Shown: positions 1-37,666 of the stretch, piece after piece | Layout: the number at the start of each line of letters is the position of its first letter | Position numbering within the stretch: position 1 is the stretch's first letter | Virus genome (UHGV): UHGV-0324630 | Strand: one strand, 5' to 3' | Length of the DNA stretch: 37,666 bases | Source of the DNA: a virus | Made by a program: the position numbers and the translations under genes | The notes under the pieces: generated by a model | Seen by the model: only the letters and a program-made list of their open reading frames with translations | Told to the model about the DNA's origin: nothing | The model's database searches: none

Positions 1-44
1 TCACGACACTGCTTATTGCTTTGATTTTATTCTTATCTTTCCCA

Positions 45-99
45 TGGTACCCGGAGCGGGACTTGAACCCGCACAGCGCGAACGCCGAGGGATTTTAAA
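45..99 (-). tRNA. Partial tRNA-Leu (UAA-type) 3' fragment, about 55 nt; probable prophage att core, not an intact tRNA gene
   Basis: Minus-strand reading gives ...TTTAAAATCCCTCGGCGTTCGCGCTGTGCGGGTTCAAGTCCCGCTCCGGGTACCA: long class-II variable arm, T-arm GGTTCAAGTCC, acceptor 3' strand and CCA. Matches my memory of E. coli leuZ from the anticodon loop to the CCA end. The 5' half (acceptor 5' strand, D-arm) is absent; sequence diverges at position 100. Confidence 0.7.
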
Positions 100-119
100 A
101 ACTATCAACCACCATTTAT

Positions 120-139
120 AAATCATAACCTTATGATTT
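120..139. repeat. Perfect inverted repeat AAATCATAA-cc-TTATGATTT between att core and int 3' end
   Basis: Read directly: 9-bp arms, 2-bp spacer. Could be an int terminator hairpin or an arm-type protein-binding site. Confidence 0.4.
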
Positions 140-205
140 TATTAACTTTGAAAATGGCTCTATACAACGCCATTTGAATCTATTGTCACTTTTTATCGCC
201 ACTTT

Positions 206-1207
206 TTACCCTCTATTGTCAAAAGGGTTCAATTCAACAGCAGCCTCTAAATGACCTGGAGCAAAATGCGCATAACGCATAGTCATTTTTATATCGCTAT
301 GCCCCAGTATTTTTTGCAACACAAGAATATTTCCGCCCCGCATCATAAAATGACTGGCAAACGTGTGACGTAGCACATGAGTTAATTGCCCATCAGGAAG
401 CTCGATCTTCGCTCTCTTAATTGCAGCGTCAAAAGCCTCATAACATGGTGAAAATAGCGCTCCTCGTTTTTTAGGAAGCATAGCTTGCAATTGAGGTGAA
501 ATCGGTACAGTGCGGTTCTTCTTTCCTTTAGTTTTAACAAATGTGATTCGACCGGGCAGTACTTGAGATTGCTTTAATCCTTCTGCTTCACTCCACCGAG
601 CACCAGTCGCAAGCCCAATACGGACAACAACCCCCAAATCTTTATTCCGTGACTCATCACACGCAATCAGAAGGCGTTCAATCTCATCTACATACAGAAA
701 CGCCAGTTCCTTTTCTTCCTCACGAAACTTGCGAATACCAGTCAGGGGGTTTTCACCAGACCACTCCCCAAGGCGCTTCAGTTCGGCAAAAACAGCATGT
801 AGATATGACTGCTCGCGATTAACGGTTGCTTCACTAAGTTTTTTCTTCCCCTTGGGATTCCATTCTCCTGATAGCCTTCTTTCCCGATAAGTAGCAAACA
901 TATTTTTGTCAAACTGAGAAGCAAATGGATCTCCCAGCCTGGAACAAATCGCCTCAAGTTTGACTTTGCGCTCTGCACCAGAGGACAAGGTTTTACCGTA
1001 CATCTCAAACCAACGAGCAATCAACTCAGAAAGACGAGGACCAGAACCATCTTGAAACTCGTCTCCAACTCTACTATTCATTAAACGGCGCTCATAAGAG
1101 AGCGCCTCACTTTTTGTCGCAAACTGTTTACGAATGCGTTTTCCCGATGCCCCGTAGGGATAACATTCGCAAAGCCATTTACCTGATGGAATCTTACGAA
1201 CCGACAT
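206..1207 (-). CDS. int: Tyrosine-type site-specific integrase (P2/P4 phage integrase family)
   Basis: 333-aa ORF; C-terminal catalytic region ...LRHTFASHFMMRGGNILVLQKILGHSDIKMTMRYAHF with the R..H..R..Y pattern typical of phage tyrosine recombinases; lies next to the tRNA-derived att core. Confidence 0.92.
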   Translation of the reverse strand: MSVRKIPSGKWLCECYPYGASGKRIRKQFATKSEALSYERRLMNSRVGDEFQDGSGPRLSELIARWFEMYGKTLSSGAERKVKLEAICSRLGDPFASQFDKNMFATYRERRLSGEWNPKGKKKLSEATVNREQSYLHAVFAELKRLGEWSGENPLTGIRKFREEEKELAFLYVDEIERLLIACDESRNKDLGVVVRIGLATGARWSEAEGLKQSQVLPGRITFVKTKGKKNRTVPISPQLQAMLPKKRGALFSPCYEAFDAAIKRAKIELPDGQLTHVLRHTFASHFMMRGGNILVLQKILGHSDIKMTMRYAHFAPGHLEAAVELNPFDNRG

Positions 1208-1212
1208 TTTAG

Positions 1213-1560
1213 TTACTTATCACATAAATCAAATGCAGCCTTAGTGACATCCCCCAGACTCTTTTTTAACCCTGGGGCGGCATCATTATCTAGCCAAAAT
1301 GGATTATTGTTATCTAACGGTAACGCACCAAATGTTTTACCTTTTATTCGAGCCAAACCTGTAAGTGCATATAACTTATTATCGTCAAAATTCATCACAT
1401 AAGGATTACCATCAAGACACTGTAATTGAACCTCATCAGTATTAAATGGCCATACCCCATTGAAACTCTCACGTTCAATAGTTTTAAAAGGCATTGCGAC
1501 GGCGGAAAAAGAAAACATAGATAAAAAAGTAACTAATAGTTGAACCTTTTTTACTTTCAT
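1213..1560 (-). CDS. Small secreted protein with N-terminal signal peptide, function unknown (cargo gene 5 nt upstream of int)
   Basis: 115-aa ORF; N-terminus MKVKKVQLLVTFLSMFSFSAVAMP is signal-peptide-like; two Cys in the mature part; GAGGT RBS 6 nt upstream; stop is 5 nt from the int start codon. Confidence 0.6.
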   Translation of the reverse strand: MKVKKVQLLVTFLSMFSFSAVAMPFKTIERESFNGVWPFNTDEVQLQCLDGNPYVMNFDDNKLYALTGLARIKGKTFGALPLDNNNPFWLDNDAAPGLKKSLGDVTKAAFDLCDK

Positions 1561-1589
1561 ATCATTACCTCAATTTAGCTCAAGTAAGA

Positions 1590-2240
1590 TTACAAATTAA
1601 AAAACGCCCTAGAAATGACACCGCCTACCAAAACCCCTACGCAGATAAAGAATATTATTTCTTTTGGATAAAGTCGGATTAATTCTGAAGCACGAAGTCG
1701 GACTTCTGGTAAGGTCGAACTCTCTGTGTGGCTTGATGCCGATTGTTGCTCTAACCACGACAATGCAGACTGTAACTGAGAACGAGTAAGATCGTTTAAA
1801 CGTCCTGTACCGAAATTGATATGGCAATACCGCAGAAGTTTTTGTCGAAGTCCACAGTCTTCACTGTTACGTAGTAATAAACTTACAAGAGCCTTACAGG
1901 CATCATGATCTTTACATCGCTCAAGCATTGCATGCAGAAAACTCTCCGCTGTTTTATATTGATTTACTGTCATATCATCAATACCAGCTACACCAATCTC
2001 CGCATGTACTTTTTGCCAAATAATAAACGCTTCAGTATTGCTAGCTTCTGCAATAGCAGCAACCAAGCTATTTAGCTCCTTACGCTGAGCCTTAAGCAAA
2101 GGGCGATCGTCATCATCATTATTCGAAGGGATTGCGATATTGACGGTATGAGAACCATCATATCGCTCTATCTGAATATTCTTTTCGTGAAAATCACGCC
2201 CAGCAACGCGATTGTTTGAACCGTTTGAGTTGACGGCCAT
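1590..2240 (-). CDS. Hypothetical protein with C-terminal transmembrane anchor; N-terminus shares an NNR[IV]AGRD[YF] motif with the upstream HTH protein
   Basis: 216-aa ORF; GGAGGTGA RBS; C-terminal hydrophobic stretch IIFFICVGVLVGGVISRAFF; N-terminal NSNGSNNRVAGRDFHE resembles the C-terminal ISGGNNRIAGRDYNE of the ORF at 2256..2660. Confidence 0.6.
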   Translation of the reverse strand: MAVNSNGSNNRVAGRDFHEKNIQIERYDGSHTVNIAIPSNNDDDDRPLLKAQRKELNSLVAAIAEASNTEAFIIWQKVHAEIGVAGIDDMTVNQYKTAESFLHAMLERCKDHDACKALVSLLLRNSEDCGLRQKLLRYCHINFGTGRLNDLTRSQLQSALSWLEQQSASSHTESSTLPEVRLRASELIRLYPKEIIFFICVGVLVGGVISRAFFNL

Positions 2241-2255
2241 GTCACCTCCCTACTA

Positions 2256-2660
2256 TCACCTACCCTTAGTTTCGTTATAGTCACGACCAGCGATACGGTT
2301 ATTACCACCAGAAATATTTAACTCACGTCCTGATGGCTGAGTTTCCTTTTCACTGATCGCACCTTTTAAAGCCCCAATCACCGCGTTTTTCACATCTAAC
2401 GAAGCTGCTCGAAAGCGAGTAATCAATTCCTGCTCATCATCGTTATAAGTTTCAGGTGAGTGAATTCCCAACACAACATACTGAACATCAAGGCCAAAAC
2501 GAGACAGCGCTGCCAAATACGCAGCATCAGGAAAGCTATCTCCTTTCTCATATCTAAGCTGAGTTAGCTTTTTGACTCCACCAATGTCGCTCATGGCAAC
2601 TTGACTAAGTCCCAATCTTTCCCTTTCCTCACGCAACCGCTGACCAATATCATTTTTCAT
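2256..2660 (-). CDS. XRE-family helix-turn-helix transcriptional regulator; probable lysogeny repressor (P2 C / 186 CI functional analogue)
   Basis: 134-aa ORF; N-terminal IGQRLREERERLGLSQVAMSDIGGVKKLTQLRYEKG is a typical XRE HTH; transcribed divergently from the RHH/Cox-like genes and toward int, as in P2-like immunity regions. Confidence 0.8.
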   Translation of the reverse strand: MKNDIGQRLREERERLGLSQVAMSDIGGVKKLTQLRYEKGDSFPDAAYLAALSRFGLDVQYVVLGIHSPETYNDDEQELITRFRAASLDVKNAVIGALKGAISEKETQPSGRELNISGGNNRIAGRDYNETKGR

Positions 2661-2669
2661 ACAAAAACC

Positions 2670-2698
2670 TTGACAGGTATCTTTTTTGATACCAAAAT
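2670..2698 (+). promoter_or_regulatory. Candidate rightward early promoter (TTGACA, 17-bp spacer, CAAAAT) with embedded operator-like inverted repeat GGTATC-tttttt-GATACC (2676..2693)
   Basis: Perfect -35 hexamer TTGACA at 2670-2675; weak -10 at 2693-2698; perfect 6-bp inverted repeat occupies the spacer; sits in the 75-bp repressor/RHH intergenic region. Confidence 0.35.
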
Positions 2699-2735
2699 GA
2701 TTTCACGAGCTATTAGATGATCACAATATACCACT

Positions 2736-2942
2736 ATGAAACAAGTTCTTCACGATACCAGATCACGCATTCCGCGTAACACCGCCACAGGTCCAAGACT
2801 GGCACTTCGGCTGTCCCTCGAGGAGCGAGCCGTCATTGATGAAATGGCAGCTAAAGAACAACGCTCATCCTCTAACATGGCGCGCATGATCTTCCTTCGC
2901 GGCCTAGAGCTAACCCAGAAAGAACAAAACAAATCTTCCTGA
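2736..2942 (+). CDS. Ribbon-helix-helix (CopG/Arc-like) small DNA-binding protein, first gene of the rightward early operon
   Basis: 68-aa ORF; RLALRLSLEERAVIDEMAAKEQRSSSNMARMIFLRGLE fits a beta-strand/helix/helix RHH pattern. Confidence 0.65.
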   Translation: MKQVLHDTRSRIPRNTATGPRLALRLSLEERAVIDEMAAKEQRSSSNMARMIFLRGLELTQKEQNKSS

Positions 2943-2958
2943 TCAGGAGGCTAGTGGG

Positions 2959-3162
2959 ATGTCAGGTATAACCATCAATATCAATGTGAATGCCCCCTAT
3001 GTATCCCTGCAGAAATATGCAGAGATAACAGGTATCCCTCTTAATACATGCAAAAAGATGTTGGCTGACGGTCGAATTATTATCCGCCCCAAACGCGCCA
3101 AAATGGAAAAGCCTGAAGTAAACCTTGTGGCGATGTTAAAAGACGCTTTGGCTAACAGCTAA
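2959..3162 (+). CDS. Cox/excisionase-like small HTH DNA-binding protein
   Basis: 67-aa ORF with strong AGGAGG RBS; YVSLQKYAEITGIPLNTCKKMLADGRI resembles the P2 Cox / AlpA-Xis HTH region (from memory). Confidence 0.65.
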   Translation: MSGITININVNAPYVSLQKYAEITGIPLNTCKKMLADGRIIIRPKRAKMEKPEVNLVAMLKDALANS

Positions 3163-3183
3163 AACAATGAACAGAGCACCATC

Positions 3184-3534
3184 ATGAAAAAAAACGCTAA
3201 TAATCCATACTCCAAATTTCGTAATGGCGTAGAACGCCATGTACACCACGTCGCTACCAGTGCATCACGTAGTAACAGTCGCTATAACCTGAACGAGACG
3301 CACGCAACACCGGATGGCCACGCTGTAAAACAAATCGGCGAACATGCCTGGCTGATTGAGAAAGCTGGAATCGTGGTCCACAAATGCCCACACAATCCGT
3401 TTACCGGAAACCGCATTTTTGCATTGAACTGCGGCGACAATCACTTCGGGCAGGATTTCACATTATACGAAGCACTTCGCACGGTTGATCGTCTGCTTCG
3501 CGGGCAAAGTTTTATTAAACAGGCTGATTTATAA
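3184..3534 (+). CDS. Hypothetical early protein
   Basis: 116-aa ORF in the early operon; no motif recognised. Confidence 0.55.
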   Translation: MKKNANNPYSKFRNGVERHVHHVATSASRSNSRYNLNETHATPDGHAVKQIGEHAWLIEKAGIVVHKCPHNPFTGNRIFALNCGDNHFGQDFTLYEALRTVDRLLRGQSFIKQADL

Positions 3535-3544
3535 CAGGTGCTTT

Positions 3545-3824
3545 ATGACCAAAGAGCATGCACAAGGTGTATTTATCCGTTTTATTGATTTTCGCGGTGA
3601 ACTGTTATTACGCGCATCAGCCATTGACGGAGTTGTTCCATCCGAAAAAAAACGCAGCTACTTACGTTTATCTGAACGGTACGCGCCTGACTGTGGAGCT
3701 TCCGTACCAGACCGTACGAGAAATCATTAGCGAAGCTGAAAAGGCACGTCAGGTTAATGGCGATGAACCCTATATCGAAATTATTTGTATGGATTCAGAA
3801 GCTGAAATTCAGAAAGCAGATTAA
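3545..3824 (+). CDS. Hypothetical early protein split between two frames at an A8 homopolymer (3645..3652); frameshifted gene or homopolymer sequencing error
   Basis: Frame A (ATG 3545, RBS AGGTG) reads MTKEHAQGVFIRFIDFRGELLLRASAIDGVVPSEKK then ends at 3730; the +1 frame continues ...NAATYVYLNGTRLTVELPYQTVREIISEAEKARQVNGDEPYIEIICMDSEAEIQKAD to 3824. Removing one A from the A8 run fuses them into a single ~91-aa ORF that fills the gap between flanking genes. Confidence 0.45.
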
Positions 3825-3835
3825 AGGGCGTTGCG

Positions 3836-4078
3836 ATGGGCAAAGAATATAAAACTCTCATTAACAAAGCACTTGAACGATTTTATTTTCGCTTAAGTGC
3901 ATCAGGCGCTCATGCTGAACGTGCAGCCCGTGACTCATTGACCAGGGCAATCCGGAGTTTGTATGACGTTGCTTTTTACGCTGATGATCTGGATGCACTT
4001 AACGAACTTTCCGAGCTGATCTGTGCCGCAGAATGCGGGGAACACATTGAACCATATAAGCTGGGGAATATCGCATGA
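3836..4078 (+). CDS. Hypothetical early protein
   Basis: 80-aa ORF; its stop overlaps the next start (ATGA). Confidence 0.55.
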   Translation: MGKEYKTLINKALERFYFRLSASGAHAERAARDSLTRAIRSLYDVAFYADDLDALNELSELICAAECGEHIEPYKLGNIA

Positions 4079-4188
4079 GTATATTTATCTCATGGCTTGT
4101 TCTGATTATTTCGGTGGCCTGCGCCATTGGGATTATGCGAATTATTCATTCAGTAAAAAAGATTGAACGCTTTTTCACTGACAAATAA
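4075..4188 (+). CDS. Small hydrophobic peptide (37 aa, single predicted TM helix); not in the supplied ORF track
   Basis: ATG at 4075 overlaps the preceding stop (ATGA); translation MSIFISWLVLIISVACAIGIMRIIHSVKKIERFFTDK, stop TAA 4186-4188. Confidence 0.4.
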   Translation: MSIFISWLVLIISVACAIGIMRIIHSVKKIERFFTDK

Positions 4189-4280
4189 CAGCTTAAACAA
4201 AACACCAGATTAAACCCGAAAACCTGAAAACTATCCGCATTCGCGGAGGTATTCGCACACGTAAATAACGGAGATATAAA

Positions 4281-4697
4281 ATGAACGCAAAAGAAAAAAA
4301 TATTATCAATACATTAAAAATAGTGTCAGCAGAGCAAGACAAGCTGTCCAGGGCAGCCCAGAAAGATAATCAACATATGGCAGCGCTTTACGCACTGACC
4401 ATCGCAATAGCCACCTCTGAAGCAGCCAAAGTTATTGAGGAACAGAGCAAAGAAATCGACACTCTTAAAACACAGTCAACAGTTGCAGCCATGAATCCGT
4501 CCAGCATTGGACGCTGCATTTATATTCTTGGTTCAGCAATGATGCTGCAATACACCATTATTGCCGAACTGCACGGCAAATACCTGATAACGCCTTACCA
4601 CACAAAAGAGTCAGAGCTTCTGACAAATCTCCGCCTGATAGAACGCTCTCAAGCTGTATTCATTGATGACGCGCAACGTGCCGTATTTAACGCATAG
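4281..4697 (+). CDS. Hypothetical early protein
   Basis: 138-aa ORF with GGAG RBS. Confidence 0.6.
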   Translation: MNAKEKNIINTLKIVSAEQDKLSRAAQKDNQHMAALYALTIAIATSEAAKVIEEQSKEIDTLKTQSTVAAMNPSSIGRCIYILGSAMMLQYTIIAELHGKYLITPYHTKESELLTNLRLIERSQAVFIDDAQRAVFNA

Positions 4698-4720
4698 GGT
4701 TACTGGACAAAGGGGGCGCA

Positions 4721-4924
4721 ATGGCAATTAAGCATTTTCCCGTCGTTCGCTTTACCTCCAGAGGGCGCGAATACGAGGTCGACGAACGCCTGATTACCAC
4801 TATCGACAAACATCGTTCGGAAAAGGATGCACACCACATCTACCTCACTGACGGCACTTACTTCTGCGCCACCAACGTGGCGCGAGTAAATCTTATCCGA
4901 CAGGTACAGGAGCCACGCAGATGA
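4721..4924 (+). CDS. Hypothetical small protein
   Basis: 67-aa ORF, AAGGGGG RBS, translationally coupled (ATGA) to the next gene. Confidence 0.55.
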   Translation: MAIKHFPVVRFTSRGREYEVDERLITTIDKHRSEKDAHHIYLTDGTYFCATNVARVNLIRQVQEPRR

Positions 4925-5187
4925 CCATTCTGGACTACATCGCTACTCATCCGGGGTGTAGCGGCGGAGAGATCGCCGCAGCACTGAATACCCCAACCAC
5001 AGCCATTAATGCTGAGTTACGCCGACTTTGGCGCGGCGGCTTAGTCATCAGAACAAACCGCAGCACAGGTGGTCGCGCTCGCAAAACAGGAGGCAAGGCT
5101 TCTTACCACGTAAACCCGATGCCGTTCGGGTGTAGCAATCCACTTACTCACATGTTTAACCAGCTACTGAAGGAAGCCAGAGCATGA
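4921..5187 (+). CDS. Small winged-helix-like DNA-binding protein (putative)
   Basis: 88-aa ORF; ILDYIATHPGCSGGEIAAALNTPTTAINAELRRLWRGGLVIR resembles a winged-helix recognition unit; ATGA coupling on both sides. Confidence 0.55.
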   Translation: MTILDYIATHPGCSGGEIAAALNTPTTAINAELRRLWRGGLVIRTNRSTGGRARKTGGKASYHVNPMPFGCSNPLTHMFNQLLKEARA

Positions 5188-5483
5188 GCACCATCAACCA
5201 CCAGAAGCTACGCGAACTGGCATTTGCCCTGCAACGAATGGCAACGCCTCAAAAATTACTGGCATTTCGCGCAATGCTCTCGCCGTCTGCTGTGCTGGCA
5301 CTGCTGGATCAGCTGGAGCACGCCAGAACCACGGCTCCAGCCATTCGCCTCACGCTCCATCATGAAATCGCTGATTTCTGCGCAACGCTGGGGGCACCTG
5401 GCGAACCGGAAACGCCGGAAGCAATGCAGCAAGAGCTGCTGCAACGCATCGATAACGTTTTTGATTTTTTTCTGAACCAGTAA
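5184..5483 (+). CDS. Hypothetical early protein
   Basis: 99-aa ORF, ATGA-coupled to the upstream gene. Confidence 0.55.
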   Translation: MSTINHQKLRELAFALQRMATPQKLLAFRAMLSPSAVLALLDQLEHARTTAPAIRLTLHHEIADFCATLGAPGEPETPEAMQQELLQRIDNVFDFFLNQ

Positions 5484-5605
5484 GAAACCAGAACATGCAC
5501 ACACAAAAAAACCGCTTGCCATGCCGCAATCGGTCAGGTTACATTTCCGCTGCACCTCATAAAACGGGTGCCGGGATTCTCAACCCGATACAGAGCAAAG
5601 CGCAT

Positions 5606-5626
5606 AACCGCGCTAGCGGTTTTTTT
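5606..5626 (+). terminator. Intrinsic terminator-like hairpin (AACCGC-gcta-GCGGTT followed by a T-run)
   Basis: GC-rich 6-bp stem, 4-nt loop, then about 7 T; 123 nt downstream of the stop at 5483. Confidence 0.5.
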
Positions 5627-5805
5627 GTGCGTACTGTATTGCCACGTCTTTTTCGCGTCAGAATTATGGCGGGGCGTACGGGGCCGACTTCGGTCGGGCC
5701 GGATTCTTTGCTCTCCGGTGTTGAGAACCCTGTACGTCTCGCCACCCCGAGATTCTCAACTCTGGATGGTGAGTTATTTCTATCACCGAGCAAAGAGGCC
5801 ACACC

Positions 5806-6036
5806 ATGGCAGACCGCAAACAGCACCGCGCTATCGCGGAGCGTCGTCACATCCAGACTGAAATCAACCGCAGACTTTCCCGCGCATCACGCGTCGCGCA
5901 AATCATGCACATCAATATGCTGCATGAGCGCAGCCACGCACTATCAAACATTTATTCCGCCTCTGTTTTCAGCTATCTGGCGGATGATCTGCACGAGTTT
6001 CAACAGCTCATCCAGCAGCAAAACAAACTCCATTAA
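5806..6036 (+). CDS. Hypothetical small basic protein upstream of the replication genes
   Basis: 76-aa ORF with AAGAGG RBS 7 nt upstream. Confidence 0.55.
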   Translation: MADRKQHRAIAERRHIQTEINRRLSRASRVAQIMHINMLHERSHALSNIYSASVFSYLADDLHEFQQLIQQQNKLH

Positions 6037-6108
6037 TTCCTGTTCCGGGCCTTTCCTGCACCTTGCGGCGGGAGGCCTTCGCACATCTGTAACAAGAGGA
6101 TTGCCGCA

Positions 6109-6474
6109 ATGATTCTCGCCAACGACTTTCTTGAATACCTGCTCAACACAGAACGTGATCTTGCCGCTCGCGTGCGTGATCGTTATGACATGTACCTGAA
6201 ATCCCTGCCTGTACCGCAGCTCGCTGACGGAAAGATTGTTATTGATGGTCGCTACATGATTGACAGCCACGAGGGAAATTACAGGCTTTACCGCATTGAA
6301 GGTGGCACCCCGACCGTTATTGGCATTTACCAGCGCCCATCCTCTGCAATCGTCGATGTGATTGCCGACAGCATCCGCATCACACATCGCCATGCCGACA
6401 CAGAAGACACCGTGCTGGAAATTCAGCGGCTGGCTACAGCCTGCCGCGACACCCTGAATGGCATGACGAAGTAA
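6109..6474 (+). CDS. Hypothetical protein preceding gpA
   Basis: 121-aa ORF with AGAGGA RBS. Confidence 0.6.
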   Translation: MILANDFLEYLLNTERDLAARVRDRYDMYLKSLPVPQLADGKIVIDGRYMIDSHEGNYRLYRIEGGTPTVIGIYQRPSSAIVDVIADSIRITHRHADTEDTVLEIQRLATACRDTLNGMTK

Positions 6475-6480
6475 ATCACT

Positions 6481-9303
6481 ATGACGGCAGAGTACATCAG
6501 GGACTGGCAACAACCGCGCCACGCAGTGGGGCGTGAAGGAACGGGGATCCCCGCTCCTGAATCTGCGCTTTCCTCCTGGCTGGATGCCTACCGGGCAGAG
6601 AACGAGCGCCGCCAGGAAATGGCTGATGCGGCGTTCTCCGCCACACCGCTGGGCAACCTGATTAATAAAAGCCTGGACGCACAGGAAAAACAGGACAAAG
6701 CCATCACACTGGCAGGAGACGCCAGAAAACAGGCACGCGGCGCGGTGGATGAAGCCATGGCCTCGCTGCGCCTGCTGCCGTCCTATTTGCGCGATCCACT
6801 TATTCGTCACCTCTCCTTCCTGCGCAAAAAACAGGAAGCCGATCGCCGGAAAGGCAAAAAGAGCTGGCAGGCAGAACGCTATGCACGCGGAACCCTGCGC
6901 AAGATATTCGATCGCATAAACCGCACCGACAGCCGCTGGCTGACACCGGGTTATCGCTCCCTTGCCGGACGCGAACGCCTGGACGATTTGCTTTACCTGC
7001 CGCAGCTCAACAAGCACCAGATACAGACGCTGGCTACCATGACGGCGGCGATGTTCAGCAGCACCTTCGAAAAACTCTGCGATGGTTTTGGCGCGACCGA
7101 TGGCGAGCTGACCATGGATGTAACCCTGAAGGCGTATCAGATGCTGGCCCGCATGGCGTTACACCTGCACGCCATGCCTCCACATTATGACGCACTGACA
7201 ACAGACAAAGACCGGAGGAACGAACCGGACACGGAGCTGCTGCCAGGCGCAATCCTTCGCCTGACCTGTGCGGAATGGTGGAAACGCAAACTGTGGCTGT
7301 TACGTTGTGAGTGGCGGGAAGAACAACTTCGCGCCGCCTGTCTGGTTTCCAGAAAAACATCGCCCTATCTGAGCCAGGACGCGTTAAGCGAGTTTCGCGC
7401 ACAGCGCGAGAAAACACGCGATTTCCTGAAAAGTTTCATGCTGGAAAACGAAGACGGGTTCACGATTGATCTCGAGACAGTGTATTACGCGGGAGTAAGT
7501 AACCCGGTTCACCGTAAGGCAGAAATGATGGCCACCATGAAGGGGCTGGAACTTCTGGCCGAAGCCCGTGGCGACAAAGCGGTGTTTCTGACTGTCACCT
7601 GCCCGTCAAAATACCACGCCACAACAGAGAACGGTCATCCGAATCCCAAATGGAACGGGGCCACCATGCGCGACTCCAGCGATTACCTGGTTAACACGTT
7701 TTTTGCGGCGGTCCGCAAGAAACTGAACCGCGACGGCCTGCGCTGGTATGGCATCCGCACGGTGGAGCCTCACCATGACGGCACCGTGCACTGGCATATG
7801 ATGGTCTTTGCTCATCCGGAAGAAATCGACACCATTGTGTCCCACACCCGTGATATTGCCATTCAGGAAGATCGTCACGAGCTGGGTGATGATATTACCC
7901 CACGCTTTAAGGCGGAGTACGTCGACGGCTCAAAAGGCACACCGACCAGCTACATCGCCACCTACATCGGGAAAAACCTGGACAGCCGTGCCGTGGATGG
8001 CATCGACCCGAAAACGGGCAAGCCACGCGTTGACCACGAAACCGGAAAATCAATGGCCGAGAGCGTGGAACGCGCCATCGGCTGGGCGCGCCTTCACCGG
8101 GTCCGCCAGTTCCAGTTTTTTGGTATCCCCTCCCGTCAGGTGTGGCGTGAGCTGCGTCGCCTTGCCAGCCAGATGGCACGCAACCCGGAAGGCCCACAAC
8201 GGCTGAAGGATGACGCAATGGATGCGGTTCTTGCTGCCGCTGATGCCGGATGTTTTGCCACCTACATAGAGAAACAGGGCGGCGTACTTGTTCCACGCAA
8301 GGACTACCTGGTTCGCACCGCCTACGACCTCGCAGATGAACTGAATGATTACGGCGAACAGAGCGTACAGATTTACGGGATCTGGTCACCACTCATCGGG
8401 GAATCCTCTCGTGTGTGCACGCATCCGGATAACTGGAAGCTGGTAAGACGTAAACCGGAAACGGAAGACAGCGCCCGCGAAAATGGTTTTGACCTTCAGG
8501 GCGGCCCTGCCGCCCCTTGGACTCGTGGCAATAACTGTCCCCGTGTACAGGAAACGGACAACAACGGGACAGAACAGCCGGAAGAACGGCCAGCACCGTG
8601 GCCGCAGCTCCCTGACGGCGTTGAAGTGAACGAATGGATGCGCTCACTGAAACGGCACGAACGCCGGGCGCTGATGCGTTCGCTTCGTGACAAACAGGCA
8701 AAAAACAGCAGTGATGAAATGCAGAGCTGGACACAGAGCCGCAAACAGCAGCGGCCTTTGCCTGATAACCACGAATTACTCGCTAAAGAATGGCGGGAGT
8801 CTGCTGAATCTCTCGGCCTGCATATCGGTGAACAACAGATGCAGCACCTGTTACGGGGCGGCAGTCTGTACGTTGACGGCAGCATCATTGCACCGCAGGG
8901 ATTTGAAATTATACGCAAACCGGATACCCGCCCGGACAGCCGAATCACGCAGCTCTGGCAGCGCCTGAGCCGTAATCACGGCGTAAGCAGCACGGAGATC
9001 CGCCATAACCCGGTCGCCAGCTATCTGGCACAGCTGGGGGCATCAGCCCCTGAAGCCGCCGCACGCCTGGCATCCACACTTCAGCAGGACCAGAACACCA
9101 TGAAAACACCCGTTACCGTGCTTTCTGACATGCTGCGCGCCATCCGCGACGCAGAGCACGCACAGAGAATCAGTGAAACCACTGAACGCGCCCGCCGCAA
9201 AGCAGACCTGCTGCGGGGTGGCCTGACCAGTGGAAACAATAAACAGACAGAAACGGGACTCACGAATCCCGTAAATGAGCAAAAAACGCGCAGCGATATA
9301 TGA
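6481..9303 (+). CDS. A: Rolling-circle replication initiation endonuclease (P2 gpA family), with a long C-terminal extension
   Basis: 940-aa ORF; HUH-type motif GTVHWHMMVFAHP and paired-tyrosine motif TSYIATYIGKN typical of P2 A-type Rep proteins. Longer than P2 gpA (about 760 aa by my memory). Confidence 0.9.
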   Translation: MTAEYIRDWQQPRHAVGREGTGIPAPESALSSWLDAYRAENERRQEMADAAFSATPLGNLINKSLDAQEKQDKAITLAGDARKQARGAVDEAMASLRLLPSYLRDPLIRHLSFLRKKQEADRRKGKKSWQAERYARGTLRKIFDRINRTDSRWLTPGYRSLAGRERLDDLLYLPQLNKHQIQTLATMTAAMFSSTFEKLCDGFGATDGELTMDVTLKAYQMLARMALHLHAMPPHYDALTTDKDRRNEPDTELLPGAILRLTCAEWWKRKLWLLRCEWREEQLRAACLVSRKTSPYLSQDALSEFRAQREKTRDFLKSFMLENEDGFTIDLETVYYAGVSNPVHRKAEMMATMKGLELLAEARGDKAVFLTVTCPSKYHATTENGHPNPKWNGATMRDSSDYLVNTFFAAVRKKLNRDGLRWYGIRTVEPHHDGTVHWHMMVFAHPEEIDTIVSHTRDIAIQEDRHELGDDITPRFKAEYVDGSKGTPTSYIATYIGKNLDSRAVDGIDPKTGKPRVDHETGKSMAESVERAIGWARLHRVRQFQFFGIPSRQVWRELRRLASQMARNPEGPQRLKDDAMDAVLAAADAGCFATYIEKQGGVLVPRKDYLVRTAYDLADELNDYGEQSVQIYGIWSPLIGESSRVCTHPDNWKLVRRKPETEDSARENGFDLQGGPAAPWTRGNNCPRVQETDNNGTEQPEERPAPWPQLPDGVEVNEWMRSLKRHERRALMRSLRDKQAKNSSDEMQSWTQSRKQQRPLPDNHELLAKEWRESAESLGLHIGEQQMQHLLRGGSLYVDGSIIAPQGFEIIRKPDTRPDSRITQLWQRLSRNHGVSSTEIRHNPVASYLAQLGASAPEAAARLASTLQQDQNTMKTPVTVLSDMLRAIRDAEHAQRISETTERARRKADLLRGGLTSGNNKQTETGLTNPVNEQKTRSDI

Positions 9304-9348
9304 AGCGCGCACAAAACAGGCAAAAACGGGATTTCAGAATCCCGTAAA
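9251..9348. repeat. Two copies of a ~25-bp dyad-containing repeat (AAACGGGA-N8-GAATCCCGTAAA); candidate parC-like centromere/operator
   Basis: Copy 1 at 9251..9275 (inside the gpA 3' end), copy 2 at 9324..9348 (parM upstream region); each holds an inverted repeat GGGAyT-N4-AATCCC; flanking A-rich context is also similar. Confidence 0.4.
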
Positions 9349-9379
9349 CGATTAATTAATCAACATAAGGAAAAGCGAC

Positions 9380-10339
9380 ATGAAAATTTGTATCGACGAC
9401 GGCTCCACCAACATCAAGCTGGCATGGACTGAGAACGGCGAACGCCGCAACGCCATCAGCCCGAACAGCTTCAAGTCGGAATGGTCTGCGCCGTTCGGTG
9501 GCACGCAGCCCGCGAACTACATGCTTGATGGCGTGCGCTATGGTTTTGATCCTGTCAGCGATCGCTTTGTCCAGACGACCGACACGCAATACCAATACAG
9601 CGATGTGAATGTCATTGCCATTCATCACGCGCTGGTCAAATCAGGCATCACGCCACAGGAGGTGGATGTGGTTGTCACCCTGCCACTGAGCGAGTATTTC
9701 GACACAAACGCACAGCCGGACATGGCCAACATCAACCGCAAAAAAGCGAACGTTATGCGCCCGGTGGAGTACCAGAACGGCAAAGCATTCACTATCCGTA
9801 ACGTACGGGTTATGCCTGAATCTATTCCGGCTGGCTTTAAAGCACTGGCTGACATGAGTCCGTTTGAATCCCTGCTGATTGTGGATTTAGGCGGAACCAC
9901 GCTGGATGTGGCAAAGGTTCAGGGACAACTGGCAGGTATCAGCCAGGTGTTTTGCGATCCACACGTAGGCGTTTCCCTGATGGCCGATGCAGTACTGTCG
10001 GTGATGGCCACTAACGGTATGCGTACCAGTCACCACATCGCCAATACCATTATCGAACATCGCCATGATGAAGCTTGGCTGCGCCAGCACATCCACAATG
10101 ACGCGCATTACGCCAGCCTGATGGCGGTTATTCGTGAAAAGGAAGAAACACTGAAACAACGCGTGATCCGCGCGCTGGCGGGTTTTTCGGGTTACGGGCG
10201 GGTGATGGTTGTCGGTGGCGGAGCGGAGATTGTGGCACCCGCTATCCGCGAAGCCTGCGGGGTTAATGCGACTTTCATCGCGGACGGGGTGCCACAGTTT
10301 GCTCTGGTTAATGGGCTGTACGCAATGGACAAGGAGTAA
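9380..10339 (+). CDS. parM: ParM/StbA-family actin-like ATPase (type II partition NTPase)
   Basis: 319-aa ORF; N-terminus MKICIDDGSTNIKLAW...ISPNSFKSEW...YQYSDVNVIAIHHAL and later PESIPAGF, IVDLGGTTLD, FSGY..VMVVGGGAE align closely with my memory of plasmid R1 ParM (MLVFIDDGSTNIKLQW...ISPNSFKREW...). Confidence 0.9.
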   Translation: MKICIDDGSTNIKLAWTENGERRNAISPNSFKSEWSAPFGGTQPANYMLDGVRYGFDPVSDRFVQTTDTQYQYSDVNVIAIHHALVKSGITPQEVDVVVTLPLSEYFDTNAQPDMANINRKKANVMRPVEYQNGKAFTIRNVRVMPESIPAGFKALADMSPFESLLIVDLGGTTLDVAKVQGQLAGISQVFCDPHVGVSLMADAVLSVMATNGMRTSHHIANTIIEHRHDEAWLRQHIHNDAHYASLMAVIREKEETLKQRVIRALAGFSGYGRVMVVGGGAEIVAPAIREACGVNATFIADGVPQFALVNGLYAMDKE

Positions 10340-10343
10340 ACCA

Positions 10344-10655
10344 ATGACGACACCAACCAGACGGATAAGTTTCTATCTGAAGCCCGCCGCCGTCAAGAAC
10401 GAAGGCGAAGCATGCGCCTGGCTGGACAGCCTTACACCAGAAGCCCGTAAAAACGGCCAACGCGTGGCTTTTCTGGCCGGGCTGGCGCTTCTGAAAATGA
10501 ATCCGGCAGAGGCTTACCGACTGGCAGCATGGGCTGACGATGAGGCGTTATCAGTGACACAAACCAGGACAGAACGCCCCCTGTCACAGCCAGTACCAAC
10601 CGCACAGATAACCAGTCAGATGGCCGGAAATATCAGGGCGTTATTTCCTGAATAA
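10344..10655 (+). CDS. parR: ParR-like centromere-binding adaptor (RHH family)
   Basis: 103-aa ORF from ATG 10344 (AAGGAG RBS); RISFYLKPAAVKNEGEACAWLDSLTPEARKNGQRVAFLAGLALLKMNP and C-terminal IRALFPE resemble R1 ParR (IAFKLNPDV...DSIPQGERSRLNRAALTAGLALYRQDP, LRSLFPKE) from memory. The longer track ORF from 10209 overlaps parM and is probably not the true start. Confidence 0.8.
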   Translation: MTTPTRRISFYLKPAAVKNEGEACAWLDSLTPEARKNGQRVAFLAGLALLKMNPAEAYRLAAWADDEALSVTQTRTERPLSQPVPTAQITSQMAGNIRALFPE

Positions 10656-10663
10656 CACAACGT

Positions 10664-10681
10664 CAGGGCGAGTTCGCCCTG
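10664..10681 (+). terminator. Stem-loop (CAGGGCG-agtt-CGCCCTG) just downstream of parR; possible terminator or stabiliser, no U-tract
   Basis: Perfect 7-bp GC-rich stem read directly from the sequence. Confidence 0.3.
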
Positions 10682-10718
10682 ATCTCCATCTCAGAACATA
10701 AACAAGAAGAGCGACTTA

Positions 10719-11102
10719 ATGAGCAAAATCAACTATCAGGCATTACGTGAACGTTATTCACCTGCACCAGTACCAAAATGCCCTATTTGCGGCGAAGAAA
10801 TGTCAATTCAGCGAATATCTGGAGCACAGGTTGTTTATGCCTGCTCCAGTTATGGTGATGATGGAGATTTCAAAGTTGGTCGAACTCTTGTCGACGAACA
10901 TTATGAAAAATCACGCGTAACAGTGTTGGATGTCGGGGCCCCTGAAGTATTGGCGCTACTTGATTGACTGGAAACCAAAGACAACCGAATCACTGAACTG
11001 GAAAAAATCGCCACTGACTATGCACTTAAATTCCAGAAAGCACAGGACGCATTAAAGTACGCCGCTTTGCTGCATAGCAGGACAGCGCAGCTAAAATACT
11101 AA
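10719..11102 (+). pseudogene. Zn-ribbon/coiled-coil small protein interrupted by an in-frame TGA at 10965..10967 (probable TGG to TGA nonsense change); 82-aa product if terminated
   Basis: ORF 10719..10967 (CPICGEEM...YACSS) stops at TGA, but the same frame continues protein-like for 44 more codons (LETKDNRITELEKIATDYALKFQKAQDALKYAALLHSRTAQLKY) to TAA at 11100-11102. Reading TGA as Trp gives a seamless ...LALLDWLETKDN... junction. Confidence 0.4.
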
Positions 11103-11192
11103 CTTAAAGCGGAAGATTAATACATGGTGAGTCGGGGTAATTTGTTTTTATCCCGACAAATAAACAAAAAAGTGGACTATCTCTGTAGTATC

Positions 11193-11723
11193 TTATTCAG
11201 CATCGTCTCGTGCAGTCTGTGCATACGTCACAACAACGCCCAATGCATTAGTTTTCTTTTCAACATAGATAATATTGTCATATTCATAGTTACCATACGG
11301 ATAGCAAATAAGAATATTTTTATGCAGTTCGGGATCATCAACAAACGCTCCGGAACAGCTTCTTGAACTACCAGATGTATACTCATACGGTGCAACATAT
11401 GATGATGTTACTCCTGGTAAAAAATAAGTCACCATCATAAGAGGGATAATCAGGAATATCCCTGTAAGAATGCAAGAGCCAGCATAAACCTTCAGGTATT
11501 CCGACAGTCCTTTCCAGCCACTTTGCTTCACTACCCCCCTCTTCACCAGAAACAAGGAGAAGAAAAAGGACATACCCATACTACACAAGATGTAATAATT
11601 GGATATACGCGAATTAAGATATGTAATCCTGTAGATATCTGCCCTCCACCAGTAAAAGAGGAAAATAATCCCTAGCACTGAAACAGTCATGCAAATCAAA
11701 TAAGGATATGAATCTTTCTTCAT
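11193..11723 (-). CDS. Integral membrane protein (about 4 TM helices plus a C-terminal soluble region), unknown function; AT-rich cargo gene at the position of the P2 tin/old accessory locus
   Basis: 176-aa ORF; hydrophobic segments LICMTVSVLGIIFLFYWW, YILCSMGMSFFFSLFLV, VYAGSCILTGIFLIIPLMMVTYFL; markedly AT-rich relative to the phage backbone. Confidence 0.65.
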   Translation of the reverse strand: MKKDSYPYLICMTVSVLGIIFLFYWWRADIYRITYLNSRISNYYILCSMGMSFFFSLFLVKRGVVKQSGWKGLSEYLKVYAGSCILTGIFLIIPLMMVTYFLPGVTSSYVAPYEYTSGSSRSCSGAFVDDPELHKNILICYPYGNYEYDNIIYVEKKTNALGVVVTYAQTARDDAE

Positions 11724-11795
11724 GTCTTGCGCTCATTAAAATTTCCCTGCTACGAACAAATTTACCATCCGTTTTTTGCGCAGAAAACAGCACGA

Positions 11796-11828
11796 TGCAC
11801 ACTGCACGATAGTGCACAAATTTGCACA
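11796..11828. repeat. Four helically phased TGCAC(A) repeats in the non-coding region between the cargo gene and portal gene (probable cos/packaging region)
   Basis: TGCAC at 11796, 11803, 11813, 11823, with a fifth at 11895; flanked by TTTTYTGCGC motifs at about 11773 and 11913. Confidence 0.3.
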
Positions 11829-12253
11829 ATTTTTTTGAACGACTTTTTACCCTTCCGCCCCGCATGGCGGCTGGATCCGTCAAGGATCCGTGCGTGCACA
11901 AAAAAAAGCGTTTTTTCTGCGCGCAGGTGACGGGGGAACAGCCCGCGTTTCAGGGGGTAAATAGCATTCCCTGAGCGATGTCGCAGCGACACAACAGAAT
12001 GGCTGTATTTCTCACGCTGAGCGTGAAAAAGACGTGAGGGCTTTTGATTTGATGGGGTAACAGATAAGGCCGCCAAAATCGCACTGAGGCGGCAGGAACA
12101 TGCAGTCAACGCGGTGGGATTGCGTAAGAGTCTGACCGTCGATGATGGCAATAAGCTGGAAGGCGTCGTGAAATTATCTGATTGATACAGGAGCTGGAGA
12201 GTCGGGGCATAAATTTTTTATGCCCCGGCGAAGCAGCAGACAAGCGAAGCGCG

Positions 12254-13300
12254 TCAGGCTGTGGGCTGAGTGTCTAACAGTGCGTAAGGGTTAAAGCGGA
12301 TCACCTCTTCGCCCAGCCAGTCATTGATGTGCTTCATGGCCTCCATGACGGGCATCAGCTCATTAATTGCGTAAACCCGCGCGGCCTTCTCCACATCACC
12401 AAACGCACTTTTTTCGCCCGGCATCGCCCCCATCAGTTGCGGTGGAACGCGGTGCGCAGCCAGCACATCATCACGGGATGCCGCCTTAACATTCATGAAC
12501 TCATCCTTTGCGGTGATCTGCTGGAACGGCAAAATTTGCACCCCTTCTTTGCCCCCGTTGGGCGCATGAATGAGCACGTTTTTAAACGCACCACCACCAC
12601 GTGCCCCCTGTAGCGTTTCTTTCAGTGAGTCCATGCTTTCGCGGTTTACCTGCGCTGCACCGATGTAGATGATGCACCCGGCGTGGGAGCCGTTGTCGTA
12701 GTACAGTTTTCTGAACATGTCCGCCGAATGAGACAGGCTGGCCGAGAGTAATGCACCAAGATATTCCGGCATGCCGTAGATTTCCTGGTTAATATCCGGA
12801 TTCATCAGGTGGCACACTTTGCCAGGGCGAAACTGAAACGCGTCCTTACCATCCTGCACATACCACCATGATTCAAGATCGCTTCCGCGTCGCATGTATT
12901 TCGCCAGGGCGTGCCGTAATTTAAGCGGTTCGCCGAGCATATTGCTTCGAAGCTCAAGGAATGCGTTACCGAACACAAACCAGTCCAGCGCCAGCGCCGA
13001 GAAATCCTGCCGGGAAAGCAGCGGGTGCGGGATGTAGCAACCGAGTAATACATTGCGCTTAAAGTAAAGCGCAGATTGATGCCAGGACGTTTGCCGGGCA
13101 GCTCTTGCCAGACCGTACCAGTCCACCGGGGTTTCATACCACCGCCCGTTATCAGCACAGTACATATTGTCCAGCAGGTCATGCCCGGTCAGGCGGTAAG
13201 GACCATCAAATGTGAATGCACTGAGCGATGATTCTTTCCTGAGCGCATCAGCGAGATCAATGCGTGAACTCATGCGCACTTTTTTATTTTTTCTGCTCAT
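12254..13300 (-). CDS. Q: Portal protein (P2 gpQ-like, PBSX-type portal family)
   Basis: 348-aa ORF directly downstream of and overlapping (TGATG) the large terminase gene on the minus strand; size and position match P2 Q. Confidence 0.88.
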   Translation of the reverse strand: MSRKNKKVRMSSRIDLADALRKESSLSAFTFDGPYRLTGHDLLDNMYCADNGRWYETPVDWYGLARAARQTSWHQSALYFKRNVLLGCYIPHPLLSRQDFSALALDWFVFGNAFLELRSNMLGEPLKLRHALAKYMRRGSDLESWWYVQDGKDAFQFRPGKVCHLMNPDINQEIYGMPEYLGALLSASLSHSADMFRKLYYDNGSHAGCIIYIGAAQVNRESMDSLKETLQGARGGGAFKNVLIHAPNGGKEGVQILPFQQITAKDEFMNVKAASRDDVLAAHRVPPQLMGAMPGEKSAFGDVEKAARVYAINELMPVMEAMKHINDWLGEEVIRFNPYALLDTQPTA

Positions 13301-15051
13301 CAGAACTCCATAACCGTGAAACGCTCGTTTTCTCCTTCGCCGCCAATCGGTTCGTTAATGACAGCAAGCATGGTTGCCCACGCAAGGTCGCCGTGGCTAA
13401 TCCCCCTCGCGCGGTCCGTTTCGTAAGTGATAAAGCCGCCCGGTGTTTTCACCTTACGCACGGCGTTAAAGGCCGCGACCAGCTCGCGTTCGGCGCGATC
13501 GTATTCCCACCGCCCGGCACGCATTATTTGCAGCATTTTCAGTACCAGCGACCGTTTTGATGACAGCGTGAAGGTGTACGGAATAGCTGCAGGGAAAAAC
13601 CGTTTCACTATCTGATAAACAGCCTCCCCGTTCCCGCCCGTCACATCAATGCCGATGTGTTCCACGTTGTAGCGATACGTGAACTCTTCAATGACTCTGG
13701 CCTGTTCTTCAAACTCCAGCCCCTGAACGCGTCGCGTCTCCACCGTTCGAAAACGGCCACCAGGAACAGCCGGAGGAACCACCACGGACACTGCACCGCT
13801 GTCGCCGTTTCCACTGCTGCCGTTTGCGTCATACCCAATCCATACCGGACGATTCCCCATCGGGCGGGGAGCAAAAGGTTTCCAGTCTTTCCAGTCGTCG
13901 TATCCGTCAACACCGCAGCCAATCAGGATATTCAGGTTAAATGCCGATTCCCCTTCGCGAACAAACTCACACATATAGAGATTGAGGAACTCGTCTTCGG
14001 TGTTTTCATCACGGATTTCGTCAATATCGGTGTGTTTCCAGCCGTGATTAACCACATCTTCCAGCGTGACAATTTGCCGCCACGTCCGGTCAGGGCAGAT
14101 AAGCCCGTTATGCAGCGTTTTCCAGTCCACAGAAAAACGCTGGCGTTTATGCGAGGCCTTTTTCTCGTTCCAGCGGTCGCCGTTCCAGTAGGCGTATGCC
14201 TCGTGCGTTTCGGTGGATGGCGTGGAGAAGTAGGTGCGCCGCAGTCCGCTGAGGGTTGCCATAGCGCCAGCCACCTTGCGCAGTTCAGCAAAGCGACTGA
14301 CCCAGAAAAATTCATCAAAATAAAAATTGCCCGTATAGGACTGTGCCGACGCAGCAGAAGTGCCGAGAAAATGCAGCTCTGCGCCGTTGGAGAGGATGAT
14401 TTTATCGCCCCCTTTCAGCTCCACATCAACTTCAGCCGCGGCCTTCTGAATAATGCTTTTAAACTGGAACGCCTGACGACGCGACGCAGACAAAAAAATC
14501 TGGTTACGCTGGTAAGGTTGCGCCACATCGTCACGCAGCGCCATCAGCAGTGCTTCCTGTGCAAAATACCAGGTCGCCCCAATCTGTCGGGATTTCAGGA
14601 TCATCCTGTTACGTATCCCGGCTTCCCTGCAAAGAGTCAGGGAGTCAAACCAGCCCCGCTGATGCCACTCCAGCCTGCTGATGATTTTTTCCCGCAGTGC
14701 GGCAATCTGTTCCGGCGTGAAATGATTTTTAAGTTTTTTCGCCCGGCCTTTCTTTCCTGTGGCCGTCGCATCCGGCTGGCCATCATGCATTTTTTTAAGC
14801 TGCCGGGTCAGCAGGTCTATTTCCTTGAAGTCACCACCTGTTTTATTCTGTTTTTCAGTAAGCTGGATGAGGCGCGCATCGATGGACTGCGTGACACGCT
14901 GCACGGGTGGCGTTTCATCCCACTGGTCGCGTTTTTTCCACGCATAAATCGTGTTCGGGTTTATTCCCATCAGACGTGAGATTTCTGCGGGCGGATAACC
15001 CTGCCAGTAAAGTTGCCGCGCACGCTGGCGCACAAAAGCGTCCTGAATCAT
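13300..15051 (-). CDS. P: Terminase large (ATPase) subunit, P2 gpP-like
   Basis: 583-aa ORF; N-terminal HTH-like segment (RARQLYWQGYPPAEISRLMGINPNTIYAWKKR) followed by an ATPase/nuclease-sized body; divergent from the scaffold/capsid operon as in P2. Confidence 0.9.
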   Translation of the reverse strand: MIQDAFVRQRARQLYWQGYPPAEISRLMGINPNTIYAWKKRDQWDETPPVQRVTQSIDARLIQLTEKQNKTGGDFKEIDLLTRQLKKMHDGQPDATATGKKGRAKKLKNHFTPEQIAALREKIISRLEWHQRGWFDSLTLCREAGIRNRMILKSRQIGATWYFAQEALLMALRDDVAQPYQRNQIFLSASRRQAFQFKSIIQKAAAEVDVELKGGDKIILSNGAELHFLGTSAASAQSYTGNFYFDEFFWVSRFAELRKVAGAMATLSGLRRTYFSTPSTETHEAYAYWNGDRWNEKKASHKRQRFSVDWKTLHNGLICPDRTWRQIVTLEDVVNHGWKHTDIDEIRDENTEDEFLNLYMCEFVREGESAFNLNILIGCGVDGYDDWKDWKPFAPRPMGNRPVWIGYDANGSSGNGDSGAVSVVVPPAVPGGRFRTVETRRVQGLEFEEQARVIEEFTYRYNVEHIGIDVTGGNGEAVYQIVKRFFPAAIPYTFTLSSKRSLVLKMLQIMRAGRWEYDRAERELVAAFNAVRKVKTPGGFITYETDRARGISHGDLAWATMLAVINEPIGGEGENERFTVMEF

Positions 15052-15205
15052 TGCTCCCCCTGAGTAATTACAGGAAGATTACCCGCGCGCGAAACCGTTC
15101 TCCTTAACCCCCTGTTCTGGCCGTTTTCTTACAACAAAAGGCCTTTGTATCAGCCTGTTACGCTTTGCCATCATGACTGAAGAACCAGTCAGAGGGGCAA
15201 AAACT

Positions 15206-16042
15206 ATGGCTAATGAAAAAAAGACATCCCGCAAAAAGTTTCGCGTGGCTGTCTCCGGATCAACTGTTGATGGCCGCGAAATCAGTCCGGTGCATCTGCG
15301 TGAAGCCGCCGAGAACTTCAACCCGGATGTTTACGCCGCCCGCGTGAACGTTGAGCACTATCTCTCGCCATGCCCGTCAAGCGAATTTTCCGCAATGGGC
15401 GATGTCACCGCGCTGAGTACGGAAGACATTACGGAAGGTCCGCTGGCCGGACGTACTGCGCTGTATGCAGAAATCGAACCGACCGAGCGCATGAAGCAGC
15501 TTGTCGCGGACGGCAAGAAAATCTATTCCAGTATCGAACTGCACCCGCAGTTCTCCGTTAACGGGCGCGCCTATCTGGTTGGGCTGGCGATGACCGACAC
15601 CCCGGCAAGCCTGGGCACTGAACGCCTGAAATTCACGGCACAGCAACGTCAGGCGGTGATGACGTTCAACAGTGTCCAGGGTGAAGCACCGCTTATCTCC
15701 GAAGCCATCGAGTCTGAAATCATCGAAATGGCAGAACAATGCCAGGAAGAAGGCACCCAGTGGTTTAACCGCGTAATGGGGATTATTGGCCGTGGCCGCA
15801 AAGCGGATGACGCCAGTTTCTCCCGTATTCAGGAAGCGGTGGAAGGCGTCGCAACGTCACAGGCCGACATTATCGACCGTTTTAATACGCTGGAAACCCG
15901 CCATCAGCAGGACAGCCAGAAAATCACGTCACTGACCACAGAGCTGACAGCACTGAAGGAGAAACTGCGCACGCAGGACGGCGATCCGCAGAACCGGTTC
16001 ACCGCAACGGGCGCAGCCTCCGACCAGCTGGCTGACTTCTGA
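15206..16042 (+). CDS. O: Capsid scaffolding protein, P2 gpO-like
   Basis: Start taken at ATG 15206 (MANEKKTSRKKFRVAVSGSTVDGREIS), preceded by a GAGGGG RBS; resembles the P2 gpO N-terminus (from memory). The track start at 15173 is probably upstream of the true start. Confidence 0.85.
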   Translation: MANEKKTSRKKFRVAVSGSTVDGREISPVHLREAAENFNPDVYAARVNVEHYLSPCPSSEFSAMGDVTALSTEDITEGPLAGRTALYAEIEPTERMKQLVADGKKIYSSIELHPQFSVNGRAYLVGLAMTDTPASLGTERLKFTAQQRQAVMTFNSVQGEAPLISEAIESEIIEMAEQCQEEGTQWFNRVMGIIGRGRKADDASFSRIQEAVEGVATSQADIIDRFNTLETRHQQDSQKITSLTTELTALKEKLRTQDGDPQNRFTATGAASDQLADF

Positions 16043-16064
16043 TAAGACAAAGGAGCAAATTTTT

Positions 16065-17117
16065 ATGAATCTGGTGATGTCAGATATTACCCGCAACAAG
16101 CTGGGTTGCTATATGGCGCAGCAGGCGTCGCTTAACAATATCCCGGTTTCTGCGCTGGTATCGAGATTTACCGTGGAACCCGCGGTGCAGCAGCGTTTTG
16201 AAAACGCCTCAAAGGACAGCACAGAATTAACGAAAAGAATTAACGTGATCGGCGTGACCGACCAGAAAGGCGAAAAAATCCTCCTGGACACCACAGGACC
16301 GATTGCGCGCACGAATACCAGTTATGACGGCACAAAACGCCGTAACCCGAATAACGTGGTTAATCTGAAAAACCGCAAATACCAGTGCGAACAGGTGAAC
16401 TACGACACGTTTATTTCGTATCCGCAGCTTGATGCCTGGTCGGCACACCCTGATTTTCAGTCCCGCATCAGCGCACAGATTGCCCGACAGGTGGCGCTTG
16501 ACCGCATCATGATCGGTTTCAACGGCACGTCTCACGCGGATGAGTCCAACTTCAGCACCAACAAGCTGCTTCAGGACGTTAACGTGGGCTGGCTGGAGCA
16601 CATCAGAACCGACGCCAGCGAACGCGTTATGAATGACGTGACGCTGACCTCCCGCAACATGGACAACACCGTGGCGCACGTGGGTAAGTATGCGAACGCT
16701 GATGCACTGGTACAGGACGCGCGTTCATCCCTGCTGGATGAATGGCACAAGGAAGCTGACGACCTCGTGGTGATTATGGGGCGCAACCTGTTTAACTCGC
16801 TGCGTCTGCCCGTGCTGAACAGCATCAGCGGCCAGAATCCCAATGCGGAATTACTTGCCGGGCAGCTCATCCTGTCATCGCGCACCATTGGCGGGCTGGG
16901 CGTGTTCCTTGCGCCGTTCTTCCCGGATGCAACGATGCTGATCACCTCGTTCAACAACCTGTCGATTTACTGGCAGAAAGGTTCAATGCGTCGTCTGATG
17001 AAAGACGAACCGGAATACAACCGTATCGCCACCTACCAGTCCATCAATGACGCTTATGTCGTTGAAGACTATGGCAAGTGCGCGATGGTCACTGGCCTGA
17101 AGTTCGCCGACAGCTAA
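16065..17117 (+). CDS. N: Major capsid protein, P2 gpN-like
   Basis: 350-aa ORF; motifs FTVEP, QKGEKI, KYQCEQVN, GFNGTS, VGWLE, LSIYW, DAYVVEDYG align with my memory of P2 gpN. Confidence 0.92.
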   Translation: MNLVMSDITRNKLGCYMAQQASLNNIPVSALVSRFTVEPAVQQRFENASKDSTELTKRINVIGVTDQKGEKILLDTTGPIARTNTSYDGTKRRNPNNVVNLKNRKYQCEQVNYDTFISYPQLDAWSAHPDFQSRISAQIARQVALDRIMIGFNGTSHADESNFSTNKLLQDVNVGWLEHIRTDASERVMNDVTLTSRNMDNTVAHVGKYANADALVQDARSSLLDEWHKEADDLVVIMGRNLFNSLRLPVLNSISGQNPNAELLAGQLILSSRTIGGLGVFLAPFFPDATMLITSFNNLSIYWQKGSMRRLMKDEPEYNRIATYQSINDAYVVEDYGKCAMVTGLKFADS

Positions 17118-17162
17118 TCAACTCACGGCGGGCATCATGCCCGCCTGTAACGGAGAGAAAAA

Positions 17163-17963
17163 ATGATTACTCCTGCACAGCAACACTGGCAGAACGTGAT
17201 GGCACAGCGCGCAGGCCGGGCGAATGAAGGCGTGGACCACGCCGCGCGTACCGCGCATGAAGAGGTGCTGTATCGTCTGCGTCTGGCACAGGCCCGGCTT
17301 AAGGGCGTACAGGCCAGAAGCGCGAAAGCCGCCATCAAAAAAGAGTTGTTGCCGGACTTTTCCGGCTGGATTGAGGGAACGCTGGAGGCTGACGGCGGGC
17401 AGCAGGACGAAGTGATTGCCACGCTGATGGTGTGGGCGATTGACTGCGGCGATCTTCCGCTTGCGCTGCGTATTGGCGCGTATGTGGTCCGTCACAACCT
17501 CATCATGCCGGATAACTTTGGCCGTACTGCTGCCACAGTGCTGACCGAAGAAATCTGCAACCCGGTACTGACGCAGGCCGGGACGGATGCCGACGCGGAT
17601 TTGTCCGCCTTTATCGAACCACTGGATACCCTCCGGGAGATTGTCACCGACCAGGACATGCCGGACGAAGTGCGCGCCAAATTATGCAAGGCGTGCGCCT
17701 TTGCCCGCCGTGGCCTGAGCGATGCGGACAGCATGGCCCTGTCACTGAAGCTGCTGCGCGAAGCAATGCACCTGAACCCGAACGCAGGTGTGAAACGCGA
17801 GATTGCAACCCTTTCCCGCGCCCTGAAAAAAGCCGATTCCGCAGCCGCACCAGAAGATGCCAGCACACCGCAGGCGCAGGACGAAAGCAGCAAAAGTAAA
17901 AAGACAACGCGGAAGCCTGCAACACGAAAAACCACCGCGACGCAGAAGGCGAAGCGCGGTTAA
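17163..17963 (+). CDS. M: Terminase small (endonuclease) subunit, P2 gpM-like
   Basis: 266-aa ORF following the capsid gene, with a basic C-terminal tail; position and size match gpM. Confidence 0.85.
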   Translation: MITPAQQHWQNVMAQRAGRANEGVDHAARTAHEEVLYRLRLAQARLKGVQARSAKAAIKKELLPDFSGWIEGTLEADGGQQDEVIATLMVWAIDCGDLPLALRIGAYVVRHNLIMPDNFGRTAATVLTEEICNPVLTQAGTDADADLSAFIEPLDTLREIVTDQDMPDEVRAKLCKACAFARRGLSDADSMALSLKLLREAMHLNPNAGVKREIATLSRALKKADSAAAPEDASTPQAQDESSKSKKTTRKPATRKTTATQKAKRG

Positions 17964-18064
17964 CGACTGACCCCGTCAGCGGGCGGCGTACGCGGTGTTC
18001 CGGTTTGACTCCGTGACCGTTTACACCGCGCACCCACCGCCCGATTTTTTCAGGAGTGAACCCC

Positions 18065-18559
18065 ATGAGTATGGTTGCCAGAACCAACCCCGGACCCGCA
18101 GAGGACGACATCACCGATACCGATGATGGTGATACCCGTATTTCAGCGGGTGCATTCTGGCCGGATATTGTGCTGCGTGAACTGCGTCTGGCGGTACGAC
18201 TGCCGGGCCGTGTGACCACCTCCCGCCTGCTGCATACCGCCACCGGGGCCGTGGCACACGTTACCCGCGAGCTGGAAGCGTGGCAGCAGGAACAGCAGGC
18301 GGCTGGCCATCAGACGCTGGCCGATGTTCCGGCACCCGTAATTAACGGAGAAAGCGTCAATCTCTGGCACTGGCGCAATGCGGTTTACACCGCCACACGC
18401 GCCCTGATTCTGGAGCGTTACCGCGATGCGGACACAACGGACAAGGGCGACCGCCGGGCGGACGCACTGGATATACAGACATCGGATTTGTGGCGCGATA
18501 TGAGCTGGGCCATCTCTGACATTCTGTGCCGCCCGCGAATCTTTGCGGAGTTGTGCTGA
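18065..18559 (+). CDS. L: Head completion/stabilisation protein, P2 gpL-like
   Basis: Start taken at ATG 18065 (AGGAG RBS 9 nt upstream); about 164 aa; position after gpM. Confidence 0.8.
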   Translation: MSMVARTNPGPAEDDITDTDDGDTRISAGAFWPDIVLRELRLAVRLPGRVTTSRLLHTATGAVAHVTRELEAWQQEQQAAGHQTLADVPAPVINGESVNLWHWRNAVYTATRALILERYRDADTTDKGDRRADALDIQTSDLWRDMSWAISDILCRPRIFAELC

Positions 18560-18759
18560 TGAAAGTGAAGGCACTGGAAGGCGACACCGTGGATTCGCTC
18601 TGTTTCCGGTACTACGGCACGACGCAGGGCGTCACCGAAAAGGTGCTGGATGCCAACCCCGGACTCTGTCAGCAGGTATTTCTGGACGCCGGGCAGGAAG
18701 TGGAGATGCCGGAGCCGGAGAAGAAGAAACGAGAAATGATTCAGTTGTGGGGGGAGTAG
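18559..18759 (+). CDS. X: Tail protein X (P2 gpX-like, LysM-like small protein)
   Basis: ATG at 18559 overlaps the gpL stop; MKVKALEGDTVDSLCFRYYGTTQGVTEKVLDANPGL resembles P2 gpX (MKTFALQGDTLDAICVRYYGRTEGVVETVLAANPGL, from memory). Confidence 0.8.
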   Translation: MKVKALEGDTVDSLCFRYYGTTQGVTEKVLDANPGLCQQVFLDAGQEVEMPEPEKKKREMIQLWGE

Positions 18760-18761
18760 CA

Positions 18762-19085
18762 GTGAGCACCATTCAAACAGGGATCACAGAGCAGGTTATT
18801 GCGTGGCTCTTTGACCACCTGCCAACGGTGTATGCAGTAGGCGCGGCGGTCAGCATTTCCGCGCTGATGAGTCTTTATGACGGACGAACTCTGGTTCAGA
18901 CCGTAACGGGATCGCTGGCGTGCGGCGTTCTTGCCATGGCCGTGGCCGGGTCGTTGCGCTTCTTCGGTTTTCCTGAAGATGCCGTGACGTTTATCGGCGC
19001 ATCAATCGGTTTTATGGGTGCAGAGAAAGCACGCGACAAGGTTATTGCGGCCTTTAATCGCAGGGTGAAGGAGAAGGACGAATGA
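18762..19085 (+). CDS. Holin (P2 gpY-like position)
   Basis: GTG start with GGGGGA RBS; about 107 aa with hydrophobic helices (VIAWLFDHLPTVYAVGAAVSISALM; GSLACGVLAMAVAGSL) and a charged C-terminus; the long N-terminal extension in the track (from 18543) overlaps gpL/gpX and is rejected. Confidence 0.7.
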   Translation: MSTIQTGITEQVIAWLFDHLPTVYAVGAAVSISALMSLYDGRTLVQTVTGSLACGVLAMAVAGSLRFFGFPEDAVTFIGASIGFMGAEKARDKVIAAFNRRVKEKDE

Positions 19086-19474
19086 GCAACACATTTAAAT
19101 TCAGCAGCCGGAGCGAAAAGAATTTGCAGGGCGTAAATCCTGATCTGGTGAAAGTGACCCGACGGGCACTGGAAATCTCGGAAGTGGATTTTGGTATCAC
19201 CGAAGGGTTGCGCAGCCGTTACCGCCAGAAGCAACTGGTGGCCACGGGTAAGAGCCAGACCATGAACAGCCGCCACCTTACGGGGCATGCCGTGGATGTT
19301 GTGGCTTATATCGGCAGCCAGGTGTCATGGGAATGGCCGCTGTACGAAAAAATCGCAGCAGCATTCAGACAGGCCAGCCGGGAACTGAATATTCCGGTGG
19401 AATGGGGCGGCGACTGGAAGACCCTGAAAGACGGACCGCATTTTCAGTTACCACACGGAGCCTATCCGGCATGA
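19082..19474 (+). CDS. Endolysin, L-alanyl-D-glutamate peptidase (M15/VanY-like zinc peptidase)
   Basis: 130-aa ORF; HLTGHAVDVVAY ... WGGDW ... DGPHFQL fits the H-x6-D ... H zinc-binding pattern of M15 peptidase endolysins. Confidence 0.8.
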   Translation: MSNTFKFSSRSEKNLQGVNPDLVKVTRRALEISEVDFGITEGLRSRYRQKQLVATGKSQTMNSRHLTGHAVDVVAYIGSQVSWEWPLYEKIAAAFRQASRELNIPVEWGGDWKTLKDGPHFQLPHGAYPA

Positions 19475-19878
19475 AGCTCTGGCCCACGCTGGGCGTCGCT
19501 TTCCTTCTGATTGCCGCATGGGGAACATCCATGCGTCTGTCGTGGTCGCTGGGCCGGGAGAACGCCAGAAACGAAGCGCAGGCCAGCACCCTGAAAAGTA
19601 CCGTCGACACCCTGAATATCATCAGCGCCGGGGTACAGGATATGCAGCAGGTGCTGGCACAACTCCGCGTGGAAAATCAGCAACGCAATCAGGACGGAGA
19701 GGCCAGACGTGAACAGCTACGCAACGATATTGCAAAAGATGAATGCGCCCACGCTTTGCCTGATGCTCGTTTTACTGACAGGTTGCGCAGGCACGCTGAA
19801 CGCGCCACGGCCAGCGCCGTCAGTCCGGCTTATACCGCAGACGCTGACCATACCGGTAACGCCGCCCCCCTTCCCTGA
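19471..19878 (+). CDS. i-spanin (Rz/LysB-like): N-terminal TM anchor plus coiled-coil periplasmic domain
   Basis: ATG 19471 overlaps the endolysin stop (ATGA); MKLWPTLGVAFLLIAAWGTS then a charged, Q/R-rich helical region. Confidence 0.7.
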   Translation: MKLWPTLGVAFLLIAAWGTSMRLSWSLGRENARNEAQASTLKSTVDTLNIISAGVQDMQQVLAQLRVENQQRNQDGEARREQLRNDIAKDECAHALPDARFTDRLRRHAERATASAVSPAYTADADHTGNAAPLP

Positions 19879-20029
19879 CACTCCCACATGGGGAAATCTC
19901 GGTATATGGGGCGACCGCCTTCTGGATGCACTGGAAACCTGTAACGCGGATAAACGGGCCATTGAATTACTGGAGCAGCGCAGACTGCAACGACTGAACA
20001 ACGAGGACAACAGCCATGCTGAAAACTGA
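19739..20029 (+). CDS. o-spanin (Rz1/LysC-like outer-membrane lipoprotein) in the +1 frame, overlapping the i-spanin 3' end and the gpR start
   Basis: MNAPTLCLMLVLLTGCAG has a lipobox (LLTGC); proline-rich mature region; starts inside the i-spanin gene. Confidence 0.65.
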   Translation: MNAPTLCLMLVLLTGCAGTLNAPRPAPSVRLIPQTLTIPVTPPPFPDTPTWGNLGIWGDRLLDALETCNADKRAIELLEQRRLQRLNNEDNSHAEN

Positions 20030-20483
20030 TTCCCTGCGTGAAGCCATGACCCGTTCATGTCGATGGTGTCACGCCAACCCGGAGAAATTCACCATTTTCG
20101 TGGAGAGCGGCAACATTGAAACGACCGGAGAAACTCCCTCGTTTGTTTACCGCTATCAGATGGTGATGTTTGTCATGGATTACGCCGGGGAGCTGGACGA
20201 CCTCACGCTGCCGCTGCTGGCGTGGTTATCCGAAAATCAGCCACAGTTGTTGCTCAACCCTGAGCGTAATCAGGACATCAAATTCTCCGCCGTTATCAAT
20301 GACGATGACAGCGCCGATCTCCTGTTTACGCTCCCCCTGCGGGAACGCGTTCGCATCACGCGCAGCAGTCAGGGCACACCGCAGGCAGAACACCTGCCGG
20401 AGCCAAAACCCCGTCTGCCCTCTTCCGAAGGCGACTGGTCGCATGTATTCCAGGATGTGACGTGGGGTGAAAGCGATGGATAA
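20016..20483 (+). CDS. R: Tail completion protein, P2 gpR-like
   Basis: 155-aa ORF, same length and position as P2 gpR. Confidence 0.8.
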   Translation: MLKTDSLREAMTRSCRWCHANPEKFTIFVESGNIETTGETPSFVYRYQMVMFVMDYAGELDDLTLPLLAWLSENQPQLLLNPERNQDIKFSAVINDDDSADLLFTLPLRERVRITRSSQGTPQAEHLPEPKPRLPSSEGDWSHVFQDVTWGESDG

Positions 20484-21111
20484 GGCATTCACCCGCGTGG
20501 ATGAAACCTTTGAGGCCATCCGCGACAGCCTGAATCAGCAGGCCATCAATAACATCGCCAGAAAGCTGGCACAGGATTTACGTCGCGCCCAGCAGGCACG
20601 TATCCGGTCACAGAAAGCGCCGGACGGGACCGCATGGACACCACGCAAACGCCGTGTAACCCGGATACAGGAACGCATTCGCTTTATCTGGAATAACGAA
20701 GCACGCACGCTGAAAAACTGGCATCACGACACGGGGAAATACGGGCGAACCATCACCGGGTGGGATGAGGATAAAAACAACATCCGCACGTTTTACCGGG
20801 ATGACATCGACCGCTTTCTGGAAATACGCACCCGGCGCATCAACCAGGACAGCACAAAGCGCGTCCCCATGTTCGTAAAACTGCGCACCGCCCGCTACCT
20901 GAAAGCCCGTGCAGATGCTTCCGGTGTGACGGTGGGTTACAGCGGCGTGGCCGCACGTATTGCCCGCGTTCATCAGTTCGGTGAGCGCGATCAGGTTGCG
21001 CCGGGCATTTTCACCGATTACCCGGTACGTGAGTTGCTGGGTATCAGCCAGGCAGATGAGCGCCTGATTTATAACACGGTGCTGGGCCGGATTGCGGAGG
21101 CTGTACGGTGA
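20476..21111 (+). CDS. S: Tail completion / virion morphogenesis protein, P2 gpS-like, apparently with a ~60-aa central insertion
   Basis: N-terminal ...QQARIRSQKAPDGTAWTPRKR and C-terminal MFVKLRTARYLKARAD...ARIARVHQFGERD resemble the gpS family; 211 aa from ATG 20476 versus about 150 aa for P2 gpS (from memory). Confidence 0.75.
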   Translation: MDKAFTRVDETFEAIRDSLNQQAINNIARKLAQDLRRAQQARIRSQKAPDGTAWTPRKRRVTRIQERIRFIWNNEARTLKNWHHDTGKYGRTITGWDEDKNNIRTFYRDDIDRFLEIRTRRINQDSTKRVPMFVKLRTARYLKARADASGVTVGYSGVAARIARVHQFGERDQVAPGIFTDYPVRELLGISQADERLIYNTVLGRIAEAVR

Positions 21112-21689
21112 GCGCAGAACTCATGCGACTGCTGAGCAATATCATCCGCACCGGGATCATCTCTGAAGTTGATGAGAAGTCCTGGCGCGTGCGCGTTCGC
21201 AGCGGCGAACTGGAAACAGGCTGGTTGCGCTGGAACACCACGCGCGCGGGAGCCTTCAATGTGTGGCTGCCGCCATCACCAGGCGAACAGGTGGCAATTG
21301 CCTGCATTGGCGGCAACCCGGAAACCGCCATGATAATTGGCAGCCTGTGGAGTGATGCCAATCCGGCCCCCGGCAAAAGCCTGAAAGAAATCGTGGTCAG
21401 CGCGCCGGACGGCGCGGTGTTCCGCTACGACGCGGACGCAGGCGCACTGAGTGCCAGCGGCATGAAAACGGCCACTTTGCAGGCATCCGTCAGCGTGAAA
21501 CTGGATACGCCCGTCGTGGAATGCACAAACCTTCTGAAAACAGCCGAGATTGACGTCACAAAAGGGGGAAAGATGAGCGGCAATATCACGCACAGTGGCG
21601 GCGATTTCACCTCAAACGGCATCACAGTGCATACGCATAAGCACGGTGGCGTTAAAGGTGGCAGCGATTCGACAGGAGGCCCGCAGTGA
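21108..21689 (+). CDS. V: Baseplate assembly protein V (spike), P2 gpV-like
   Basis: GTG start with GGAGG RBS; IIRTGIISEVDEKSWRVRV...GEQVAIACIGG...VECTNLLKTAEIDVTKGGKMSGNITHSGGDFTSNGITVHTHKHGG aligns with P2 gpV from memory. Confidence 0.88.
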   Translation: MSAELMRLLSNIIRTGIISEVDEKSWRVRVRSGELETGWLRWNTTRAGAFNVWLPPSPGEQVAIACIGGNPETAMIIGSLWSDANPAPGKSLKEIVVSAPDGAVFRYDADAGALSASGMKTATLQASVSVKLDTPVVECTNLLKTAEIDVTKGGKMSGNITHSGGDFTSNGITVHTHKHGGVKGGSDSTGGPQ

Positions 21690-22036
21690 CAACCCGCTAC
21701 ACAGGAATGAACCAGGACGGAACGGGAAACCTGAACGATATGGAGCACCTGAAACAGTCAGTCAGGGACATCCTGACCACCCCGCTGGCAAGCCGGGTTA
21801 TGCGACGGGAATATGGCAGCCTTGTGCCTGATTTGATTGACGAACCCATGAATAACACCACGCGTCTGCAATGCATGAGTGCTGCCGTGATTGCACTGAC
21901 ACGATGGGAACCCCGCATTGCCCTGGATGCCATCGACGTTGTCTGGAAAGCGGGAGGCCGCGCCGGGGTGACGCTGTCGGGCACTGTCATGCAGACCATG
22001 CAGAATGTTGAATTAACCATCACGCTGAGGGAGTAA
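21686..22036 (+). CDS. W: Baseplate wedge protein W, P2 gpW-like (gp25-like)
   Basis: MTTRYTGMNQDG...SRVMRREYGSLVPDLIDEP resembles P2 gpW (MTARYLGMNRSDG...SRVMRRDYGSL) from memory. Confidence 0.88.
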   Translation: MTTRYTGMNQDGTGNLNDMEHLKQSVRDILTTPLASRVMRREYGSLVPDLIDEPMNNTTRLQCMSAAVIALTRWEPRIALDAIDVVWKAGGRAGVTLSGTVMQTMQNVELTITLRE

Positions 22037-22039
22037 ATC

Positions 22040-22936
22040 ATGCCCGCCGTTGACCTTTCACAGTTACCGGAACCCGCCATCATCGCGGAGCCTGACTTTG
22101 AAGCAATTCTGGCTGACACAAAGGCCATGATGATTGCGGCTTATCCCGCCGAACAGCGTGAAGCCGTCTCCGCCGCGCTGGAACTGGAATCAGAACCACT
22201 GAACGTTATCGCTCAAACCATGTCTTTTCGTGAAATGCTGTTACGCCAGCGGGTCAATGAGGGTGCACGCGCCTGCATGTTAAGCCACAGCGTCGGGACA
22301 GACCTGGACAACCTCGCGGGCAATATGAACACAAAGCGCCTGGTTATCACTCCGGCAACGGATACCACCGACGCGGTGATGGAAAGCGACACCTCGCTGA
22401 GACTGCGGGCGCAACGGGCGTATGACGGTCTGAGTGTTGCTGGCCCGTCAGGCGCATACGAGTATTTTGCACGCAGCGCCAGCGGTCTGGTACGCGACGC
22501 GCGAGCCATCAGCCCGTCTCCGGCCAACGTGACGGTTTCCATTCTGTCCACTGAAGGCGACGGCACAGCAACGGAGGCGTTGCTTAATACCGTTCGCGCC
22601 GTTCTGAATGCAGAGGATACCCGCCCGGTGGCCGACCGCCTGACGGTACAGAGCGCCAGAATCGTGACATGGCGGCTGAATGCAAAACTGTTCTTTTACC
22701 CCGGCCCGGAATCCGAACCTATTCTGGCTGCGGCGGAATCGTCGTTCAGGAAGTGGCTGGCTGAGCAGGGGCTTATCGGTCAGGACGTGGCGCTGTCAGC
22801 CATTGCTGCCGCACTGCATGTGCACGGCGTGCAACGCGTGGAGATAATCGAACCCACACAGAATATGGCCATCAGCGACATACAGGCGGCGCGCTGTGAG
22901 TCATTCACCATCAGCGAAGGTGGGCGTAATGAGTAA
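22040..22936 (+). CDS. J: Baseplate protein J, P2 gpJ-like
   Basis: 298-aa ORF with GAGGGAG RBS; position and length match gpJ. Confidence 0.88.
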   Translation: MPAVDLSQLPEPAIIAEPDFEAILADTKAMMIAAYPAEQREAVSAALELESEPLNVIAQTMSFREMLLRQRVNEGARACMLSHSVGTDLDNLAGNMNTKRLVITPATDTTDAVMESDTSLRLRAQRAYDGLSVAGPSGAYEYFARSASGLVRDARAISPSPANVTVSILSTEGDGTATEALLNTVRAVLNAEDTRPVADRLTVQSARIVTWRLNAKLFFYPGPESEPILAAAESSFRKWLAEQGLIGQDVALSAIAAALHVHGVQRVEIIEPTQNMAISDIQAARCESFTISEGGRNE

Positions 22937-23456
22937 TTCACTGTTACCGCCATCAGCCAGCAGTTTCATGCGTTGTGCCGAAGCCGTCGGGACACGCATT
23001 ACAGACATTCCGGTAGACCTCAACACGCTGTGGTCGCCGGATACCTGCCCGGTGCATCTGCTGCCTTATCTCGCCTGGGCATTTTCCGTTGACCGCTGGG
23101 ATCGCAACTGGCCGGAAGAGACAAAGCGACAGGTGATTCGTGATGCATGGCTGATACACCGACACAAGGGAACCATCAGCGCACTGCGCCGGGCCATTGA
23201 GCCGCTGGGATATCTCATTCGTGTGTCTGAGTGGTGGGAGTTCGACGGCGAACCCGGAACATTCAAGGTTGATGTTGGCACGCTGGACAGTGGTGTGACC
23301 GAGGAAATGTATCTGGAAATGGAACGGCTGATTGCCGATGCCAAACCCGCAAGTCGCCACCTTATCGGCCTGAACATTATCCAGGACATTCCTGGCTATC
23401 TGTATACAGGCGGTGTGGTCTGTGATGGTGATGTTATTACTGTTTATCCCGGATAA
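22929..23456 (+). CDS. I: Baseplate/tail protein I, P2 gpI-like
   Basis: Start taken at ATG 22929; ...LWSPDTCPVHLLPYLAWAFSVDRWDRNWPEETKRQVIRDAWLIHRHKGTISALRRAIEPLGYLIRVSEWWE closely resembles P2 gpI from memory. Confidence 0.85.
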   Translation: MSNSLLPPSASSFMRCAEAVGTRITDIPVDLNTLWSPDTCPVHLLPYLAWAFSVDRWDRNWPEETKRQVIRDAWLIHRHKGTISALRRAIEPLGYLIRVSEWWEFDGEPGTFKVDVGTLDSGVTEEMYLEMERLIADAKPASRHLIGLNIIQDIPGYLYTGGVVCDGDVITVYPG

Positions 23457-23466
23457 GTGAGAAACA

Positions 23467-26124
23467 ATGAGCACGAAATTTAAAACCGTTATCACTACTG
23501 CCGGAGCCGCGAAGCTGGCAGCCGCCACTGTCCCCGGCGGGAAAAAAGTAACTCTGTCTGCAATGGCCGTGGGTGACGGTAATGGCAAATTGCCGGTGCC
23601 GGATGCCGGTCAGACGAAACTGGTGCATGAGGTCTGGCGTCACGCTCTGAATAAAGTCAGCGTGGATAACAAGAATAAAAACTATATCGTGGCTGAACTG
23701 GTTGTACCGCCAGAAGTGGGCGGCTTCTGGATGCGTGAGCTGGGTCTGTATGACGATGCCGGAACACTGATTGCGGTCGCTAACATGGCGGAAAGCTATA
23801 AACCTGAACTCGCTGAAGGCTCCGGGCGCGCGCAGACCTGCCGCATGGTTATTATTGTCAGCAACGTGGCGTCCGTTGAGCTGAGTATTGATGCCAGCAC
23901 AGTGATGGCGACGCAGGATTACGTCGATGACAAAATCGCAGAGCATGAGCAATCCCGCCGCCATCCTGACGCCACGCTGACAGAAAAAGGTTTTACTCAG
24001 TTAAGTAGCGCAACAAACAGCACCAGTGAAGAGCTGGCGGCAACGCCAAAGGCAGTAAAAGCAGCCTATGACAATGCTGAAAAACGTATGCAGAAAGACC
24101 AGAACGGTGACGATATTCCAGATAAGGGCGCTTTTCTGGACAATGTTGGCGTTACCAGCCTGACGTTTATGAAAAACAATGGCGAAATGCCGCTTGATGC
24201 TGACTTGAATACATTTGGTCCCGTTAAGGCTTATCTTGGCATCTGGTCTAAAGCAACATCCACCAACGCAACACTGGAGAAAAATTTCCCGGAAGATAAT
24301 GCTGTCGGTGTGCTTGAGGTTTTTGCAGCTGGCAATTTTGCAGGCACGCAACGTTTTATCACGAGAGACGGCAATGTATACATGCGTAAACTCGCCAATA
24401 AGTGGAATGGCACTGATGGTCCGTGGGGCGTATGGCGTCACACTCAATCAGCTACCCGCCCTTTGAGTACGACTATAGACCTGAATACGCTTGGAGCCGC
24501 TGAGCATCTTGGTTTATGGCGTAACAGTAGCTCGGCTATAGCTTCATATGAACGCAATTATCCAGAGGAAGGCGGCTTTGCTCAGGGGACGCTTGAGATC
24601 CTCGAAGGCGGGAATTATGGAAGAACGCAACGTTATACCACTCGTCGTGGGAATATGTACGTTCGCTGCCTTGCGGCAAGCTGGGATGCATCAAATCCGC
24701 AGTGGGAACCGTGGTTAAGAGTCGGTCATCAGTCAGAGAGCCGTTATTACGAAGGTGATTTGAATGTTCTAACCGACCCCGGTATTTACAGTGTTACAGG
24801 AAAGGCGACAAACGGTCCGATGCTGGACGCTGCTGGGGCGACATTGCTTGGGATACTGGAAGTAATCAGGCGTTTTGATGGTGTATCTGTCTGGCAGCGT
24901 TACACAACCACAGGAAAATCAGAAACCACACAGGGGCGCACTTTTGAGCGCGTCTACGCCGGGAGCACATGGACCGAATGGCGAGAAGTGTATAACTCCT
25001 TTTCGTTGCCCCTGAATATGGGGATCGGTGGCGCAGTGGCAAAACTCACCAGCCTGGACTGGCAGACCTACGATTTTGTGCCGGGCAGTCTGATAACCGT
25101 TCGGCTTGATAACATGACCAATATTCCCGACGGTATGGACTGGGGCGTCATTGATGGCAACCTGATAAACATCGCTGTTGGTCCGAGTGATGATTCCGGT
25201 ACGGGGCGCTCAATGCATGTATGGCGCAGCACTGTAAGTAAAGCGAATTACCGCTTTTTTATGGTTCGCATTTCAGGAAATCCGGGAAGCCGCACGATTA
25301 CGACAAGACGTGTGCCAATTATCGACGAAGCTCAGACATGGGCGGCGAAACAGACATTCAGCGGTGGTCTTTCTGGCGAACTATCCGGCAATGCTGCTAC
25401 AGCAACAAAGCTGAAAACGGCAAGGACAATTAACGGCGTAAAATTTGACGGCTCGGCAAATATTGAAGCGTTTCCGCCAGGTGTTCCGCTGCCGTGGCCA
25501 TCAGATACTGTGCCGTCTGGTTACGCCCTGATGCAGGGACAGACTTTTGATAAATCTGCATACCCGAAACTTGCAGTCGCTTATCCGTCAGGCGTGATCC
25601 CGGATATGCGTGGCTGGACAATCAAGGGCAAACCCGCCAGTGGTCGGGCCGTATTGTCTCTGGAACAGGACGGCATTAAATCGCACACCCACAGTGCCAG
25701 CGCATCCAGTACGGATTTGGGTACGAAAACCACATCGTCGTTTGATTACGGTACTAAATCAACGAATAACACAGGTGCACATACCCACAATGTATCTGGT
25801 ACTGCAAATAGTGCTGGCGCACATACTCATACCGTTCCATTAAGGAGACCAAACAGTGGCGGTATGAATTTCGACTGGCTGGATGGTGCATCAAGTGGCA
25901 CGGTGGTGGGGAATGGAACTGTGCCTTCTTCTGGCGCACATACCCACTCAGTATCAGGTACCGCTACAAGTGCTGGGGCACATGCACACACTGTTGGTAT
26001 TGGCGCTCATACGCACTCTGTTGCGATTGGTTCACATGGACACACCATCACCGTTAACGCTGCTGGTAACGCGGAAAACACCGTTAAAAACATCGCATTT
26101 AATTATATTGTGAGGCTTGCATAA
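23467..26124 (+). CDS. H: Tail fibre protein, P2 gpH-like N-terminus with a divergent C-terminal receptor-binding region carrying His-rich GAHTH repeats
   Basis: 885-aa ORF; conserved N-terminus [40 protein letters not shown]; C-terminal repeats [22 protein letters not shown] / [40 protein letters not shown]. Confidence 0.88.
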
Positions 26125-26741
26125 TGGCATTCAGAATGAGTGAACAATCACGTACTGTAAAAATTTATAACCTGCTGGCCGGAACTAATGAGTTTATTGG
26201 TGAAGGTGACGCATATATTCCACCTCATACAGGGCTGCCAGCCAATTCTACAGATATCGCCCCACCGGAAATTCCTGCTGGCTTTGTGGCAGTTTTTAAC
26301 AGTGAAAATGAATCGTGGAATATTGTTGAAGACCATCGTGGTAAAACGGTCTATGACGTGGCATCGGGGGACGCGTTGTTTATTTCTGAACCCGGACCGC
26401 TACCAGAGAATGTCACCTGGTTGTCGCCAGCAGGGGAGTATCAGAAGTGGGACGGCGTATCCTGGGTGAAGGATGAGGAAGCAGAAAAACTGTTTCGGAT
26501 ACGGGAAGCGGAAGAGAAAAAGGCAAGGTTGATCCAGGAAGCAACAGATAACATCGCAATTCTGCAGGATGCAGTTAATCTTGAAATAGCAACAAACGAG
26601 GAAAATTCACAACTGGATTCCTGGAGAAAATACAGAGTATTAGTGAGTAGAATTGACACCAGTACAGCTCCGGATATCGTATGGCCAGAGCTGATGAATC
26701 AGGGTTATGTGCGGGAGGACGAGCAGATAACTTCAGACTGA
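26124..26741 (+). CDS. G: Tail fibre assembly chaperone (Tfa/gpG-like)
   Basis: 205-aa ORF, ATG overlaps the H stop (TAATG); sits directly after the fibre gene. Confidence 0.8.
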
Positions 26742-27268
26742 AATTTAGTGATGAATGTTGAATCATCTGGAATATCATGCAATACCAATGCATGAGCACC
26801 TATTGTGACATTGTTTCCTATACGCACTTTGCCACCAAGAATGGTGGCATTACAACCAATGGTCACATTATGTCCTATAACAATATCCATATCATTAAAA
26901 TCACCACGCAGCCCAATAGTTACCCCTGGTTTTATTGAACAATTTTCACCGATTGTTACTTTGTGACCGATAACAACACTGTTGAGATAAGAAATATCAA
27001 AGCCTTTCCCTATATTTACAGTTAAAGGGACTGTTACATTATATTTATCAAGAATGAAACGTTCTATTTTCCCCGCAATCTTCCGACAGTATCCGCCTTT
27101 ATCAAAAAGGTATTTGGCTATGCGCCACCAAAATAAATAACGAACTCTTCTATGTTTTATTGCGCGAACAATTGCCTTTCGCCAGGAGAAAGGACGCTCG
27201 CTACCGATTACTTCATAGTGAATACAATCTTTAAGTTCATTAATATTCATATCTCTATTATTCAGCAT
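26705..27268 (-). CDS. Hexapeptide-repeat (left-handed beta-helix) acyl/acetyltransferase; AT-rich cargo gene at the position of the P2 Z/fun locus
   Basis: 187-aa ORF; tandem hexapeptide repeats [21 protein letters not shown]...[34 protein letters not shown] typical of LacA/Maa/WbbJ-type transferases; convergent with and overlapping the tfa 3' end. Confidence 0.8.
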
Positions 27269-27391
27269 AAGATAATCATGTGACCAATTATTGTAATAAT
27301 TTTAATGGTATGTTTCTACTGGCTATCCAGCGTGTCTGATGTCCAGTAACAAATCGTTAACACTGGTGCAATCAAATGGTGAGTGTTAAGA

Positions 27392-27431
27392 CTGGCCACT
27401 TATTACCAGGTATGAGGGTATGAGTGGCCAG
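27392..27431 (-). terminator. Stem-loop (9-bp stem CTGGCCACT/AGTGGCCAG) immediately downstream of gpU on the minus strand; no clear U-tract
   Basis: Perfect 9-bp inverted repeat with about 22-nt loop, read directly. Confidence 0.3.
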
Positions 27432-27438
27432 CATTAAA

Positions 27439-27933
27439 TCAGAACAGCCCTTTAACTGAACTGGCCGCGCTGTTAAGGGATGATGTCACTTTATCTTTGA
27501 AGCCGGACAGCATATCGCTGAACGATGAGGATTGCAGGCGCTCCCGCAAATCCTCATCACAGCGTTCAAGGGTCAGTGAAAATTCTATCTTTTTCGCCTT
27601 ACCGTAGCGATCAAACTCGGAACGGGTCGTATTCGTTTCGGTCAGGACATACATGCCGTAAATCTGCCCGACGCCATCAATAAGAGGCCAGGGGCGTCCT
27701 GTATACGCCTGCGTGGTCAGCAGCGACAGCGACACTTCGCCACCTGTAATTTCAGGATAAAGCACACCAGAAAGAACGATGCGATCATCACCTGCACCGA
27801 TATACTGCCAGCTTGCTGAACGGTTAACGCGTTCATTTTTCACATGCCGCCAGCTTTTGTTTTGCTGTAACTGCTGATGCGGCAGCGTGCGCAGCTCAAA
27901 AACAAACATGCCGTAGATCATCATCATGGCCAT
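27439..27933 (-). CDS. U: Tail protein U, P2 gpU-like
   Basis: MAMMMIYGMFVFELRTLPHQQLQQNKSWRH...VLYPEITGG...WPLIDGVGQIYGMYVLTE resembles P2 gpU from memory. Confidence 0.85.
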   Translation of the reverse strand: MAMMMIYGMFVFELRTLPHQQLQQNKSWRHVKNERVNRSASWQYIGAGDDRIVLSGVLYPEITGGEVSLSLLTTQAYTGRPWPLIDGVGQIYGMYVLTETNTTRSEFDRYGKAKKIEFSLTLERCDEDLRERLQSSSFSDMLSGFKDKVTSSLNSAASSVKGLF

Positions 27934-27939
27934 GACTCC

Positions 27940-30783
27940 TCAATCTTTATCGTAAAAACTGCCACGCCCGGCACGGGCGCGCCGTTCCATTTCTGCCCTG
28001 ACCATTTCACCGACCAGTTTCGCCAGTTCGCGGGGATTCTGCGTAACAACGTTATGCAGATGAACATGAATTTCACCACCAAATCCGGAGGCAACAGGCT
28101 CCCGGTTACGGGAAGTTACAGGAACTGATGCCACTGGAGATCGTATGGCCTCCGCCACCGGGCGGGAGCTGGCCGCAACAACAGGGACCAGCGCCGGAGG
28201 CAGCGGAGCCGGGACCACGGGTGTGATATTAATTGCGGGGGCAGGCTTACTGACCTGCGCAATCTTCCGCTCCTGCCACTCTCCACGAACAGCAAGTGCG
28301 CGGGGCAGGTTCTTAAAGACAATATCGCCGGGGCCAATGCGTTTTTTCGTCTCATCAACCAGCTTACCTGTGTTATCAGCAATTTTGCTGAGTCTGCGTA
28401 GCGTCCCGGTATTGCTGTCTGTGAGCGGTTTGTTGTCTTTGGGTTTATTACCTCCGGTGCCATTGCCATTTTCCACAGGCTTCGGCGGATTGATTTTCGC
28501 CAGGTCACCCTGAAGCAAGGCAACCTTGTCCTGAAGAATGGCCGCACGCTGTGCGTCTTCGATTTTCTTGCGCGCTCTTTCCGCTTCATCCGGAAGGACG
28601 CCAAGTTTTTCAAGTATCCACGCCAGCGTATCCAGTAGCATTTTTGCAGGTGTCAGAACAAGCTGTAACGCACCGCCAAGAACGTTACCGAATATCTCGC
28701 CAGCACTGGTACATTTATCCAGCGTTTCCTTGCTGGACTCCATCGGTGACAGCAGCGATTTAAACCAGTTAAACACCTGGCTGATCCCGCTTCCGATTGT
28801 GTCAAAAACAGGACCAAACCGTTCAAAGGTTTCGCGCAACGGGGTCAGCCTTTCCATAATCCCGCTGAACACCCCGGCAAAAAATGCCCTGATGGGATCC
28901 CAGTATTTCCAGATAAGAACGGCAGCTCCGGCAAGCGCAGCCACGATAAGACCAACCGGACTGAACAGCGCCCCGATAGCGCCTCCCAGTAAAGAAACGG
29001 AACCCGTCACCATTCCCCACAGCGCAGGCAACACCCTGACGACATTCATTGACCGGGTAAGAATGTCAAAACCAAGACGCAGGGTGGCCAGCTTCCCGTA
29101 AAGCACCCCAATAACCAGCGACAACGAGCCAATCGTTGCAGTCATTGCCAGCAACGCACCGCCTGCTATCAGTAGCTGGCGCGTCAGTACCGGATGGGCC
29201 TGCGCCAGCGAGGTGATTTTTTCAAGCACCCGCGTGAGCCACTGCGTGACAGAACGCAGCGGACCGTCAACCAGATCACTGATGCGAATACGAAGACCTT
29301 CCCATGCGCTGTCGAGATTTTTCAGGTCCCCATCAAGATTATCGGCCATTACTTTTGCGACGCGATCGGCCTCTCCCCTTGCCCCCTGCAATTCTCTGGT
29401 CAGTTTTTGCAGCTCTCCTGAACCAGCCGCCGCAACAAGCGTCTGCAAACCAACGAACGCCTCTTCTCCGGCGATGTCCTTGAAGAAGGAAACCTGGTCC
29501 ACCTGTCCGTATTTTTGTGTCGCCTTATAGAGATCAAGCAGCACATCCTCCATCGGGCGCATTTTGCCTCTGGCGTCAGCAACTGACACCCCCAGCTCTT
29601 TCAGTGCATCAGCCGCAGCTTTTGGCGGTGATGCAAGGCGGGACAGACTTGCGCGCATGGCCGTACCAGCATCGCTTCCGCGAAGACCATTATTGGCAAG
29701 CATCCCGGCCATGGCTGCCGCTTCTTCAAGACTGATACCAAGTTTTGCGGCAACCGGACCGGTATACTTCATGGTTTCGCCCAGCGCGCGTAAATCAGTA
29801 TTGGTCCGGGTGAATGCTGCTGTCAGCGTATCGCCAACACGGTCCATTTGATCGGCTGTCAGGTTGAACTGTGTGAGGATATTGGAGCCTATATCAGCCG
29901 TCTCGCCGAGTTCGACGCCACCTGCCAGCGCCATATTAAGAACACCGGGCAATGCGGCCTGAATGGCCTGCGGAGTAAAACCAGCCATTGCCAGAAAGCT
30001 CTGCCCACTGGCGGCATCACTCGCAGTAAACTGTGTTTCAGAGCCAAGTTTTAACGCCTGCTCACGCAGCGCCTTAAACTGCGGGCTGTTTTTGTCGATT
30101 CGCGTCAGTGCCTGAACACGGGACATCTCTTTGCCGAACCCGATCGCAGGCTGCAAAAAACGCCCGGCAGCATAGCCGCCCGCCGTTGCCGCACCAATTG
30201 CCAGCGCACCACCTGTTTTCAGTTTTCCCGCTGTTTCCTGCGCGCGCGAATACCGCTCACGCGCCCGTGTTACACGCGCAAGCGCCTGCCGTTCGCGTTC
30301 AAGCTGGTTGTTGTACTGTTCGGTGCGTCTGATGGCCTGCTGGATGGTGTTATCGCTGCCTGTCAGGGAAATGCCGTGGCGTTTCAGCTCTCCGCCAAGC
30401 TCCCGCATTTTCTGAATTTCCCGTGTGCGCGATTCATTCAGGCGTTCAAGCCGGGTGCTTAACTGCTGCATCAGCTTTTGTTGTTTTTCGCTGAGCACTG
30501 TACCCGTGCGTTGTAACTGATTAAGGGCGTTAAGCTGGCGTCGTGCTTTCAATATGCCAGCATCCGCTTTACTGACAGCGTCACGGGCGCGCTCAAATGA
30601 ACGCGCCTGACGCTCGAGATTTTTGATCGCCCCCTGCGTTCGCTGGATGGAGTCACCAAACTGCCCCATCAGGCGGCGGGCGTTTTCGGCAGGCCGGGTC
30701 AGCCTGTCAACGGCGCTGAAAGCGACCCGGATGTCAAGAGTCTTCATTGTCTGCATTCCCGCTGCGAAGTGCCGCCCGCTCAC
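27940..30783 (-). CDS. T: Tail tape measure protein, P2 gpT-like
   Basis: 947-aa ORF; long coiled-coil N-terminal half, Gly/Ala-rich hydrophobic central segments, position between E/E' and U. Confidence 0.88.
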   Translation of the reverse strand: MSGRHFAAGMQTMKTLDIRVAFSAVDRLTRPAENARRLMGQFGDSIQRTQGAIKNLERQARSFERARDAVSKADAGILKARRQLNALNQLQRTGTVLSEKQQKLMQQLSTRLERLNESRTREIQKMRELGGELKRHGISLTGSDNTIQQAIRRTEQYNNQLERERQALARVTRARERYSRAQETAGKLKTGGALAIGAATAGGYAAGRFLQPAIGFGKEMSRVQALTRIDKNSPQFKALREQALKLGSETQFTASDAASGQSFLAMAGFTPQAIQAALPGVLNMALAGGVELGETADIGSNILTQFNLTADQMDRVGDTLTAAFTRTNTDLRALGETMKYTGPVAAKLGISLEEAAAMAGMLANNGLRGSDAGTAMRASLSRLASPPKAAADALKELGVSVADARGKMRPMEDVLLDLYKATQKYGQVDQVSFFKDIAGEEAFVGLQTLVAAAGSGELQKLTRELQGARGEADRVAKVMADNLDGDLKNLDSAWEGLRIRISDLVDGPLRSVTQWLTRVLEKITSLAQAHPVLTRQLLIAGGALLAMTATIGSLSLVIGVLYGKLATLRLGFDILTRSMNVVRVLPALWGMVTGSVSLLGGAIGALFSPVGLIVAALAGAAVLIWKYWDPIRAFFAGVFSGIMERLTPLRETFERFGPVFDTIGSGISQVFNWFKSLLSPMESSKETLDKCTSAGEIFGNVLGGALQLVLTPAKMLLDTLAWILEKLGVLPDEAERARKKIEDAQRAAILQDKVALLQGDLAKINPPKPVENGNGTGGNKPKDNKPLTDSNTGTLRRLSKIADNTGKLVDETKKRIGPGDIVFKNLPRALAVRGEWQERKIAQVSKPAPAINITPVVPAPLPPALVPVVAASSRPVAEAIRSPVASVPVTSRNREPVASGFGGEIHVHLHNVVTQNPRELAKLVGEMVRAEMERRARAGRGSFYDKD

Positions 30784-31263
30784 GCCAGCTAACCACTTCG
30801 CCGGGCGTCATCATGAAGATTTCGGCGGGCGACCAGTTAAAAATGGCGGCAATATCCGCCACCAGATCTTCGATGTGCTCAAAGCACACCAGGGTGATTA
30901 CGCTGCCGTCTCCTGCACGCTCTTCGCGCCAGAGTCTGGCTCGCTCATAAAATTTACAGCCACAGCGCACAACTGAATAAAATCGCGTGACGACATTTTT
31001 TTAATCATCACTTCATCCAGTCGTGGCGAGGTCACGCGAGGCAACAGCGTGAACATGGTATCCGCTTTCAGATTCAGCACATCAGACAGCGACAGACCAC
31101 GCAGGGATCCAGCCTGCTCAATAGCCCCGGTGATCTCCACATACGTGATTTTTTCGCCACCACGCTCAATTGGTCGGGTCAGTTTTACGCCACGCTCGCT
31201 GGTTTCTTTCACAGTGTCAGCAACGACCGTATTTTCGGTATCGATGTTTTTCGTCACTTTCAT
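30734..31263 (-). CDS. Tail assembly chaperone gpE+E' (predicted -1 programmed frameshift product)
   Basis: The -1 frame is open from inside the A7 run to 30734 and overlaps the tape measure start, the classic G/GT, E/E' arrangement. Confidence 0.6.
30898..31263 (-). CDS. E: Tail assembly chaperone gpE
   Basis: 121-aa ORF downstream of the tube gene; its 3' end holds an A7 slippery run and overlaps a -1-frame ORF (E'). Confidence 0.8.
   Translation of the reverse strand: MKVTKNIDTENTVVADTVKETSERGVKLTRPIERGGEKITYVEITGAIEQAGSLRGLSLSDVLNLKADTMFTLLPRVTSPRLDEVMIKKMSSRDFIQLCAVAVNFMSEPDSGAKSVQETAA
30996..31002 (-). promoter_or_regulatory. Candidate -1 ribosomal frameshift (slippery) site: A7 on the coding strand (AUU AAA AAA AUG)
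   Basis: Seen directly as T7 on the plus strand; the -1 frame carries a TAA just upstream and is open only from within the A-run. Confidence 0.5.
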
Positions 31264-31317
31264 CAGGAAACTCCTTTCAGTCAGAGGCGACGCACTGCGC
31301 CGCCTGCATATTACTTA

Positions 31318-31830
31318 TCAGCCAAGCCCGAGCGCGGAACGGATGCGATCGGGCACAATGTCCTTGCCGTCCTTCCGGTAAATGAAGTTCAGCAGGTCAA
31401 TCTCCCACAACGGGCGATCGTTAACACTCAGCTTGTAGTAGGTGTTTTTAATGGCGTAAGTGTGTGATGTGGCTTCGCCCTGTTTGGCTTCCCCCATATC
31501 AATTTCCGTCACACGTCCGCGCATTTCGACTTCATACAGGTCGCTTTCATCATCGGTGTAGTATTCACCCGCAAAACGCAGTAGCGTGCCGTCAATCGTG
31601 CCGCCATACTTCAGGAACAGCTCACGAACTGCGCCCCCCATGACAAAGCTCGCATCAAGCGCGGAGTCGTCCAGACCGAGATCAATACTTACCGCCCCCA
31701 TCATGCCACCACCCCGGTAGCTGTCGGTTTTGCGCGTCAGTTTAGGCAGGGTGACGGACGTCACCTTACCCACTTCGTTTTCACCATCCACAAACAGCGT
31801 AAAAAAGCGAAGATGTTTTGGTACAGCCAT
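31318..31830 (-). CDS. FII: Tail tube protein, P2 gpFII-like
   Basis: 170-aa ORF immediately downstream of the sheath gene on the minus strand. Confidence 0.88.
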   Translation of the reverse strand: MAVPKHLRFFTLFVDGENEVGKVTSVTLPKLTRKTDSYRGGGMMGAVSIDLGLDDSALDASFVMGGAVRELFLKYGGTIDGTLLRFAGEYYTDDESDLYEVEMRGRVTEIDMGEAKQGEATSHTYAIKNTYYKLSVNDRPLWEIDLLNFIYRKDGKDIVPDRIRSALGLG

Positions 31831-33014
31831 CAGGCACCTCCCAGCACCGCAAATGCGGGACCAAAGAATTCATCAGTAAACGACTGGTAAAGCTCCATGT
31901 CTTCCAGCGGAGGAACGGGCGTATATTTGTAGCGAATACGCACACGCCCCTGACGTAAATTCGTGGTGCTGTTATCCACGATGTCATACCAGCACTCCGC
32001 GCCAATCAGTTTCCCGGCAGTAACCAGTGAATCCAGTTTTGCCCTGATGGCACTGATAACATCCTTCACGTTCGCAGGCGTCAGTGGACTGTCGATGGTT
32101 TCAAACTGCGCTTCCGCAATTGAATCAGCCAGCACCTGTGCAGTTCGGGTATACACCTCAAAGATGTAGGCGTTCGTTTCCGGTGTGCGGTTGCCCCAGA
32201 AGCGGAACCCGTTGCGACGAATAATGGTCGTGATTTCTTTGTTGTTGAGGCTGTTGGCATCGCTGTCTTCGGCCTGCAACGACCAGAACACATGCCTGGA
32301 CATCCCCAGCACATTTTTAACCGGAACATTGGACAGTGATTTGTGCCATCCCTGCTCATGGTCAATGTACGCACGAAGGCCGCACGCATAGGCAGGCGCG
32401 GGGAACGTTTCGTTTTTGCCACTTTTCGGGTTGTAGGCGATGAAGTCCGGCCATAAGAGCATCACCTCACGTTCATTGAATTTCTGGCGGTAGGTAATCG
32501 CCTCAGCCATCGTGTTACAGCCGTGACATGAGGCATACACAAACGCGCGCAGTTTACCCGCAATCACGCACAGGGATTTTGTTACCGCCTCCGTATCCAG
32601 CTCCGGCGCGGCCAGAATACGCGGACGGTATCCGATGCTTTCATCCTGCTCTGCAACAAGCAGCGCATACATCCCCGTATAGCTGCCGTCAGATTCAGAA
32701 CCACCGATAACCAGTTGATCCTGCGTTTTTCCGTCTTCTTCTTTGTGTTCAGCCACGCGAACGACGATCACCTTTGTGCTCACCTGGTCTGCGATGGCCT
32801 TAAGCGCACGATAAAGCGTCCCCGTTGTTCCGCATTTTCCCAGCACGTCATTGACGCGGGTCAGCAGTGTGGGCTTGTTCAGCGGGAACAGCTCCGCGTC
32901 CGCATCATCCGCCATTGCCACGATACCGATAACACTGGAATCAACATCATTAATCGCTGTTACCAGGTCGGTACTTTCCGTAACACGGGCACCATGAAAA
33001 CGAGTTTCACTCAT
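31830..33014 (-). CDS. FI: Contractile tail sheath protein, P2 gpFI-like
   Basis: 394-aa ORF; size and position match P2 FI (about 396 aa). Confidence 0.9.
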   Translation of the reverse strand: MSETRFHGARVTESTDLVTAINDVDSSVIGIVAMADDADAELFPLNKPTLLTRVNDVLGKCGTTGTLYRALKAIADQVSTKVIVVRVAEHKEEDGKTQDQLVIGGSESDGSYTGMYALLVAEQDESIGYRPRILAAPELDTEAVTKSLCVIAGKLRAFVYASCHGCNTMAEAITYRQKFNEREVMLLWPDFIAYNPKSGKNETFPAPAYACGLRAYIDHEQGWHKSLSNVPVKNVLGMSRHVFWSLQAEDSDANSLNNKEITTIIRRNGFRFWGNRTPETNAYIFEVYTRTAQVLADSIAEAQFETIDSPLTPANVKDVISAIRAKLDSLVTAGKLIGAECWYDIVDNSTTNLRQGRVRIRYKYTPVPPLEDMELYQSFTDEFFGPAFAVLGGA

Positions 33015-33171
33015 AGCTTCAGCCCCTTGTATCCGTTAAATGATTCGGCAACAATCATCACCCACCACGCGCGTAATCTCACCCCTGCGCCGTTCTCCCG
33101 ACCCGGCGACAACAAAAAGCAGTAACCCCCTCCGCACGCACATGCGACCATGCCGCACAGGGAGGGAACAG

Positions 33172-34281
33172 ATGACCGATACCACCATGCAATTGCTCAG
33201 TCAGGGCACAGACCCCGTGAAAATGCCGGATTTTGATATTCTCGCGGAGGGTAAAACGCTGTCAGGCGTGGCAGAGCGCCTGATGAGCCTGTCACTGACC
33301 GACAACCGGGGATTTGAGGCGGACCAGCTCACCATCACGCTGGATGATGCGGATGGTCAGTTGCAGCTACCGCCACGGGGCGCGCGCCTGACGGTTCTCA
33401 TTGGCTGGAAAGGAGAACCGCTGACAGAAAAAGGCACTTACATTGTTGATGAAATCGCTCACGAAGGACCGCCGGACAGGCTGACTGTTTCAGCCAGAAG
33501 CGCAGATTTTCGGGATGAATTTAACGTTAAACGTGAAGTGTCCTGGCATGATGTGACCGTTGAGCGCGTGGTATCCGCCATCGCTCATCGGTATGGTCTG
33601 AAACCGCAAATCAGCGAAATGCTGATGGATATCGAAATCGACCACGCCGACCAGACCGAAGAAAGCGACATGTCCTTCCTCACGCGCATGGCGGAAATGC
33701 TGGGCGCAATCACCACGGTAAAAAGCGGTAACCTGTTATTCATCATGCCCGGCGGTGGCGTGAACGCACAGGGCCAGCCGTTGCCCTCGTTCGCCATCAC
33801 ACGCAGCAGCGGCGATCGCCATCAGTTCCGCATTGCTGACCGCGAAGCGTATACGGGGGTACGCGCTTACTGGCTTGATCTTAATTACGGGAAAAAGAAA
33901 AAAGTCAGCGTGAAACGCCGCAAACCGCCAAAACCCAAAAAGGAGAAAAGCAGCAGCCGTGAAGGTGATTATATGGAAGGCGCAGAAGGCAATGTGTTTG
34001 TGTTACGCAAGACTTATCAGAACGAGCAGGCAGCAAGACGCGCAGCGGCGGCAAAGTGGCAGCAGCTACAACGCGGAGCCGCATCATTTTCCATCACGCT
34101 GGCGCGTGGACGTGCAGAACTCTACCCCGAAATGCATGGCACGGTAACAGGATTTAAAAGCGAGATTGATAATCAGGACTGGATTATTGCAAAAGCCGAG
34201 CACACTATTGATGACAGTGGCTTTACCACACAGCTTGAGCTTGAAGCAAAAATCCCGGAATGGATAGCGGAAACAGAATGA
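33172..34281 (+). CDS. D: Tail/late control protein D, P2 gpD-like
   Basis: Start taken at ATG 33172 (GGAGGG RBS); about 369 aa. The track's upstream extension from 33040 overlaps the sheath-gene upstream region and is rejected. Confidence 0.88.
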   Translation: MTDTTMQLLSQGTDPVKMPDFDILAEGKTLSGVAERLMSLSLTDNRGFEADQLTITLDDADGQLQLPPRGARLTVLIGWKGEPLTEKGTYIVDEIAHEGPPDRLTVSARSADFRDEFNVKREVSWHDVTVERVVSAIAHRYGLKPQISEMLMDIEIDHADQTEESDMSFLTRMAEMLGAITTVKSGNLLFIMPGGGVNAQGQPLPSFAITRSSGDRHQFRIADREAYTGVRAYWLDLNYGKKKKVSVKRRKPPKPKKEKSSSREGDYMEGAEGNVFVLRKTYQNEQAARRAAAAKWQQLQRGAASFSITLARGRAELYPEMHGTVTGFKSEIDNQDWIIAKAEHTIDDSGFTTQLELEAKIPEWIAETE

Positions 34282-34680
34282 GCAAATTAGATGTATTGAC
34301 TCAAACCAGAACTGACACACTCACAGCACAGTGCCAGACCCAATCTGGCAGCCCGCTTTGTGCCTAGAGCAGGTGTTGCTTATGTAACAGTTAATCCACG
34401 GATAGTGGTCATGAATGCTGGTTGAAGTTGTATTGCCATGAGTGGTCAATTAGGGACTCACTTATTATCGCGTGCTCACCATTGATGGGTAAGATCATGC
34501 ATTTCGGCTACTGTACTTCGCGAATCCTCCACACACAGGCAACACCTGATTTAAGAACAGAGGGAGATGATGACGCAAGGAAGATTTATTATCGTGCATG
34601 TGGCAGATGATCTTTTAGCTGCCGGAGTGATAAATTACACCTATTTTCGATAAGTGTTTTTGTTATAGAACATTAATTTC

Positions 34681-35820
34681 GTGGGAAACAATAAAGTGAA
34701 ATTAGGAAGAAATGATAAGTGCTGGTGTAATTCAGGACTTAAGTATAAAAAGTGCCATCTTGGTCGAGACCGTGAAACTCCGGTATCCAAAGCCGAGGCA
34801 CTGAAATTTTCAAAGTCTCTCTCGCAGAGAAAGGCATGTTATGCGCCAGCATCCATGCACGAAGATTGTGATAAACGCATCGTTCAGGCGCATACGATAT
34901 CTAAGAGCAGTAGCCTTAAGGCGATCGCCGACTCCAGCAATCACGTCATGGGGGTGATAATGAACTTAGCAAGCCTGATGAGAAACAACGGAAAATGGCT
35001 TCCCGAGAAGATCGGTATCAATCAGGCATCCACTTTTACAGGATTTTGTGCAGTTCATGACAGAATCTTGTTTTCATGCCTAGAGAACGAAAAATTTACA
35101 GGCACGGACGAGCAGTGCTTTGCCTTAATGTTTCGTTCATTGTCTAAAGAAATTTACGCCAAAGAAGGGGGAGTGCTATCTTCCGATTTTGCTAAAAATG
35201 CCGATAAAGGAAAGCTACAAGTTGAACAGTATTATATTCAGAAATTAATCGACCAGCACCAAAGTGGCTTAAATGCAGCAATAATTGAATTAAATAATCT
35301 TAAAACTAGCCTCGACCGCATCCTACTTAGCAGGCAATTTTCAGAAATTGAAAGTGTTATCTTCACTTTTGCAGAGCCTTTACCAATTGTAGTTTCGTCA
35401 ATTCTTTCACCGGAGAGGGATTTCGATGGGACCAAAATTCAGGATTTGAGCGATCTTACAGTGTCGGCGGAACAAGTATGTTTCAATGCTTTTTCCTGCG
35501 GAGGTAAGGGATATGTAGTGTTCAGTTGGCTGAGAACTTCAACAATTATCAGACGTTTTATACGGACACTAATTAAGATCCCGGCTAACAGGATGTTCAA
35601 TACCCTTCTGTATTTTTTCTTCACAAAGGCCGAAAATACATATTCATCCCCTGAGTGGTGGGACAGGCTCAGTGATAAACAGCGAGAGAATATCGGCAAC
35701 ATGATTATGTCAGGGGTTGAATTTTTTGGCAGACCTACATCACAGGTTGATCATTCCGTTGATTATAACGCCGCTGCACTTGAAGAGATAACATGCAGCA
35801 ACAACGAAATTTGCAGCTGA
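34681..35820 (+). CDS. Uncharacterised protein with N-terminal SEC-C-like zinc-binding motif (C-W-C-x8-C-H); AT-rich cargo gene inserted between gpD and ogr
   Basis: 379-aa ORF (GTG start, start uncertain; alternative GTG at 34696); N-terminal KCWCNSGLKYKKCH; rest unrecognised; strongly AT-rich with about 400 bp and about 290 bp non-coding flanks. Confidence 0.65.
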   Translation: MGNNKVKLGRNDKCWCNSGLKYKKCHLGRDRETPVSKAEALKFSKSLSQRKACYAPASMHEDCDKRIVQAHTISKSSSLKAIADSSNHVMGVIMNLASLMRNNGKWLPEKIGINQASTFTGFCAVHDRILFSCLENEKFTGTDEQCFALMFRSLSKEIYAKEGGVLSSDFAKNADKGKLQVEQYYIQKLIDQHQSGLNAAIIELNNLKTSLDRILLSRQFSEIESVIFTFAEPLPIVVSSILSPERDFDGTKIQDLSDLTVSAEQVCFNAFSCGGKGYVVFSWLRTSTIIRRFIRTLIKIPANRMFNTLLYFFFTKAENTYSSPEWWDRLSDKQRENIGNMIMSGVEFFGRPTSQVDHSVDYNAAALEEITCSNNEICS

Positions 35821-36109
35821 ATGTTTACATGCTGTTAGAAAAAGCGGGCTGAACAATCATTTCGGGATTGTAACAGATAAGATGGCACTGCCCGCTTGCT
35901 TCCCGATATGTACCTCAGCCAATAAACTTATGTAAGCAACCGATTTCCATTTATGCGGAGGTTATCAAAGTTGTTGGAGTTGCGAACTTCCGCTCTTCGC
36001 ACAAAGCGTACCGCTAGGTTTGATTGTATTCTGGCTGCGCAAACTGTCAGTTGGAGTCTGAGCTATTACAACTTAGAATAGCGGCAGCACCACGTTAAGG
36101 GAGGTCGCT

Positions 36110-36370
36110 ATGTTCCGTTGTCCGCTTTGTGGCGCATCTGCCCGAATCCGCACCAGTCGTCCGGAAAACGATTCAAACACTGTGCGGCAAAAGTATTACC
36201 AGTGTAACAACCTGGAATGCGGCGTATGCTTCTCAACACTGGAAGCTTTCCATAAATTCACATCAAAACACGCCTCCGGCGTTCACTCTTCGGAAGGTAT
36301 CCCGTGGCATGAGCTGCCAGCTTCACACAGGGGAAACAATCAGATGAGTTTGCCTTTACCTCAGAATTAA
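36110..36370 (+). CDS. ogr: Ogr/Delta-family zinc-finger late-gene transcription activator
   Basis: MFRCPLCGASARIRTSR...QKYYQCNNLECGVCFSTLE matches the P2 Ogr pattern (MFHCPLCQHAAHARTSR...RYHQCQNVNCSATF, from memory): C-x2-C ... C-x4-C zinc finger. Confidence 0.85.
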   Translation: MFRCPLCGASARIRTSRPENDSNTVRQKYYQCNNLECGVCFSTLEAFHKFTSKHASGVHSSEGIPWHELPASHRGNNQMSLPLPQN

Positions 36371-36561
36371 CAGGCAGAATTGCCGGAGTAACAAAAAAAC
36401 GATAGATTACCCGCGGGTGCCTTTCGGCTGATGGTCGGAGGGAATACCCGAAGGCCGGATGTGGAAAGGCCCCGGAAAACATTTCTGTTTAACCGAGGCC
36501 CTAACATATCTACCTTAAGCAAGTGATAGGTTAGCGCCTCTCCAACAAAGGAGCAAGCGCT

Positions 36562-36702
36562 ATGTCGCAAAAATCGCTTACGGCCATCACGTTCTGCGTG
36601 ACGGTAATCCTCATCATCTGGATGCTACACGGTTCGCTGTGTGAAATACGGATGAGCTTCTGGGGAGCGGAGTTTGCGGCGTTCTTACAGTGTAAGCAGT
36701 AA
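36562..36702 (+). CDS. Hok/Gef-family type I toxin (small membrane toxin)
   Basis: 46-aa ORF with AAAGGAG RBS: MSQKSLTAITFCVTVILIIWMLHGSLCEIRMSFWGAEFAAFLQCKQ; N-terminal TM helix then the SLCEIR motif characteristic of Hok/SrnB/PndA; not in the ORF track (below 60 aa). Confidence 0.8.
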   Translation: MSQKSLTAITFCVTVILIIWMLHGSLCEIRMSFWGAEFAAFLQCKQ

Positions 36703-36790
36703 GGAAACCGCGACGGGGGAGCAATCCCCCGTCAATCGGTTGCTAAGGTTGGCTGAAGTGGCACCCTATCTCACAGACATGAACAACAAA

Positions 36791-36822
36791 CCCGCAGCGT
36801 AAGAACTGCGGGTTTTCTTTTT
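36791..36822 (+). terminator. Intrinsic terminator (CCCGCAG-loop-CTGCGGG then TTTTCTTTTT) ending the hok-like transcript
   Basis: 7-bp GC-rich stem followed by a U-rich tract, read directly. Confidence 0.6.
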
Positions 36823-36890
36823 GGAACTATCACTAGCTAGTGTACCGTTAACGGCACATAATGCTCGCACAACAAACCTGTTAAAAGAGA

Positions 36891-37172
36891 TTACTCAGCA
36901 TTCTCCTGCTTCCATTGCCGGATCATTTCATCGGTAACATCACCCTCATAACATACCACGTCATACCCTCCATTACGGCTATATGCACTGCGTCCACCAC
37001 ATCTACTACCATTCCTTGCATGATTAAAAGGACACGCACAATTGCCTGGATAAGATTCAATGGATTCTTTAATTATTTCTTTTTTGATCTGAGCATCAGA
37101 CTTTCCTGTTGCTGCATATCCACTAAAAGATACTAAACAAAGGCAGATTGCCATTAATAAACCACATCGCAT
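36891..37172 (-). CDS. Small secreted cysteine-rich protein (signal peptide), unknown function; AT-rich
   Basis: Start taken at internal ATG (MRCGLLMAICLCLVSFSGYAA signal-like N-terminus); mature part has 5 Cys; true start uncertain (track ORF extends to 37286). Confidence 0.45.
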   Translation of the reverse strand: MRCGLLMAICLCLVSFSGYAATGKSDAQIKKEIIKESIESYPGNCACPFNHARNGSRCGGRSAYSRNGGYDVVCYEGDVTDEMIRQWKQENAE

Positions 37173-37453
37173 ACCGATACACTCTATTACTAACCAATCA
37201 TAGCCCACATCATAAAATCGAGATGAGGAGCACAATACCTTTAACAAGAAGGTGTCATAACGATAATATGTCGTGCAATTCATCAAAAAAAAGATCTATA
37301 TCAAAGAGATAGAACTCTTATCAGTGCTTCAGACATCGGCATTCGAGGCAGCAGAAAAACAGTAAATCTGACGAATTTGCCTTTTCCCAAGATGTTGTCA
37401 GATTAAAAAGATAGATTAGCGCAGGTACCTGTTGGTGGATTGCAGGAGGAAAA

Positions 37454-37558
37454 ATGAAGTCGAGTGGAAAAATCCCAGAAAAATTTTTGTTTAACAGAGG
37501 TCCTGGTTCACTATGCGAAATACGGAGGAGCTGCAGAAGAATTCTGCTTCATCCTTAG
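37454..37558 (+). pseudogene. Degenerate second hok-like copy: retains the GSLCEIR-encoding segment but lacks the hydrophobic N-terminal helix
   Basis: 34-codon ORF MKSSGKIPEKFLFNRGPGSLCEIRRSCRRILLHP; nucleotide similarity to the first hok copy (ggttcactatgcgaaatacgg vs ggttcgctgtgtgaaatacgg) with three synonymous third-position differences. Confidence 0.3.
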
Positions 37559-37644
37559 AGTTTAAACAGCACGTGCACTACCATTGTTTCTGCATATCGC
37601 CACACCATCGCCACTCTACCGCCATTGCACAAAATACAAATACG

Positions 37645-37666
37645 AAAAAACCACCCGAAGGTGGTT
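37645..37666. terminator. Hairpin AACCACC-cgaa-GGTGGTT preceded by A6 at the window edge; terminator-like (U-tract on the minus strand; plus-strand tail cut off by the window)
   Basis: Read directly; window ends inside the 3' arm. Confidence 0.35.

Follow-up and report, generated by a model that had tools for sequence, protein, structure and literature searches.

A doubly damaged Ead/Ea22-like gene, very probably a pseudogene, in the gpA–gpQ slot of a P88-like Escherichia coli prophage

Introduction

The Ea22 protein of phage lambda is a tetramer with a central coiled coil and a dimeric C-terminal domain (CTD), and it acts in a pro-lysogenic manner (PMC10834534; PMC7093339). The CTDs of Ea22 proteins vary among phages (PMC10834534; PMC7093339), and pro-lysogenic activity has been reported for the Ea22 proteins of lambda and Stx phages only (PMC7093339). 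In P2-like phages, the interval between gpA and gpQ is a hotspot of diversity for which 1,650 gene arrangements have been reported, and P2 itself carries old and tin at this position (PMC9122126).

Here we analyse an Ead/Ea22-like gene that lies in this interval. The window (the whole stretch of DNA that was analysed, 37,666 nucleotides of the virus genome UHGV-0324630) corresponds approximately to one P2-family prophage, with the integrase gene leftmost, followed by gpA, the portal, terminase, capsid and tail genes, gpD and ogr. The closest deposited phages are P88-like, namely Xuanwuvirus P884B11 and phage P88. We conclude that positions 10719–11102 are very probably a doubly damaged Ead/Ea22-like pseudogene in the gpA–gpQ slot of a P88-like (Xuanwuvirus) P2-family prophage of E. 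coli. The locus shares its gpA–gpQ position with the P2-like hotspot, and a cassette swap with sharp homology breakpoints, as found here, is the mode of change expected there. The intact orthologue resembles lambda Ea22 in having an N-terminal region, a long central helix or coiled coil and a C-terminal domain, although for the orthologue this layout is a low-confidence prediction. By contrast, the gene in the window lies between par genes and the portal gene rather than between exo and xis, and, lacking the CTD and carrying a premature stop, it does not have the three-part architecture of lambda Ea22.

RefSeq annotation by PGAP already labels the locus as a pseudogene. In this respect it does not differ materially from ordinary PGAP-flagged prophage pseudogenes, with which it shares both the label, at the identical RefSeq locus, and the apparent relaxation of constraint. 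The locus is a clean illustration of how an accessory gene decays step by step in the rapidly changing gpA–gpQ slot, with a domain probably displaced before a nonsense mutation arose. For annotation, 10719–11102 should be recorded as one probable pseudogene, not as a short gene followed by an unexplained open frame. The features discussed below are collected in Table 1.

Table 1 Features of the window, with the evidence for each
Feature	Position	Strand	Evidence
gpA replication endonuclease, left border of the cargo slot	6481..9303	+	PGAP annotation of near-identical prophage; Pfam Phage_GPA in L003
ParM-like partition ATPase	9380..10339	+	annotation; phrog_691, E 8e-91; control for selection
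StbB / Plasmid_stab_B partition partner	10344..10655	+	Pfam PF10784, E 2.2e-24; phrog_2515
Still-translatable 82 codons of the probable Ead/Ea22-like pseudogene	10719..10964	+	PF13935, 64.8 bits; helix predicted from residue 75 (low confidence)
Premature TGA stop	10965..10967	+	ancestral TGG (Trp83); CP024138 alignment, orthologues, genome counts
Stranded in-frame remainder of the ea22-like gene, residues 84–124, predicted long helix	10968..11089	+	BLAST against L003; PF13935 positions 76–111
712-bp replacement cassette	11090..11801	.	took out the last 72 ea22 codons and 38 bp (BLAST against L003)
Membrane-protein ORF on the cassette, 176 aa	11193..11723	-	phrog_1416, E 2.6e-45
Portal protein gpQ, right border of the cargo slot	12254..13300	-	annotation; Pfam Phage_portal in L003
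YecA-family ORF	34681..35820		
ogr	36110..36370		
Hok/Gef toxin gene	36562..36702		

Results

An in-frame TGA divides one reading frame

The ATG at 10719 starts an ORF (10719–10967) of 82 codons that ends at a TGA at 10965–10967, beyond which the same frame runs on for 44 sense codons (10968–11099) before it is closed by a TAA at 11100–11102. The original prediction had described this arrangement, together with the lack of an internal start, and the sequence confirmed it: the frame downstream of the TGA contains neither ATG nor GTG, and its sole start-like codon is a TTG at 11067–11069, 11 codons before the end. The program-made ORF listing contained no ORF in the post-TGA frame. Because the chance of 44 open codons is (61/64)^44, or approximately 0.12, the openness of the frame is unremarkable on its own; we regard the extension as real because of its homology, not because of its open length.

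The frame resembles Ead/Ea22-like proteins on both sides of the stop

The Ead/Ea22-like profile PF13935 matched the 82-residue product alone with 64.8 bits (profile positions 1–74) and the 44-residue tail alone with 15.6 bits (positions 76–111). When the two were joined through a Trp, the match rose to 96.1 bits (E 3.6e-27, positions 1–110; the cut-off is 27), compared with 109 bits for the intact orthologue P0001. The match resumes exactly at the position of the stop, and the tail is therefore a continuation of the same domain. On these profile matches, the gene belongs to the Ead/Ea22-like family (Pfam PF13935). NCBIfam held no family for the three window proteins that were submitted (the repaired Ea22-like remnant, StbB and the membrane ORF), and a sequence search of the PDB with the intact orthologue returned zero matches at E values of up to 1.

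The 196-residue orthologue was modelled with AlphaFold2 from a 35-sequence alignment, and the model (mean pLDDT 59) was used for an outline of secondary structure only; a fold search was omitted because a model of such low confidence yields meaningless matches. In this outline, a small beta-rich N-terminal domain (approximately residues 19–70) would be followed by a single long helix (75–122) and an alpha/beta C-terminal domain (130–167), with Trp83 near the predicted beginning of the helix. If the helix begins where this low-confidence model places it, the 82 codons cover the Cys-rich N-terminal domain and run 8 residues into the long helix. The predicted N-terminal domain and helix would thus be retained in a 127-residue form of the protein, described below, and the N-terminal domain only in the 82-residue form. 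Among the members of the Ead/Ea22-like family that were aligned, the C-terminal domains differ.

The sequence had first been characterized as a Zn-ribbon/coiled-coil ORF. The first of these labels is merely suggestive. C21 and C24, which make up one CxxC motif, and C42 are invariant in the family alignment and H61 is nearly so, but all of the Zn-ribbon matches in Pfam fell under their cut-offs (E 0.003–0.2) and the confidence of the model is too low to judge geometry. The second label agrees with the predicted helix at residues 75–122, subject to the same low confidence of the model.

A cassette has replaced the end of the gene

Intact orthologues, including P0001, are 196 residues long and occur in a gpA–ParM–StbB–ea22–portal context like that of the window. 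When the window was aligned by BLAST with one such intact locus (L003), window positions 10301–11089 matched L003 7583–8371 at 95.2% identity, and homology returned at 11802–13398 at 97.3%. Between these two blocks, 712 bp of the window (11090–11801) stand in for 258 bp of the intact locus (L003 8372–8629). The cassette contributes the codons L125-K126-Y127 and the TAA at 11100–11102. The view of this frame as a pseudogenised gene stands, but the TAA at 11100 is not its native end, as the last 72 of the 196 residues had already been replaced by the cassette.

The cassette is present at an identity of at least 95% in 77 complete E. coli genomes, in some of them partially, and a version that is approximately 78% identical is present in 83 other complete E. 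coli genomes; one copy of the latter that was inspected (CP010148) adjoins torI and an IS4 remnant. The intact 3' end of the ea22-like gene was found in 167 genomes. In three loci (L002, L004 and L006), the cassette is combined with TGG at codon 83, and PGAP labels the gene 'incomplete; missing C-terminus', whereas the label of the RefSeq locus identical to the window reads 'ead/Ea22-like family protein; internal stop; incomplete; missing C-terminus'. Because alleles with the cassette still carry TGG, we infer that the truncation preceded the nonsense mutation.

These comparisons reveal two lesions. The probably older one is a recombinational swap, in which the 712-bp membrane-protein cassette displaced the final 72 codons and with them the C-terminal domain, leaving a 127-codon ORF that many prophages still have with TGG. 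The probably younger one is a G-to-A change at 10967 that turned Trp83 from TGG into TGA in one successful prophage lineage. Translation now ends after 82 residues, and the following 44 codons are an untranslated leftover without a start of its own.

The membrane-protein ORF on the cassette aligns without gaps, at 79% identity, with the annotated 176-residue protein WP_000711110.1. In other E. coli, the gene for the latter is adjacent to torI and an IS4 remnant. Because of this gapless alignment and the torI/IS4 setting elsewhere, the ORF looks intact and mobile. PGAP calls it 'frameshifted' despite the gapless alignment to WP_000711110.1. An IS1 insertion in the ea22 gene of O139/ETEC genomes was also suspected, but the IS1 lies downstream of the gene, inside the cassette.

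The TGA is a derived allele that is found in independent assemblies

An E. coli prophage that is 98.3% identical to the window (CP024138) has TGG at codon 83. Every close protein orthologue, whether from E. coli, E. albertii or Shigella, carries W83 and continues as LETKDNRI..., and more distant members of the family have E at position 83. A 51-mer centred on codon 83 was found in 210 of 5,426 complete E. coli genomes; 197 of these 210 contain the exact TGG version and 3 the exact TGA version. Given TGG in the orthologues and in most of these genomes, the TGA is a derived allele that arose by a G-to-A transition at 10967. These results bear out the original prediction that the TGA had been a Trp codon and that the cargo gene had suffered a nonsense mutation. 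Orthologues that terminate at the same point and are followed by unrelated sequence were also looked for; none was seen, and the orthologues continue in frame. We considered whether the mutated G lies in a hotspot of Dcm (CCWGG) deamination, but the minus-strand context, CAGCCA, contains no Dcm site on inspection by eye.

A sequencing or assembly error, the true sequence being TGG and the gene uninterrupted, had been put forward together with the nonsense mutation, and the window does differ from the common allele by a single base. However, the TGA is present in three complete RefSeq genomes, the hosts of which are a bivalve, poultry and a human. One TGA-bearing prophage, in CP040263, has 2 mismatches to the window over 37,666 positions and, because of these two other differences, represents a separate genome. 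The exact 82-residue product was found on 297 contigs (NCBI, JGI, ENA and Logan), the index of the public collection places it in 460 blocks, and the TGA also occurs on a diverged haplotype together with A79V (L010–L012). With the TGA recurring in a separate complete assembly and in hundreds of contigs, there is next to no chance that it is an error.

The remnant appears to evolve under relaxed constraint

To compare the remnant with a neighbouring gene, differences were polarised among 13 loci, with the window, L013 and L014 as the window lineage. Private to this lineage, the ea22 remnant has four replacements (G44S, I54V, D74A and A93T) and no synonymous changes, whereas parM has five synonymous changes and no replacements. 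The difference between the two genes gave p = 0.008 in a Fisher exact test, or p = 0.002 when A59V, which is common to the TGA alleles, and W83* were included, the counts being small in either case. With three of the four replacements located before the stop, even the 82 residues that can still be translated look unconstrained. Constraint thus appears to be relaxed on the ea22 remnant relative to parM, although positive selection could also produce such an excess of replacements in these small counts. In the absence of apparent purifying selection on the remnant, we regard it as a pseudogene. Loss of function, like the order of the two lesions, is what we infer from these patterns, and it is possible that the 82-residue product, which keeps the whole N-terminal domain, has residual or altered activity.

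One of the four replacements, D74A, consists of two adjacent base changes at 10939–10940 (GAT to GCC), that is, a multi-nucleotide substitution. Separately, a 111-residue allele of the same gene from Logan (P0147) is apparently frameshifted after ...AELEK, at approximately codon 96, beside an A-run (GAAAAAATC), and continues past the shift as the +1-frame peptide SPLTMHLNSRKHRTH. This frameshift would be an independent inactivation in another lineage.

An alternative reading of the same data is that the truncation was selected: either the 82-residue N-terminal domain or a strongly down-tuned, leaky allele would be advantageous, for example because a costly protein is removed while a binding module is kept, and this would explain why the allele is common. 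The N-terminal domain is indeed complete in the short product, and of the 40 cluster members read, the 82-residue sequence was the commonest, being found on 297 contigs compared with 128 for the 127-residue form. Contig counts are, however, swollen by clonal sampling, and only 3 of the 210 complete genomes have the TGA. The three private replacements within the 82 residues also argue against constraint on the part of the protein that such selection would have kept. A possible second origin of the TGA, discussed below, would favour selection, but a double hit is improbable. Overall, we consider a selected truncation to be a slim prospect, and decay of a pseudogene to be the better account of the remnant.

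The stop may be leaky but is very unlikely to be programmed

A familiar parallel is the coat/A1 readthrough of phage Q-beta, in which an open frame likewise extends past a UGA and Trp is inserted at that codon. The stop of Q-beta is conserved, and its extension is indispensable. Spontaneous readthrough of UGA is driven by the near-cognate tRNA-Trp, and work by Poole et al. from 1995, cited in PMC5373646 as its reference 44, reportedly ranks UGA followed by C as the weakest terminator in E. coli. The base after the TGA in the window is C. As in Q-beta, Trp would be inserted at this position, but only a minority of alleles have the stop, and what follows it is a remnant in decay.

We therefore weighed the possibility that the TGA is recoded, as selenocysteine or by designed readthrough, to give both an 82-residue and a 127-residue product. 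The open frame downstream, the leaky UGA-C context in which tRNA-Trp would bring back the ancestral residue, and the presence of the TGA on a second backbone (L007) all fit this idea. Against it, an Rfam scan of 10600–11900 at E values of up to 10 returned two chance-level matches, neither of them at the stop, and no SECIS element, and the 81 nucleotides at 10955–11035 fold with a minimum free energy of -3.5 kcal/mol, no better than shuffled sequences (z = +0.98), indicating no structure. Moreover, the stop is not conserved among orthologues, given the 197 of 210 complete genomes with the exact TGG 51-mer; replacements lie on both sides of it with no synonymous changes; and the 127-residue form is already without its C-terminal domain. 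Programmed recoding is accordingly very improbable, in agreement with the original prediction, which had ranked stop-codon readthrough below the other explanations.

Incidental readthrough is a separate matter. Because UGA-C is a weak stop and tRNA-Trp would restore the original residue, the TGA allele may be leaky and not null. It is possible that spontaneous readthrough by tRNA-Trp makes a small amount of the 127-residue form, which would still lack the C-terminal domain.

The same TGA occurs on a full-length backbone

A contig assembled in Logan (L007, from ERR4036932) carries the same TGA on a full-length backbone of 196 residues, its positions 2207–2797 being equivalent to the window from 10719 onward. 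Every pairing of TGG or TGA with a full-length or truncated gene, four in all, therefore exists. In L007, the TGA is flanked by private variants at positions equivalent to 10892 (75 bp upstream) and 11010 (43 bp downstream). A variant 82-residue product (P0128) had been shown at three places, but two of these (L008 and L009) are truncations at contig ends, and only L007 has a true internal TGA.

L007 is compatible with a single origin of the TGA only if a short stretch was recombined or the assembly is a mosaic; failing that, the mutation arose twice. In the intact gene, 91 different single-base changes would create a stop, 20 of them transitions, and an independent identical change, as 1 of 91 nonsense changes or 1 of 20 transitions, would thus have a probability of roughly 1–5%. 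For L007, gene conversion over a short tract, or a mosaic assembled from a strain with two related prophages, is at least as likely as recurrent mutation.

One further idea is that the TGA is a selected 'dimmer' allele and not a product of neutral decay, giving mostly the 82-residue N-terminal domain and a trickle of the longer protein. If this were true, the occurrence of the TGA on both truncated and full-length backbones would represent recurrent selection at one codon. We give this idea little credence, much as for selected truncation in general, and retain the pseudogene interpretation. On the latter, the locus has little importance past its correct annotation, and the TGA on two backbones is the only mildly interesting thread.

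The neighbourhood of the remnant

The ParM-like ATPase and StbB (9380–10655) form a plasmid-type partition pair directly after gpA, within a P2-family prophage that integrates; the pair is conserved across P88-like phages. None of four proteins (ParM, StbB, the intact form of the Ea22-like protein and the product of the membrane ORF) matched a PADLOC defence model, so this search gives no indication of a defence role. A promoter scan of 9200–12400 did not find a sigma-70-like site. Between the stop codon of StbB and the start of ea22, positions 10663–10682 form a perfect 8-bp GC-rich hairpin, TCAGGGCG-AACT-CGCCCTGA in the minus-strand reading, which has no clear T-tract on the plus strand.

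Towards the right end of the prophage, the gpD-like ORF (33040–34281) encodes 413 residues in the window, whereas in a near-identical RefSeq record PGAP gives gpD as a 266-residue product (33481–34281) with a small partial pseudogene overlapping its start; this difference may be a start-site or annotation discrepancy. A YecA-family ORF of 379 residues with a SEC-C motif is inserted between gpD and ogr and marks a second cargo position, and a Hok/Gef toxin gene lies immediately past ogr, close to the end of the prophage.

Follow-up and report, generated by a model that had tools for sequence, protein, structure and literature searches.

By sequence comparison, we show that a constrained, horizontally mobile single gene for a three-transmembrane (TM) membrane protein is located in the accessory-gene hotspot of a P2-family prophage genome (UHGV virus genome UHGV-0324630). 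The whole stretch of 37,666 nt was analysed and is referred to as the window. The locus is best explained as an accessory module of one gene (a moron) occupying the cos-adjacent gpA-gpQ hotspot of a P88-like prophage. For the function of the gene product, superinfection exclusion at the envelope is our best guess, which we put forward tentatively. This type of locus is known and the gene has been listed before as 'hypothetical'; its product represents a protein family of uncharacterised fold and function. The coordinates of all features are given in Table 1.

Table 1. Features of the cargo locus and its surroundings in the window (strand left empty where none applies).
Feature	Position	Strand	Basis or remark
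Replication endonuclease gpA	6481..9303	+	PGAP annotation
ParM	9380..10339	+	PGAP annotation
ead/Ea22-like remnant	10719..11090	+	In-frame stop at codon 83; cut by insertion at aa 124/196
Inserted module, 712 bp, G+C 0.383	11090..11801		BLAST breakpoints vs E. coli 2013C-3252 prophage
Hairpin, 10-bp stem, 7-nt loop	11131..11157		36 nt downstream of stop codon; folding z ~-2
CDS, 176-aa predicted inner-membrane protein	11193..11723	-	ORF, conserved start, dN/dS, PHROG 1416 match
Conserved C-terminal five-stranded beta domain, aa 103-171, predicted periplasmic	11211..11417	-	Alignment, AlphaFold2
Invariant Cys140	11304..11306	-	33-sequence alignment
Invariant Cys123	11355..11357	-	33-sequence alignment
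Three TM helices and two short loops	11421..11708	-	Hydropathy, AlphaFold2, loop K+R counts
Extended -10-like motif TGgTAAATT, predicted	11759..11767	-	44 nt upstream of ATG
Imperfect palindrome GTTTTTTGCGCAGAAAAC (T-run, N8, A-run)	11771..11788		Directly upstream of -10 motif
Phased GTGCA repeats, cos-proximal backbone	11801..11837		Conserved: cargo-less relatives; P2-like loci of Salmonella and Enterobacter
5-bp-stem hairpin with T-run	11812..11836	+	z -1.4; conserved phage backbone, outside insert
cos-like core GGTGACGGGGGAACAGCCC	11926..11944		~205 bp upstream of cargo ATG; P2 cos = GGCGAGGCGGGGAAAGCAC
Portal	12254..13300	-	ORF list, PGAP annotation
Terminase	13300..15051	-	ORF list, PGAP annotation

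As annotated by PGAP in the chromosome of E. coli strain 631, which is 100% identical, the P2-family prophage is integrated beside yecA. Its genes are arranged in the order integrase, early genes, gpA, ParM, a ParR-like gene, the ead/Ea22-like pseudogene, the cargo ORF, portal, terminase, and capsid and tail genes. The closest phages are P88-like Xuanwuviruses (Peduoviridae), and these relatives match the flanks only. The first-pass annotation, made from the sequence alone, had placed the gene between the replication/partition genes and cos/portal, and this position was confirmed with gpA, ParM and the ParR-like gene on the left and the cos-like core, portal and terminase on the right. It had also described an orientation opposite to the neighbours, which holds for the plus-strand genes on the left; portal and terminase are located on the minus strand, as is the cargo gene.

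In comparison with the cargo-less prophage of E. coli 2013C-3252, the inserted module replaces 258 bp including the 3′ end of the Ea22-like gene, which is intact in that prophage (196 aa). A comparison of the occupancy of this locus across related prophages had been proposed together with the earlier annotation, which named a lack of variability among the points that would speak against it. The interval turned out to be variable, with six different contents among relatives whose portals are 82-100% identical, and this cargo is present in 62 of ~1,177 genomes matching the backbone flanks (among 5,426 complete E. coli genomes).

The same interval carries the old and tin genes in phage P2. In the P2 record, both are minus-strand genes flanked by A and cosR, with transcription of the old-tin mRNA beginning ~150 nt inside cosR. 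The cargo gene of the window likewise lies between gene A and cos/portal, is directed leftward and opposite to A with a start shortly inside the right cos end, and is swapped among relatives. In addition, gpA-gpQ has been described as a P2 defence hotspot (Rousset et al. 2022, PMC9122126). The earlier proposal of a P2 tin/old-equivalent exchange locus is thus supported by the shared geometry, the published hotspot and the variable contents. The cargo itself differs, being one small membrane protein without sequence or domain relation to Old (AAA/OLD nuclease) or Tin. Table S5A of the same study lists WP_000711111, WP_000711112 and WP_000711113 as 'hypothetical' at such loci; none of the three is among the tested systems in its Table S2 (Rousset et al. 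2022, PMC9122126).

The longest open frame at the locus is the 176-aa ORF on the minus strand that had been proposed before, and it starts with ATG. It was also correctly described as AT-rich and compositionally distinct, as its G+C content of 0.386 compared with 0.516 for the whole window falls into the lowest 3% of 531-bp windows. On the DNA level, the CDS is 99.3% identical to the locus encoding WP_000711113.1. The protein start MKKDSYPYL is kept in divergent homologues, all of which are without N-terminal extension, with the consensus MKK(D/Y)SYPYL in Salmonella, Enterobacter and further homologues. Pairwise comparisons with five homologues gave dN/dS values of 0.08-0.15 at dS >1. Judged by these substitution rates, the 176-aa frame is a real gene under constraint.

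Database annotations of this gene are contradictory, and taken at face value they would point to a decaying pseudogene or a mis-called frame. At identical or near-identical loci in strains 631 and 135, PGAP labels the gene as 'frameshifted', while the 531-nt gene is called intact in O103:H2 CEC12044 (WP_000711113.1) and in strain E148 (WP_000711110.1). This disagreement arises because the 200- and 223-aa reference forms carry an upstream extension, which overruns the conserved promoter motif and has no counterpart in divergent members. In many assemblies, the locus is represented only by a 112-aa product that starts at the internal GTG of codon 65 (11529..11531), a start with AAGAGGGGGG before the GTG that is favoured by gene callers; still, the full 176-aa frame is intact in three of four checked loci with this call. 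The adjoining Ea22-like gene, on the other hand, is a true remnant. Against decay stand the open frame with its family-wide conserved start, the intact PGAP calls and, above all, the dN/dS of ~0.1 relative to homologues at dS >1, because of which we regard the frame as a constrained gene and a pseudogene as highly improbable and already largely refuted. The comparison thereby exposes an annotation problem, with one gene being called intact, 'frameshifted', 112, 200 or 223 aa long across records.

The first-pass annotation had predicted four TM segments. The Kyte-Doolittle plot shows three hydrophobic segments (~aa 8-26, 42-60 and 80-102) followed by a hydrophilic C-terminal part of 74 aa. For structure prediction, a 33-sequence family alignment was used as AlphaFold2 input. 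The resulting model (mean pLDDT 92.2, pTM 0.79) consists of three long helices (aa 6-29, 38-61 and 71-101) and a five-stranded beta domain (aa 105-171), while loop 1 (aa 30-37) forms a short beta strand (aa 34-36). Loop 2 (aa 61-79) is rich in K and R, with a mean K+R count across the family of 4.3 compared with 1.8 in loop 1. The only invariant columns of the 33-sequence alignment are C123, C140 and G162. The highest information content is found in the C-terminal domain (2.47 bits per column), and the most variable part is the predicted cytoplasmic loop. From the positive-inside rule and the invariant cysteine pair, we infer an N-in/C-out topology, in which the beta domain and loop 1 would face the periplasm and C123 and C140 would form a disulfide in the periplasmic domain. 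A lipoprotein-type exclusion protein such as Cor or Llp was also considered and rejected: Cys11 is preceded by Y-L-I, which gives no lipobox [LVI][ASTVI][GAS]C, and it is not conserved.

The protein family is small. Within 5.8 billion proteins it accounts for 61 clusters at the 90% identity level, and within 1.84 billion for 57 representatives at the 50% level. Nearly all members are ~170 aa long and have a common architecture. The C-terminal half of the protein gave a strong match to the profile of PHROG 1416 (E=2.6e-45; aa 90-175 to profile positions 2-87 of 90), a family without functional annotation. This 90-position profile spans only TM3 and the beta domain; its source sequences were apparently products of 81 and 112 aa, called from internal start codons. 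Searches of Pfam, NCBIfam and PADLOC with the protein and the 33 family members yielded nothing above chance. The PADLOC check recommended with the earlier annotation (PADLOC-DB v2.0.0) gave no match for the protein itself and only chance-level ones for the 33 family members, namely to RexB (E=0.09) and to a 4TM effector (E=0.43), each in one member. A PDB sequence search with the family profile found no match, and no known housekeeping family was matched in the Pfam, NCBIfam and PDB sequence searches. Over all comparisons, no fold or sequence match to any known family was obtained, including the PADLOC models, P22 SieA and NfeD. Rfam has nothing in or near the locus. Literature text searches retrieved no paper on the family, and for the records of phages 434 and mEp332, which carry a homologue, only a genome announcement and a qPCR paper. 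In the homologue searches, a 3074-aa protein (P0103) seemed to contain 11-12 copies of the beta-domain core; this was rejected as a summation artefact because the repeats score ~3 bits each, are without cysteines and vanish with a broader profile.

Short proteins of the NfeD type such as E. coli YbbJ combine N-terminal TM helices with a C-terminal beta barrel. In gross architecture the cargo protein is similar, as both are ~150-176 aa long and have a small all-beta domain after several TM helices; we regard this as a lead only. At the sequence level, a relation to NfeD/YbbJ was rejected (hhalign probability 0.9%; no PF01957 match in the 33 members at E<=1), and an NfeD C-terminal OB-fold domain was found neither by sequence nor by fold. 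Further differences are the lack of a stomatin/QmcA-type partner adjoining the cargo gene and the location of the C-terminal domain, which is cytoplasmic in NfeD, while the Cys pair and the charge pattern of the cargo protein point to the periplasm.

Upstream of the gene, 10 of 14 loci, some of them outside phages, share the extended -10-like motif as TG(G/A)TAA(A/T/G)TT at 44-48 nt from the ATG. Shuffled sequences gave a mean of 0.42; as the loci are related, this comparison describes conservation and not a probability. With a two-hexamer scan, no sigma-70 promoter was found at the locus. From the position of the motif, transcription is predicted to start near 11751-11753. A T4...A4 inverted repeat similar to the palindrome directly upstream is present at the equivalent place in other family loci; the palindrome of the window folds weakly as RNA and is possibly an operator or UP-like element. 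The TGnTAAnTT motif accompanies the gene inside and outside phages, and the various contexts have no partner gene in common. We therefore infer that the gene is an autonomous unit with a putative promoter of its own.

The cos-like core is also present in the Salmonella and Enterobacter P2-like loci, and the GTGCA repeats have a P2 equivalent in three ATGCA repeats just upstream of the old-tin mRNA start. A hairpin on each side of the gene had been noted before. Both exist and are modest in stability. The left hairpin is part of a stretch shared with the prophage-remnant copy of strain E148 (window 11129..11837) and has no U-run after the stem on either strand, hence it is not a canonical intrinsic terminator. 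The right hairpin with its T-run belongs to the conserved phage backbone and not to the insert, and is predicted from its location and strand to terminate the rightward early operon.

Homologues with 55-65% identity also lie between gpA and portal in P2-like prophages from Salmonella, Enterobacter and metagenomes. These prophages are divergent, with portals 44-76% and gpA 30-63% identical to those of the window. Within the P2-like loci, the homologue is always on the portal (and terminase) strand, 0.45-0.95 kb past the portal stop, and some degraded prophages have kept the cargo gene after loss of the portal.

The lambdoid phages 434, mEp332 and 2B8 carry a 79%-identical copy in their xis-exo interval, in opposite orientation to the pL operon; in 434 it is CPT_434B_36. 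This allele also occurs in the prophage remnant of strain E148 near torI/dsdC and was detected in 83 of the 5,426 complete E. coli genomes. The DNA upstream of the lambdoid copy matches the cos region of the window in several collinear segments. These are CATTCTGTTG, followed 33 nt on in both sequences by the exact 15-mer AATGCTATTTACCCC, a GTGCA-repeat segment with 81% identity over 37 nt and a 32-mer with 97% identity. The lambdoid copy lacks ~84 nt of the cos region, among them the cos core. Of these matches, the 15-mer is confined to the P88-like lineage. The vestiges suggest that a P88-like phage was the source of the lambdoid module, and the sequence comparison as a whole shows the module to be mobile between phage lineages. 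Two other observations at this site were discarded: an ORF for a 56-aa 'membrane protein' upstream of the 434 copy, which is absent from the window, overlies the vestigial cos-flank DNA and is probably spurious, and the Ea22-like gene as a route of recombination with lambdoid phages, as there is no Ea22-like sequence beside the lambdoid copies.

The constant strand and distance relative to the portal could also indicate a non-essential role in the phage life cycle, for example in entry of the phage's own DNA, in lysis timing or in remodelling of the lysogen envelope, with expression by read-through from the late P-Q operon across cos. Only weak hairpins separate portal and cargo gene. Against such a role, the gene has its own conserved promoter-like motif, is missing from most close relatives as counted above, and also occurs as a unit in lambdoid phages with other morphogenesis and lysis genes and at non-phage loci. 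A life-cycle role is therefore considered improbable.

The more distant homologues, with 33-55% identity, occur singly at loci outside phages. In Pantoea, 25 records of ~540-kb megaplasmids carry a homologue near fetAB and a gene for a TonB-dependent receptor. The Serratia homologue is located between ptsG and mntR, that of an enterobacterium after the scr operon, and that of Pseudomonas is oriented divergently to a fecIR-like ECF sigma operon and has a gene for a PMT_2 glycosyltransferase in its vicinity; further non-phage homologues were found in Cedecea and Citrobacter. A scan of genome contigs gave only two loci, one of them in a probably contaminated MAG. No partner gene is common to the different contexts.

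Because these distant homologues are chromosomal or megaplasmid singletons, a reading of the family as defence only is weakened; the singletons would fit a general envelope function borrowed by phages. The main rival explanation is accordingly an envelope protein for lysogenic conversion or host fitness that was taken from bacterial chromosomes and is unrelated to defence, acting for example in metal or envelope stress or in immunity to a membrane-acting bacteriocin. The stable non-phage loci in all the genera named above, the retention of the gene in decayed prophages and the lack of a defence-database match are in line with it. However, members with more than 55% identity are overwhelmingly located in the P2-like hotspot or the lambdoid xis-exo region, no known housekeeping family matches, and the non-phage neighbourhoods, with their apparent 'metal' theme, share no consistent partner. 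We consider this explanation possible, but doubtful.

Superinfection exclusion remains our best guess in view of the gene's autonomy and the predicted architecture of its product. Under this model, the gene would be transcribed leftward from its own extended -10 promoter and hence be expressed in the lysogen. The protein would act alone at the periplasmic face of the inner membrane and block genome delivery of incoming phages; its targets might be incoming ejection or tape-measure proteins, or an inner-membrane component used by the incoming phages. It would not be a suicide effector.

A small multi-TM protein in a defence hotspot also suggests an abortive-infection (Abi) membrane effector, comparable to RexB and to the TM effectors found in CBASS, Thoeris and retron systems. 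On infection, such an effector would make the inner membrane permeable or depolarise it, and the cell would die before phages are released. In line with this alternative, TM proteins of known hotspot systems are usually read as suicide effectors (PMC9122126). The RexB match of one family member mentioned above is very weak and at chance level. The protein has three TM helices compared with four in RexB-type effectors, and no neighbouring partner gene is conserved across contexts. We favour exclusion over Abi because no sensor partner travels with the gene, which moves as a single gene, because the protein has no cytoplasmic sensor or enzymatic domain, because conservation is concentrated in the parts predicted to face the periplasm, above all the beta domain rather than the helices, with a variable cytoplasmic loop, and because P22 SieA provides a precedent, although unrelated in sequence. 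An Abi effector is accordingly judged unlikely.

P22 SieA is a prophage-encoded, stand-alone protein of ~165-175 aa with three predicted inner-membrane TM helices (Leavitt et al. 2024, PMC10883804), and the cargo protein resembles it in these respects. Like sieA, the cargo gene is predicted to form its own transcription unit opposite to neighbours. In contrast, SieA has a soluble stretch of ~50 aa between TM1 and TM2 and is without a C-terminal beta domain, and the types of host phage differ. Homology to SieA (types A-C) was not detectable, as the 33-sequence profile aligned against P22 SieA gave an hhalign probability of 0.2%.

As a mobile element, the cargo gene is similar to the lambdoid morons (Hendrix/Juhala definition; HK97 gp22/gp23). 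Presence or absence between close relatives and atypical composition, which mark a moron, were both found here, the latter as low G+C, and here, too, one gene lies between backbone genes, with a hairpin at its side and a putative promoter. It differs in that promoter and terminator of the cargo are predictions, the hairpin being without U-tract, and in that the lambdoid cargo copy has vestigial P88-like cos flanks, pointing to import from the P2 family.

In its widest form, the proposal is a new single-gene envelope superinfection-exclusion family without detectable fold relative, consisting of a three-TM anchor and a disulfide-bonded periplasmic beta domain, which would be present in P2-like myoviruses and in lambdoid siphoviruses including 434. 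Lambdoid phages would have received it from the P2-family cos hotspot, along with vestiges of the cos flanks. This full combination is possible, but we would not yet count on it. Mechanistically understood injection blockers are few and include P22 SieA, HK97 gp15 and T4 Imm/Sp. Should the cargo protein exclude phages, a new family of stand-alone membrane proteins would join them, and it would be easy to study, since the 79% homologue is present in the classical laboratory phage 434 and in mEp332. The locus would then also be a concrete case of defence cargo moving from the P2-family cos hotspot to the lambdoid xis-exo region. Without a phage phenotype, the gene would be one more uncharacterised moron. 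It is common in any case, as each of two alleles occurs in ~1-1.5% of complete E. coli genomes and thousands of assemblies carry the gene overall, which may make it relevant for the prediction of phage-host range.

The cargo gene (window 11193–11768) is annotated inconsistently in the RefSeq records NZ_CP040263, NZ_CP080260, NZ_AP038983 and NZ_AP024518. The gene is listed as a 'frameshifted' pseudogene in two genomes, whereas two others carry it as an intact protein of 176 aa. Further records hold longer calls of 200 or 223 aa, whose upstream extension covers the promoter motif, as well as shorter calls of 81 or 112 aa. The 112-aa product, which is found in 2,321 blocks of the index, is reported by gene callers because a Shine-Dalgarno-like sequence (AAGAGGGGGG) followed by a GTG codon is present within the gene. 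Starting from this internal GTG, translation could yield a single-pass isoform consisting of the third transmembrane helix and the beta domain. In one metagenome contig, a frameshift is located within the G6 run of the gene.

Coordinates of features in the prophage and at the hotspot of two related phages or prophages (window positions unless another locus is named)
Feature	Locus	Position	Strand	Remark
isrK	window	5552-5626	+	Rfam match at gathering level, 63 bits; early/immunity region
C4 antisense RNA	window	5662-5749	+	Rfam match at gathering level, 78.5 bits; early/immunity region
ead/Ea22-like gene remnant	window	10719-11090	+	stop at codon 83; truncated at aa 124 of 196
Internal AAGAGGGGGG and GTG at codon 65 of cargo gene	window	11529-11545	-	sequence
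Hotspot cargo, E. coli FDAARGOS_1252	L029	1904-4411	-	uncharacterised three-gene block, 263 + 114 + 458 aa
Hotspot cargo, vB_EcoM-705R2	L005	1925-2767	-	uncharacterised 280-aa gene
DUF2511 protein and 216-aa hypothetical protein	window	1213-2240	-	low GC; between integrase and repressor-like HTH gene
'Transferase'	window	26705-27250	-	low GC; after tail-fibre assembly gene
YecA-family protein, 379 aa	window	34681-35820	+	low GC; between gpD and ogr
Hok/Gef toxin gene	window	36562-36702	+	low GC; near prophage end

Between the cargo gene and cos, at 11801–11837, about 90–125 bp inside the cos-like core, GTGCA motifs occur with a phasing of about 10 bp, and they are kept in every P2-like locus compared. 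The corresponding stretch of P2 (L033, about 5945–5985) contains three ATGCA repeats, directly upstream of the start of the old-tin transcript. These repeats could represent either a packaging site for terminase or a host factor, or a promoter element common to the cargo genes. At the lambdoid copies of the module, both P88-like cos flanks survive as collinear vestiges (phage 434, L001 4807–4968; mEp332, L002; the E148 prophage remnant, L007), while about 84 nt including the cos core are missing from all three. In 434, the vestige is overlain by CPT_434B_35, an ORF annotated as a 56-aa 'putative membrane protein', which may be spurious.

The same hotspot carries different content in E. coli FDAARGOS_1252, where the cargo block replaces ParMR, and in vB_EcoM-705R2. 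Intact versions of the ead/Ea22-like gene next to the cargo gene, a remnant in the window, are found among relatives without cargo. Elsewhere in the prophage, further accessory candidates of low GC content were noted (table); the position of the 'transferase' is that of Z/fun in P2.

In the early region, the isrK and C4 RNA matches are located upstream of a gene named 'derepression protein' by PGAP, which suggests that immunity of this P88-like prophage is under antisense-RNA control in the style of P1, P7 and P4.

Non-phage homologues of the cargo protein often have metal-homeostasis or envelope genes nearby, as noted from individual examples: a fecIR-like ECF sigma/anti-sigma pair and a PMT_2 glycosyltransferase in Pseudomonas (L018, L020), fetAB and a TonB-dependent receptor in Pantoea (L044), and ptsG, mntR and an Nramp transporter in Serratia (L045).

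Follow-up and report, generated by a model that had tools for sequence, protein, structure and literature searches.

The locus considered here raises the question of where a P2-like prophage keeps the signal at which its DNA is cut for packaging, and how much of the non-coding DNA beside its portal gene belongs to that signal. The virus genome UHGV-0324630 was analysed as a single stretch of 37,666 nucleotides, which is referred to as the window throughout. It contains a non-coding stretch bounded by a 176-aa open reading frame on the minus strand and by the portal stop at 12254, and a sequence-only reading had interpreted this stretch as a probable cos or packaging region without placing the cut. 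As judged from its sequence, the window is a P88-like prophage of the P2 family: a region of 601 bases around the stretch is 92-95% identical to Escherichia phage P88, P88_4B11, Citrobacter phiSM and their relatives, and prophages of three complete E. coli genomes, including those of strains 631, E5 and FCI1, match it at 100% over 11700-12300. P88_4B11 belongs to the genus Xuanwuvirus of the Peduoviridae. The published P88-like genomes (P88, KP063541; P88_4B11, LR595891; phiSM, OR565851; 520873; and 500465-2) are 92-95% identical to the window over 11803-12300, and a cos feature is annotated in this stretch in none of these five records, which show there only hypothetical proteins or nothing. 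A literature search likewise returned no paper on the cos of P88 or of Xuanwuvirus. The genes surrounding the stretch are the following.

6481 to 9303: replication gene A (gpA)
9380 to 11802: cargo
11193 to 11723, minus strand: cargo open reading frame of 176 aa
12254 to 13300, minus strand: portal gene (Pfam Phage_portal)
13300 to 15051, minus strand: large terminase gene (TerL, gpP type; Pfam Terminase_5, 6N and 6C, i.e., PF06056, PF03237 and PF17289)
17163 to 17963, plus strand: small terminase gene (gpM homologue; PF05944, E = 6e-37)

The scaffold and capsid genes are encoded on the plus strand. The order of gpA, cargo, the core described below, portal and TerL is the same as in P2 and 186, with the portal and TerL genes on the minus strand and transcribed towards the core. 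The large terminase shares 44% identity with P2 gpP and contains a well-conserved N-terminal helix-turn-helix (residues 6-63, Pfam Terminase_5), and the small terminase shares 36% identity with P2 gpM. Within and around the non-coding stretch, no plus-strand open reading frame of at least 40 aa occurs between 11974 and 12329, no Rfam match with an E value of 1 or less was obtained for 11650-12330, and no sigma-70 promoter-like site was detected at the scan threshold.

We conclude, with a probability of roughly 80%, that positions 11803-11949 (147 bp) represent the functional core of this stretch and the cos site of the P88-like, P2-family prophage, laid out as in P2, 186 and P4 and cut at about 11926-11944; that this core is a cos at all we regard as close to certain. 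Its elements are listed here from left to right.

11803-11807, 11813-11817 and 11823-11827, plus strand: R1, R2 and R3, three copies of TGCAC at 10-bp spacing, at the left edge of the core
11828 to 11894, no strand: spacer of fixed length and variable sequence
11830-11836: T7 run in the spacer
11844-11854: TTTTTACCCTT in the spacer, moderately conserved in several lineages
11855-11874: spacer dyad CCGCCC-N8-GGCTGG
11873-11880 and 11884-11891: direct repeat GGATCCGT (GGATCCG) in the spacer, specific to the P88 lineage
11891 to 11925, no strand: dyad TGCGTGCACAAAAAA / TTTTTTCTGCGCGCA with the palindrome CTGCGCGCAG, arms 87% complementary, abutting the predicted nick
11895 to 11907, plus strand: R4, the fourth TGCAC with an A-run, where the counterpart of the P2/P4 '55-bp core' begins
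11926 to 11944, plus strand: predicted 19-nt cohesive end GGTGACGGGGGAACAGCCC, assigned by position, orientation and conservation
11945 to 11949, no strand: right edge of the core, about 5 nt past the predicted cohesive end

The core was defined against several hundred related loci in which the DNA varies on both sides, and an alignment covered at least 120 IMG/VR loci carrying the GGATCCG repeat. Among the loci listed, the left edge falls exactly on 11803, the T of TGCAC, in at least 20 unrelated left-flank contexts (74 by a looser count); this flank corresponds to the cos-proximal cargo hotspot of P2-like phages (Rousset et al., PMC9122126). At the other end, two relatives whose portals are 78% and 70% identical (L055 and L088, respectively) diverge from the window just past ...CAGCCCGC and ...GGGGGAACAGCCCGC, at about 11949, and do not align again until close to the hairpin beside the portal gene. 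The DNA at 11950-12195 is, on the basis of these alignments, lineage-specific and replaceable. The two edges at 11803 and about 11949 therefore delimit the functional core as 11803-11949. This core was found in 1148 of 5426 complete E. coli genomes. A 16-mer scan of genome contigs yielded nearly exclusively chance matches in GC-rich genomes, and its only true homologues came from Serratia (L165) and Symbiopectobacterium (L158). The most conserved parts of the core across the lineages, which include Escherichia, Citrobacter, Enterobacter, Klebsiella, Serratia and a satellite element, are R4 and the block of the 19-mer, and TGCAC plus AAAA of R4 is almost invariant in the non-redundant set; note that this invariance arises partly by construction in the genome-contig scan, an IMG/VR scan and the non-redundant set, because the block around the 19-mer served there as the search anchor. 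The comparison of the satellite, phiT5282H and AMSCJX04, together with a further comparison, is independent of this anchor.

A view on the cos sites of P2, 186 and P4, obtained by joining the ends of their records and using the annotated 19-nt cohesive ends as reference, reveals a common order of elements. A TGCAT triplet lies about 100-124 nt before the nick and is followed by an unconserved spacer and a fourth TGCAT, after which come TAAAA, a dyad, the 19-mer and 7 further conserved nt; the sequence TGCATTAAAA is located 29 bp before the known nick in P2, P4 and 186. Over the 55 bp that lead from R4 to cos+7, P2 and P4 agree at 53 positions, and their conservation stops 7 nt past the 19-mer. 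The published cos core of P2 and P4 is given as 55 bp as well (Ziermann and Calendar, 1990, in the passages of PMC3931495, PMC5694545 and PMC9122126 that cite it), and its counterpart in the window is 11895-11951 (57 bp). Aligned in this way, the core and the cos sites of P2, 186 and P4, which are known from experiment, are collinear, so that the comparison with P2, 186 and relatives that had been suggested along with the sequence-only reading bears out its cos assignment.

The likeness extends to the placement of the site, with the cargo hotspot or gpA on one side and the portal 3' end on the other, to a hairpin or terminator that follows the portal stop, and to the succession of a TGCAY triplet, a 72-bp spacer, TGCAY plus an A-run, a dyad and a 19-mer, a candidate one in the window, of the form GGYGA...GGGG..A..GC.C. 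It further includes a conserved tail of 5-7 nt, terminases of the gpP/gpM type and the sharing of the site with a satellite. The differences are found in the details. The repeat core reads TGCAC here and TGCAT in P2, 186 and P4; R1 and R2 are spaced by 10 bp instead of 12-13 bp; R4 is separated from the GGYGA of the 19-mer by 31 bp instead of the 29 bp of P2-type phages such as P2, 186 and P4; and the dyad before the nick consists of A/T-tracts plus CTGCGCGCAG rather than the CCGCCC-N8-GGGCGG of P2 and 186. Moreover, the portal stop is 309 nt away, compared to 167 nt in P2, the terminases are only 36-44% identical to those of P2, and the cohesive ends are predicted here, whereas those of the P2 type are experimentally known. 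The cos site of the window is thus a diverged member of the known P2-family cos sites, which is unannotated in the public records of the genus.

Further evidence comes from an element which contains the core in an entirely different genetic setting. The weakest full-length match in E. coli, with 78% identity over all 147 bp, is located inside a P4-like element of about 10 kb. The genes of this satellite (loci L129 and L257) comprise Icd-like, toprim primase, integrase and ogr/Delta genes, along with a toxin-antitoxin pair and a P2-family capsid gene of its own, and it lacks portal and terminase genes. The same satellite resides at a different chromosomal site in another strain (two sites altogether), and its type of core occurs in about 56 genomes. 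Since a satellite devoid of portal and terminase genes keeps the whole block from R1 to the 19-mer, it represents independent evidence that this block is a packaging signal. P4 itself is known to share only the cos region with P2 (PMC9122126). The core is shared with P4-like satellites, which would putatively depend on the terminase of a helper. One further locus without a portal match (L094) was considered as a satellite and rejected, because its sequence is retained as far as the hairpin and the portal 3' end, of which the first bases are still present; it is a deleted prophage.

The repeats that had first drawn attention to the stretch were all found as described, with TGCAC on the plus strand at 11796, 11803, 11813, 11823 and 11895. 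Neither four TGCAC within 32 nt nor three at an exact spacing of 10 nt arose in any of 1000 mononucleotide shuffles of the window, in which TGCAC is even under-represented (82 copies compared to 119 expected). The proposal that the region serves as cos and that phased TGCAC repeats are part of it is upheld for the copies at 11803, 11813, 11823 and 11895, which are conserved in diverged relatives and in the satellite and appear as TGCAT in P2, 186 and P4. R1 to R3 occur at fixed offsets in the satellite, phiT5282H, AMSCJX04, Serratia and Symbiopectobacterium, and TGCAT triplets are present at the equivalent place in P2, P4, 186, RCIP0057, ENT4 and 613R3. The distance from R3 to R4 amounts to exactly 72 bp in the window, the satellite, Enterobacter phiT5282H, the AMSCJX04 prophage, Serratia and Symbiopectobacterium, and it is again exactly 72 bp in P2, P4, 186, RCIP0057, ENT4 and 613R3. 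Of 51 non-redundant relatives with R4 and the A-run, 33 have R3 placed 72 nt upstream and 7 have it at 71 nt (either value in 40 of the 51). Despite this constant length of 72 bp, the spacer sequences cannot be aligned between the lineages; the triplet and the 72-bp geometry are kept from P2, 186 and P4 to the P88-like phages while the spacer drifts. The direct repeat of GGATCCG illustrates this: it is present as the sequence-only reading described it, but its inclusion in cos does not hold, as it is confined to the P88 lineage, lies in the unconserved spacer and is missing in the satellite, phiT5282H and the other lineages. The dyad at 11891-11925, folded as a single strand, reaches -16.2 kcal/mol (z = -3.2).

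Within the core, the cohesive end is probably located at 11926-11944, as far as can be judged from sequence comparison. GGTGACGGGGGAACAGCCC agrees with P2 cos GGCGAGGCGGGGAAAGCAC at 13 of 19 positions without gaps and differs at the remaining 6, which is the best score in the region and occurs in the same orientation relative to the portal gene. Matches of 13/19 are reached at 10 sites in the window on both strands, and this match alone is not significant; the assignment therefore rests on position, orientation and conservation. The 19-mer starts 31 nt after R4 in P88-type sequences (43/51), and R1 precedes the 19-mer by 123 nt in P88-type and P2-type sites alike. In the AMSCJX04 lineage the sequence is GGTGACGGGGGGAAAGCCC, which by hand count agrees with P2 at 15 and with the window at 17 of the 19 positions; by sequence, it links the P2 form to that of the window. 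The nicks would accordingly be expected between about 11925 and 11926 on the top strand and between about 11944 and 11945 on the bottom strand, with an uncertainty of about 2 nt.

The ends of database sequences were compared with this placement. Two whole metagenome contigs, out of 95 metagenome loci, end at 11904 and 11918, i.e., 21 and 7 nt short of 11925, which lends weak support to the predicted nick, and no phage record or viral contig starting at GGTGACGG was present among the matches listed. The pile-up of contig ends as a proxy for virion ends (IMG/VR searches with GGATCCGTCAAGGATCCG, GCGCAGGTGACGGGGG, GGTGACGGGGGRMMAGCCC and CGTTTCAGGGGGTAAATAGC, at least 120 loci each) turned out to be uninformative: the IMG/VR matches listed are mostly prophages from isolate genomes, with locus ends scattered over 11801, 11818, 11865, 11882, 11901 and other positions. 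Two other placements of the cohesive end were discarded. The resemblance to the P2 cohesive end that the sequence-only reading had weakly seen at 12082..12103 stays below 11/19 without gaps and lies in DNA that is replaced where the portals are 70-78% identical. A cos at about 11873-11891, on the GGATCCG repeats, had resulted from an alignment that anchored the P2 TGCGCGC on CTGCGCGC (11917) and the P2 CCGCCCCG dyad on 11856, and it was rejected because this segment is unconserved outside the P88 lineage, whereas the collinearity anchored on R4 fits all lineages.

A more serious alternative accepts the region as cos and sets the cohesive end near 11848 (TACCCTTCCGCCCCGCATG or the adjoining T-rich stretch), between R3 and R4, such that the TGCAY triplet would lie on one side of the cut and R4 with the GGTGACGGGGG block would provide binding sites on the other, as in the cosQ/cosN/cosB arrangement of lambda. 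It derives from the GenBank record of P88_4B11 (LR595891), a linear record opened seamlessly between 11847 and 11848, 78 nt to the left of the predicted nick. Among the sister records of the same project, P24E6b, P24B2 and P24A7b open at cos position 1, P24C9 at position 20 and Lambda_2B8 inside lambda cosN, and P22H1 opens 10-27 nt from the ends with Nextera adapters retained. Since these records open at or near a true cos, the opening of LR595891 is unlikely to be random; by chance, a 37-kb genome would be opened this close to cos (80 nt or less) in about 0.4% of cases. The moderate conservation of TTTTTACCCTT near 11848 in several lineages also fits a cut at this place. However, no other part of the core varies as much among the P88-like loci listed as 11848-11870. 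This segment is unrelated in AMSCJX04 and missing from P2-type phages; at the nick position known for P2, a counterpart exists for 11926-11944 but not for this segment, and the 95 metagenome loci include none with a start or end close to 11848. For an assembly graph with k = 77, k+1 is exactly the offset of 78 nt, and one may speculate that the opening is an artefact representing a graph vertex at the physical right end. Altogether, we regard a cut near 11848 as unlikely, and 11926-11944 remains the preferred site of the cohesive end.

Even less probable is a mainly transcriptional role of the TGCAC triplet, either as a weak terminator or insulator between the cargo hotspot and cos, formed by a GTGCA-N6-TGCAC hairpin and the T7 run, or as a set of operators for a cargo promoter. 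A consensus scan indeed scores GTGCACAAATTTGCAC plus AATTTTTTTG as terminator-like on the plus strand, the T-run is conserved in P88-type cores, the P2 triplet and the region preceding the start of the old-tin transcript overlap, and 186 has an annotated terminator upstream of its repeats; yet the R2/R3 hairpin is weak (-6.1 kcal/mol, z = -1.7, with 14 of 200 shuffles folding as well), the P2-type triplets have no T-run and other neighbours but the same distances to R4 and the nick, the satellite retains the triplet next to unrelated flanking genes, and the fixed 72-bp distance to R4 would be left unexplained. The relation of the repeats to the cargo can be read from the phages that carry the same cargo gene, for which the features outside the core are needed.

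11724 to 11802, minus strand: upstream region of the cargo gene at 11193 to 11723, outside cos
11771-11788: palindrome GTTTTTTGCGCAGAAAAC (with TTTTTTGCGC at 11772), formed by the TTTTYTGCGC copies at 11772 (plus) and 11778 (minus)
12203-12213 and 12217-12227, minus strand: perfect 11-bp hairpin CGGGGCATAAA-ttt-TTTATGCCCCG, 26 nt downstream of the portal stop

The segment 11724-11802 is absent from most P88-like relatives among the loci listed, which carry other cargo there. The sequence at 11650-11850 matches the lambdoid phages 434 and Lambda_2B8, in which it lies upstream of a counter-oriented gene for a 'putative membrane protein', and this gene of 434 is homologous to the minus-strand open reading frame at 11193-11723. 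Phage 434 retains a remnant of the cos core, in which mutations have altered two of the three TGCAC repeats and a deletion has removed the 83 nt corresponding to 11855-11937, and its cargo gene survives without a working cos; the degradation of the repeats and the deletion of 83 nt of the core therefore imply that the cargo gene does not need the repeats, which also speaks against the transcriptional role. The TGCAC repeats are kept only where a P2-type terminase is present.

About half of the motifs listed in the sequence-only reading belong to modules other than cos. The TGCAC at 11796 exists but drops out of cos, because it lies in the variable cargo shared with phage 434, and from the sequence comparison both this copy and the palindrome at 11771-11788 are assigned to the cargo module. 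The motif TTTTYTGCGC, of which the window contains 4 copies compared to 0.53 expected, is found at 11772 and 11778 (plus and minus strand, respectively) and at 11913 (plus strand), so that the two elements reported at about 11773 and 11913 are real, at 11772 and 11913; their pairing as a feature of cos is nevertheless a coincidence of two modules. The perfect hairpin by the portal stop was confirmed as well, although not at 12208..12230 but about 4-5 nt further left, at 12203-12227. As RNA, it folds with -22.2 kcal/mol (z = -5.7), and it is conserved even where its flanks diverge (L055 and L088); no U-tract follows it on either strand. Contrary to its earlier inclusion in the packaging region, it follows the portal stop in the same way as P2 tQ, and it is probably a terminator or a 3'-end stabiliser of the terminase-portal transcript outside cos. 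P2 tQ and 186 tW are annotated terminators a few nt past the portal stop; P2 tQ is located 5 nt from the stop and has a T-run, whereas the hairpin here is 26 nt away and has no U-tract.

The arrangement of the core suggests how it may be used. The small (gpM) and large (gpP) terminase subunits would bind to the R sites, and the fixed spacing of 72 bp, equivalent to about 7 helical turns, would let the DNA loop or wrap and thereby place the nuclease over the 19-mer. Staggered nicks on both strands about 30 bp after R4 would then generate 19-nt 5' cohesive ends at approximately the positions predicted above, and satellites copying the whole block would be packaged too. That the small subunit reads TGCAY, as the sequence-only reading had suggested, is a reasonable inference, but the motif could equally well be read by the large subunit through its N-terminal helix-turn-helix.

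Some features of this scheme recall the cos of lambda with its cosQ-cosN-cosB order, gpNu1 R sites and IHF bend, namely short repeats at a helically meaningful spacing beside a staggered nick, and a site open to copying by satellites or pirate elements. The parallel concerns the mechanism alone: there is no relation in sequence, the small terminase is of the PF05944 family and not of the Nu1 type, the overhang is 12 nt in lambda and a predicted 19 nt here, and the repeats lie away from the side of the portal and large terminase genes, opposite to lambda. The features that characterize a lambda-type cos, namely a 12-nt cosN together with gpNu1 R sites and IHF binding on the side of the terminase genes, are not shared by this core, and no IHF site was identified here.

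More tentatively, the cos sites of enterobacterial P2-family phages and their satellites might be bipartite as a rule, with the TGCAY triplet held exactly 72 bp from the fourth site and 29-31 bp between the latter and the nick. Terminase would then form a looped or wrapped complex with the DNA, and the '55-bp core' would be only half of the recognition signal. If this reading is true, it may be the large subunit, through its N-terminal helix-turn-helix, and not the small subunit that reads the sites. The geometry of triplet, 72-bp spacer and fourth site may in any case be under-described.

The element is an ordinary and expected part of a P2-family phage, which is placed more precisely here. 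P88-like prophages are present in about one fifth of the complete E. coli genomes and have been left without a cos annotation; the core at 11803-11949 and the predicted cut site at 11926-11944 would provide a genome start for the genus and a fixed edge of the defence and cargo hotspot. The core may further be employed as a sequence signature for satellites exploiting P88-like phages, one family of which, with its own capsid gene, has been found. Finally, the strict 72-bp spacing common to P2, 186 and P4 would offer a handle on DNA recognition by P2-type terminases, which is much less understood than that of lambda.

The large terminase carries an N-terminal helix-turn-helix domain, recognized as PF06056 (Terminase_5) and also as HTH_23, which is well conserved between this protein and P2 gpP, the large terminase subunit of P2. 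The TGCAY sites of the cos region may be read by the small subunit, but this domain is a candidate reader too.

Window 13300-15051, minus strand: large terminase, with the helix-turn-helix at residues 6-63

Turning to the ends of deposited phage records, Nextera transposase adapter sequence has been left at both ends of the GenBank record LR595870 (P2_2H1), the genome part of which begins at cos position 10 and ends about 27 nt before the right end. The P88_4B11 record (LR595891; L001:1 and L002:3001) opens at window 11847|11848, exactly 78 nt to the left of the predicted nick, and 78 equals k+1 for k = 77. This opening is an assembly artefact linked to the physical end, or else it indicates that the real end lies elsewhere.

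L255:1-31 and the last 22 nt of L256: adapter-bearing ends of LR595870

A second, small site of cargo insertion lies on the portal side of cos: in 18 of the 120 IMG/VR relatives among the matches listed, the cos core is separated from the portal gene by about 630 bp of additional DNA. In the window, the 245 bp from cos to the hairpin (11950-12195) are specific to the P88 lineage and show no Rfam match; relatives are annotated with a 42-aa ORF in the equivalent stretch, the start codon of which is missing from the window. The cargo hotspot next to cos contains no recognisable defence system in the window; in its place are a complete gene of the ParM/StbA type (actin-like, for plasmid segregation; Pfam E = 4e-82) and a fragment resembling Ead/Ea22.

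Equivalent of window ~12098-12250: ~630-bp insertion in L011, L026 and 16 other IMG/VR loci
Window 12005-12033: 14-nt inverted repeat within 11950-12195
Window 9380-10339 and 10719-10967: hotspot genes (Pfam)

The P88-type cos core is also present in a P4-like satellite family, represented by two loci, which has a gene for a "P2 family major capsid protein" of its own as well as genes for a PemK/MazF toxin-antitoxin pair, and which contains neither portal nor terminase genes. The satellite-type core occurs at an identity of at least 90% in about 56 complete E. coli genomes. A second cos core is absent from all three satellite-bearing genomes checked, which therefore lack a resident P88-like helper.

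L129:1-9700: satellite of E. coli M15 (NZ_CP185789 4377167-4386900)
L257:250-10650: satellite of ETEC1748

The counter-oriented cargo gene of the window, which codes for a 176-aa product annotated as membrane protein and without Pfam match, is common to the lambdoid phages 434 and Lambda_2B8.

Window 11193-11850: cargo gene and cos edge; in phage 434, L003:990-1700 (OL657226 27086-27862)

Both phages also contain a dead remnant of a P88-type cos, in which 83 nt (corresponding to window 11855-11937) are deleted. The shared cargo gene together with this remnant provides evidence that P2-family and lambdoid phages have exchanged cargo, with the cos edge being dragged along.

Follow-up and report, generated by a model that had tools for sequence, protein, structure and literature searches.

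The window analysed here is the whole 37,666-nt stretch of virus genome UHGV-0324630, and the element that carries the locus is a P2-like (P88-type) prophage of Escherichia coli. A small acetyltransferase-like gene lies on the minus strand, between the tail-fibre module and the end of an inverted tail operon. The features of the locus are listed below (window coordinates, strand, description).

23467 to 26124, plus strand: tail-fibre gene with a gpH-like N-terminus (Pfam Phage_tail_fib, Phage_fiber_2 and Collar)
26124 to 26741, plus strand: tfa, tail-fibre assembly (chaperone) gene (Pfam Caudo_TAP, E 1.6e-39)
26705 to 27250, minus strand: acetyltransferase-like coding sequence of 181 aa (Hexapep match; RefSeq start at M7)
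27251 to 27268, minus strand: six-codon 5' extension of the 187-aa open reading frame, probably not translated
27290 to 27318, minus strand: putative sigma-70-type promoter of the transferase gene, TAGAAA-17 nt-TACAAT (promoter scan; conserved block)
27325 to 27438, no strand: backbone-specific spacer at the junction between the cassette and the P88-type tail operon (similarity limits and alignment)
27439 to 27933, minus strand: gpU tail protein gene, the last of the inverted tail operon (Pfam Phage_P2_GpU, E 5.5e-39)
27445 to 27463, minus strand: possible terminator-like hairpin with a T-rich tail at the gpU stop codon (weak hit in a consensus scan only)

The transferase gene and tfa are convergent and their 3' ends share 37 nt (26705-26741), with the final 12 codons of the transferase gene antisense to tfa; the first-pass annotation had placed the gene on the strand opposite to the fibre chaperone gene and overlapping its 3' end, as found here. 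The span given there, 26705-27438, takes in the gene and its upstream spacer and runs up to the gpU stop codon. That segment had also been described as AT-rich and accessory, in agreement with its GC content: 0.374 in the coding sequence and 0.372 in the 188 nt of spacer upstream of it, where the window as a whole has 0.516. At third codon positions the GC content (GC3) is 0.29 in the transferase gene and 0.57 in the neighbouring gpU gene.

The open reading frame list gives a minus-strand frame of 187 aa (26705-27268), which is probably too long. Translation most likely starts at the second ATG (27250), for a protein of 181 aa, because RefSeq entry WP_001447286.1 starts there (M7) and because the ATG at 27268 is missing from variants 85-86% identical; lambdoid and yfhH-site variants have TTA at that position. 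The upstream ATG would also fall some 15 nt inside the predicted transcript, whose start lies near 27283, and has no Shine-Dalgarno sequence. In the product, a helical N-terminal part of about 70 aa leads into a left-handed beta-helix, and the C-terminus reads ...ICSSSRT. No signal peptide or membrane segment was seen on inspection of the protein sequence, and the protein is therefore predicted to be cytoplasmic. Judged by pairwise dN/dS (0.06-0.19 at dS up to 0.7; 0.06-0.13 where dS is at least 0.12), the gene is under strong purifying selection. It is a real gene rather than a chance open reading frame, since these ratios are low and 185 of 5,426 complete E. coli genomes carry it.

The promoter block is kept in all six cassette copies aligned, which represent five phage backbones; its -10 element is TATAAT in the P1-like and lambdoid copies and TACAAT here. 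Upstream of approximately 27325 the six sequences diverge from backbone to backbone. The block, a match to consensus, appears to belong to the transferase gene and to move with it, and would be its functional promoter. Similarity to the P1-like copies stops at window position 27338 (query position 739), and similarity to P88 restarts at 27434, just ahead of a gpU gene that is 99% identical to that of P88 and is the same-strand upstream neighbour of the transferase gene. The hairpin at 27445-27463 may act as an insulator between the cargo gene and the late tail operon. A terminator scan found no intrinsic terminator 3' of the transferase stop codon, and the predicted fold of 26560-26720 is not better than that of shuffled sequence (z -1.2).

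On the other side, the 3' portion of tfa (approximately 26522-26741) moves together with the transferase gene. From about 25492 onwards the fibre gene encodes a tip of the lambdoid Stf type; 4,013 of the 5,426 genomes have stfR/tfaR/tfaQ-type loci that match at 84-90% DNA identity. Similarity to the widespread TfaR/TfaQ genes ends at 26521, and every cassette copy reaches back to 26600 or further. The cassette, made up of the tfa 3' end, the transferase gene and its promoter, is mobile across at least five backbones: P88-like prophages, 47-kb RepA phage-plasmids, P1-like phage-plasmids (where it replaces S'U'/cin), a lambdoid prophage at the bio locus, and another myovirus prophage. A promoter-like site of its own, a GC content of 0.37 against 0.52, and variable presence among relatives are all features of a moron.

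The position beside fibre genes recurs among diverged homologues (34-54% identity). Those of Hafnia phage yong2, Citrobacter phiNP and P1-like JL22 are likewise convergent with tfa. Among 22 IMG/VR clusters, ten are convergent with tfa, four neighbour other genes with a putative fibre or baseplate function, and three or more adjoin integrases. The ends of fibre modules and integrase-adjacent sites are classical positions of lysogenic-conversion genes.

In P88, 500465-2 and Shae_phiSM the same site is occupied by an inverted alternative fibre/chaperone arm and a DNA invertase; the transferase gene is absent at the site in these three and in PhiR44_2. In a relative from strain TOK-001, restriction-type genes adjoin gpU at this site. 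The motif AAACCNNGGTTT, which we take to be the core of gix/cix-type crossover sites, gives no match in the window at one mismatch or fewer, and tblastn with Cin and the P88 invertase detected no invertase remnant in the window. In the lambdoid and yfhH-site copies, C-terminal invertase remnants were found by tblastn just upstream of the transferase gene. The locus had been called equivalent to the Z/fun site of P2. In terms of position this stands: P2 fun(Z) sits downstream of G on the opposite strand, so that both genes lie directly downstream of, and convergent with, a fibre chaperone gene (G or tfa), and both are non-essential cargo. The equivalence does not extend to the proteins. Fun(Z) has 528 aa against 181 aa for the transferase, and homology was rejected at a best BLASTP E value of 7.6. 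The other neighbour is gpU rather than FI because the tail operon is inverted here. Since the P88 relatives hold an invertible fibre segment and an invertase at the site, as is usual for this phage genus and unlike P2, the term is positional only.

Tandem imperfect hexapeptide repeats of the form [LIV]-[GAED]-X2-[STAV]-X are recognised in the protein by Pfam Hexapep (E 1.1e-12; 47.5 bits, cut-off 27), and it also matches PHROG 2154, labelled 'unknown function' (E 4e-79). The AF2 model (pLDDT 88, pTM 0.82) has four helices and then a beta-helix, with short strands in a coil pattern that starts at residue 77. Foldseek returned beta-helix enzymes at probability 1.00, and the top PDB folds were serine acetyltransferases at a TM-score of about 0.7; CysE enzymes are the best PDB matches by sequence as well as by fold. 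The identification as a left-handed-beta-helix acyltransferase is thereby borne out. The sub-class proposed at first, LacA/Maa/WbbJ-like, has to be replaced. The best curated NCBIfam matches are EpsC (E 9.5e-23), from its name presumably an EPS-locus serine-acetyltransferase-like enzyme, CysE (1.6e-19), and WcaB (3.8e-17), the colanic-acid acetyltransferase. These rank well above WbbJ (3e-10; 39.8 bits against a cut-off of 243), LacA (1e-7; 31.6 against 347) and Maa (3e-7; 30.5 against 314), and the N-terminal helices followed by a beta-helix fit the same placement. All the best matches are also under their cut-offs, WcaB scoring 62.2 bits against 196 with NF007564 and 59.8 against 194.65 with TIGR04016. 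By profile ranking and predicted fold, the protein is assigned to the CysE/EpsC/WcaB class of left-handed beta-helix transferases. An invariant FWWR-type arginine and IGKG...IGxN turns are common to the protein and the short serine-acetyltransferase-like class. Genomic context was checked for one non-phage relative, P0038, which aligns to 71% of the query at 37% identity; its neighbours, within a polysaccharide cluster, are CMP-sugar genes and glycosyltransferases (GT2, GT4, GT11). The likeness to polysaccharide-cluster enzymes of this class thus lies in the profiles, the helical N-domain with beta-helix, and a relative in a glycosyltransferase cluster. It differs from them in being far under every curated cut-off, phage-borne, and altered from His to Tyr at the catalytic position (see below).

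The explanation that we consider best, at a probability of about one half, is that the gene is a self-promoted, horizontally acquired moron whose product, an acyltransferase of the CysE/EpsC/WcaB class, alters an envelope glycan in lysogens. The cargo gene would have been acquired by horizontal transfer and placed, facing the other way, where the tail-fibre module ends; its own sigma-70-type promoter would allow transcription in the lysogen independently of the late operons. The 181-aa protein would be a cytoplasmic, acyl-CoA-dependent enzyme that acetylates a sugar residue in an envelope glycan, or transfers another short acyl group to it, during assembly of the glycan at the cytoplasmic face of the inner membrane. 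Candidate acceptors are an undecaprenyl-linked O-unit, enterobacterial common antigen (ECA), a colanic-acid or capsule intermediate, an LPS core intermediate, and a nucleotide-sugar; we agree with the first-pass annotation that the substrate is not to be inferred from sequence. The outcome would be an altered cell surface, i.e. lysogenic conversion, with masking of receptors against other phages and possibly changed antigenicity. The two roles put forward in the first-pass annotation, surface acetylation and a defence function, are both plausible; genome context and family relationships favour the modification of a surface glycan. The carriers span many serotypes (e.g. O6:H16, O121:H19 and porcine ETEC), and a serotype-specific O-antigen is therefore unlikely as the target. 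There is also no sign that the transferase specifically modifies the receptor of its own fibre: it shows no co-variation with the chaperone encoded next to it (Spearman rho 0.00, Mantel p 0.49) or with the fibre tip (rho 0.08, p 0.43), and co-evolution with either was rejected.

Several phage-encoded systems of this kind are described. NeuO, a prophage-encoded beta-helix O-acetyltransferase, modifies the K1 capsule; its catalytic residues are a His/Trp pair, and a heptanucleotide repeat at the 5' end of its gene makes it phase-variable (PMC3046976). A further report credits it with raising resistance to phage and to neutrophil killing (PMC13001214). Like NeuO of CUS-3 in E. coli K1, the present protein is prophage cargo and would be a cytoplasmic left-handed-beta-helix acyl-CoA transferase. 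Unlike NeuO, it has Tyr at the His position and a helical N-terminal domain, its profiles place it in the CysE-like class, and its gene is not confined to K1 strains. No neuO-like phase-variation repeat was found in 26600-27500, where the sole tandem repeat (16 nt, 2 copies, 27409-27424) lies upstream of the promoter. The 53 PDB sequences matching at E ≤ 0.001 include no polysialate acetyltransferase chain related to NeuO or OatWY. In Serratia phage BZS1, the p24 acetylase gene lies in the opposite orientation beside the fibre genes and O-antigen conversion has been proposed for it (PMC7556043). The O-antigen acetylases Sf6 Oac and BZS1 p24 of temperate phages are cargo like the present gene, and acetylation of surface glycans and a block to superinfection have been shown or proposed for them; however, they are integral-membrane acyltransferase-3 (AT3) proteins acting at the periplasmic side, whereas the protein here is predicted to be a soluble cytoplasmic beta-helix protein. 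No functional study of the gene or its homologues was found in the full-text literature, where homologues are listed solely as cargo with no assigned role (PMC9603915; PMC6456863).

The active site is where the protein departs from its class. In HMMER alignments with three CysE structures, Thr stands at Asp143, Tyr at His158, and an unrelated Asn-Asp-Met-Asp stretch at Arg192-His193; we take these to be the catalytic pair Asp143-His158 and the serine-binding Arg192-His193 in E. coli CysE numbering. The Tyr is residue 88 of the 181-aa protein (Y94 of the 187-aa frame) and aligns to the 'DH' of the CysE motif LDHATG. In the beta-helix superfamily, whose enzymes are homotrimers that bind acyl-CoA between subunits, the catalytic His is carried by a loop at the interface. 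Among 113 aligned homologues, this column holds His in 95, Tyr in 14 and Asn in four. The Tyr form is confined to the transferase and its 13 closest relatives, and the 38 diverged viral homologues that were examined all have His. With Tyr in place of the catalytic His, the protein need not carry out O-acetyl transfer by the mechanism usual for the family. The remainder of the beta-helix is well conserved, including the glycine- and asparagine-rich turns that line the CoA groove in homologues.

These substitutions, at the Asp143- and Arg192-His193-aligned residues as well as at the His, would fit a changed chemistry or a non-catalytic role: the protein may no longer be an O-acetyltransferase but an N-acyltransferase of amino sugars, or else a pseudo-enzyme that binds a ligand and either withholds a precursor or disturbs a glycan pathway of the host. 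N-acyl transfer to an amino sugar requires no general base, and some beta-helix N-acetyltransferases (WlbB, QdtC, AntD) act without a catalytic base. The strong purifying selection shows that the Tyr form is functional. However, the conserved beta-helix and CoA-groove turns fit a working enzyme, and the tyrosine could itself serve as the base, so that we regard this explanation as rather unlikely. A derived Tyr clade with different chemistry, such as base-independent N-acylation of an amino sugar, or with a ligand-sequestering role that reprograms a conserved envelope pathway in lysogens would be, at the same low likelihood, a lysogenic-conversion mechanism not previously described for E. coli phages.

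A further explanation is that the enzyme acetylates a small molecule, a nucleotide or an antibiotic-like compound inside the cell, in defence, counter-defence or detoxification. Weak matches to the detoxifying enzymes Vat, CatB and LacA/Maa (E 1e-5 to 1e-7) and the restriction-type genes of the TOK-001 relative are consistent with it. The variable sites of P2-like phages are also reservoirs of antiviral genes (PMC9122126), although acetyltransferases go unmentioned in the P2 hotspot papers. A search with the PADLOC defence models gave no family at E ≤ 1, the closest curated families are those of EpsC, CysE and WcaB rather than the detoxifying classes, and the sole non-phage relative checked lies in a polysaccharide cluster. 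An intracellular role of this kind is accordingly considered improbable.

A function tied to the virion, in which the protein modifies the tail fibre or its chaperone or helps fibre assembly, would explain the adjacency to tfa and the fibre gene, which persists across diverged homologues. However, the gene faces against the late operon and has its own putative sigma-70-type promoter, other homologues adjoin integrases far from any fibre genes, co-variation with chaperone and fibre tip is lacking, and close relatives such as PhiR44_2 do without the gene. We know of no beta-helix transferase that has a virion protein as its substrate, and such a function is very improbable. Least tenable is a genuine serine O-acetyltransferase, acting as an auxiliary metabolic gene that boosts O-acetylserine and cysteine synthesis, as the product name 'serine acetyltransferase' in RefSeq and GenBank records and the CysE matches in the PDB would have it: this was rejected on scores under the curated cut-offs (70.5 bits against 210.65 for TIGR01172; 44.2 against 397 for full-length CysE, NF008349) and on the differing active-site residues, and the helical N-domain has about 70 aa against the approximately 140 aa of CysE, with an end in SSSRT rather than the CysK-binding ...GDGI tail ending in Ile.

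The cassette is present in about 3% of complete E. coli genomes, including ETEC and STEC, and in P1-like and 47-kb phage-plasmids, and the database label is a misnomer. The His-to-Tyr change poses a simple question on catalysis in beta-helix transferases. Should the protein be an ordinary sugar O-acetylase, it would be a further example of a well-known strategy. If a common envelope glycan is modified, the gene, spreading with tail-fibre cassettes, would influence phage susceptibility and surface antigenicity in a way so far unrecognised, and this would bear on host-range prediction in phage therapy and on serotyping.

The window contains the sequence of a P2-like prophage of P88 type (Xuanwuvirus). 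An 851-nt stretch of it (26600-27450) is present with 100% identity in E. coli strain 631, in which the prophage is located between yecA and a tRNA-Leu/Cys/Gly cluster. The gene order around the transferase gene, which encodes a hexapeptide-repeat acetyltransferase-like protein, is as follows.

23467-26124, plus strand, tail fibre gene H
26124-26741, plus strand, fibre chaperone gene tfa
26705-27268, minus strand, transferase gene (mechanical ORF, 187 aa)
27439-27933, minus strand, gpU, end of the inverted tail operon
27940-30783, minus strand, tape-measure gene of the inverted tail operon

The transferase gene is a real, maintained accessory gene, correctly spotted in the first-pass annotation as an opposite-strand gene in an AT-rich segment overlapping the 3' end of the fibre chaperone gene. 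It converges with tfa with an overlap of 37 nt, and the gene and its 188-nt upstream spacer have a GC content of 37%, against 52% in the window (GC3 of the gene, 0.29). The true start is probably at 27250, giving 181 aa, rather than at 27268 (187 aa), since RefSeq uses the former, and copies with 85-86% identity lack the upstream ATG but conserve the second ATG and an AGAG-type ribosome-binding region. The protein matches Pfam Hexapep (E 1.1e-12) and PHROG 2154 ('unknown function', E 4e-79). Of 5,426 complete E. coli genomes searched by megablast, 185 carry the 851-nt segment, which occupies 160 sites on chromosomes and 59 on plasmids. Six copies compared in pairs gave dN/dS values of 0.06-0.19 (dS up to 0.7), and 0.06-0.13 wherever dS is at least 0.12. 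IS1 interrupts one copy (H50); annotation shows an intact gene in each of the others that were inspected.

When the sequences preceding the gene were aligned for six copies, drawn from five backbones, they revealed a shared block that starts about 75 nt before the start codon and contains TAGAAA-17 nt-TA(C/T)AAT; in the P1-like and lambdoid copies the -10 element matches TATAAT perfectly. Upstream of this predicted promoter block the aligned sequences are unrelated. A terminator-like hairpin lies at the gpU stop codon, and scanning and folding of the region downstream of the transferase gene detected no terminator. The layout is that of a moron with its own transcription unit, opposed in direction to the late operon; its expression is predicted.

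The cassette, counted as the tfa 3' end, the transferase gene and its promoter, is carried by P88-type prophages and by 47-kb RepA phage-plasmids. In the latter a gpU 3' fragment is still attached, which suggests capture from a P88-type phage; the fragment measures 93 nt (plasmid pECO-b75, locus L004 6840-6932; phage vB_EcoM-613R2, locus L001). In P1-like phage-plasmids and an integrated P1-like element the cassette precedes the holin/darA genes and takes the place of cin and the S'U' arm. It lies downstream of J-lom-stf-tfa in a lambdoid prophage inserted at the bio locus, and another myovirus prophage, near yfhH, also carries it; in these two copies the C-terminal 35-40 codons of a Cin/Gin-type invertase adjoin the promoter.

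The tfa-gpU locus is variable, and the cassette has displaced or joined an invertible fibre switch, as judged from the differing site contents, the invertase remnants and the arrangement in P1-like phage JL22. In P88, 500465-2 and Shae_phiSM the site holds an inverted alternative fibre arm and invertase, and in PhiR44_2 nothing. JL22 carries a 37% identical homologue within an intact invertible segment, adjoining cin. This homologue, annotated 'sacF', lies in the C segment between two convergent chaperone genes (L011 773-8140), and inversion of that segment reverses its direction with respect to the remaining genome. In E. coli TOK-001 restriction-type genes abut gpU, so this side of the tail operon can also border defence-type cargo; there (L016 1-5005, a P88-type prophage remnant) the DNA adjoining gpU carries a truncated type I restriction R subunit gene together with M48 peptidase, DUF262 and PD-(D/E)XK nuclease genes. 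The locus had been called Z/fun-equivalent, which is valid only as a positional analogy to P2 fun(Z).

The tail-fibre gene is a mosaic (25492-26521): its N-terminal part is of P2 gpH/collar type, and the tip and first two thirds of tfa are of lambdoid stfR/tfaR/tfaQ type, with 84-90% identity to such side-fibre loci in 4,013 of 5,426 E. coli genomes. The interval that separates the HTH (repressor-like) gene from the integrase contains two small genes (1213-2240; 216 aa, and 115 aa with DUF2511), all four genes sharing one strand; such an interval is typical for lysogen-expressed exclusion or conversion genes; neither matched in the PADLOC search, and the 216-aa protein has no Pfam match. ParM (StbA_N/ParM_N, E 1e-82) and a partitioning/stability gene (9380-10655) lie between replication gene A and the portal gene, at the P2 old/tin variable hotspot, where about a quarter of P2-like phages have a partition system (PMC9122126). 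Decay has set in within part of the variable region, where RefSeq annotates an ead/Ea22-like pseudogene and a hypothetical gene with a frameshift (11193-12151). An accessory protein of 379 aa (34681-35820, between gpD and ogr), which bears a SEC-C motif at its N-terminus, matches PADLOC only weakly, through that motif (E 3e-5); RefSeq names it 'YecA family protein', and the host yecA gene adjoins the integrated prophage. Close to the end of the prophage, at approximately 36500-36750 and downstream of ogr, lies a hok/gef-family toxin gene, as annotated by RefSeq in the identical prophage of strain 631.

Hafnia phage yong2 and Citrobacter phiNP have diverged homologues (34-54% identity) that likewise converge with tfa. 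When 40 diverged IMG/VR loci were grouped at 85% identity, 10 of the 22 clusters were convergent with tfa, 4 adjoined different genes putatively for fibre or baseplate proteins (a Gp10_C domain in one; position alone was the basis for the rest), 1 adjoined a tape-measure gene, at least 3 adjoined an integrase, and the remainder had other contexts. The homologue of ESSI2_ev015 adjoins int, and that of Streptococcus thermophilus 987-group phages follows a tail structural gene preceding the lysis genes. Lysogenic-conversion genes classically occupy the ends of the fibre module and of the prophage. The link is to these positions and not to a particular receptor specificity, because transferase divergence correlates neither with chaperone divergence (Spearman rho 0.00, Mantel p 0.49) nor with fibre-tip divergence (rho 0.08, p 0.43), and the family adjoins at least five unrelated tip types.

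The best curated families for the protein are EpsC (80.7 bits), CysE (70.5) and WcaB (62), all far below cut-offs; the WbbJ, LacA and Maa profiles, with which the first-pass annotation had compared the protein, score lower. Among solved structures, serine acetyltransferases are nearest in sequence (E 6e-12). In the AlphaFold model (pLDDT 88, pTM 0.82) residues 9-75 form four helices that precede the beta-helix, and its top Foldseek matches are CysE enzymes (TM about 0.7). A database-wide search recovered a tight clade from enterobacteria, identical at 41% or more of positions, beyond which scores fall sharply, to 'serine acetyltransferase'-like proteins of roughly 185 aa. Among the latter, P0038 is encoded within a polysaccharide cluster of glycosyltransferase and CMP-sugar genes. 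In Enterobacteriaceae bacterium BIT-l23 (L018 5001-6697) a homologue with 52% identity (P0015) leads a tandem array of three hexapeptide-repeat genes; the surrounding chromosome does not look phage-derived, and an OprD-family porin gene adjoins.

Envelope-glycan decoration is the preferred function, with a probability of about 0.5. The protein would be a cytoplasmic acyl-CoA-dependent transferase, expressed in lysogens from its own promoter, that would change the cell surface by modifying an envelope glycan, or a precursor of it, while this is assembled in the cytoplasm. NeuO of prophage CUS-3 offers a parallel (PMC3046976; PMC13001214), as does, by analogy of position, the Serratia phage BZS1 acetylase (PMC7556043). 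Because the E. coli hosts of the segment span many serotypes, a conserved target (LPS core, ECA, colanic acid or a common nucleotide-sugar) would be more plausible than a specific O-antigen.

His158 of CysE is the general base in this enzyme class. Its column holds His in 95 of 113 aligned homologues and Asn in 4, and all 38 diverged viral homologues (IMG/VR) keep His; Tyr is found in the protein of the window and in the 13 relatives nearest to it, which reach down to about 53% identity and include that of Hafnia phage yong2. This replacement speaks for changed chemistry or a non-catalytic role, an unlikely reading yet the foremost rival. Strong purifying selection on the Tyr clade indicates that this form does something, though not necessarily ordinary O-acetyl transfer. 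Small-molecule or defence-type acetylation, for which PADLOC returned no match, is somewhat less likely still, and a virion-related role is very improbable. Least probable is a real serine acetyltransferase: the curated CysE cut-off is missed, and the Asp-His pair, Arg-His serine site, long N-domain and C-terminal tail are absent, a failure of every defining test that makes the common database name misleading.

A full-text literature search found no functional study of the gene or its homologues. The paper on JL22 says of its homologue that the reason for carrying it 'is still unknown' (PMC9603915), one on Citrobacter rodentium prophages lists the phiNP homologue as a 'fitness' cargo gene (PMC6456863), and two P2 hotspot papers do not mention acetyltransferases. 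In Klebsiella, putative acetyltransferases occur in 5-30% of prophages per K-locus, and prophage-driven sugar modification was suggested (PMC13123978). Phage-borne glycan-modifying transferases carried as morons are a known kind, of which this would be a new, uncharacterised member; its two notable features are that it recurs at the ends of fibre modules in many types of phage and that Tyr stands in place of the catalytic His.

Follow-up and report, generated by a model that had tools for sequence, protein, structure and literature searches.

The window analyzed here, the entire 37,666 nucleotides of the UHGV virus genome UHGV-0324630, is by its sequence a P88-like (Xuanwuvirus, Peduoviridae) Escherichia coli prophage. 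In a blastn comparison with P88, 71% of the length of the window, which at 37.7 kb includes host flanks, aligns at 94.9% identity; the yardstick for membership in Xuanwuvirus is the ICTV genus level of ~70% nucleotide similarity, judged here on the window with its host flanks included. A complete P2-like (Peduoviridae) contractile-tail set, comprising FI, FII, E/E′, T, U, and D, is found in the window by Pfam, with a weak match for E. These genes and their neighbors are arranged as follows:

12254–15051, minus strand: P-Q late operon, also on the minus strand in P2
23467–26741, plus strand: H and G (open reading frame listing and Pfam)
26705–27268, minus strand: hexapeptide-repeat (LbetaH) acetyltransferase in the slot between G and U (Hexapep, 1.1e-12)
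27386–27437, minus strand: stable hairpin directly 3′ of the U stop codon (inverted repeat; RNA fold −24 kcal/mol, z = −3.25)
27439–27933, minus strand: gpU tail protein (PF06995, 5.5e-39)
27940–30783, minus strand: gpT tape measure (PF10145, 1.6e-56)
30734–30970, minus strand: E′ frame, overlapping E and −1 relative to it (PF06528, Phage_P2_GpE, 2.1e-12)
30898–31263, minus strand: gpE tail assembly chaperone (PF10109 at 4.6e-4, under the Pfam cut-off; position; tblastn match to P2 E)
31318–31830, minus strand: gpFII tail tube (PF04985, 1.3e-47)
31830–33014, minus strand: gpFI tail sheath (three sheath domains, PF04984, PF22671, and PF17482)
33172–34281, plus strand: gpD baseplate hub, or late control D protein (PF05954, 5e-17)
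34681–35820, plus strand: SEC-C-motif (“YecA family”) protein in the slot between D and ogr (PF02810, 2e-8)
36110–36370, plus strand: Ogr/Delta-family zinc-finger late activator (PF04606, 5.1e-14; CX2CX22CX4C in the translation)

The gpFI sheath shares 97.5% identity with the sheath of P88, and gpD shares 96.7–99.5% identity with the D proteins of Xuanwuvirus. In the RefSeq annotation of an identical prophage of E. coli E5, gpU starts at 27927, and the ATG at 30747, which is the PGAP/RefSeq start in that prophage, is likely the true start of gpT. The E′ frame would be reached from E via a programmed frameshift, for which A_AAT_TTT near 30953–30947 is a candidate slippery heptamer.

The open reading frame listing and Pfam agree in placing FI to U on the minus strand and D on the plus strand, as described in the initial annotation. 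Its further statement that this block runs opposite to the other late operons holds for the O and V-G operons and for D, all of which are on the plus strand, but not for P-Q, which is likewise minus. In P2 (NC_001895), FI, FII, E, E+E′, T, U, D, and ogr all share the strand of V-G, and FI to D is also colinear with H-G in 186, PSP3, phiCTX, ENT90, and Firavirus. The P2 gene order given in the initial annotation is correct when checked against NC_001895, 186, PSP3, and phiCTX, and the synteny comparison that it had proposed shows the U-to-FI block of the window reversed with respect to P2, 186, PSP3, and phiCTX. Similarly, blastn alignment of the window with P2 gives a colinear I/H region and a reversed FI segment. 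The canonical one-strand order H-G-(cargo)-FI-FII-E-T-U-D-ogr is absent from the window, and the order inside the block is preserved.

P88 and the other Xuanwuvirus records have exactly the layout of the window and are 94–97% identical to it over 27434–34300; the gene strings of the window and P88, as derived by tblastn, are identical and agree with the P88 annotation. The inverted layout is also found in Citrobacter phiSM, Novemvirus phiT5282H, and Senquatrovirus SEN4/5 and, judged by the coordinates of FI versus D, in Klebsiella phages (including 3LV2017 and ST16-OXA48phi5.4) and Serratia KSP20, with the most distant carriers showing 55% FI identity to the window. Among GTDB species-representative genomes, all 25 close prophages (FI at least 69% identical), from 13 enterobacterial genera, adopt this layout, as do 78 of 78 D-containing IMG/VR relatives; all 32 GTDB loci whose FI identity is 48% or less are colinear. 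No colinear close relative is present among the 25 genome loci, the 78 IMG/VR loci, or the phage records with FI at least 55% identical; the survey spans the sequences reachable from an FI query, and a close relative with colinear genes could lie outside it. In complete E. coli genomes, the FI–D junction is found at 95% identity or higher in 1,358 of 5,426 (approximately a quarter), and the P2-type U–D junction in 1,571 of the 5,426. An assembly artefact in the window as the source of the orientation deserves practically no credence given the occurrence of this junction, at no less than 95% identity, in so many complete genomes and in independently sequenced phages.

Because the inverted layout is usual among the closest relatives, it is a clade trait rather than a peculiarity of this genome, and an interpretation as a fixed lineage arrangement is uncontradicted. 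The layout itself is standard for enterobacterial prophages of a very common group, and reference genomes showing it have been deposited since 2014. An explicit description of the tail-block inversion was not found in the literature on P88-like and Peduoviridae phages, a search that covered few subscription journals and is thus weak evidence.

Pfam and NCBIfam place an accessory gene at either edge of the block, the acetyltransferase past U and the SEC-C protein past D, as had been noted initially. The 3′ end of the acetyltransferase gene overlaps the 3′ end of G. Its product has only subthreshold EpsC/CysE/WcaB-like matches in NCBIfam and no defence-system match in PADLOC. In the SEC-C protein, the PF02810 match is confined to the N-terminal 27 amino acids, and the PADLOC matches span its 20-residue motif alone. 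The D-to-ogr gap is 42–46 nt in most relatives, and the blastn alignment to P88 ends at 27434. Both edges of the block, the G–U slot and the D–ogr slot, are hot spots for cargo insertion. The hairpin at 27386–27437, which is located within window-specific cargo DNA and has no trailing U-run, is a possible terminator of the FI–U unit; a terminator scan called no canonical terminator after U or after D, and this hairpin was not called.

The initial annotation had reported no inverted repeats at the block boundaries and had favored a fixed lineage-specific arrangement or ancient inversion over an invertible switch. The best inverted repeat between the two boundaries has a score of 11, compared to 9.3 ± 1.5 for shuffled sequences, and is no better than chance, with 19% of the shuffles equaling it; the suggested search of the boundaries for recombinase sites also returned nothing above chance. 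The AAACC-NN-GGTTT invertase core occurs nowhere in the window, which also contains no cognate invertase gene, the acetyltransferase being located where P88 has its invertase. An invertible segment of which the window shows one of two states might be suspected from the serine DNA invertase that adjoins U in P88 and several relatives, and from the DNA invertase next to FI in ENT90. Such a segment is nevertheless very improbable: the window lacks the gene, the crossover core, and an above-chance boundary repeat; the two AAACC-NN-GGTTT cores of P88, at 23833 and 26904, flank the fibre segment and not the tail block; and flipping the block would cut D off from any promoter. In addition, more than 100 close relatives show a single orientation. 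The lack of flanking repeats, of invertase sites, and of any relative in the opposite orientation thus indicates that the block is not a switch, and with the uniform orientation of the relatives it bears out the fixed arrangement originally favored.

The inverted loci group as a single clade in the neighbor-joining trees built for FI, T, U, D, V, and W, consistent with one ancient inversion in place. With FII and J they fail to come out as monophyletic, indicating some mosaicism. We place a probability of roughly 85% on an ancient, single, in-place inversion in the ancestor of the clade that was then inherited, with the Ogr box now most likely serving both divergent promoters. The pF promoter and FI-FII-E/E′-T-U would have been inverted together in the ancestor shared by a broad enterobacterial P2-like clade, with one breakpoint upstream of the pF activator box and the other between U and D; we infer both the single event and the breakpoint positions. 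The resulting arrangement would have been inherited unchanged ever since. The FI–U unit would be read leftward, in convergence with the end of the H-G operon, and D, in the basic form with ogr 42–46 nt behind it, would be left as a separate rightward unit.

Acquisition of a foreign FI–U cassette in reverse, with no inversion in place, could also be envisioned for phages that are as mosaic as the P2-like group, in which the FII and J trees are incongruent with those of other genes and both edges of the block are recombination hot spots. Module replacement of this kind is improbable, however, as the block genes (FI 55%, U 52%) and the flanking genes (D 54%, V 56%, W 53%) are equally diverged from colinear relatives and recover the same clade. 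Moreover, the promoter next to FI has the geometry of the ancestral pF, and a cassette swap would still need to provide a promoter for D. Inversion via aberrant recombination at a fibre shufflon site was considered as well and rejected; it would place the invertase gene on the FI–D side, where none is seen.

The spacer between FI and D, together with the reference spacer between P and O, contains the following elements:

33015–33171: divergent FI–D control region of 157 bp at the putative right-hand inversion junction (conserved box plus flanking −10-like hexamers)
33092–33113: Ogr-type activator box GTTCT-N12-ACAAC, the sole one in the spacer
33054–33059, minus strand: GATGAT, putative −10 of pFI, 32 nt from the box, with a start predicted near 33046
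33146–33151, plus strand: GACCAT, putative −10 of pD, 32 nt from the box, with a start predicted near 33159
15114–15135: reference copy of the box in the P–O spacer, from which the two genes diverge (pP/pO), an exact match, with starts predicted near 15068 (minus) and 15181 (plus)

The TGT-N12-ACA consensus and the four late operons of P2 have been described (PMC3931495). In the window, this strict consensus has 8 matches compared to 10.2 expected, none of which is in a late intergenic region, and a clade-specific form of the box, derived from a comparison of the P–O spacer with the FI–D spacer, was used in its place. The exact GTTCT-N12-ACAAC motif occurs only twice in the window, at 33092–33113 and at 15114–15135. 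The position of the FI–D box is retained in 22 of 26 relatives, and its distance from the FI start codon is that of pF in P2, 186, and PSP3. The left half-site is degenerate in most members of the clade (TCT or CCT, not TGT), and a perfect TGT-N12-ACA is present in the FI–D box of SEN4 and of a Kluyvera prophage.

In P2, a single activator site is annotated for pP and pO, at −56 and −55, and the box ends 45–47 nt from the transcription start in pF, pP, and pO. The predicted geometry of pFI matches that of these three promoters, and the P–O box of the window has −10-like hexamers 32 nt on either side. In 26 loci with FI identities as low as 55%, −10-like hexamers with A2 and T6 lie 30–33 nt from both ends of the FI–D box. 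On the FI side, GATTAT, GATGAT, or AATCAT is found at the same distance from the box in all relatives; on the D side, hexamers with A2 and T6 (GATCCT, AATCAT, GATCGT, GACCAT, AATTAT, and GACGAT) are found at the same distance in 26 of 26. The predicted leader of D is short, ~13 nt. In Ogr/Delta-dependent late promoters of the P2 type, a dyad resembling TGT-N12-ACA is centred ~55 nt before the start and a good −35 is lacking. A generic scan detected no sigma-70-type promoter (−35/−10 pair) in the FI–D spacer.

These features lead us to predict that the FI–D spacer is a bidirectional Ogr-dependent late promoter. Through the inversion, the F operon of P2 was probably divided into a divergent pair of late units with a common activator site, as is the case for pP and pO in P2. 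The dyad-symmetric Ogr box would have come with pF and, now in the middle of the FI–D spacer, would most likely activate both divergent promoters. That the unidirectional pF became a second bidirectional late promoter, in which one Ogr box activates both FI–U and D(-ogr), is slightly favored on the basis of sequence conservation and geometry; no description of such a conversion was found in the literature searched. It is unlikely, though less so than the alternatives discussed above, that the box serves FI only and D is expressed from an independent promoter or by another route. The conserved half-site arrangement is indeed that of pF, and the hexamers next to D are more variable than the GATTAT of the FI side. 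However, the spacer has no recognizable sigma-70-type promoter, all that lies upstream on the plus strand is the antisense of 5.6 kb of tail genes, and the fixed position of the D-side A2/T6 hexamers in the 26 loci mirrors pP/pO of both the window and P2.

As the standard layout of very common enterobacterial prophages, this arrangement is of small value as a discovery. For annotators and synteny-based classifiers, it means that an inverted tail block should not be counted as a rearrangement or misassembly, and the orientation provides a clean shared derived character for Xuanwuvirus, Novemvirus, Senquatrovirus, and related Klebsiella and Serratia phages. If the one-box model is correct, the locus would show how, in nature, a symmetric activator site can rescue an operon that has been split, and it would be a simple case of late-gene regulation adapting to a broken operon, with one such site for two divergent promoters. 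The two variable cargo slots at the block edges merit a search for accessory or defence genes.

The closest known systems are the Xuanwuvirus phages P88, 500465-2, P884B11, PhiR44_2, and phiSM, in which the order and strands of the late genes are as in the window. Both P88 and the window have U-T-E′-E-FII-FI on the minus strand, D on the plus strand, and an FI–D spacer of the same 157 bp. The cargo differs: the slot between G and U holds an invertible fibre segment and a DNA invertase in P88 and the acetyltransferase in the window, and P88 has no SEC-C gene between D and ogr. Invertible fibre segments of the Hin/Gin/Cin type are known in P2-like and Mu-like phages, and relatives of the window carry such a system adjoining the block; this system acts on fibre genes, whereas the tail block contains no sites for it and keeps one orientation throughout.

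Similar to the F operon of P2, the window has the same genes in the same internal order, the overlapping E/E′ frame, an Ogr-type box equally far from the FI start codon, and an activator of the Ogr family encoded downstream of D, although the FI proteins share only ~45% identity. Unlike in P2, pF and FI to U are inverted with respect to H-G and D in the window, such that the operon is split, D is a separate divergent unit, and FI–U converges on H-G. The pP/pO pair of P2 has one dyad box midway between divergent late genes, with ~45 nt from box end to start. In the FI–D spacer, the corresponding arrangement is a prediction, and the left half-site is TCT instead of TGT. The P–O and FI–D spacers of the window both fit the pP/pO pattern of P2.

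The window consists of a P2-like prophage and short stretches of flanking host DNA, and the ORF listing gives the following features.

206-1207, minus strand, integrase
6481-9303, plus strand, replication protein A
12254-15051, minus strand, portal Q and terminase P
about 15200-26741, plus strand, O-to-G run
26705-27268, minus strand, hexapeptide acetyltransferase
27439-33014, minus strand, U, T, E/E', FII and FI (ORF listing and Pfam)
33172-34281, plus strand, D
34681-35820, plus strand, SEC-C-motif protein
36110-36370, plus strand, Ogr/Delta zinc-finger gene

Every tail-gene assignment of the initial annotation is backed by Pfam. A GpE-family domain is found in the -1 frame at 30734-30970, overlapping the end of E, and the E/E' frameshift pair is thus kept on the minus strand. 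As first noted, the gene strands and comparison with P2 place the FI-U block in reverse, with D in the H-G orientation. The P2 order stated in that annotation agrees with NC_001895, where a single strand carries H and G and then FI, FII, E, E+E', T, U, D, and ogr; FI to D likewise lie on the H-G strand in 186, PSP3, and phiCTX. At the nucleotide level, the I/H segment of the window aligns to P2 in the forward direction and the FI segment in reverse. The description of the block as opposite to the other late operons needs one small correction: the P-Q late operon, too, is encoded on the minus strand, both in the window and in P2. Two probes of the window's junctions, one of 801 bp at FI|D and one of 1,201 bp at G-acetyltransferase-U, are 100% identical to the chromosome of E. 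coli strain E5; RefSeq annotates the element there with the same genes and strands, adjoining a tRNA Leu-Cys-Gly cluster beside pgsA-uvrC. The O scaffold gene has its mechanical ORF start at 15173; ATG 15206 is indicated instead as the real one by the predicted pO start (about 15181), by a GAGGGG ribosome site, and by the annotation of P88. Downstream of ogr, within the prophage, a 46-residue Hok/Gef-family toxin ORF (36562-36702) is present, as in P88 (34928-35068).

The inverted layout is the norm in the nearest phages and prophages. A megablast of 26000-35000 matches 27434-34300 at 91-97% identity to the Xuanwuvirus phages P88, 500465-2, 520873, 503458, P884B11, PhiR44_2, Chuche, and Citrobacter phiSM. 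P88, which aligns to 71% of the window at 94.9% identity, has the same late layout, gene for gene. The matches to 520873 (NC_049344) and 503458 (NC_049341) are fragmented at the genes for sheath and tape measure, with IS100 (IS21-family) insertions under the tail-block match, and these two may therefore be defective prophages. The FI and D proteins also served as queries against phage records, and the coordinates of the hits were compared. A divergent FI|D pair is observed in Enterobacter phiT5282H (Novemvirus), Klebsiella ST16-OXA48phi5.4, 3LV2017, and the Kp48xx series, Serratia KSP20, and Salmonella SEN4/SEN5 (Senquatrovirus), the last with an FI just 55% identical. Erwinia ENT90 and Yersinia vB_YenM_42.18, with FI identity of about 50%, are colinear as P2.

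Bacterial and viral sequences were surveyed as well. Among 57 GTDB loci encoding an FI relative (one genome per species), all 25 with FI identity of at least 69% are inverted, and all 32 with identity of 48% or less are colinear. The inverted loci come from Salmonella, Citrobacter, Edwardsiella, Enterobacter, Kosakonia, Symbiopectobacterium, Mixta, Pantoea, Erwinia, Izhakiella, Kluyvera, Trabulsiella, and Serratia. In an IMG/VR sample of 80 contigs with FI at least 98% identical, D is divergent from FI in 78/78 contigs that include it. The FI|D junction occurs in 1,358 of 5,426 complete E. coli genomes and the P2-type U-D junction in 1,571, so the inverted layout is about as common there as the textbook one. 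In IMGVR_UViG_2654587728_000014, a P88-type T stops at residue 454; unrelated DNA comes next, and beyond it a second U and T C-terminus are encoded on the opposite strand. The contig is a chimera of two copies, either a two-prophage recombinant or a misassembly. A 226-kb contig labelled as the Gram-positive Vagococcus sp. WN89Y (NZ_JBQPOM010000071.1) carries a P88-type prophage with FI 97% identical to that of the window; the likeliest cause is contamination or mislabelling of the assembly.

Neighbour-joining trees were built from proteins extracted at all loci, and those of FI, T, U, D, V, and W each unite the inverted loci in one clade; the FII and J trees are not congruent with this clade, which reflects the usual mosaicism. 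Import of the block as a foreign cassette is disfavoured by the best inverted-versus-colinear identities, which are alike inside (FI 55%, U 52%) and outside the block (D 54%, V 56%, W 53%), and this similarity argues for inversion in place. Because all outgroups are colinear, the inverted state is derived. One breakpoint would lie just upstream of the box of pF, the P2 promoter of the F operon, and the other between U and D. The earlier reading of a fixed lineage-specific arrangement or ancient inversion is supported by the uniform layout of relatives and by the trees, which point to one old event, fixed since. As the initial annotation proposed, an invertible switch is rejected: the two boundaries resemble each other, inverted or direct, no more than shuffled controls do, the window nowhere contains the invertase crossover core AAACC-NN-GGTTT, and none of the relatives surveyed has the opposite orientation. 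In P88, this core occurs just at 23833 and 26904, on either side of the fibre shufflon. The inverted block is thus an ordinary feature: the prophage group is very common, and the layout is fixed, clade-wide, and already visible in databases.

Both edges of the block are cargo slots. Homology to P88 ends at 27434, 5 nt past the stop codon of U, and at 34291-34306, about 10-25 nt past that of D; in relatives, U lies 66 to 3,017 nt from G, and D lies either 42-46 nt or 1.0-4.0 kb from ogr. The G/U slot, the positional counterpart of the fun(Z) slot of P2, holds an invertible fibre segment and invertase in P88 and the acetyltransferase in the window. This gene is convergent with G (37-nt overlap), and its distant likeness to CysE/EpsC/WcaB suggests polysaccharide O-acetylation, with lysogenic conversion as a possible role. 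The acetyltransferase-type slot is found in 136 complete E. coli genomes, and the G-acetyltransferase cassette also in phage vB_EcoM-613R2. The D-ogr slot holds the SEC-C gene; in relatives it is empty or carries inserts of varied size (1-4 kb). The 379-residue product, named "YecA family" by RefSeq, carries the SEC-C zinc motif within residues 1-27; the remainder shows no recognisable domain, and the protein could have an accessory or defence role.

Ogr-dependent promoters, marked by a dyad of TGT-N12-ACA type near -55, drive the late operons of P2 (PMC3931495). The divergent pP and pO of P2 are annotated with one shared site (3057-3087) and starts at 3016 and 3127. Across the window the strict consensus is uninformative. 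Comparison of the P|O spacer with the 157-bp FI|D spacer (33015-33171) reveals a common 22-nt element, GTTCT-N12-ACAAC, with exact copies at 15114-15135 and 33092-33113 and nowhere else in the window; P88 has it at both spacers and at one additional site within T. At 26 loci of the inverted clade, the right half-site ACAA(C/T) always occupies the same position, and the left is also recognisable in 22, with a perfect TGT-N12-ACA in SEN4 and one Kluyvera prophage. In the inverted clade the TGT position lies at -91 to -97 from the FI start codon, compared with -88 to -95 for the pF boxes of P2, 186, PSP3, and two Yersinia elements, and this matching distance marks the FI arm as the probable ancestral pF.

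At every one of the 26 loci, a hexamer with the key -10 positions A2 and T6 is present 30-33 nt from each box end (GATTAT, GATGAT, or AATCAT on the FI side; GATCCT, AATCAT, GATCGT, GACCAT, AATTAT, or GACGAT on the D side). The pP/pO arms of the window and the mapped P2 promoters share this geometry, with the start 45-47 nt from the box end. A promoter scan detected no sigma-70-type promoter within the FI|D spacer, and an Ogr homologue is encoded downstream. The most economical reading is a predicted bidirectional promoter, in which the symmetric box, now adjoining D, would drive both FI-U (start near 33046) and D (start near 33159). A separate box-like site at 19542-19563, which reads GTGGTCGCTGGGCCGGGAGAAC on the plus strand, lies inside the lysB-like (DUF2570) gene. 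With the spacer counted, it matches the FI|D box, as oriented on the FI strand, at 19/22 positions, is conserved in P88 (18642-18663), and has an AAAAGT hexamer about 32 nt downstream. The R-S-V-W-J-I-H-G genes may have their late promoter at this site; the overlap of S and V in the window leaves no room for a P2-style pV.

No description of a shared-box pFI/pD promoter was found in the searchable literature, and this predicted promoter is the one mildly new element. Most relatives have ogr 42-46 nt behind D, where it would be co-transcribed late with D, as with the P2 F operon, and the FI|D arrangement would amount to a second copy of the pP/pO design.

Follow-up and report, generated by a model that had tools for sequence, protein, structure and literature searches.

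A candidate P2-type E/E' frameshift with a variant slippery heptamer in a Xuanwuvirus prophage of Escherichia coli

A programmed -1 frameshift yielding gpE and gpE+E' from the FETUD tail operon of phage P2 was reportedly described by Christie et al. in 2002 (J Bacteriol 184:6522). The frameshift efficiency for P2 E+E' is about 10%. The shift takes place at TTTTTTG and extends an E of 91 amino acids to an E+E' of 142 amino acids (PMC3091744); the P2 record NC_001895 annotates the -1 site at GGT TTT TTG. The efficiency of P2-type frameshifting is reported to be 2- to 3-fold above that of lambda. In lambda and long-tailed phages, a low-level -1 product is required for tail assembly (Levin 1993; Xu, Hendrix, Duda 2004; summarized in PMC5009743). 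Nothing relevant was found in the literature on frameshifting in Xuanwuvirus. An E+E' fusion is described in none of the public Xuanwuvirus records examined, in which E' appears as a separate 51-aa gene or is omitted.

The window, i.e., the whole stretch of 37,666 nucleotides analyzed here (UHGV-0324630), comes from a Xuanwuvirus (P88-like, Peduoviridae) prophage of E. coli. It is 91-95% identical to Xuanwuvirus phages and has matches in 1377 E. coli genome records. The tail genes are ordered FI-FII-E-(E')-T-U, with Pfam matches for the sheath, tube, GpE, tape measure and GpU. The following features are discussed:

31318..31830, minus strand: gene FII, tail tube protein, directly upstream of E (Pfam Phage_tube, 1.3e-47)
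31276..31271, minus strand: Shine-Dalgarno sequence AAGGAG, upstream of the E start
30898..31263, minus strand: gene E, tail assembly chaperone, open reading frame of 121 aa (frame 0)
30996..31002, minus strand: A7 run AAA AAA A in codons K88, K89 and M90 (T7 on the plus strand)
30949..30955, minus strand: candidate slippery heptamer A_AAT_TTT in codons V103, N104 and F105, GT[A AAT TTT] ATG
30734..30949, minus strand: putative E' coding part, -1 frame after the slip, YERARLWREERAGDGSVITLVCFEHIEDLVADIAAIFNWSPAEIFMMTPGEVVSWRERAALRSGNADNEDS, with stop codon TGA at 30736..30734
30887..30889, minus strand: GTG annotated (PGAP, GenBank) as start of a 51-aa 'GpE family' CDS
30755..30862, minus strand: Phage_P2_GpE domain (PF06528) inside E' (Pfam E = 2.1e-12)
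27940..30747, minus strand: gene T, tape measure protein (Pfam PhageMin_Tail, 1.6e-56)

The initial annotation had proposed a -1 frameshift from E into E' at the A7 run. The layout on which it built is borne out: E, its Shine-Dalgarno sequence and the A7 run are all in place, and the -1 frame indeed opens at the run, as a TAA (31003..31001) overlaps the 5' edge and the frame then stays open to the TGA. Its end overlaps the start of T by 14 nt, taking the ATG at 30747 that PGAP annotates in an identical E. coli copy. E/E' thus lies between FII (31830..31318) and T (from 30747), the placement of P2-type systems. The extension of chaperone E into E' also finds good support in P2 homology and conservation, but the A7 run is probably not its site, given its phase and the orthologues in which the frame is closed or the run is missing.

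The upstream open reading frame is homologous to P2 gpE according to PHROG 103 ('tail protein', 1.7e-33), BLASTP and an alignment with 14 invariant columns, D94 and F105 among them, while the Pfam profile Phage_TAC_7 scores 20.6 bits on E, under the 25-bit cut-off. The -1 open reading frame is itself above chance: residues 37-72 of the frame starting at 30970 match PF06528 with 46.7 bits against a cut-off of 23 bits. Since the -1 frame encodes this Phage_P2_GpE domain, the locus has the same E/E' arrangement as phage P2. A fusion joined at the NF junction (N104-F105) aligns end to end with P2 E+E' (BLASTP, 1e-28).

Conservation was compared in both frames with P88 and with the P0054 lineage of E. 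coli, which is 65% identical. Between the A7 run and F105, identity in frame 0 is 14/16 (P88) and 13/16 (P0054 lineage), compared to 6/16 and 8/16, respectively, in frame -1. From F105 to the E stop, identity in frame 0 is 8/16 and 7/16, and in frame -1 it is 12/16 and 10/16. In these alignments, frame -1 takes over from frame 0 as the conserved frame precisely at the F105 heptamer, which is the P2-type pattern. The frame -1 motif ER..LWREER.GDGS.IT starts 16 codons before the E stop and reaches distant genera. The genome scan used seven aligned seq­uences, as a set of 10 was too divergent. Within the lineage, 4 and 2 sites vary per 16 codons versus 25/67 upstream, counts that lean in the expected direction but are too sparse to speak for dual-coding constraint; in the stretch from A7 to F105, all four substitutions leave the frame 0 protein unchanged, whereas in frame -1 each is non-synonymous or nonsense.

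The slip would be expected near F105, and we consider it likely that it occurs at A_AAT_TTT (30955..30949), 47 bases downstream of the A7 run. This is the sole canonical X_XXZ_ZZN heptamer within E, and no slip motifs are found between F105 and the E stop. Given V-N-F, the probability of GTA AAT TTT is 0.037. The position is homologous to the annotated P2 site T_TTT_TTG, with F105 as the shared Phe codon. In E. coli reporters, A_AAU_UUU yields 0.07, 0.36 and 11.4% frameshifting without, with moderate and with strong stimulators, respectively (PMC4066793, Table S3). With a stimulator it equals or surpasses U_UUU_UUG (0.36 vs. 0.25%, and 11.4 vs. 0.77%); without one it stays below (0.07 vs. 0.12%), 0.07% being background (PMC4066793). 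Folding of the RNA downstream of A_AAT_TTT gives no significant structure (z = -1.74), and neither does folding downstream of the P88 and P2 sites; no Shine-Dalgarno-like element is seen by eye upstream of the heptamer. A T_TTT tetramer at F95 (30982..30979) was considered as well and rejected as unconserved: P88 has GAC TTT, and stops follow in the P0054 lineage. The phages Shae_phiSM and P88_4B11, both deposited, share the allele of the window, as do 513 records of complete E. coli genomes.

In the AF2 model, E folds into a domain at residues 25-107, in which 92-107 form a confidently predicted helix, and is disordered from residue 110 on; a Foldseek search of this model against the PDB gave no match (best E = 1.6). 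PHROG 103 covers residues 8-112 of the fusion joined at NF and only residues 8-89 of that joined at A7, at a loss of 25 bits. Based on this coverage and the modeled helix and disorder, F105 marks the domain boundary. Neither fusion was matched by NCBIfam. PHROG 1756 slightly favors the A7 fusion; this preference was set aside as an annotation artefact, since the profile is built from open reading frame calls starting at the GTG at 30970. The predicted E+E' is a protein of 176 aa and 19.7 kDa, ...AVAVNF-YERARLW...NADNEDS. Its predicted tryptic peptide over the A_AAT_TTT junction is DFIQLCAVAVNFYER, compared to DFIQLCAVAVNFMSEPDSGAK as the predicted peptide specific to unshifted E, NVVTR, FYSVVR and CGCK for an A7 junction, and (M)VCFEHIEDLVADIAAIFNWSPAEIFMMTPGEVVSWR as the predicted N-terminus of an independently initiated E'.

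Relatives carry a range of heptamers around the invariant Phe codon: T_TTT_TTG, A_AAT_TTT, C_CCT_TTC and C_CCT_TTT_TTG. T_TTT_TTG or TTTTTTA occurs at the F105-equivalent codon in P88, Serratia KSP20, Enterobacter phiT5282H, the P0054 lineage (where the -1 frame opens directly 5' of T6G) and prophages of 12 other enterobacterial genera. In a similar way, a Klebsiella relative with TTC TTG uses its upstream heptamer, C_CCT_TTC. P88 carries both heptamers, overlapping, as A_AAT_TTT_TTG. The exact P2 motif is absent from the window, which reads AAT TTT ATG. In an IMG/VR sample of 117 Xuanwuvirus loci, 56 retain T_TTT_TTG (T6G-type) and 61 are ATG-type. Downstream of A7, the -1 frame is interrupted by a TGA in 59 of the 117 loci, comprising 56/56 of the T6G-type and 3/61 of the ATG-type; the same TGA is found in the phages P88, PhiR44_2, 500465-2 and Chuche and in 11 E. 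coli genomes. The three closed ATG-type loci and the 11 E. coli genomes may be clonal or defective prophages.

A shift at the A7 run itself (31002..30996), either by tRNA-Lys slippage or by a polymerase adding an A, would produce ...MIKK-NVVTRFYSVVRCGCKFYERARLW...NADNEDS. We regard this as improbable, and the product that the initial annotation expected, IKK followed by NVVTRFYSVVRCGCKFYERARLW, is probably wrong, as the -1 frame between A7 and F105 is not conserved. It does have points in its favor. The run is invariant in every Xuanwuvirus-like locus seen, tRNA-Lys is notorious for slipping, and E. coli genes avoid runs of A7 or T7 (PMC4066793). The database proteins P0045, P0056 and P0058 are fused right there, showing that an A8 variant reads through into E'. 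Moreover, nothing closes the -1 frame after the run here or in 58/61 ATG-type loci, those that lost T_TTT_TTG, so that a contribution of A7 is compatible with the sequence. Yet the run has a length of 7 and the phase AAA_AAA_A, preceded by T, and is no canonical X_XXZ_ZZN heptamer. In this phase the P-site tRNA would have to re-pair from AAA to UAA, and only the A_AAA tetramer applies, which remains near background in reporters (0.125% without and 0.256% with a pseudoknot; PMC4066793). The run is missing from the E genes of the P0054 lineage, of Klebsiella, Enterobacter and Serratia phages and of P2, and the A7 product would lose the conserved E helix that is confidently predicted at residues 92-107. 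Transcriptional slippage takes place on runs of A9 or longer, and A7 is too short for efficiency. The downstream stimulatory structure that the initial annotation advised looking for does not emerge either: the 80 nt after the run fold worse than shuffled controls (z = +1.37), and no Shine-Dalgarno-like sequence is seen by eye upstream. In sum, the run has neither the heptamer phase nor a length of at least 9 nt, neither a downstream -1 frame that is both open and conserved nor a stimulatory element. Orthologues lacking the overlapping -1 frame, which the initial annotation named as evidence against its proposal, do occur for the stretch from A7 to F105, but not downstream of F105. The run and its tie to the open frame are not above chance. 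Given K-K-M, AAA AAA is expected in 55% under the phage's own codon usage; when the 16 codons from A7 to F105 are resampled synonymously, their -1 frame remains open in 43% of cases; there are 14 A/T runs of at least 7 in the window, with about 3 expected; and the TAA at the run edge arises from the codon pair ATT AAA, the P88 lineage having CAA instead. We judge the A7 run to be a bystander, or a minor secondary site at best.

Use of both sites, with A_AAU_UUU as the main and A7 as the minor one, would lead to two equally long isoforms of E+E' with 16 residues that are not shared. The window leaves both routes open and each motif slips above zero in reporters, but selection on the alternative 16-residue segment is not visible, and we rate this as quite unlikely. 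We see an equally slim chance that no frameshift occurs and that E' is a separate 51-aa protein starting at GTG 30889, perhaps through termination-reinitiation coupling. Every related record examined annotates it that way ('GpE family phage tail protein'), and the GTG lies 9 nt past the E stop and is present in P88 too. However, neither this GTG nor that at 30970 is preceded by a usable Shine-Dalgarno sequence, the nearest AGGAG ending ~20 nt upstream of GTG 30889. Conservation in frame -1 begins ~20 codons upstream of that GTG, and for P2, both the annotation and the literature give the homologous E' as a -1 extension of E. In addition, a 1-nt insertion directly after the heptamer joins E' to E in a Symbiopectobacterium copy. 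The GTG at 30887..30889 is probably not a real start.

Whereas the gene order, the homology, the motif, the frame-specific conservation and the state of the relatives are observed here, slippage at A_AAU_UUU, its efficiency and the chaperone mechanism are inferred. Most ribosomes would translate E up to its TAA stop. A minority would slip back one base on A_AAU_UUU, with the P site occupied by tRNA-Asn (codon AAU) and the A site by tRNA-Phe (codon UUU), and continue in the -1 frame until they reach the TGA at 30736..30734. The resulting E+E' would combine the complete folded E domain with the GpE domain. If it works like lambda gpG/gpGT and P2 gpE/gpE+E', the E portion shared by both products would bind the tape measure T, while tube subunits would be recruited by the E' portion, allowing the tail to polymerize to the right length. 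The ancestral T_TTT_TTG would have been lost here through a TTG to ATG change, leaving the overlapping upstream A_AAT_TTT to do the work. Extended to the roughly half of Xuanwuvirus prophages that have lost T_TTT_TTG, among them this one and those in 513 or more complete E. coli genome records, the proposal that the frameshift moved to A_AAU_UUU, possibly together with A7, whose -1 frame is open almost exclusively in this lineage, is a speculative one to which we give a low probability. If true, it would represent natural turnover of the slip site in an essential recoding signal, perhaps with two E+E' isoforms. The main value of the analysis lies in annotation, as it allows the right product and its slip site to be proposed. 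The heptamer variation may also be used to probe what drives the reported ~10% efficiency in P2-like phages, a question worth asking since these motifs slip weakly in stimulator-free reporters and a stimulator is not known.

The mechanism is an already known one, of the P2 type, with a variant heptamer. The locus resembles P2 in its position between tube and tape measure genes, its homologous E and E', the -1 direction, the predicted slip at the invariant Phe codon closing the folded E domain, an E' that ends a few bases inside T, and the lack of an obvious downstream RNA structure. It differs in that the P2 heptamer T_TTT_TTG is destroyed (TTT ATG) and A_AAT_TTT is found one codon upstream instead. 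E runs 16 codons past the site compared to 6 in P2 and has an N-terminal extension of 20-30 residues relative to P2, and gpD is divergent and located upstream of FI, whereas in P2 it follows U. With A-run recoding sites (dnaX, A_AAA_AAG; IS elements, A_AAA_AAA/G), the locus shares an A7 in coding sequence with an open -1 frame downstream; unlike in those sites, the heptamer phase is wrong, no stimulator was found and the downstream -1 frame is unconserved. With lambda gpG/gpGT, it shares two overlapping open reading frames with a common N-terminus between the major tail and tape measure genes (PMC5009743), although there is no sequence similarity and the lambda motif is G_GGA_AAG.

The tail assembly chaperone gene E lies among minus-strand tail genes with their expected Pfam families, and the -1 open reading frame (ORF) that overlaps it ends inside the tape measure gene.

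Tail genes around E
33014..31830, minus strand: sheath FI, expected Pfam family
31830..31318, minus strand: tube FII, expected Pfam family
31263..30898, minus strand: E, 121 aa, expected Pfam family (Phage_TAC_7, 20.6 bits, under the 25-bit cut-off)
end at 30734, minus strand: -1 ORF overlapping E, Pfam Phage_P2_GpE (2.1e-12)
from 30747, minus strand: tape measure T, expected Pfam family
27933..27439, minus strand: U, expected Pfam family

The 1.3 kb around E and its -1 frame extension E' are 91-95% identical to the Xuanwuvirus (Peduoviridae) phages P88, P88_4B11, Shae_phiSM, 503458 and 520873, and are matched in 1377 E. coli genome records (at 100% in three). The RefSeq records of 503458 and 520873 carry an IS100 transposase in or next to a truncated sheath gene, and therefore probably represent defective prophages rather than viable phages. 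In P2, the gpD gene follows U in the FETUD operon, whereas in the window the gpD-like baseplate hub gene (33040..34281, plus strand; Pfam Phage_GPD, 7e-17) is found upstream of FI in divergent orientation, a layout common to P88 and to Klebsiella, Enterobacter and Serratia relatives. Downstream of gpD, a 379-aa ORF (34681..35820, plus strand) has a SEC-C zinc-binding motif at its N-terminus. A hexapeptide-repeat acyltransferase gene (26705..27268, minus strand) immediately follows gpU, ahead of the tail fibre assembly gene, and probably represents cargo (a moron). A ParM/StbA-type plasmid segregation ATPase (9380..10339, plus strand; Pfam 3.8e-82) adjoins the homologue of replication gene A, an unusual arrangement for an integrated P2-like prophage.

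The initial annotation placed a -1 frameshift in E at an A7 run, and its sequence statements are all correct: E has the length listed, the T7 on the plus strand (30996..31002) corresponds to AAA AAA A in codons K88-K89-M90, and the -1 frame opens at the run, with a TAA overlapping its 5' edge, and continues 14 nt into T, to a TGA at 30736..30734. The -1 ORF is genuinely coding and has the Pfam match listed above. The P2 record annotates the homologous pair E and E+E' with a 'site of -1 translational frameshift' at GGT TTT TTG, and the E+E' of the window aligns with that of P2 over its full length (BLASTP, 1e-28); homology therefore gives the E/E' reading good support. The proposed mechanism was right in kind, but its site and junction are probably wrong, by 47 nt and 16 residues.

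The one canonical X_XXZ_ZZN heptamer in E is A_AAT_TTT (30955..30949; codons V103-N104-F105). It lies 47 nt 3' of the A7 run, and five lines of evidence make it, rather than that run, the probable slip site. F105 is invariant in the alignment, P2 gpE included, and pairs with the Phe of P2's T_TTT_TTG. That motif occupies the F105-equivalent codon in P88, Serratia KSP20, Enterobacter phiT5282H and the 65%-identical P0054 lineage of E. coli, in which a -1 frame TAA immediately precedes it and CTT AAG CGC ATG stands in place of the A-run. When one genome per species was scanned, TTTTTTG or TTTTTTA turned up at the same site in prophages of Salmonella, Izhakiella, Mixta, Pantoea, Kosakonia, Erwinia, Symbiopectobacterium, Serratia, Enterobacter, Yokenella, Raoultella and Brenneria. 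In a Klebsiella phage this position reads TTC TTG, and the upstream heptamer C_CCT_TTC is used instead. A Symbiopectobacterium MAG, a degrading symbiont genome, has E hard-fused to E' by a 1-nt insertion 8 nt past T_TTT_TTG, either a genuine hard-wired fusion or an artefact of assembly. Slippage at A_AAT_TTT would yield a 176-aa E+E' product of 19.7 kDa with the junction ...AVAVNF-YERARLW.

P88 carries an overlapping double motif, A_AAT_TTT_TTG. Compared with P88, the window lineage has TTG changed to ATG (L106M in E, F to Y in E'), so that the P2 motif is lost and A_AAT_TTT is left. This allele is common, and two deposited phages, Shae_phiSM and P88_4B11, both taken to be viable, also carry it. 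Of 117 IMG/VR loci sampled without bias, 56 have T_TTT_TTG, all 56 with the -1 frame closed by a TGA after the A7 run, and 61 have the ATG allele, only three of them closed, via a synonymous CGC to CGT change. In P88, PhiR44_2, 500465-2 and Chuche, CGT GAC likewise creates a -1 frame TGA six codons past the run. Among complete E. coli genomes, the exact 81-mer of the window occurs in 513 records and the closed CGT version in 11, including O26:H11 strain 11368.

Between the A7 run and F105, frame 0 is identical to P88 at 14 of 16 codons and to the P0054 lineage at 13, versus 6 and 8 for frame -1; from F105 to the E stop, the values are 8 and 7 for frame 0 and 12 and 10 for frame -1. By this codon comparison, the frame under selection switches at F105. 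The E-family profile PHROG 103 covers residues 8-112 (115.8 bits) of a fusion joined at F105, and only residues 8-89 (90.6 bits) of one joined at the A7 run. In the AF2 model of E (mean pLDDT 71.6), a helix spans residues 92-107 (block means 90 and 75) and disorder begins at residue 110; a shift at the A7 run would swap out a conserved structural helix, and one at F105 only a floppy tail.

The A7 run is statistically unremarkable: AAA AAA is expected for K-K in 55% of cases with the phage's codon usage, and 43% of synonymous resamplings keep the -1 frame open across the 16 codons to F105. A or T runs of at least 7 nt number 14 in the window, all of 7-8 nt (e.g., 3187..3194, 3645..3652, 11900..11907, 37285..37292), versus about three expected by base composition. 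The chance of GTA AAT TTT given V-N-F is 3.7%. In E. coli reporters, -1 frameshifting without stimulator, with IS911 stimulators and with the IS3 pseudoknot is 0.070% (background), 0.355% and 11.4% for A_AAU_UUU, 0.118%, 0.247% and 0.765% for the P2 motif U_UUU_UUG, and 0.193%, 1.39% and 23.2% for C_CCU_UUC (PMC4066793). As the A7 run has the phase AAA_AAA_A with a U before it, the one applicable motif is the tetramer A_AAA, at 0.125% with no pseudoknot and 0.256% with one (PMC4066793). No stimulatory element was found for either site: folding of the 80 nt that follow gives z = -1.74 for A_AAT_TTT (matched by 11 of 200 shuffles) and z = +1.37 for the A7 run, and the equivalent regions of P88 and P2 are likewise unremarkable. 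A hairpin of about 8 bp (GUGUGCU-UUG-AGCACAU; 30871..30891, minus strand) starts 7 nt past the E stop codon; it is retained in P88 and weaker in the P0054 lineage. Its distance from the heptamer, 58 nt, is too great for a classical stimulator.

A shift at the A7 run itself is unlikely. The -1 frame is open in the window's own lineage, where the run may still make a minor contribution, but the TGA in relatives, the altered run in the P0054 lineage, the poor -1 frame identity up to F105 and the non-heptamer phase with its low tetramer values speak against it. Use of both sites is less probable still. Just as improbable is that a 51-aa E' is initiated on its own at GTG 30889, the start given by all public annotations examined, as no Shine-Dalgarno sequence lies at a usable distance and -1 frame conservation starts 16 codons upstream of the E stop. 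Among database proteins from relatives (P0042, P0045, P0056 and P0058), P0045, P0056 and P0058, the last of which represents 15 sequences, are joined to E' exactly at the A-run by an A8 reading, and one is truncated in the +1 frame by an A6 reading; they reflect either read errors in the homopolymer or genuine indels at the run. A contig titled Vagococcus sp. WN89Y, a Gram-positive record, holds an E. coli-type Xuanwuvirus tail region (E identity 85%), probably through contamination; its E, which has an open -1 frame and T_TTT_TTG, reads ATA AAA AAA ATG, so that an A8 stands in the canonical phase A_AAA_AAA.

In P2, one start yields E (91 aa) and, by a shift at TTTTTTG, E+E' (142 aa); no downstream structure is known there, and the site is kept in Burkholderia P2-like phages (PMC3091744). 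The P2 case belongs to the conserved tail-chaperone frameshift of long-tailed phages, with an efficiency 2- to 3-fold higher than that of lambda (PMC5009743). The locus is an ordinary member of this known P2-type system, and only the variant heptamer and the missing annotation of the fusion are new.

Follow-up and report, generated by a model that had tools for sequence, protein, structure and literature searches.

A moron cassette between D and ogr of a P2-like Escherichia coli prophage, carrying a probable anti-phage gene of the Rugutis family

In most related E. coli prophages, for example that of UTI89, the tail gene D is followed by 42 nt and then by the late-gene activator ogr. In the P2-like prophage studied here (UHGV-0324630; the window is the whole 37,666-nt stretch of DNA that was analysed) a low-GC segment of 1.8 kb lies between the two genes, and we asked what this segment is, how it came to be there, and what its gene might do. 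Both conserved flanks are readily recognised. On the left, D (late control D, or baseplate hub; 33172..34281, plus strand) matches Pfam Phage_GPD (E 7e-17); its longest open reading frame is 33040..34281, with a likely start at 33172, and its homologues in RefSeq are 369-aa proteins named "phage late control D family protein". On the right, ogr (36110..36370, plus strand) matches Ogr_Delta (E 5e-14), and P2-like phages without the insert have exactly the same 41 nt immediately before it. GC content is 0.38-0.45 over 34300-36000, compared with 0.51-0.57 in the tail genes, and the segment contains one ORF of 379 codons with non-coding flanks of 399 nt upstream and 289 nt downstream. These measurements agree with an earlier note on this DNA, which had described an AT-rich insertion between gpD and ogr, one large ORF, and non-coding flanks of about 400 and 290 bp. 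A search of the cassette against Rfam gave no match; the sole Rfam match, sok-like, is downstream of ogr.

The gene (34681..35820, plus strand) is called from a GTG at 34681 and encodes 379 aa, although translation probably begins at the second GTG (34696), since nearly all homologues start with MKxGRN. Near its N terminus the product carries CWCNSGLKYKKCH, which the earlier note had read as a SEC-C-type zinc motif; residues 10-27 match Pfam SEC-C with 34.4 bits (cutoff 20.4; E 2e-8). In SecA, YecA and YchJ, the SEC-C zinc knuckle binds SecB or ribosomes, and in this protein it is a putative docking module. The roughly 350 residues that follow, to which the earlier note could assign nothing, have no assignment by domain: matches of the protein in PADLOC, PHROGs, NCBIfam and Pfam were confined to the SEC-C motif, Pfam searches with all 46 aligned homologues gave SEC-C and no further domain, and PDB sequence searches with protein and profile queries returned only motif peptides of SecA, YchJ and YecA. 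SEC-C motifs recur at the ends of the PADLOC defence proteins E2, E1-E2 and PDC-S12, and in PADLOC v2.0.0 it was these models that the motif matched; the PADLOC search proposed in the earlier note thus picked out the motif, while no model recognised the body. The AF2 model of the protein is confident (pLDDT 89.2, pTM 0.88), and fold searches with it found no significant relative in the PDB. Within the body, C53, C63, C123 and H126 form, to judge by conservation, a probable second zinc site; with the invariant residues beside it (H71, D127, E135, R152, K161 and N319), this putative site looks like the centre of a metal-dependent enzyme.

A kinship for the whole protein came from plasmids. A tblastn search of plasmids with the window protein matched a 359-aa SEC-C protein of the Lactococcus plasmid pUCCL633A, which agrees with the published Rugutis (pUCCL633_059, 359 aa, SEC-C; PMC11381338). 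BLASTP aligns it with Rugutis over 358 columns at 26% identity (E 2e-37; residues 5-347 against 3-336), and hhalign of the two family alignments gives a probability of 100% and an E-value of 3.1e-69 over 326 columns. The Rugutis clade and the clade of the window protein share every candidate catalytic and zinc residue. By these sequence comparisons the cassette protein is a distant, full-length member of the Rugutis family. When counted as 50%-identity cluster representatives at E <= 1e-30, the family has 1481 members, nearly all of about 370 aa and matched over their full length. Neighbouring genes differ in each context examined and there is no constant partner, which indicates a stand-alone gene.

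Rugutis is an experimentally validated, single-gene lactococcal anti-phage system that acts after DNA injection (PMC11381338). [quoted passage not shown] The function that the earlier note had supposed undescribed therefore has a described relative, to which the protein is homologous from end to end, and the anti-phage role that it had offered as one possibility would be, through this homology, the best-supported function. The structure modelling that it had proposed ended in a confident model with no PDB relative. Rugutis was reported in July 2026 to be missing from both PADLOC and DefenseFinder (PMC13335696), and surveys of P2/P4 cargo that are based on these tools are blind to the Rugutis-like family.

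The gene is an accessory one. It is carried by 80 of 5426 complete E. coli genomes (1.5%), which, with a D-ogr junction that is empty in most related prophages, bears out the suggestion that it is single-gene cargo. The full-length E. coli carriers listed have an uninterrupted ORF whose identity is 98% or more and reaches 100%. A scan of genome contigs with a single-sequence query found five true loci. An 86%-identical copy in a Salmonella P4-like island adjoins an AAA_15 and DUF4435 (PARIS-type) pair, and further copies sit in variable islands; across genera the cassette is conserved at about 83-87%, with the ORF intact. Some O157 strains have a decayed version of the host prophage, with IS elements in the tape-measure gene and in D.

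A survey of the junction in related prophages revealed the behaviour of a hotspot. The gene is not fixed at D-ogr, since most relatives have an empty junction, and elsewhere the junction holds at least seven alternative cargos. These include a 500-aa PIN protein, a DUF3800 protein, a HEPN-like protein and at least three domain-less families, and they are not in PADLOC v2. Publications on P2/P4 cargo and hotspots (Rousset et al. 2022, PMC9122126; NAR 2026, PMC13586616; the iLund4u preprint, 10.1101/2024.10.15.618418) name neither ogr nor gene D, and the SEC-C motif, YecA and Rugutis do not appear in them. The "third hotspot" of iLund4u, which runs from a tail protein to CI, may include the D-ogr junction. 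We regard D-ogr as a compact, usually empty and under-mined hotspot, and its other cargos as cheap candidates for new defence genes.

The cassette is bounded by imperfect inverted repeats of about 90 nt (34289-34377 and 35985-36073), which the earlier note had overlooked. The left terminal repeat, TGTATTGACTCAAACCAGAACTGACA (34292..34317, plus strand), was recognised by repeat search and by its recurrence across loci. It pairs with the right terminal repeat (36045..36070, minus strand; reverse complement TGTAATAGCTCAGACTCCAACTGACA), the pairing of 34289-34317 with 36045-36073 covering 29 nt at 72%. The left subterminal repeat, AATCTGGCAG followed by the palindromic block CCGCTTTGTGCCTAGAGCAGG (34342..34377, plus strand), pairs with the right subterminal repeat (35985..36020, minus strand) over 36 nt, again at 72%. 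Within the window the terminal motif is found at the two cassette ends and nowhere else, and the terminal block is shared by the ends of other cargos and by copies of this cassette at other loci. In a local alignment of left against right end, the copy at the E. coli island L023 scores 36 against a shuffle maximum of 26; the window copy alone is marginal, at 24 against 24, and the case for the ends rests on their position and their conservation across loci.

Insertion at this site can be read against the empty junction of UTI89, tgaGCAACTTAGAATAGCGG. The filled site is GCAAATTAGA[TGTATTG...CTATTACA]ACTTAGAATAGCGG, and the cassette lies between two direct copies of a 6-7-bp target sequence: AATTAGA on the left (34285..34291), duplicating ACTTAGA of the empty site, and ACTTAGA on the right (36071..36077), which runs into the conserved 33-nt lead-in to ogr. 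The architecture itself is not new. Alignment matches the left subterminal repeat to the feature annotated as "left inverted repeat" in P2-EC31, and the right one to its "Right inverted repeat" (67.8% over 87 nt). The cassette ends are members of the group of "inverted repeats" that GenBank AJ512677.1 annotates at the P2 Z region. The earlier note had proposed a new insertion point in a P2-like late region; cargo insertion at D-ogr is real, but the design of the cassette had already been annotated at the Z region.

The same cassette occurs at unrelated sites with different flanking repeats. The flanking repeats seen are the imperfect A(A/C)TTAGA at D-ogr, where a one-copy empty site is available; a perfect GATAGC at L023, for which a search yielded no empty site, only a deletion derivative in E. 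coli M8; the imperfect CCTATG/CTTATG in Pectobacterium; and ATAAAC in a lambdoid prophage. No flanking duplication was seen in the Z region of E. coli W and EC2641, and the copies in the P4-like islands L010 and L003 are without the terminal block, retaining a subterminal block at most. The cassette contains no recognisable transposase. It is possible, and we put it forward tentatively, that the ends are working termini of non-autonomous cargo cassettes moved in trans by some transposase or recombinase that duplicates 6-7 bp of the target. In that case such cassettes would shuttle single-gene defences among sites in the Enterobacterales (Z/fun, D-ogr, a lambdoid prophage and genomic islands), and the Rugutis-like gene would be one passenger among them. 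Shared ends and a visible target duplication would provide a testable handle on gene exchange among phages, satellites and islands. In the match listing, candidate sequences resembling these ends also turn up on plasmids and in Stx phages.

The non-coding parts of the cassette are also conserved. A leader (34378..34695, plus strand), defined by its nucleotide conservation across genera, is about 83% identical in the copies of the cassette from Salmonella, Chimaeribacter, Pantoea and Pectobacterium and in that of another E. coli island. A 62-aa leader ORF (34422..34610) was considered and is ruled out by indels of 12-120 nt across it in homologous cassettes. We found no convincing sigma-70 promoter or intrinsic terminator for the gene. 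The repeat AGCGGGC...GCCCGCT to which the earlier note had drawn attention is present as an imperfect hairpin (35842..35897, plus strand) inside the conserved 3' part of the cassette, its arms (35842-35863 and 35876-35897) being 73% complementary. As a structure it fares less well, with a folding z of -1.18 against shuffled sequence, and it is unconvincing as a terminator; when the hairpin and the subterminal palindromes were folded as RNA, the energies were no better than those of shuffles (z from -1.2 to 0.06).

We considered several other accounts of the gene. RefSeq names the product "YecA family protein", which would make it a housekeeping relative of YecA or SecA acting in secretion or ribosome binding. 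The SEC-C motif is genuine, and the PDB and NCBIfam matches are indeed to SecA, YchJ and YecA-type entries, but they span only the motif of about 20 residues; NF007704 reaches 17.9 bits of the 149 required, on the motif only, and neither a UPF0149 nor a SecA domain is present. With matches of this kind, and with a gene that travels on a mobile AT-rich cassette in so small a fraction of E. coli genomes, membership in a known housekeeping family is effectively refuted. That the protein is a recombinase or transposase moving its own cassette is very improbable, even though inverted repeats end the cassette and direct repeats flank it, with no recognisable transposase between them, and the protein combines putative Cys/His metal sites with an unknown fold. 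At the same site, ends of this kind flank unrelated cargos (PIN, DUF3800, HEPN-like and unknowns), many family members live elsewhere (in Psychrobacter and, as Rugutis, in Lactococcus; judged by gene context), and Rugutis alone gives phage resistance (PMC11381338).

An inert passenger, a decaying gene with no current function, would suit the degraded state of the prophage in some O157 strains; we think it improbable, given the intact, nearly identical ORF in the listed carriers, the presence of every family-invariant residue, and the conservation of the cassette across genera. A moron that shares the ancestry of Rugutis but serves another purpose (anti-defence, regulation, or a virulence-related enzyme) is unlikely, though it deserves more weight. 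Cassettes of the P2 Z region with the same ends are annotated "putative lysogenic conversion protein", toxins and tail-fibre genes are examples of hotspot cargo that does not serve defence (10.1101/2024.10.15.618418), and identity to Rugutis is low. Against it, the architecture and the candidate catalytic and zinc residues are kept in both clades, which argues for one conserved biochemical activity, and there are PARIS-type genes among the neighbours.

We conclude that the segment at about 34285-36077 is probably a discrete moron cassette in a hotspot, and its gene a Rugutis-family, Abi-like defence. A cassette with imperfect inverted ends would have inserted into the 42-nt D-ogr spacer and duplicated 6-7 bp of target. 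Its gene, a family member by homology, would encode a single-protein anti-phage system resembling abortive infection. On the model of Rugutis, the lysogen would produce the protein in an inactive form until a late protein of a superinfecting phage (for Rugutis, the ATPase domain of the large terminase) switched it on, whereupon the body of about 350 aa would turn toxic and abort the infection. At 26% identity, specificity and even activity may differ from those of Rugutis. A terminase-sensing Abi gene would have to ignore the large terminase of the prophage itself (13300..15051, Terminase_6N/6C). Rugutis activity has so far been shown only in dairy lactococci, and the tightly knit proteobacterial clade found in E. 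coli prophages offers a tractable host with large phage panels and an obvious list of residues for mutagenesis: the SEC-C cysteines, C53, C63, C123 and H126, H71, D127, E135 and R152.

Among known systems, the kinship to SecA (C-terminal metal-binding domain), YecA and YchJ is limited to a zinc knuckle of about 20 residues, CxC-x8-C(H/C) (PF02810, E 2e-8); here the motif is N-terminal on an unrelated body, UPF0149 and SecA domains are absent, and the gene is accessory and not core. Avs (STAND NTPase) defence systems sense the phage large terminase. They are comparable by analogy only, in that a conserved late phage protein, the large terminase, activates an abortive response, as reported for Rugutis; there is no kinship of sequence or domain, and the window protein has no NTPase domain. 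Rugutis (WP_137016746.1; Grafakou et al. 2024, PMC11381338; Mosterd et al. 2025, PMC12184496) is similar throughout: a single gene of about 360-380 aa on a mobile element, an N-terminal SEC-C motif, end-to-end homology with shared invariant Cys, His, Asp, Glu and Arg residues, and a confident AF2 model without a PDB relative. It differs in its modest identity, in a motif that ends C-C where that of the window protein ends C-H, in its location on a Firmicutes plasmid and not in a proteobacterial prophage, and in its trigger, as the window protein cannot respond to the same terminase.

The setting, too, has precedents. Like the P2/P4 hotspots (old/tin between A and Q; Z/fun; P4 int-psu; PMC9122126, PMC13586616, 10.1101/2024.10.15.618418), D-ogr is a variable slot between conserved phage core genes that receives alternative defence-like cargos of one or a few genes, and the same gene occurs in a P4-like island; unlike the main ones, it is empty in most prophages. 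The closest parallel in architecture is with the Z/fun morons of the P2 Z region, which Nilsson, Karlsson and Haggard-Ljungquist reportedly described in 2004 as bounded by inverted repeats. Those of P2-EC31 (AJ512677.1) have left and right inverted repeats of about 90-110 nt, of the same sequence family and collinear with the ends in the window, flanking a single AT-rich gene with its own leader. They lie between G and FI, whereas the cassette described here lies at D-ogr, where a clean empty site and the 6-7-bp duplication can be seen.

The P2-like prophage of the window (integrase, 206..1207; large terminase, 13300..15051; tail-fibre assembly gene, 26124..26741; sheath and tube genes on the minus strand) has a gap of 1828 bases between its plus-strand D gene, which stops at 34281 (Pfam Phage_GPD, E 7e-17), and ogr at 36110..36370 (Pfam Ogr_Delta, E 5e-14). 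GC content in this segment is 0.38-0.45, against 0.51-0.57 in the adjoining tail genes, and its only long ORF, at its centre (34681..35820), encodes 379 aa, of which residues 10-27 match Pfam SEC-C at E 2e-8, exceeding the curated cutoff. The gene call, composition and domain match thus agree with the earlier note, which had described an AT-rich insert carrying one large ORF with a SEC-C motif. Translation probably starts at the second GTG (34696), because nearly all homologues begin MKxGRN. An AGCGGGC/GCCCGCT repeat, also described earlier, is present in the sequence, but RNA folding was no better than for shuffled sequence (z = -1.18).

RefSeq names the product 'YecA family protein' (WP_001317900.1). 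We rejected a YecA identity, since the SecA, YchJ and YecA-type NCBIfam matches are confined to a zinc knuckle of about 20 residues; nor did either the protein or 45 aligned relatives contain a Pfam domain besides SEC-C. PADLOC models E2, E1-E2 and PDC-S12 do match, but they, like the PDB chain matches, cover only the same knuckle of about 20 residues. A word-indexed search returned 296 relatives of the same ~370-aa architecture across Gammaproteobacteria, and an exhaustive profile search returned 1481 cluster representatives at E <= 1e-30 and 3526 at E <= 1e-10, nearly all of them full-length matches; judged by these alignments, the family is large and uniform.

This family includes a characterised member. 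In a TBLASTN search of plasmids, residues 5-284 matched the 359-aa SEC-C protein of the Lactococcus plasmid pUCCL633A, the single-gene anti-phage system Rugutis. Pairwise BLASTP gave 26% identity over 358 columns (E 2e-37; residues 5-347 against 3-336), and profile-profile comparison of the two clades gave a probability of 100% (E 3.1e-69, 326 columns). On these three comparisons the homology is secure, and the window protein belongs to the Rugutis family as a distant relative that aligns from end to end, so that its function can no longer be called undescribed, as it had been. An AlphaFold2 model built on a 46-sequence alignment was confident (pLDDT 89.2, pTM 0.88), but Foldseek searches with it found no relative in the PDB (best E 0.064) or BFVD (best E 0.029), and the predicted fold is apparently new.

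Rugutis acts alone and after DNA injection, conferring strain-dependent resistance to skunaviruses and phage c2 (PMC11381338). Viability falls when the c2 terminase is co-expressed with Rugutis, and a mutant terminase remained toxic in this assay (PMC12184496); the effector activity is described as unknown (PMC13064643). By analogy, an anti-phage function of the window protein in E. coli is likely. An abortive response with a late phage protein, for instance the large terminase, as its trigger is a more tentative proposal, under which the prophage's own terminase (13300..15051) would have to leave the protein untriggered. Residues invariant in both clades comprise C14, C16, S18, K21 and C25 of the SEC-C motif, and C53, C63, H71, A116, F119, G121, F122, C123, H126, D127, F131, E135, R152, K161 and N319 of the body. 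Their conservation suggests that C53, C63, C123 and H126 likely form a second metal (zinc) site and that H71, D127, E135, R152 and K161 likely form a catalytic or binding centre, consistent with a metal-dependent enzymatic effector for which SEC-C would serve as a docking module. The locus opens a way to study, in E. coli, a defence system whose mechanism is unsolved and whose fold is apparently new.

The earlier note had also suggested a survey of the D-ogr junction in related prophages for alternative cargo, and such cargo is present. Among 5426 complete E. coli genomes, 1468 matched a D...ogr query and only 80 contained the whole insert. We sampled the ranked hits at even intervals, and 43 of the sampled records had both D and ogr: the junction was empty (D, 42 nt, ogr) in 27, as in UTI89, held the window gene in 4 and held other cargo in 12. 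Related E. coli prophages have at least seven other single-gene cargos in this slot (L012:1526-3028, L013:1495-2160, L014:1484-2920, L015:1392-2561, L017:1421-2443, L018:1486-2139 and L019:1496-2893). They include a PIN_4 protein (500 aa, plus strand), a DUF3800 protein (389 aa, minus), a protein with a HEPN_RiboL-PSP match below the Pfam cutoff (340 aa, minus), and domain-less proteins of 217/221 aa (plus) and of 465 and 478 aa (minus). Because PADLOC v2 gave them no significant match, with only a marginal PDC-M04A hit to the 478-aa protein (E 0.0096), they are candidate undescribed defence genes. The junction is therefore a genuine, mostly empty cargo hotspot, compact and with many unclassified single-gene candidates, and the window gene is accessory, mobile cargo; the anti-phage part of the earlier proposal is retained by way of Rugutis.

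For P2, the literature lists hotspots at A-Q (old/tin), at Z/fun among the tail genes, at int-att and at int-primase (PMC13586616), and a 'third hotspot' has been described between a tail protein and CI (10.1101/2024.10.15.618418), which may take in the D-ogr junction. These hotspot texts are silent on ogr, the SEC-C motif and Rugutis. Recent P2/P4 defence surveys likewise mention neither Rugutis nor SEC-C, which fits the absence of Rugutis from PADLOC and DefenseFinder in a July 2026 report (PMC13335696).

Comparison of the empty site, tgaGCAACTTAGAATAGCGG, with the filled site, GCAAATTAGA[TGTATTGAC...GCTATTACA]ACTTAGAATAGCGG (cassette in outer brackets), reveals a precise insertion with a 7-bp duplication containing one mismatch. 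The cassette ends (34285-34377 and 35985-36077) contain a terminal inverted-repeat pair of 29 nt (34289-34317 with 36045-36073) and a subterminal pair of 36 nt (34342-34377 with 35985-36020), each 72% complementary. Blocks common to the ends of other D-ogr cargos, TGTATTAGCTCAGAC..AACTGACA, then AATCTGACAG, then the palindrome CCGCTnTGTGCnAnnAGCGGA, occur in the window only at the two cassette ends and in the expected orientations. The end-against-end local score is marginal for the window copy alone (24, shuffle maximum 24) and not marginal for the copy in another E. coli island, L023 (36, shuffle maximum 26).

These ends belong, by sequence, to a widespread family of inverted repeats of about 90-110 nt. 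Matches to the 98-nt end sequence occur in 2138 of the 5426 E. coli genomes (1-4 places per genome) and in 146 plasmid and 107 phage records, the latter including P2 itself, peduoviruses of Yersinia and Klebsiella, and Stx phages. In P2-like prophages the sequence is found at the classical Z/fun hotspot, 5 nt beyond gene G. Single-gene morons bounded by this family sit at Z/fun of P2, at the D-ogr junction, in a lambdoid prophage (one copy, flanks ATAAAC) and in genomic islands. The loci with such ends, besides the window, are L023:7798-9425, L002:297-2055, L030:4498-4592 and 5716-5797, L031:4490-5109, and AJ512677.1:3-115 and 1616-1706.

The cassette moves as one unit: with leader and trailer, it recurs in other genomes at 83-87% nucleotide identity. 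The L023 copy (1628 bp) lies between two H-NS-like genes, with inverted repeats 86% and 75% complementary and a perfect flanking 6-bp GATAGC repeat, and a Pectobacterium copy is flanked by CCTATG/CTTATG. Copies of the gene with 85-87% protein identity are present in Salmonella, in Chimaeribacter and in other E. coli and Pantoea islands. The Salmonella copy, 86% identical (L010:13548-15694), belongs to a P4-like island with integrase, AlpA and DUF927 primase genes, adjoining a PARIS-type pair of AAA_15/AAA_21 ATPase and DUF4435 genes; a 275-aa unknown gene lies directly 3' of this locus on the opposite strand. Chimaeribacter copies have an Ogr/Delta-like gene nearby, further copies occur in other E. 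coli and Pantoea islands, and more distant relatives are chromosomal singletons, as in Psychrobacter. In a Pantoea agglomerans island (L024:7664-13364), several consecutive genes, among them the SEC-C gene and those for a DUF6602 protein and an unknown of 332 aa, are each bracketed by CCGCTnTGTGCnAnnAGCGGA in opposite orientations, which suggests an array of such cassettes. E. coli M8 (NZ_CP019953.1:2363265-2364410) has a derivative that keeps the left inverted repeat and leader and lacks the gene, the right repeat and about 145 nt of flank; this is deletion, not clean excision. The homologous prophage is degraded in many O157 strains (E. coli O157:H7, L001:5163-7099), with IS30 in D and IS1203 and IS30 in the tape-measure region; the cassette is intact in strain PV15-279.

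Several other features of the window were recorded. The sheath-tube-E-tape measure-U block (27439-33014, minus strand) is divergent from D (33040-34281, plus strand), so that in this lineage D and ogr make up a short unit of their own, whereas in P2 itself FI-FII-E-T-U-D is one co-directional operon. A hexapeptide-repeat acetyltransferase gene (26705-27268, minus strand) lies directly after the tail-fibre assembly gene and on the opposite strand to it, in the slot equivalent to Z/fun; RefSeq names its counterpart in a related O157 prophage serine O-acetyltransferase, and no inverted-repeat end motifs occur at the gene. Just 3' of ogr (36415-36572, plus strand) is a match to sok-like antisense RNA (Rfam RF01794; E 4e-8, 44.8 bits, below the gathering score of 59); together with the Hok/Gef toxin annotated at this position in related genomes, it would make a hok/sok-type module at the right end of the prophage. 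Beyond it, in a stretch of GC 0.35-0.40, a 131-aa ORF (36891-37286, minus strand) with a hydrophobic N-terminal segment and a Cys-rich C-terminal half had no Pfam match.

Transposition in trans, site-specific recombination and homologous exchange inside the shared ends are each possible ways for the cassettes to move. At four independent sites the element lies between short direct repeats of 6-7 bp, and no transposase was identified for these cassettes. The locus provides a testable model for the movement of such single genes. The architecture itself is not new, having been annotated two decades ago in the P2-EC31 proviral Z-region (GenBank AJ512677.1), where a 'left inverted repeat' and a 'Right inverted repeat' surround a single 'putative lysogenic conversion' ORF. 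We take this to be the record of Nilsson, Karlsson and Haggard-Ljungquist 2004, who reportedly argued for site-specific recombination. The window ends align collinearly with the annotated repeats, and in both systems inverted repeats of the same family enclose one ORF. What is new here is that the D-ogr junction is populated by this cassette type, with an empty site and short flanking duplications at several independent locations: whereas no flanking duplication was seen at the Z-region examples, the D-ogr cassette has both a 7-bp duplication and an empty site.

Follow-up and report, generated by a model that had tools for sequence, protein, structure and literature searches.

A probable hok/sok-type toxin-antitoxin cassette without the overlapping mok frame, carried beside ogr in a defective P2-like prophage

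Introduction

The textbook type I toxin-antitoxin system of the Hok family is the hok/sok/mok locus of plasmid R1, which encodes a small membrane toxin of 52 residues with an LCE motif. Its mRNA of about 400 nt has its two ends clamped together by the tac and fbi elements, and Hok synthesis requires translation of the overlapping leader gene mok at least up to the hok Shine-Dalgarno sequence (SD) (PMC9841398). In the same system, mutations that destabilise the final 3' stem-loop of this mRNA in its truncated form abolish toxicity (PMC9841398). The antisense RNA Sok, about 60 nt long with a 5' tail and a hairpin, originates from a promoter that overlaps the hok SD. As regards function, R1 hok/sok is described as stabilising plasmids and as reducing the plating of phage T4. 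A second reference system is hokW-sokW of the Stx2 prophage Sp5 in E. coli O157:H7, an experimentally shown pair of a toxin and its antisense antitoxin that raises the release of Sp5 after induction (Takada et al. 2021, PMC8621323). The diversity of the toxins themselves has been catalogued in a study that deliberately left out Sok, Mok and mRNA structure (Escalera-Maurer et al., bioRxiv 10.1101/2025.08.07.668861). Finally, the chromosome of E. coli K-12 carries hokA to hokE, which belong to the same Pfam family as the toxin described below. Several chromosomal hok loci of this strain are reportedly functionally dead, as Pedersen and Gerdes are said to have found in 1999.

Here, we analyse a locus at the end of the window, i.e. 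the whole stretch of viral DNA under study (UHGV-0324630, 37,666 nucleotides). We consider it very likely (probability of roughly 0.85) that this locus constitutes an intact type I toxin-antitoxin cassette of the hok/sok type. It would be cargo of a defective P2-like prophage inserted at leuZ in a chromosome of the E. coli O157:H7 type, and occupies the right end of that prophage, on the ogr side. The locus is already known: RefSeq annotates it, its product falls into a named family of phage proteins, a Hok catalogue lists it, and it is widespread. What sets it apart is a single trait, the absence of the overlapping mok leader gene known from the textbook system.

Results

A Hok-family peptide under purifying selection

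The toxin gene is a hok-family open reading frame (ORF) of 46 codons at 36562..36702 (plus strand), and RefSeq labels the identical gene on these coordinates WP_000078920.1, 'Hok/Gef family protein'. The preliminary description, made from the letters of the sequence, had quoted this ORF, assigned it to the Hok/Gef family and credited it with a strong ribosome-binding site (RBS). The ORF is present exactly as quoted, the SD is AAGGAG at 36548-36553, 8 nt upstream of the ATG, and a formal search places the peptide inside the family. Indeed, it matches the Pfam HOK_GEF profile (PF01848) with 30.1 bits, above the gathering threshold of 22 (E = 3.7e-7), residues 7-44 aligning on profile positions 5-42 of 42. 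The profile of PHROG 251 ('MokW-like host killing') gives 82.8 bits (E = 2.5e-23). Among the NCBIfam models, the HokA equivalog (NF007290) is the best one, with 35.8 bits for a cut-off of 89, followed here by the Hok family subfamily (NF007279) with 23.6 bits for a cut-off of 73. Because these scores lie far under the cut-offs, the peptide belongs, as judged from profile comparison, to the Hok family without being orthologous to HokA or to the Hok subfamily of the R1 type.

The peptide has a hydrophobic stretch from L6 to L22 and contains all seven conserved Hok residues (M1, C12, T14, L26, C27, E28 and E37); at logo positions M1, C16, T18, L30, C31, E32 and E41, these are shared by more than 80% of 1264 Hok peptides (Escalera-Maurer et al., bioRxiv 10.1101/2025.08.07.668861). 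The exact 46-aa sequence is entry 1628 of cluster 72 in that catalogue, and the toxin of the window shows no protein-level difference from cluster 72, PHROG 251 and WP_000078920.1. Two representatives of the cluster, 72_1621 and 72_1589, were cloned and tested for toxicity, and the only constructs named as non-toxic are 19_179, 60_1482 and 69_1540, none of which belongs to cluster 72 (bioRxiv 10.1101/2025.08.07.668861). As 72_1621 differs from the window peptide at residue 15 only (V15A), 72_1589 being the variant of Stx phages, the toxicity of the 46-aa peptide is presumed here from the literature on its one-residue variant 72_1621. A comparison of 53 distinct intact hok coding sequences, which encode 21 proteins, gave dN < dS in every case, and these codon comparisons indicate that the toxin is under purifying selection.

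The label 'MokW-like' suggested an identity with hokW-sokW, and both loci are indeed Hok-family type I systems of an E. coli O157:H7 prophage. This identity is ruled out by the published primer sequences: HokW of Sp5 has 51 residues and starts with MKQQKAM, unlike the window toxin, and its mRNA has the 5' end GCGGGUGCUUGAGGCUAUC (PMC8621323). The RefSeq/PHROG designation 'MokW-like host killing' of the window family is, by this comparison of sequences, only a name. Stx phages carry the window hok family separately, downstream of lom.

A conserved RNA architecture around hok

The elements of the sense transcript, all on the plus strand, are listed below.

36380..36408, plus strand: putative hok promoter, with -35 TTGCCG (36380-85), a 17-nt spacer and -10 TAGATT (36403-08)
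36415..36429, plus strand: predicted 5' end of the hok mRNA with a tac-like element, GGGUGCC at 36415-21 plus an extension
36534..36560, plus strand: predicted hairpin sequestering the hok SD, with the anti-SD CUCC (36540-43) paired to GGAG (36550-53)
36712..36733, plus strand: GC-rich 3' hairpin just past the stop codon, GACGGGGGA at 36712-36720, loop GCAA, TCCCCCGTC at 36725-36733
36752..36766, plus strand: fbi-like element, GGCACCC at 36760-66 plus an extension, predicted to pair with the mRNA 5' end
36788..36822, plus strand: intrinsic terminator of the hok transcript, stem 36788-36797/36806-36815 (10 bp), 8-nt loop and T-run to 36822

The putative hok promoter matches the sigma-70 consensus at 8 of 12 positions and was unlisted by a promoter scan. 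Its position and its conservation point to a promoter: the TTG of the -35 and the T, A..T of the -10 persist among homologues from ogr, lom, J and IncI1 contexts, although the rest of their upstream DNA is unrelated. The 5' end of the mRNA is placed at ~36415 because the Rfam sok/hok-leader model (RF01794) aligns end to end with 36415-36572; position 1 of the model falls there, 6-7 nt past the -10. This full-length match (1-157) scores 44.8 bits (E = 1.8e-8), below the gathering threshold of 59, and five homologues score between 42 and 51 bits; the leader of an R1-type locus matches the same model but with 87.2 bits. An Rfam scan had been proposed as a check in the preliminary description: at gathering thresholds, it returned nothing at the hok locus, and the leader match came from an E-value scan. 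Although RF01794 bears the name 'sok antitoxin', its match lies on the hok-sense strand in the window (36415-36572) as well as in the R1-type locus (L009, 282-453), and covers the stretch between the mRNA 5' end and the hok AUG. In practice, this family models the hok leader and not the Sok strand.

The RNA architecture downstream of this 5' end is conserved. In the minimum free energy (MFE) structure of the 410-nt transcript, whose folding has a z-score of -7.6 versus shuffles, 36415-29 pairs with 36752-66. The core of this closure (36415-21/36760-66) was found in the MFE structure of 14/14 homologues folded separately, and the tac-like element at 36415-21 is identical in all 14. Over the alignment, 96% of the cells of this tac-fbi helix pair versus 35-52% in slid controls, and six of its pairs show one-sided changes that preserve pairing. 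No double compensatory change was seen in the helix in the alignment of homologues, because its 5' arm is invariant. Besides, the homology among loci of different genomic contexts stops just past GGCACCC. This 5'-3' pairing, as predicted by folding, fits the tac/fbi clamp of hok mRNAs (PMC9841398). In the RNAalifold consensus, the 5' end pairs locally instead, with 36461-36474, and this predicted structure resembles the alternative tac stem of the processed RNA.

The SD hairpin (36534-60) was closed in both MFE and partition-function folds, whether the RNA was full-length, 3'-truncated or Sok-blocked. Beyond the stop codon, the GC hairpin had been announced at about 36711..36732; it is present, one base further to the right, at 36712-36733, where it can also be written GACGGGGGA-GCAA-UCCCCCGUC. 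Four of its pairs display compensatory changes (GC/AU, AU/CG) among 14 homologues. As a GC hairpin also follows the stop codon in the R1-type locus, the hairpin of the window is presumed to act by analogy as the 3' end protector of the processed mRNA. The intrinsic terminator, likewise announced, is found with the stem and T-run given above. It also scores on the minus strand and is present, with a changed sequence, in most homologues outside Stx phages.

A predicted Sok-like unit at the R1-equivalent position

Two further elements, located on the minus strand, make up a predicted antisense unit.

36528..36556, minus strand: putative sok promoter, with -35 TTGCTC (36556-51), a 17-nt spacer and -10 TAACCT (36533-28)
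36460..36521, minus strand: predicted Sok-like antisense RNA of ~60 nt, with a 5' tail, a long hairpin (reverse complement of 36468-36500) and a UUUCC tail

The layout of the putative sok promoter is that of the R1 type (TTGCGC-17-TATCCT), including the overlap of the -35 with the hok SD. It is weak, with 7 of 12 matches to the sigma-70 consensus, and was unlisted by the promoter scan. The -10 region, AGGTTAGCGCCTC, is invariant in 13 BLAST-collected homologues, so that position and conservation together suggest a promoter. The predicted RNA folds at -25.4 kcal/mol (z = -3.3), has the architecture of the R1-type Sok region, with its 5' tail and hairpin, and occupies a position equivalent to R1 Sok through the Rfam model alignments. 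Its ends (~36521 to 36460) are deduced from the promoter and the predicted hairpin, and a Sok-like RNA would be expressed from the minus strand. Neither the antisense RNA nor a mok-like leader had been resolved by eye in the preliminary description; the former can now be placed, as a prediction, at the R1-equivalent position, but the latter is absent.

The mok frame is missing and not conserved

In the window allele, no ORF starting with ATG, GTG or TTG spans the hok start. The R1-equivalent GAGG is kept (36495-98) and, unlike in R1, is followed by AUA in place of the mok AUG, no frame leading to the hok SD. For comparison, the R1-type hok locus of the IncFII plasmid pMTY1886 (L009, 310-609) has an ATG at the mok position in frame with hok. 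In this plasmid, one frame of 99 codons extends from a GTG at 310 through all of Hok, of which RefSeq annotates only a fragment of 33 codons. The leader of the window contains two short ORFs.

36459..36518, plus strand: leader ORF of 19 codons, MWKGPGKHFCLTEALTYLP, from an invariant AUG, with its stop at 36516-18, 44 nt before the hok AUG
36431..36526, plus strand: leader ORF of 31 codons, ending well upstream of the SD hairpin

Neither of them qualifies as a mok analogue. In two homologues, ACG replaces the ATG of the 31-codon ORF, whose frame is also shifted by indels. The 19-codon ORF was discarded as a conserved gene or mok equivalent on the basis of 77 distinct alleles, mostly from viral contigs, in which the ORF opened by AUG 36459 has a length of 1 to 79 codons and is in some cases a mere start-stop (AUG-UGA, AUG-UAG). 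Given this variation in length, what conserves the AUG is probably a constraint on the RNA and not on a coding sequence; the AUG might be a place where ribosomes land and not the start of a gene. In the same survey, an ORF crosses the hok start in only about one third of the alleles, and its start and frame vary from allele to allele. This argues that a mok frame is not conserved in the cluster 72/PHROG 251 lineage. The Hok frame, by contrast, is intact in about 70 of the 77. With dN < dS throughout, the toxin is thus under purifying selection, whereas the mok frame is not conserved.

Unlike in R1, Hok translation would have to be switched on without a mok frame that leads to the hok RBS. A mechanism in which Sok binding would free the anti-SD to close the hok SD was considered and found unsupported: in the partition function, the SD hairpin is equally closed with and without the Sok target blocked. 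As this hairpin is closed in every modelled thermodynamic state, none of these states yields an activation step and the allele could be poorly translatable.

Distribution and genomic setting

The 451-nt locus is common: 1755 of 5426 complete E. coli genomes have it. It is also carried by P2-like Xuanwuvirus phages such as P88 (98% identity), by Stx2 phages downstream of lom (83% identity), by IncI1 and other plasmids, and by a Citrobacter phage. An ogr-like zinc-finger gene directly precedes the cassette in 40 of the 73 distinct loci with flanking sequence. When the one-genome-per-species contigs were scanned with a pattern, nine stretches came up, which added only Salmonella and E. albertii; four of the nine were chance matches without hok. 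Three loci on contigs named Xanthomonas pisi, Planococcaceae MAG and Vagococcus sp. (L016, L017 and L020) were set aside since their identity of 84-98% to the E. coli locus probably reflects contamination. Some genomes and viral contigs contain two hok loci of the cluster 72 type in tandem (L010, 1-603; L047, 4368-5164; L131), for instance next to serS in STEC1012.

In contrast to the plasmid setting of R1 hok, the 46-aa toxin of the window lies in a prophage. The window matches a stretch of the chromosome of E. coli O157:H7 strain PV15-279, with 100% identity over the compared segment 36380-36830. In the RefSeq annotation of the same coordinates, a P2-like prophage is flanked by yecA and the leuZ-cysT-glyW tRNA genes, with the integrase on the left and ogr-hok on the right. 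The left junction can be recognised by a partial tRNA-Leu 3' end (44-97), and the right junction is in leuZ, just past the end of the window; no att repeat of at least 12 nt was found between the two ends of the window. The prophage is defective (defect regions 19460-19783 and 29079-34281): an internal stop interrupts its holin gene, IS1203 (31444-32657) and an IS30 fragment truncate the tape-measure gene, and of gene D only a VgrG/Pvc8-like piece of 744 nt is left. At the corresponding prophage end of E. coli O157:H7 EDL933 (L026, 988-2833), an IS30 replaces D'-ogr-hok. The cassette is present in PV15-279 and deleted in EDL933, the reference O157:H7 strain.

Downstream of the terminator, the remains of a second copy lie outside the active module.

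37365..37535, plus strand: decayed second copy, with the ogr 3' end, the hok promoter and leader, then hok codons 24-33 ('...FLFNRGPGSLCEIRRS')

This copy has lost ~128 nt that comprised the sok promoter, the SD and the hok start. Region 37302-37666 is also found beside leuZ in a strain whose P2-like prophage has other cargo after hok, and the wider query 36823-37666 had no match among sequenced phages. Between the hok terminator and the decayed copy, 36891-37172 (minus strand) encodes a small cysteine-rich protein with a hydrophobic N-terminus that belongs to PHROG 27544, of unknown function; its gene is retained in EDL933, where hok is lost.

Several other genes of the prophage were recorded in passing. 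A 379-aa 'YecA family' protein with an N-terminal SEC-C-like motif (CWCNSGLKYKKCH) and no PHROG match is encoded at 34681-35820, between D' and ogr. In the early region (5552-5749), the Hfq-binding RNA isrK (63 bits) adjoins the C4 antisense RNA (78.5 bits), both above the Rfam gathering thresholds. Plasmid-type segregation cargo, consisting of ParM-like and partition/stability genes, is located at 9563-10841, right after the replication endonuclease gene. Within 26316-28421, a macro-domain protein gene stands between the tail-fibre gene and its assembly gene, and a serine O-acetyltransferase gene follows just after on the opposite strand; both are possible cargo of the tail-fibre region.

Discussion

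The features assembled here, namely a Hok-family peptide under purifying selection, a conserved transcript with a predicted clamp and a predicted Sok-like unit at the expected place, support the reading of this locus as an intact hok/sok-type cassette. By homology with R1, it would operate as follows. A weak constitutive promoter (36380-36408) would produce a stable mRNA of ~400 nt, which would be silent at full length, its 5' end (36415-29) being clamped to its 3' end (36752-66) and the hok RBS being held in a local hairpin. Slow trimming from the 3' side, back to the GC hairpin (36712-33), would then remove the clamp. A short-lived antisense RNA of ~60 nt (promoter 36556-36528, RNA from ~36521 to 36460) would pair with the leader and inactivate the mRNA, probably via RNase III. 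Upon loss of the element or of its transcription, the antisense RNA would decay first, so that the 46-aa membrane peptide would be made and the inner membrane damaged.

What such a cassette does for its carrier is less certain. The stabilisation and abortive-infection roles put forward in the preliminary description are still speculative. Stabilisation of the element, or addiction, is in our opinion the most likely single role, although its chances stay somewhat below even; a contribution to lysis upon induction and the exclusion of other phages both appear unlikely when taken one by one. We favour selfish stabilisation, with modest confidence, because the same cassette is found on IncI1 plasmids, in lambdoid and P2-like phages, and in a prophage that is incapable of making particles. 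The strongest competing explanation, which we regard as possible but doubtful, is a module of benefit to the phage rather than an addiction device: the loss of Sok at induction would lead to early membrane damage by Hok and to more phage release, or the cassette would exclude superinfecting phages such as T4. In this respect, deletion of hokW-sokW halves the yield of Sp5, and HokW appears after mitomycin C in a RecA-dependent manner (PMC8621323), but HokW is not the toxin of the window: it has 51 aa, starts with MKQQKAM... and follows another leader. Prophages are about four-fold enriched in hok genes, and in the 40 of 73 distinct loci mentioned above the cassette sits directly downstream of ogr, a late activator; yet the host prophage of the window, with its broken holin and tape-measure genes, cannot make phage and keeps the cassette nonetheless, and phage release is irrelevant to the IncI1 plasmids that bear the same one. 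Regarding exclusion, the lowered T4 plating described for R1 hok/sok has to be set against the reported absence of hok enrichment near defence systems.

A more radical view is that the cassette of the window is a silent relic: without a mok frame to the hok RBS, the native transcript could not yield Hok and the allele would be functionally dead. Such a relic would be in keeping with the mandatory translation of mok up to the hok SD in R1 (PMC9841398), with a hok start that no ORF spans and an AUA at the R1-equivalent mok start after the conserved GAGG, as well as with an SD hairpin that is closed in all modelled states. The setting goes in the same direction: a defective prophage surrounds the cassette, a decayed hok copy lies nearby and ogr-hok is entirely lost from EDL933. 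However, most alleles of the lineage (about two thirds of the 77) are mok-less, and Hok nevertheless remains intact with dN < dS. This argues that Hok is expressed and selected without mok. Moreover, the sok promoter and the tac/fbi elements are invariant, and a dead cassette would have no reason to keep them. On balance, we judge a silent relic to be improbable. Finally, a chance hydrophobic ORF that merely looks Hok-like in a structured intergenic region can be dismissed as extremely improbable: statistics are weak for short peptides and the NCBIfam HokA and Hok-family models stay far under their cut-offs, but the Pfam score exceeds gathering, PHROG 251 matches at E = 2.5e-23, every conserved Hok residue is present, dN < dS holds over 53 distinct coding sequences, and a near-identical peptide is among the tested constructs without being named as non-toxic.

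As a tentative proposal, to which we give clearly less than an even chance, the cluster 72/PHROG 251 lineage would work without a mok leader gene: Hok would be translated directly after mRNA processing, and the Sok-like RNA, whose action would take place over 20 nt upstream from the RBS, would rely only on duplex-triggered decay or on a change in structure.

To conclude, the discovery value of the locus itself is small, and its interest lies in a lineage whose toxin stays intact under purifying selection although mok is not conserved. This work also maps in detail the RNA control elements of a Hok lineage that about one third of complete E. coli genomes carry, elements which the authors of the catalogue had left unanalysed. 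If confirmed, a mok-free control would be a natural variant of the hok/sok circuit, and a lineage without conserved mok would offer a convenient natural test of the obligatory leader-peptide coupling in hok/sok.
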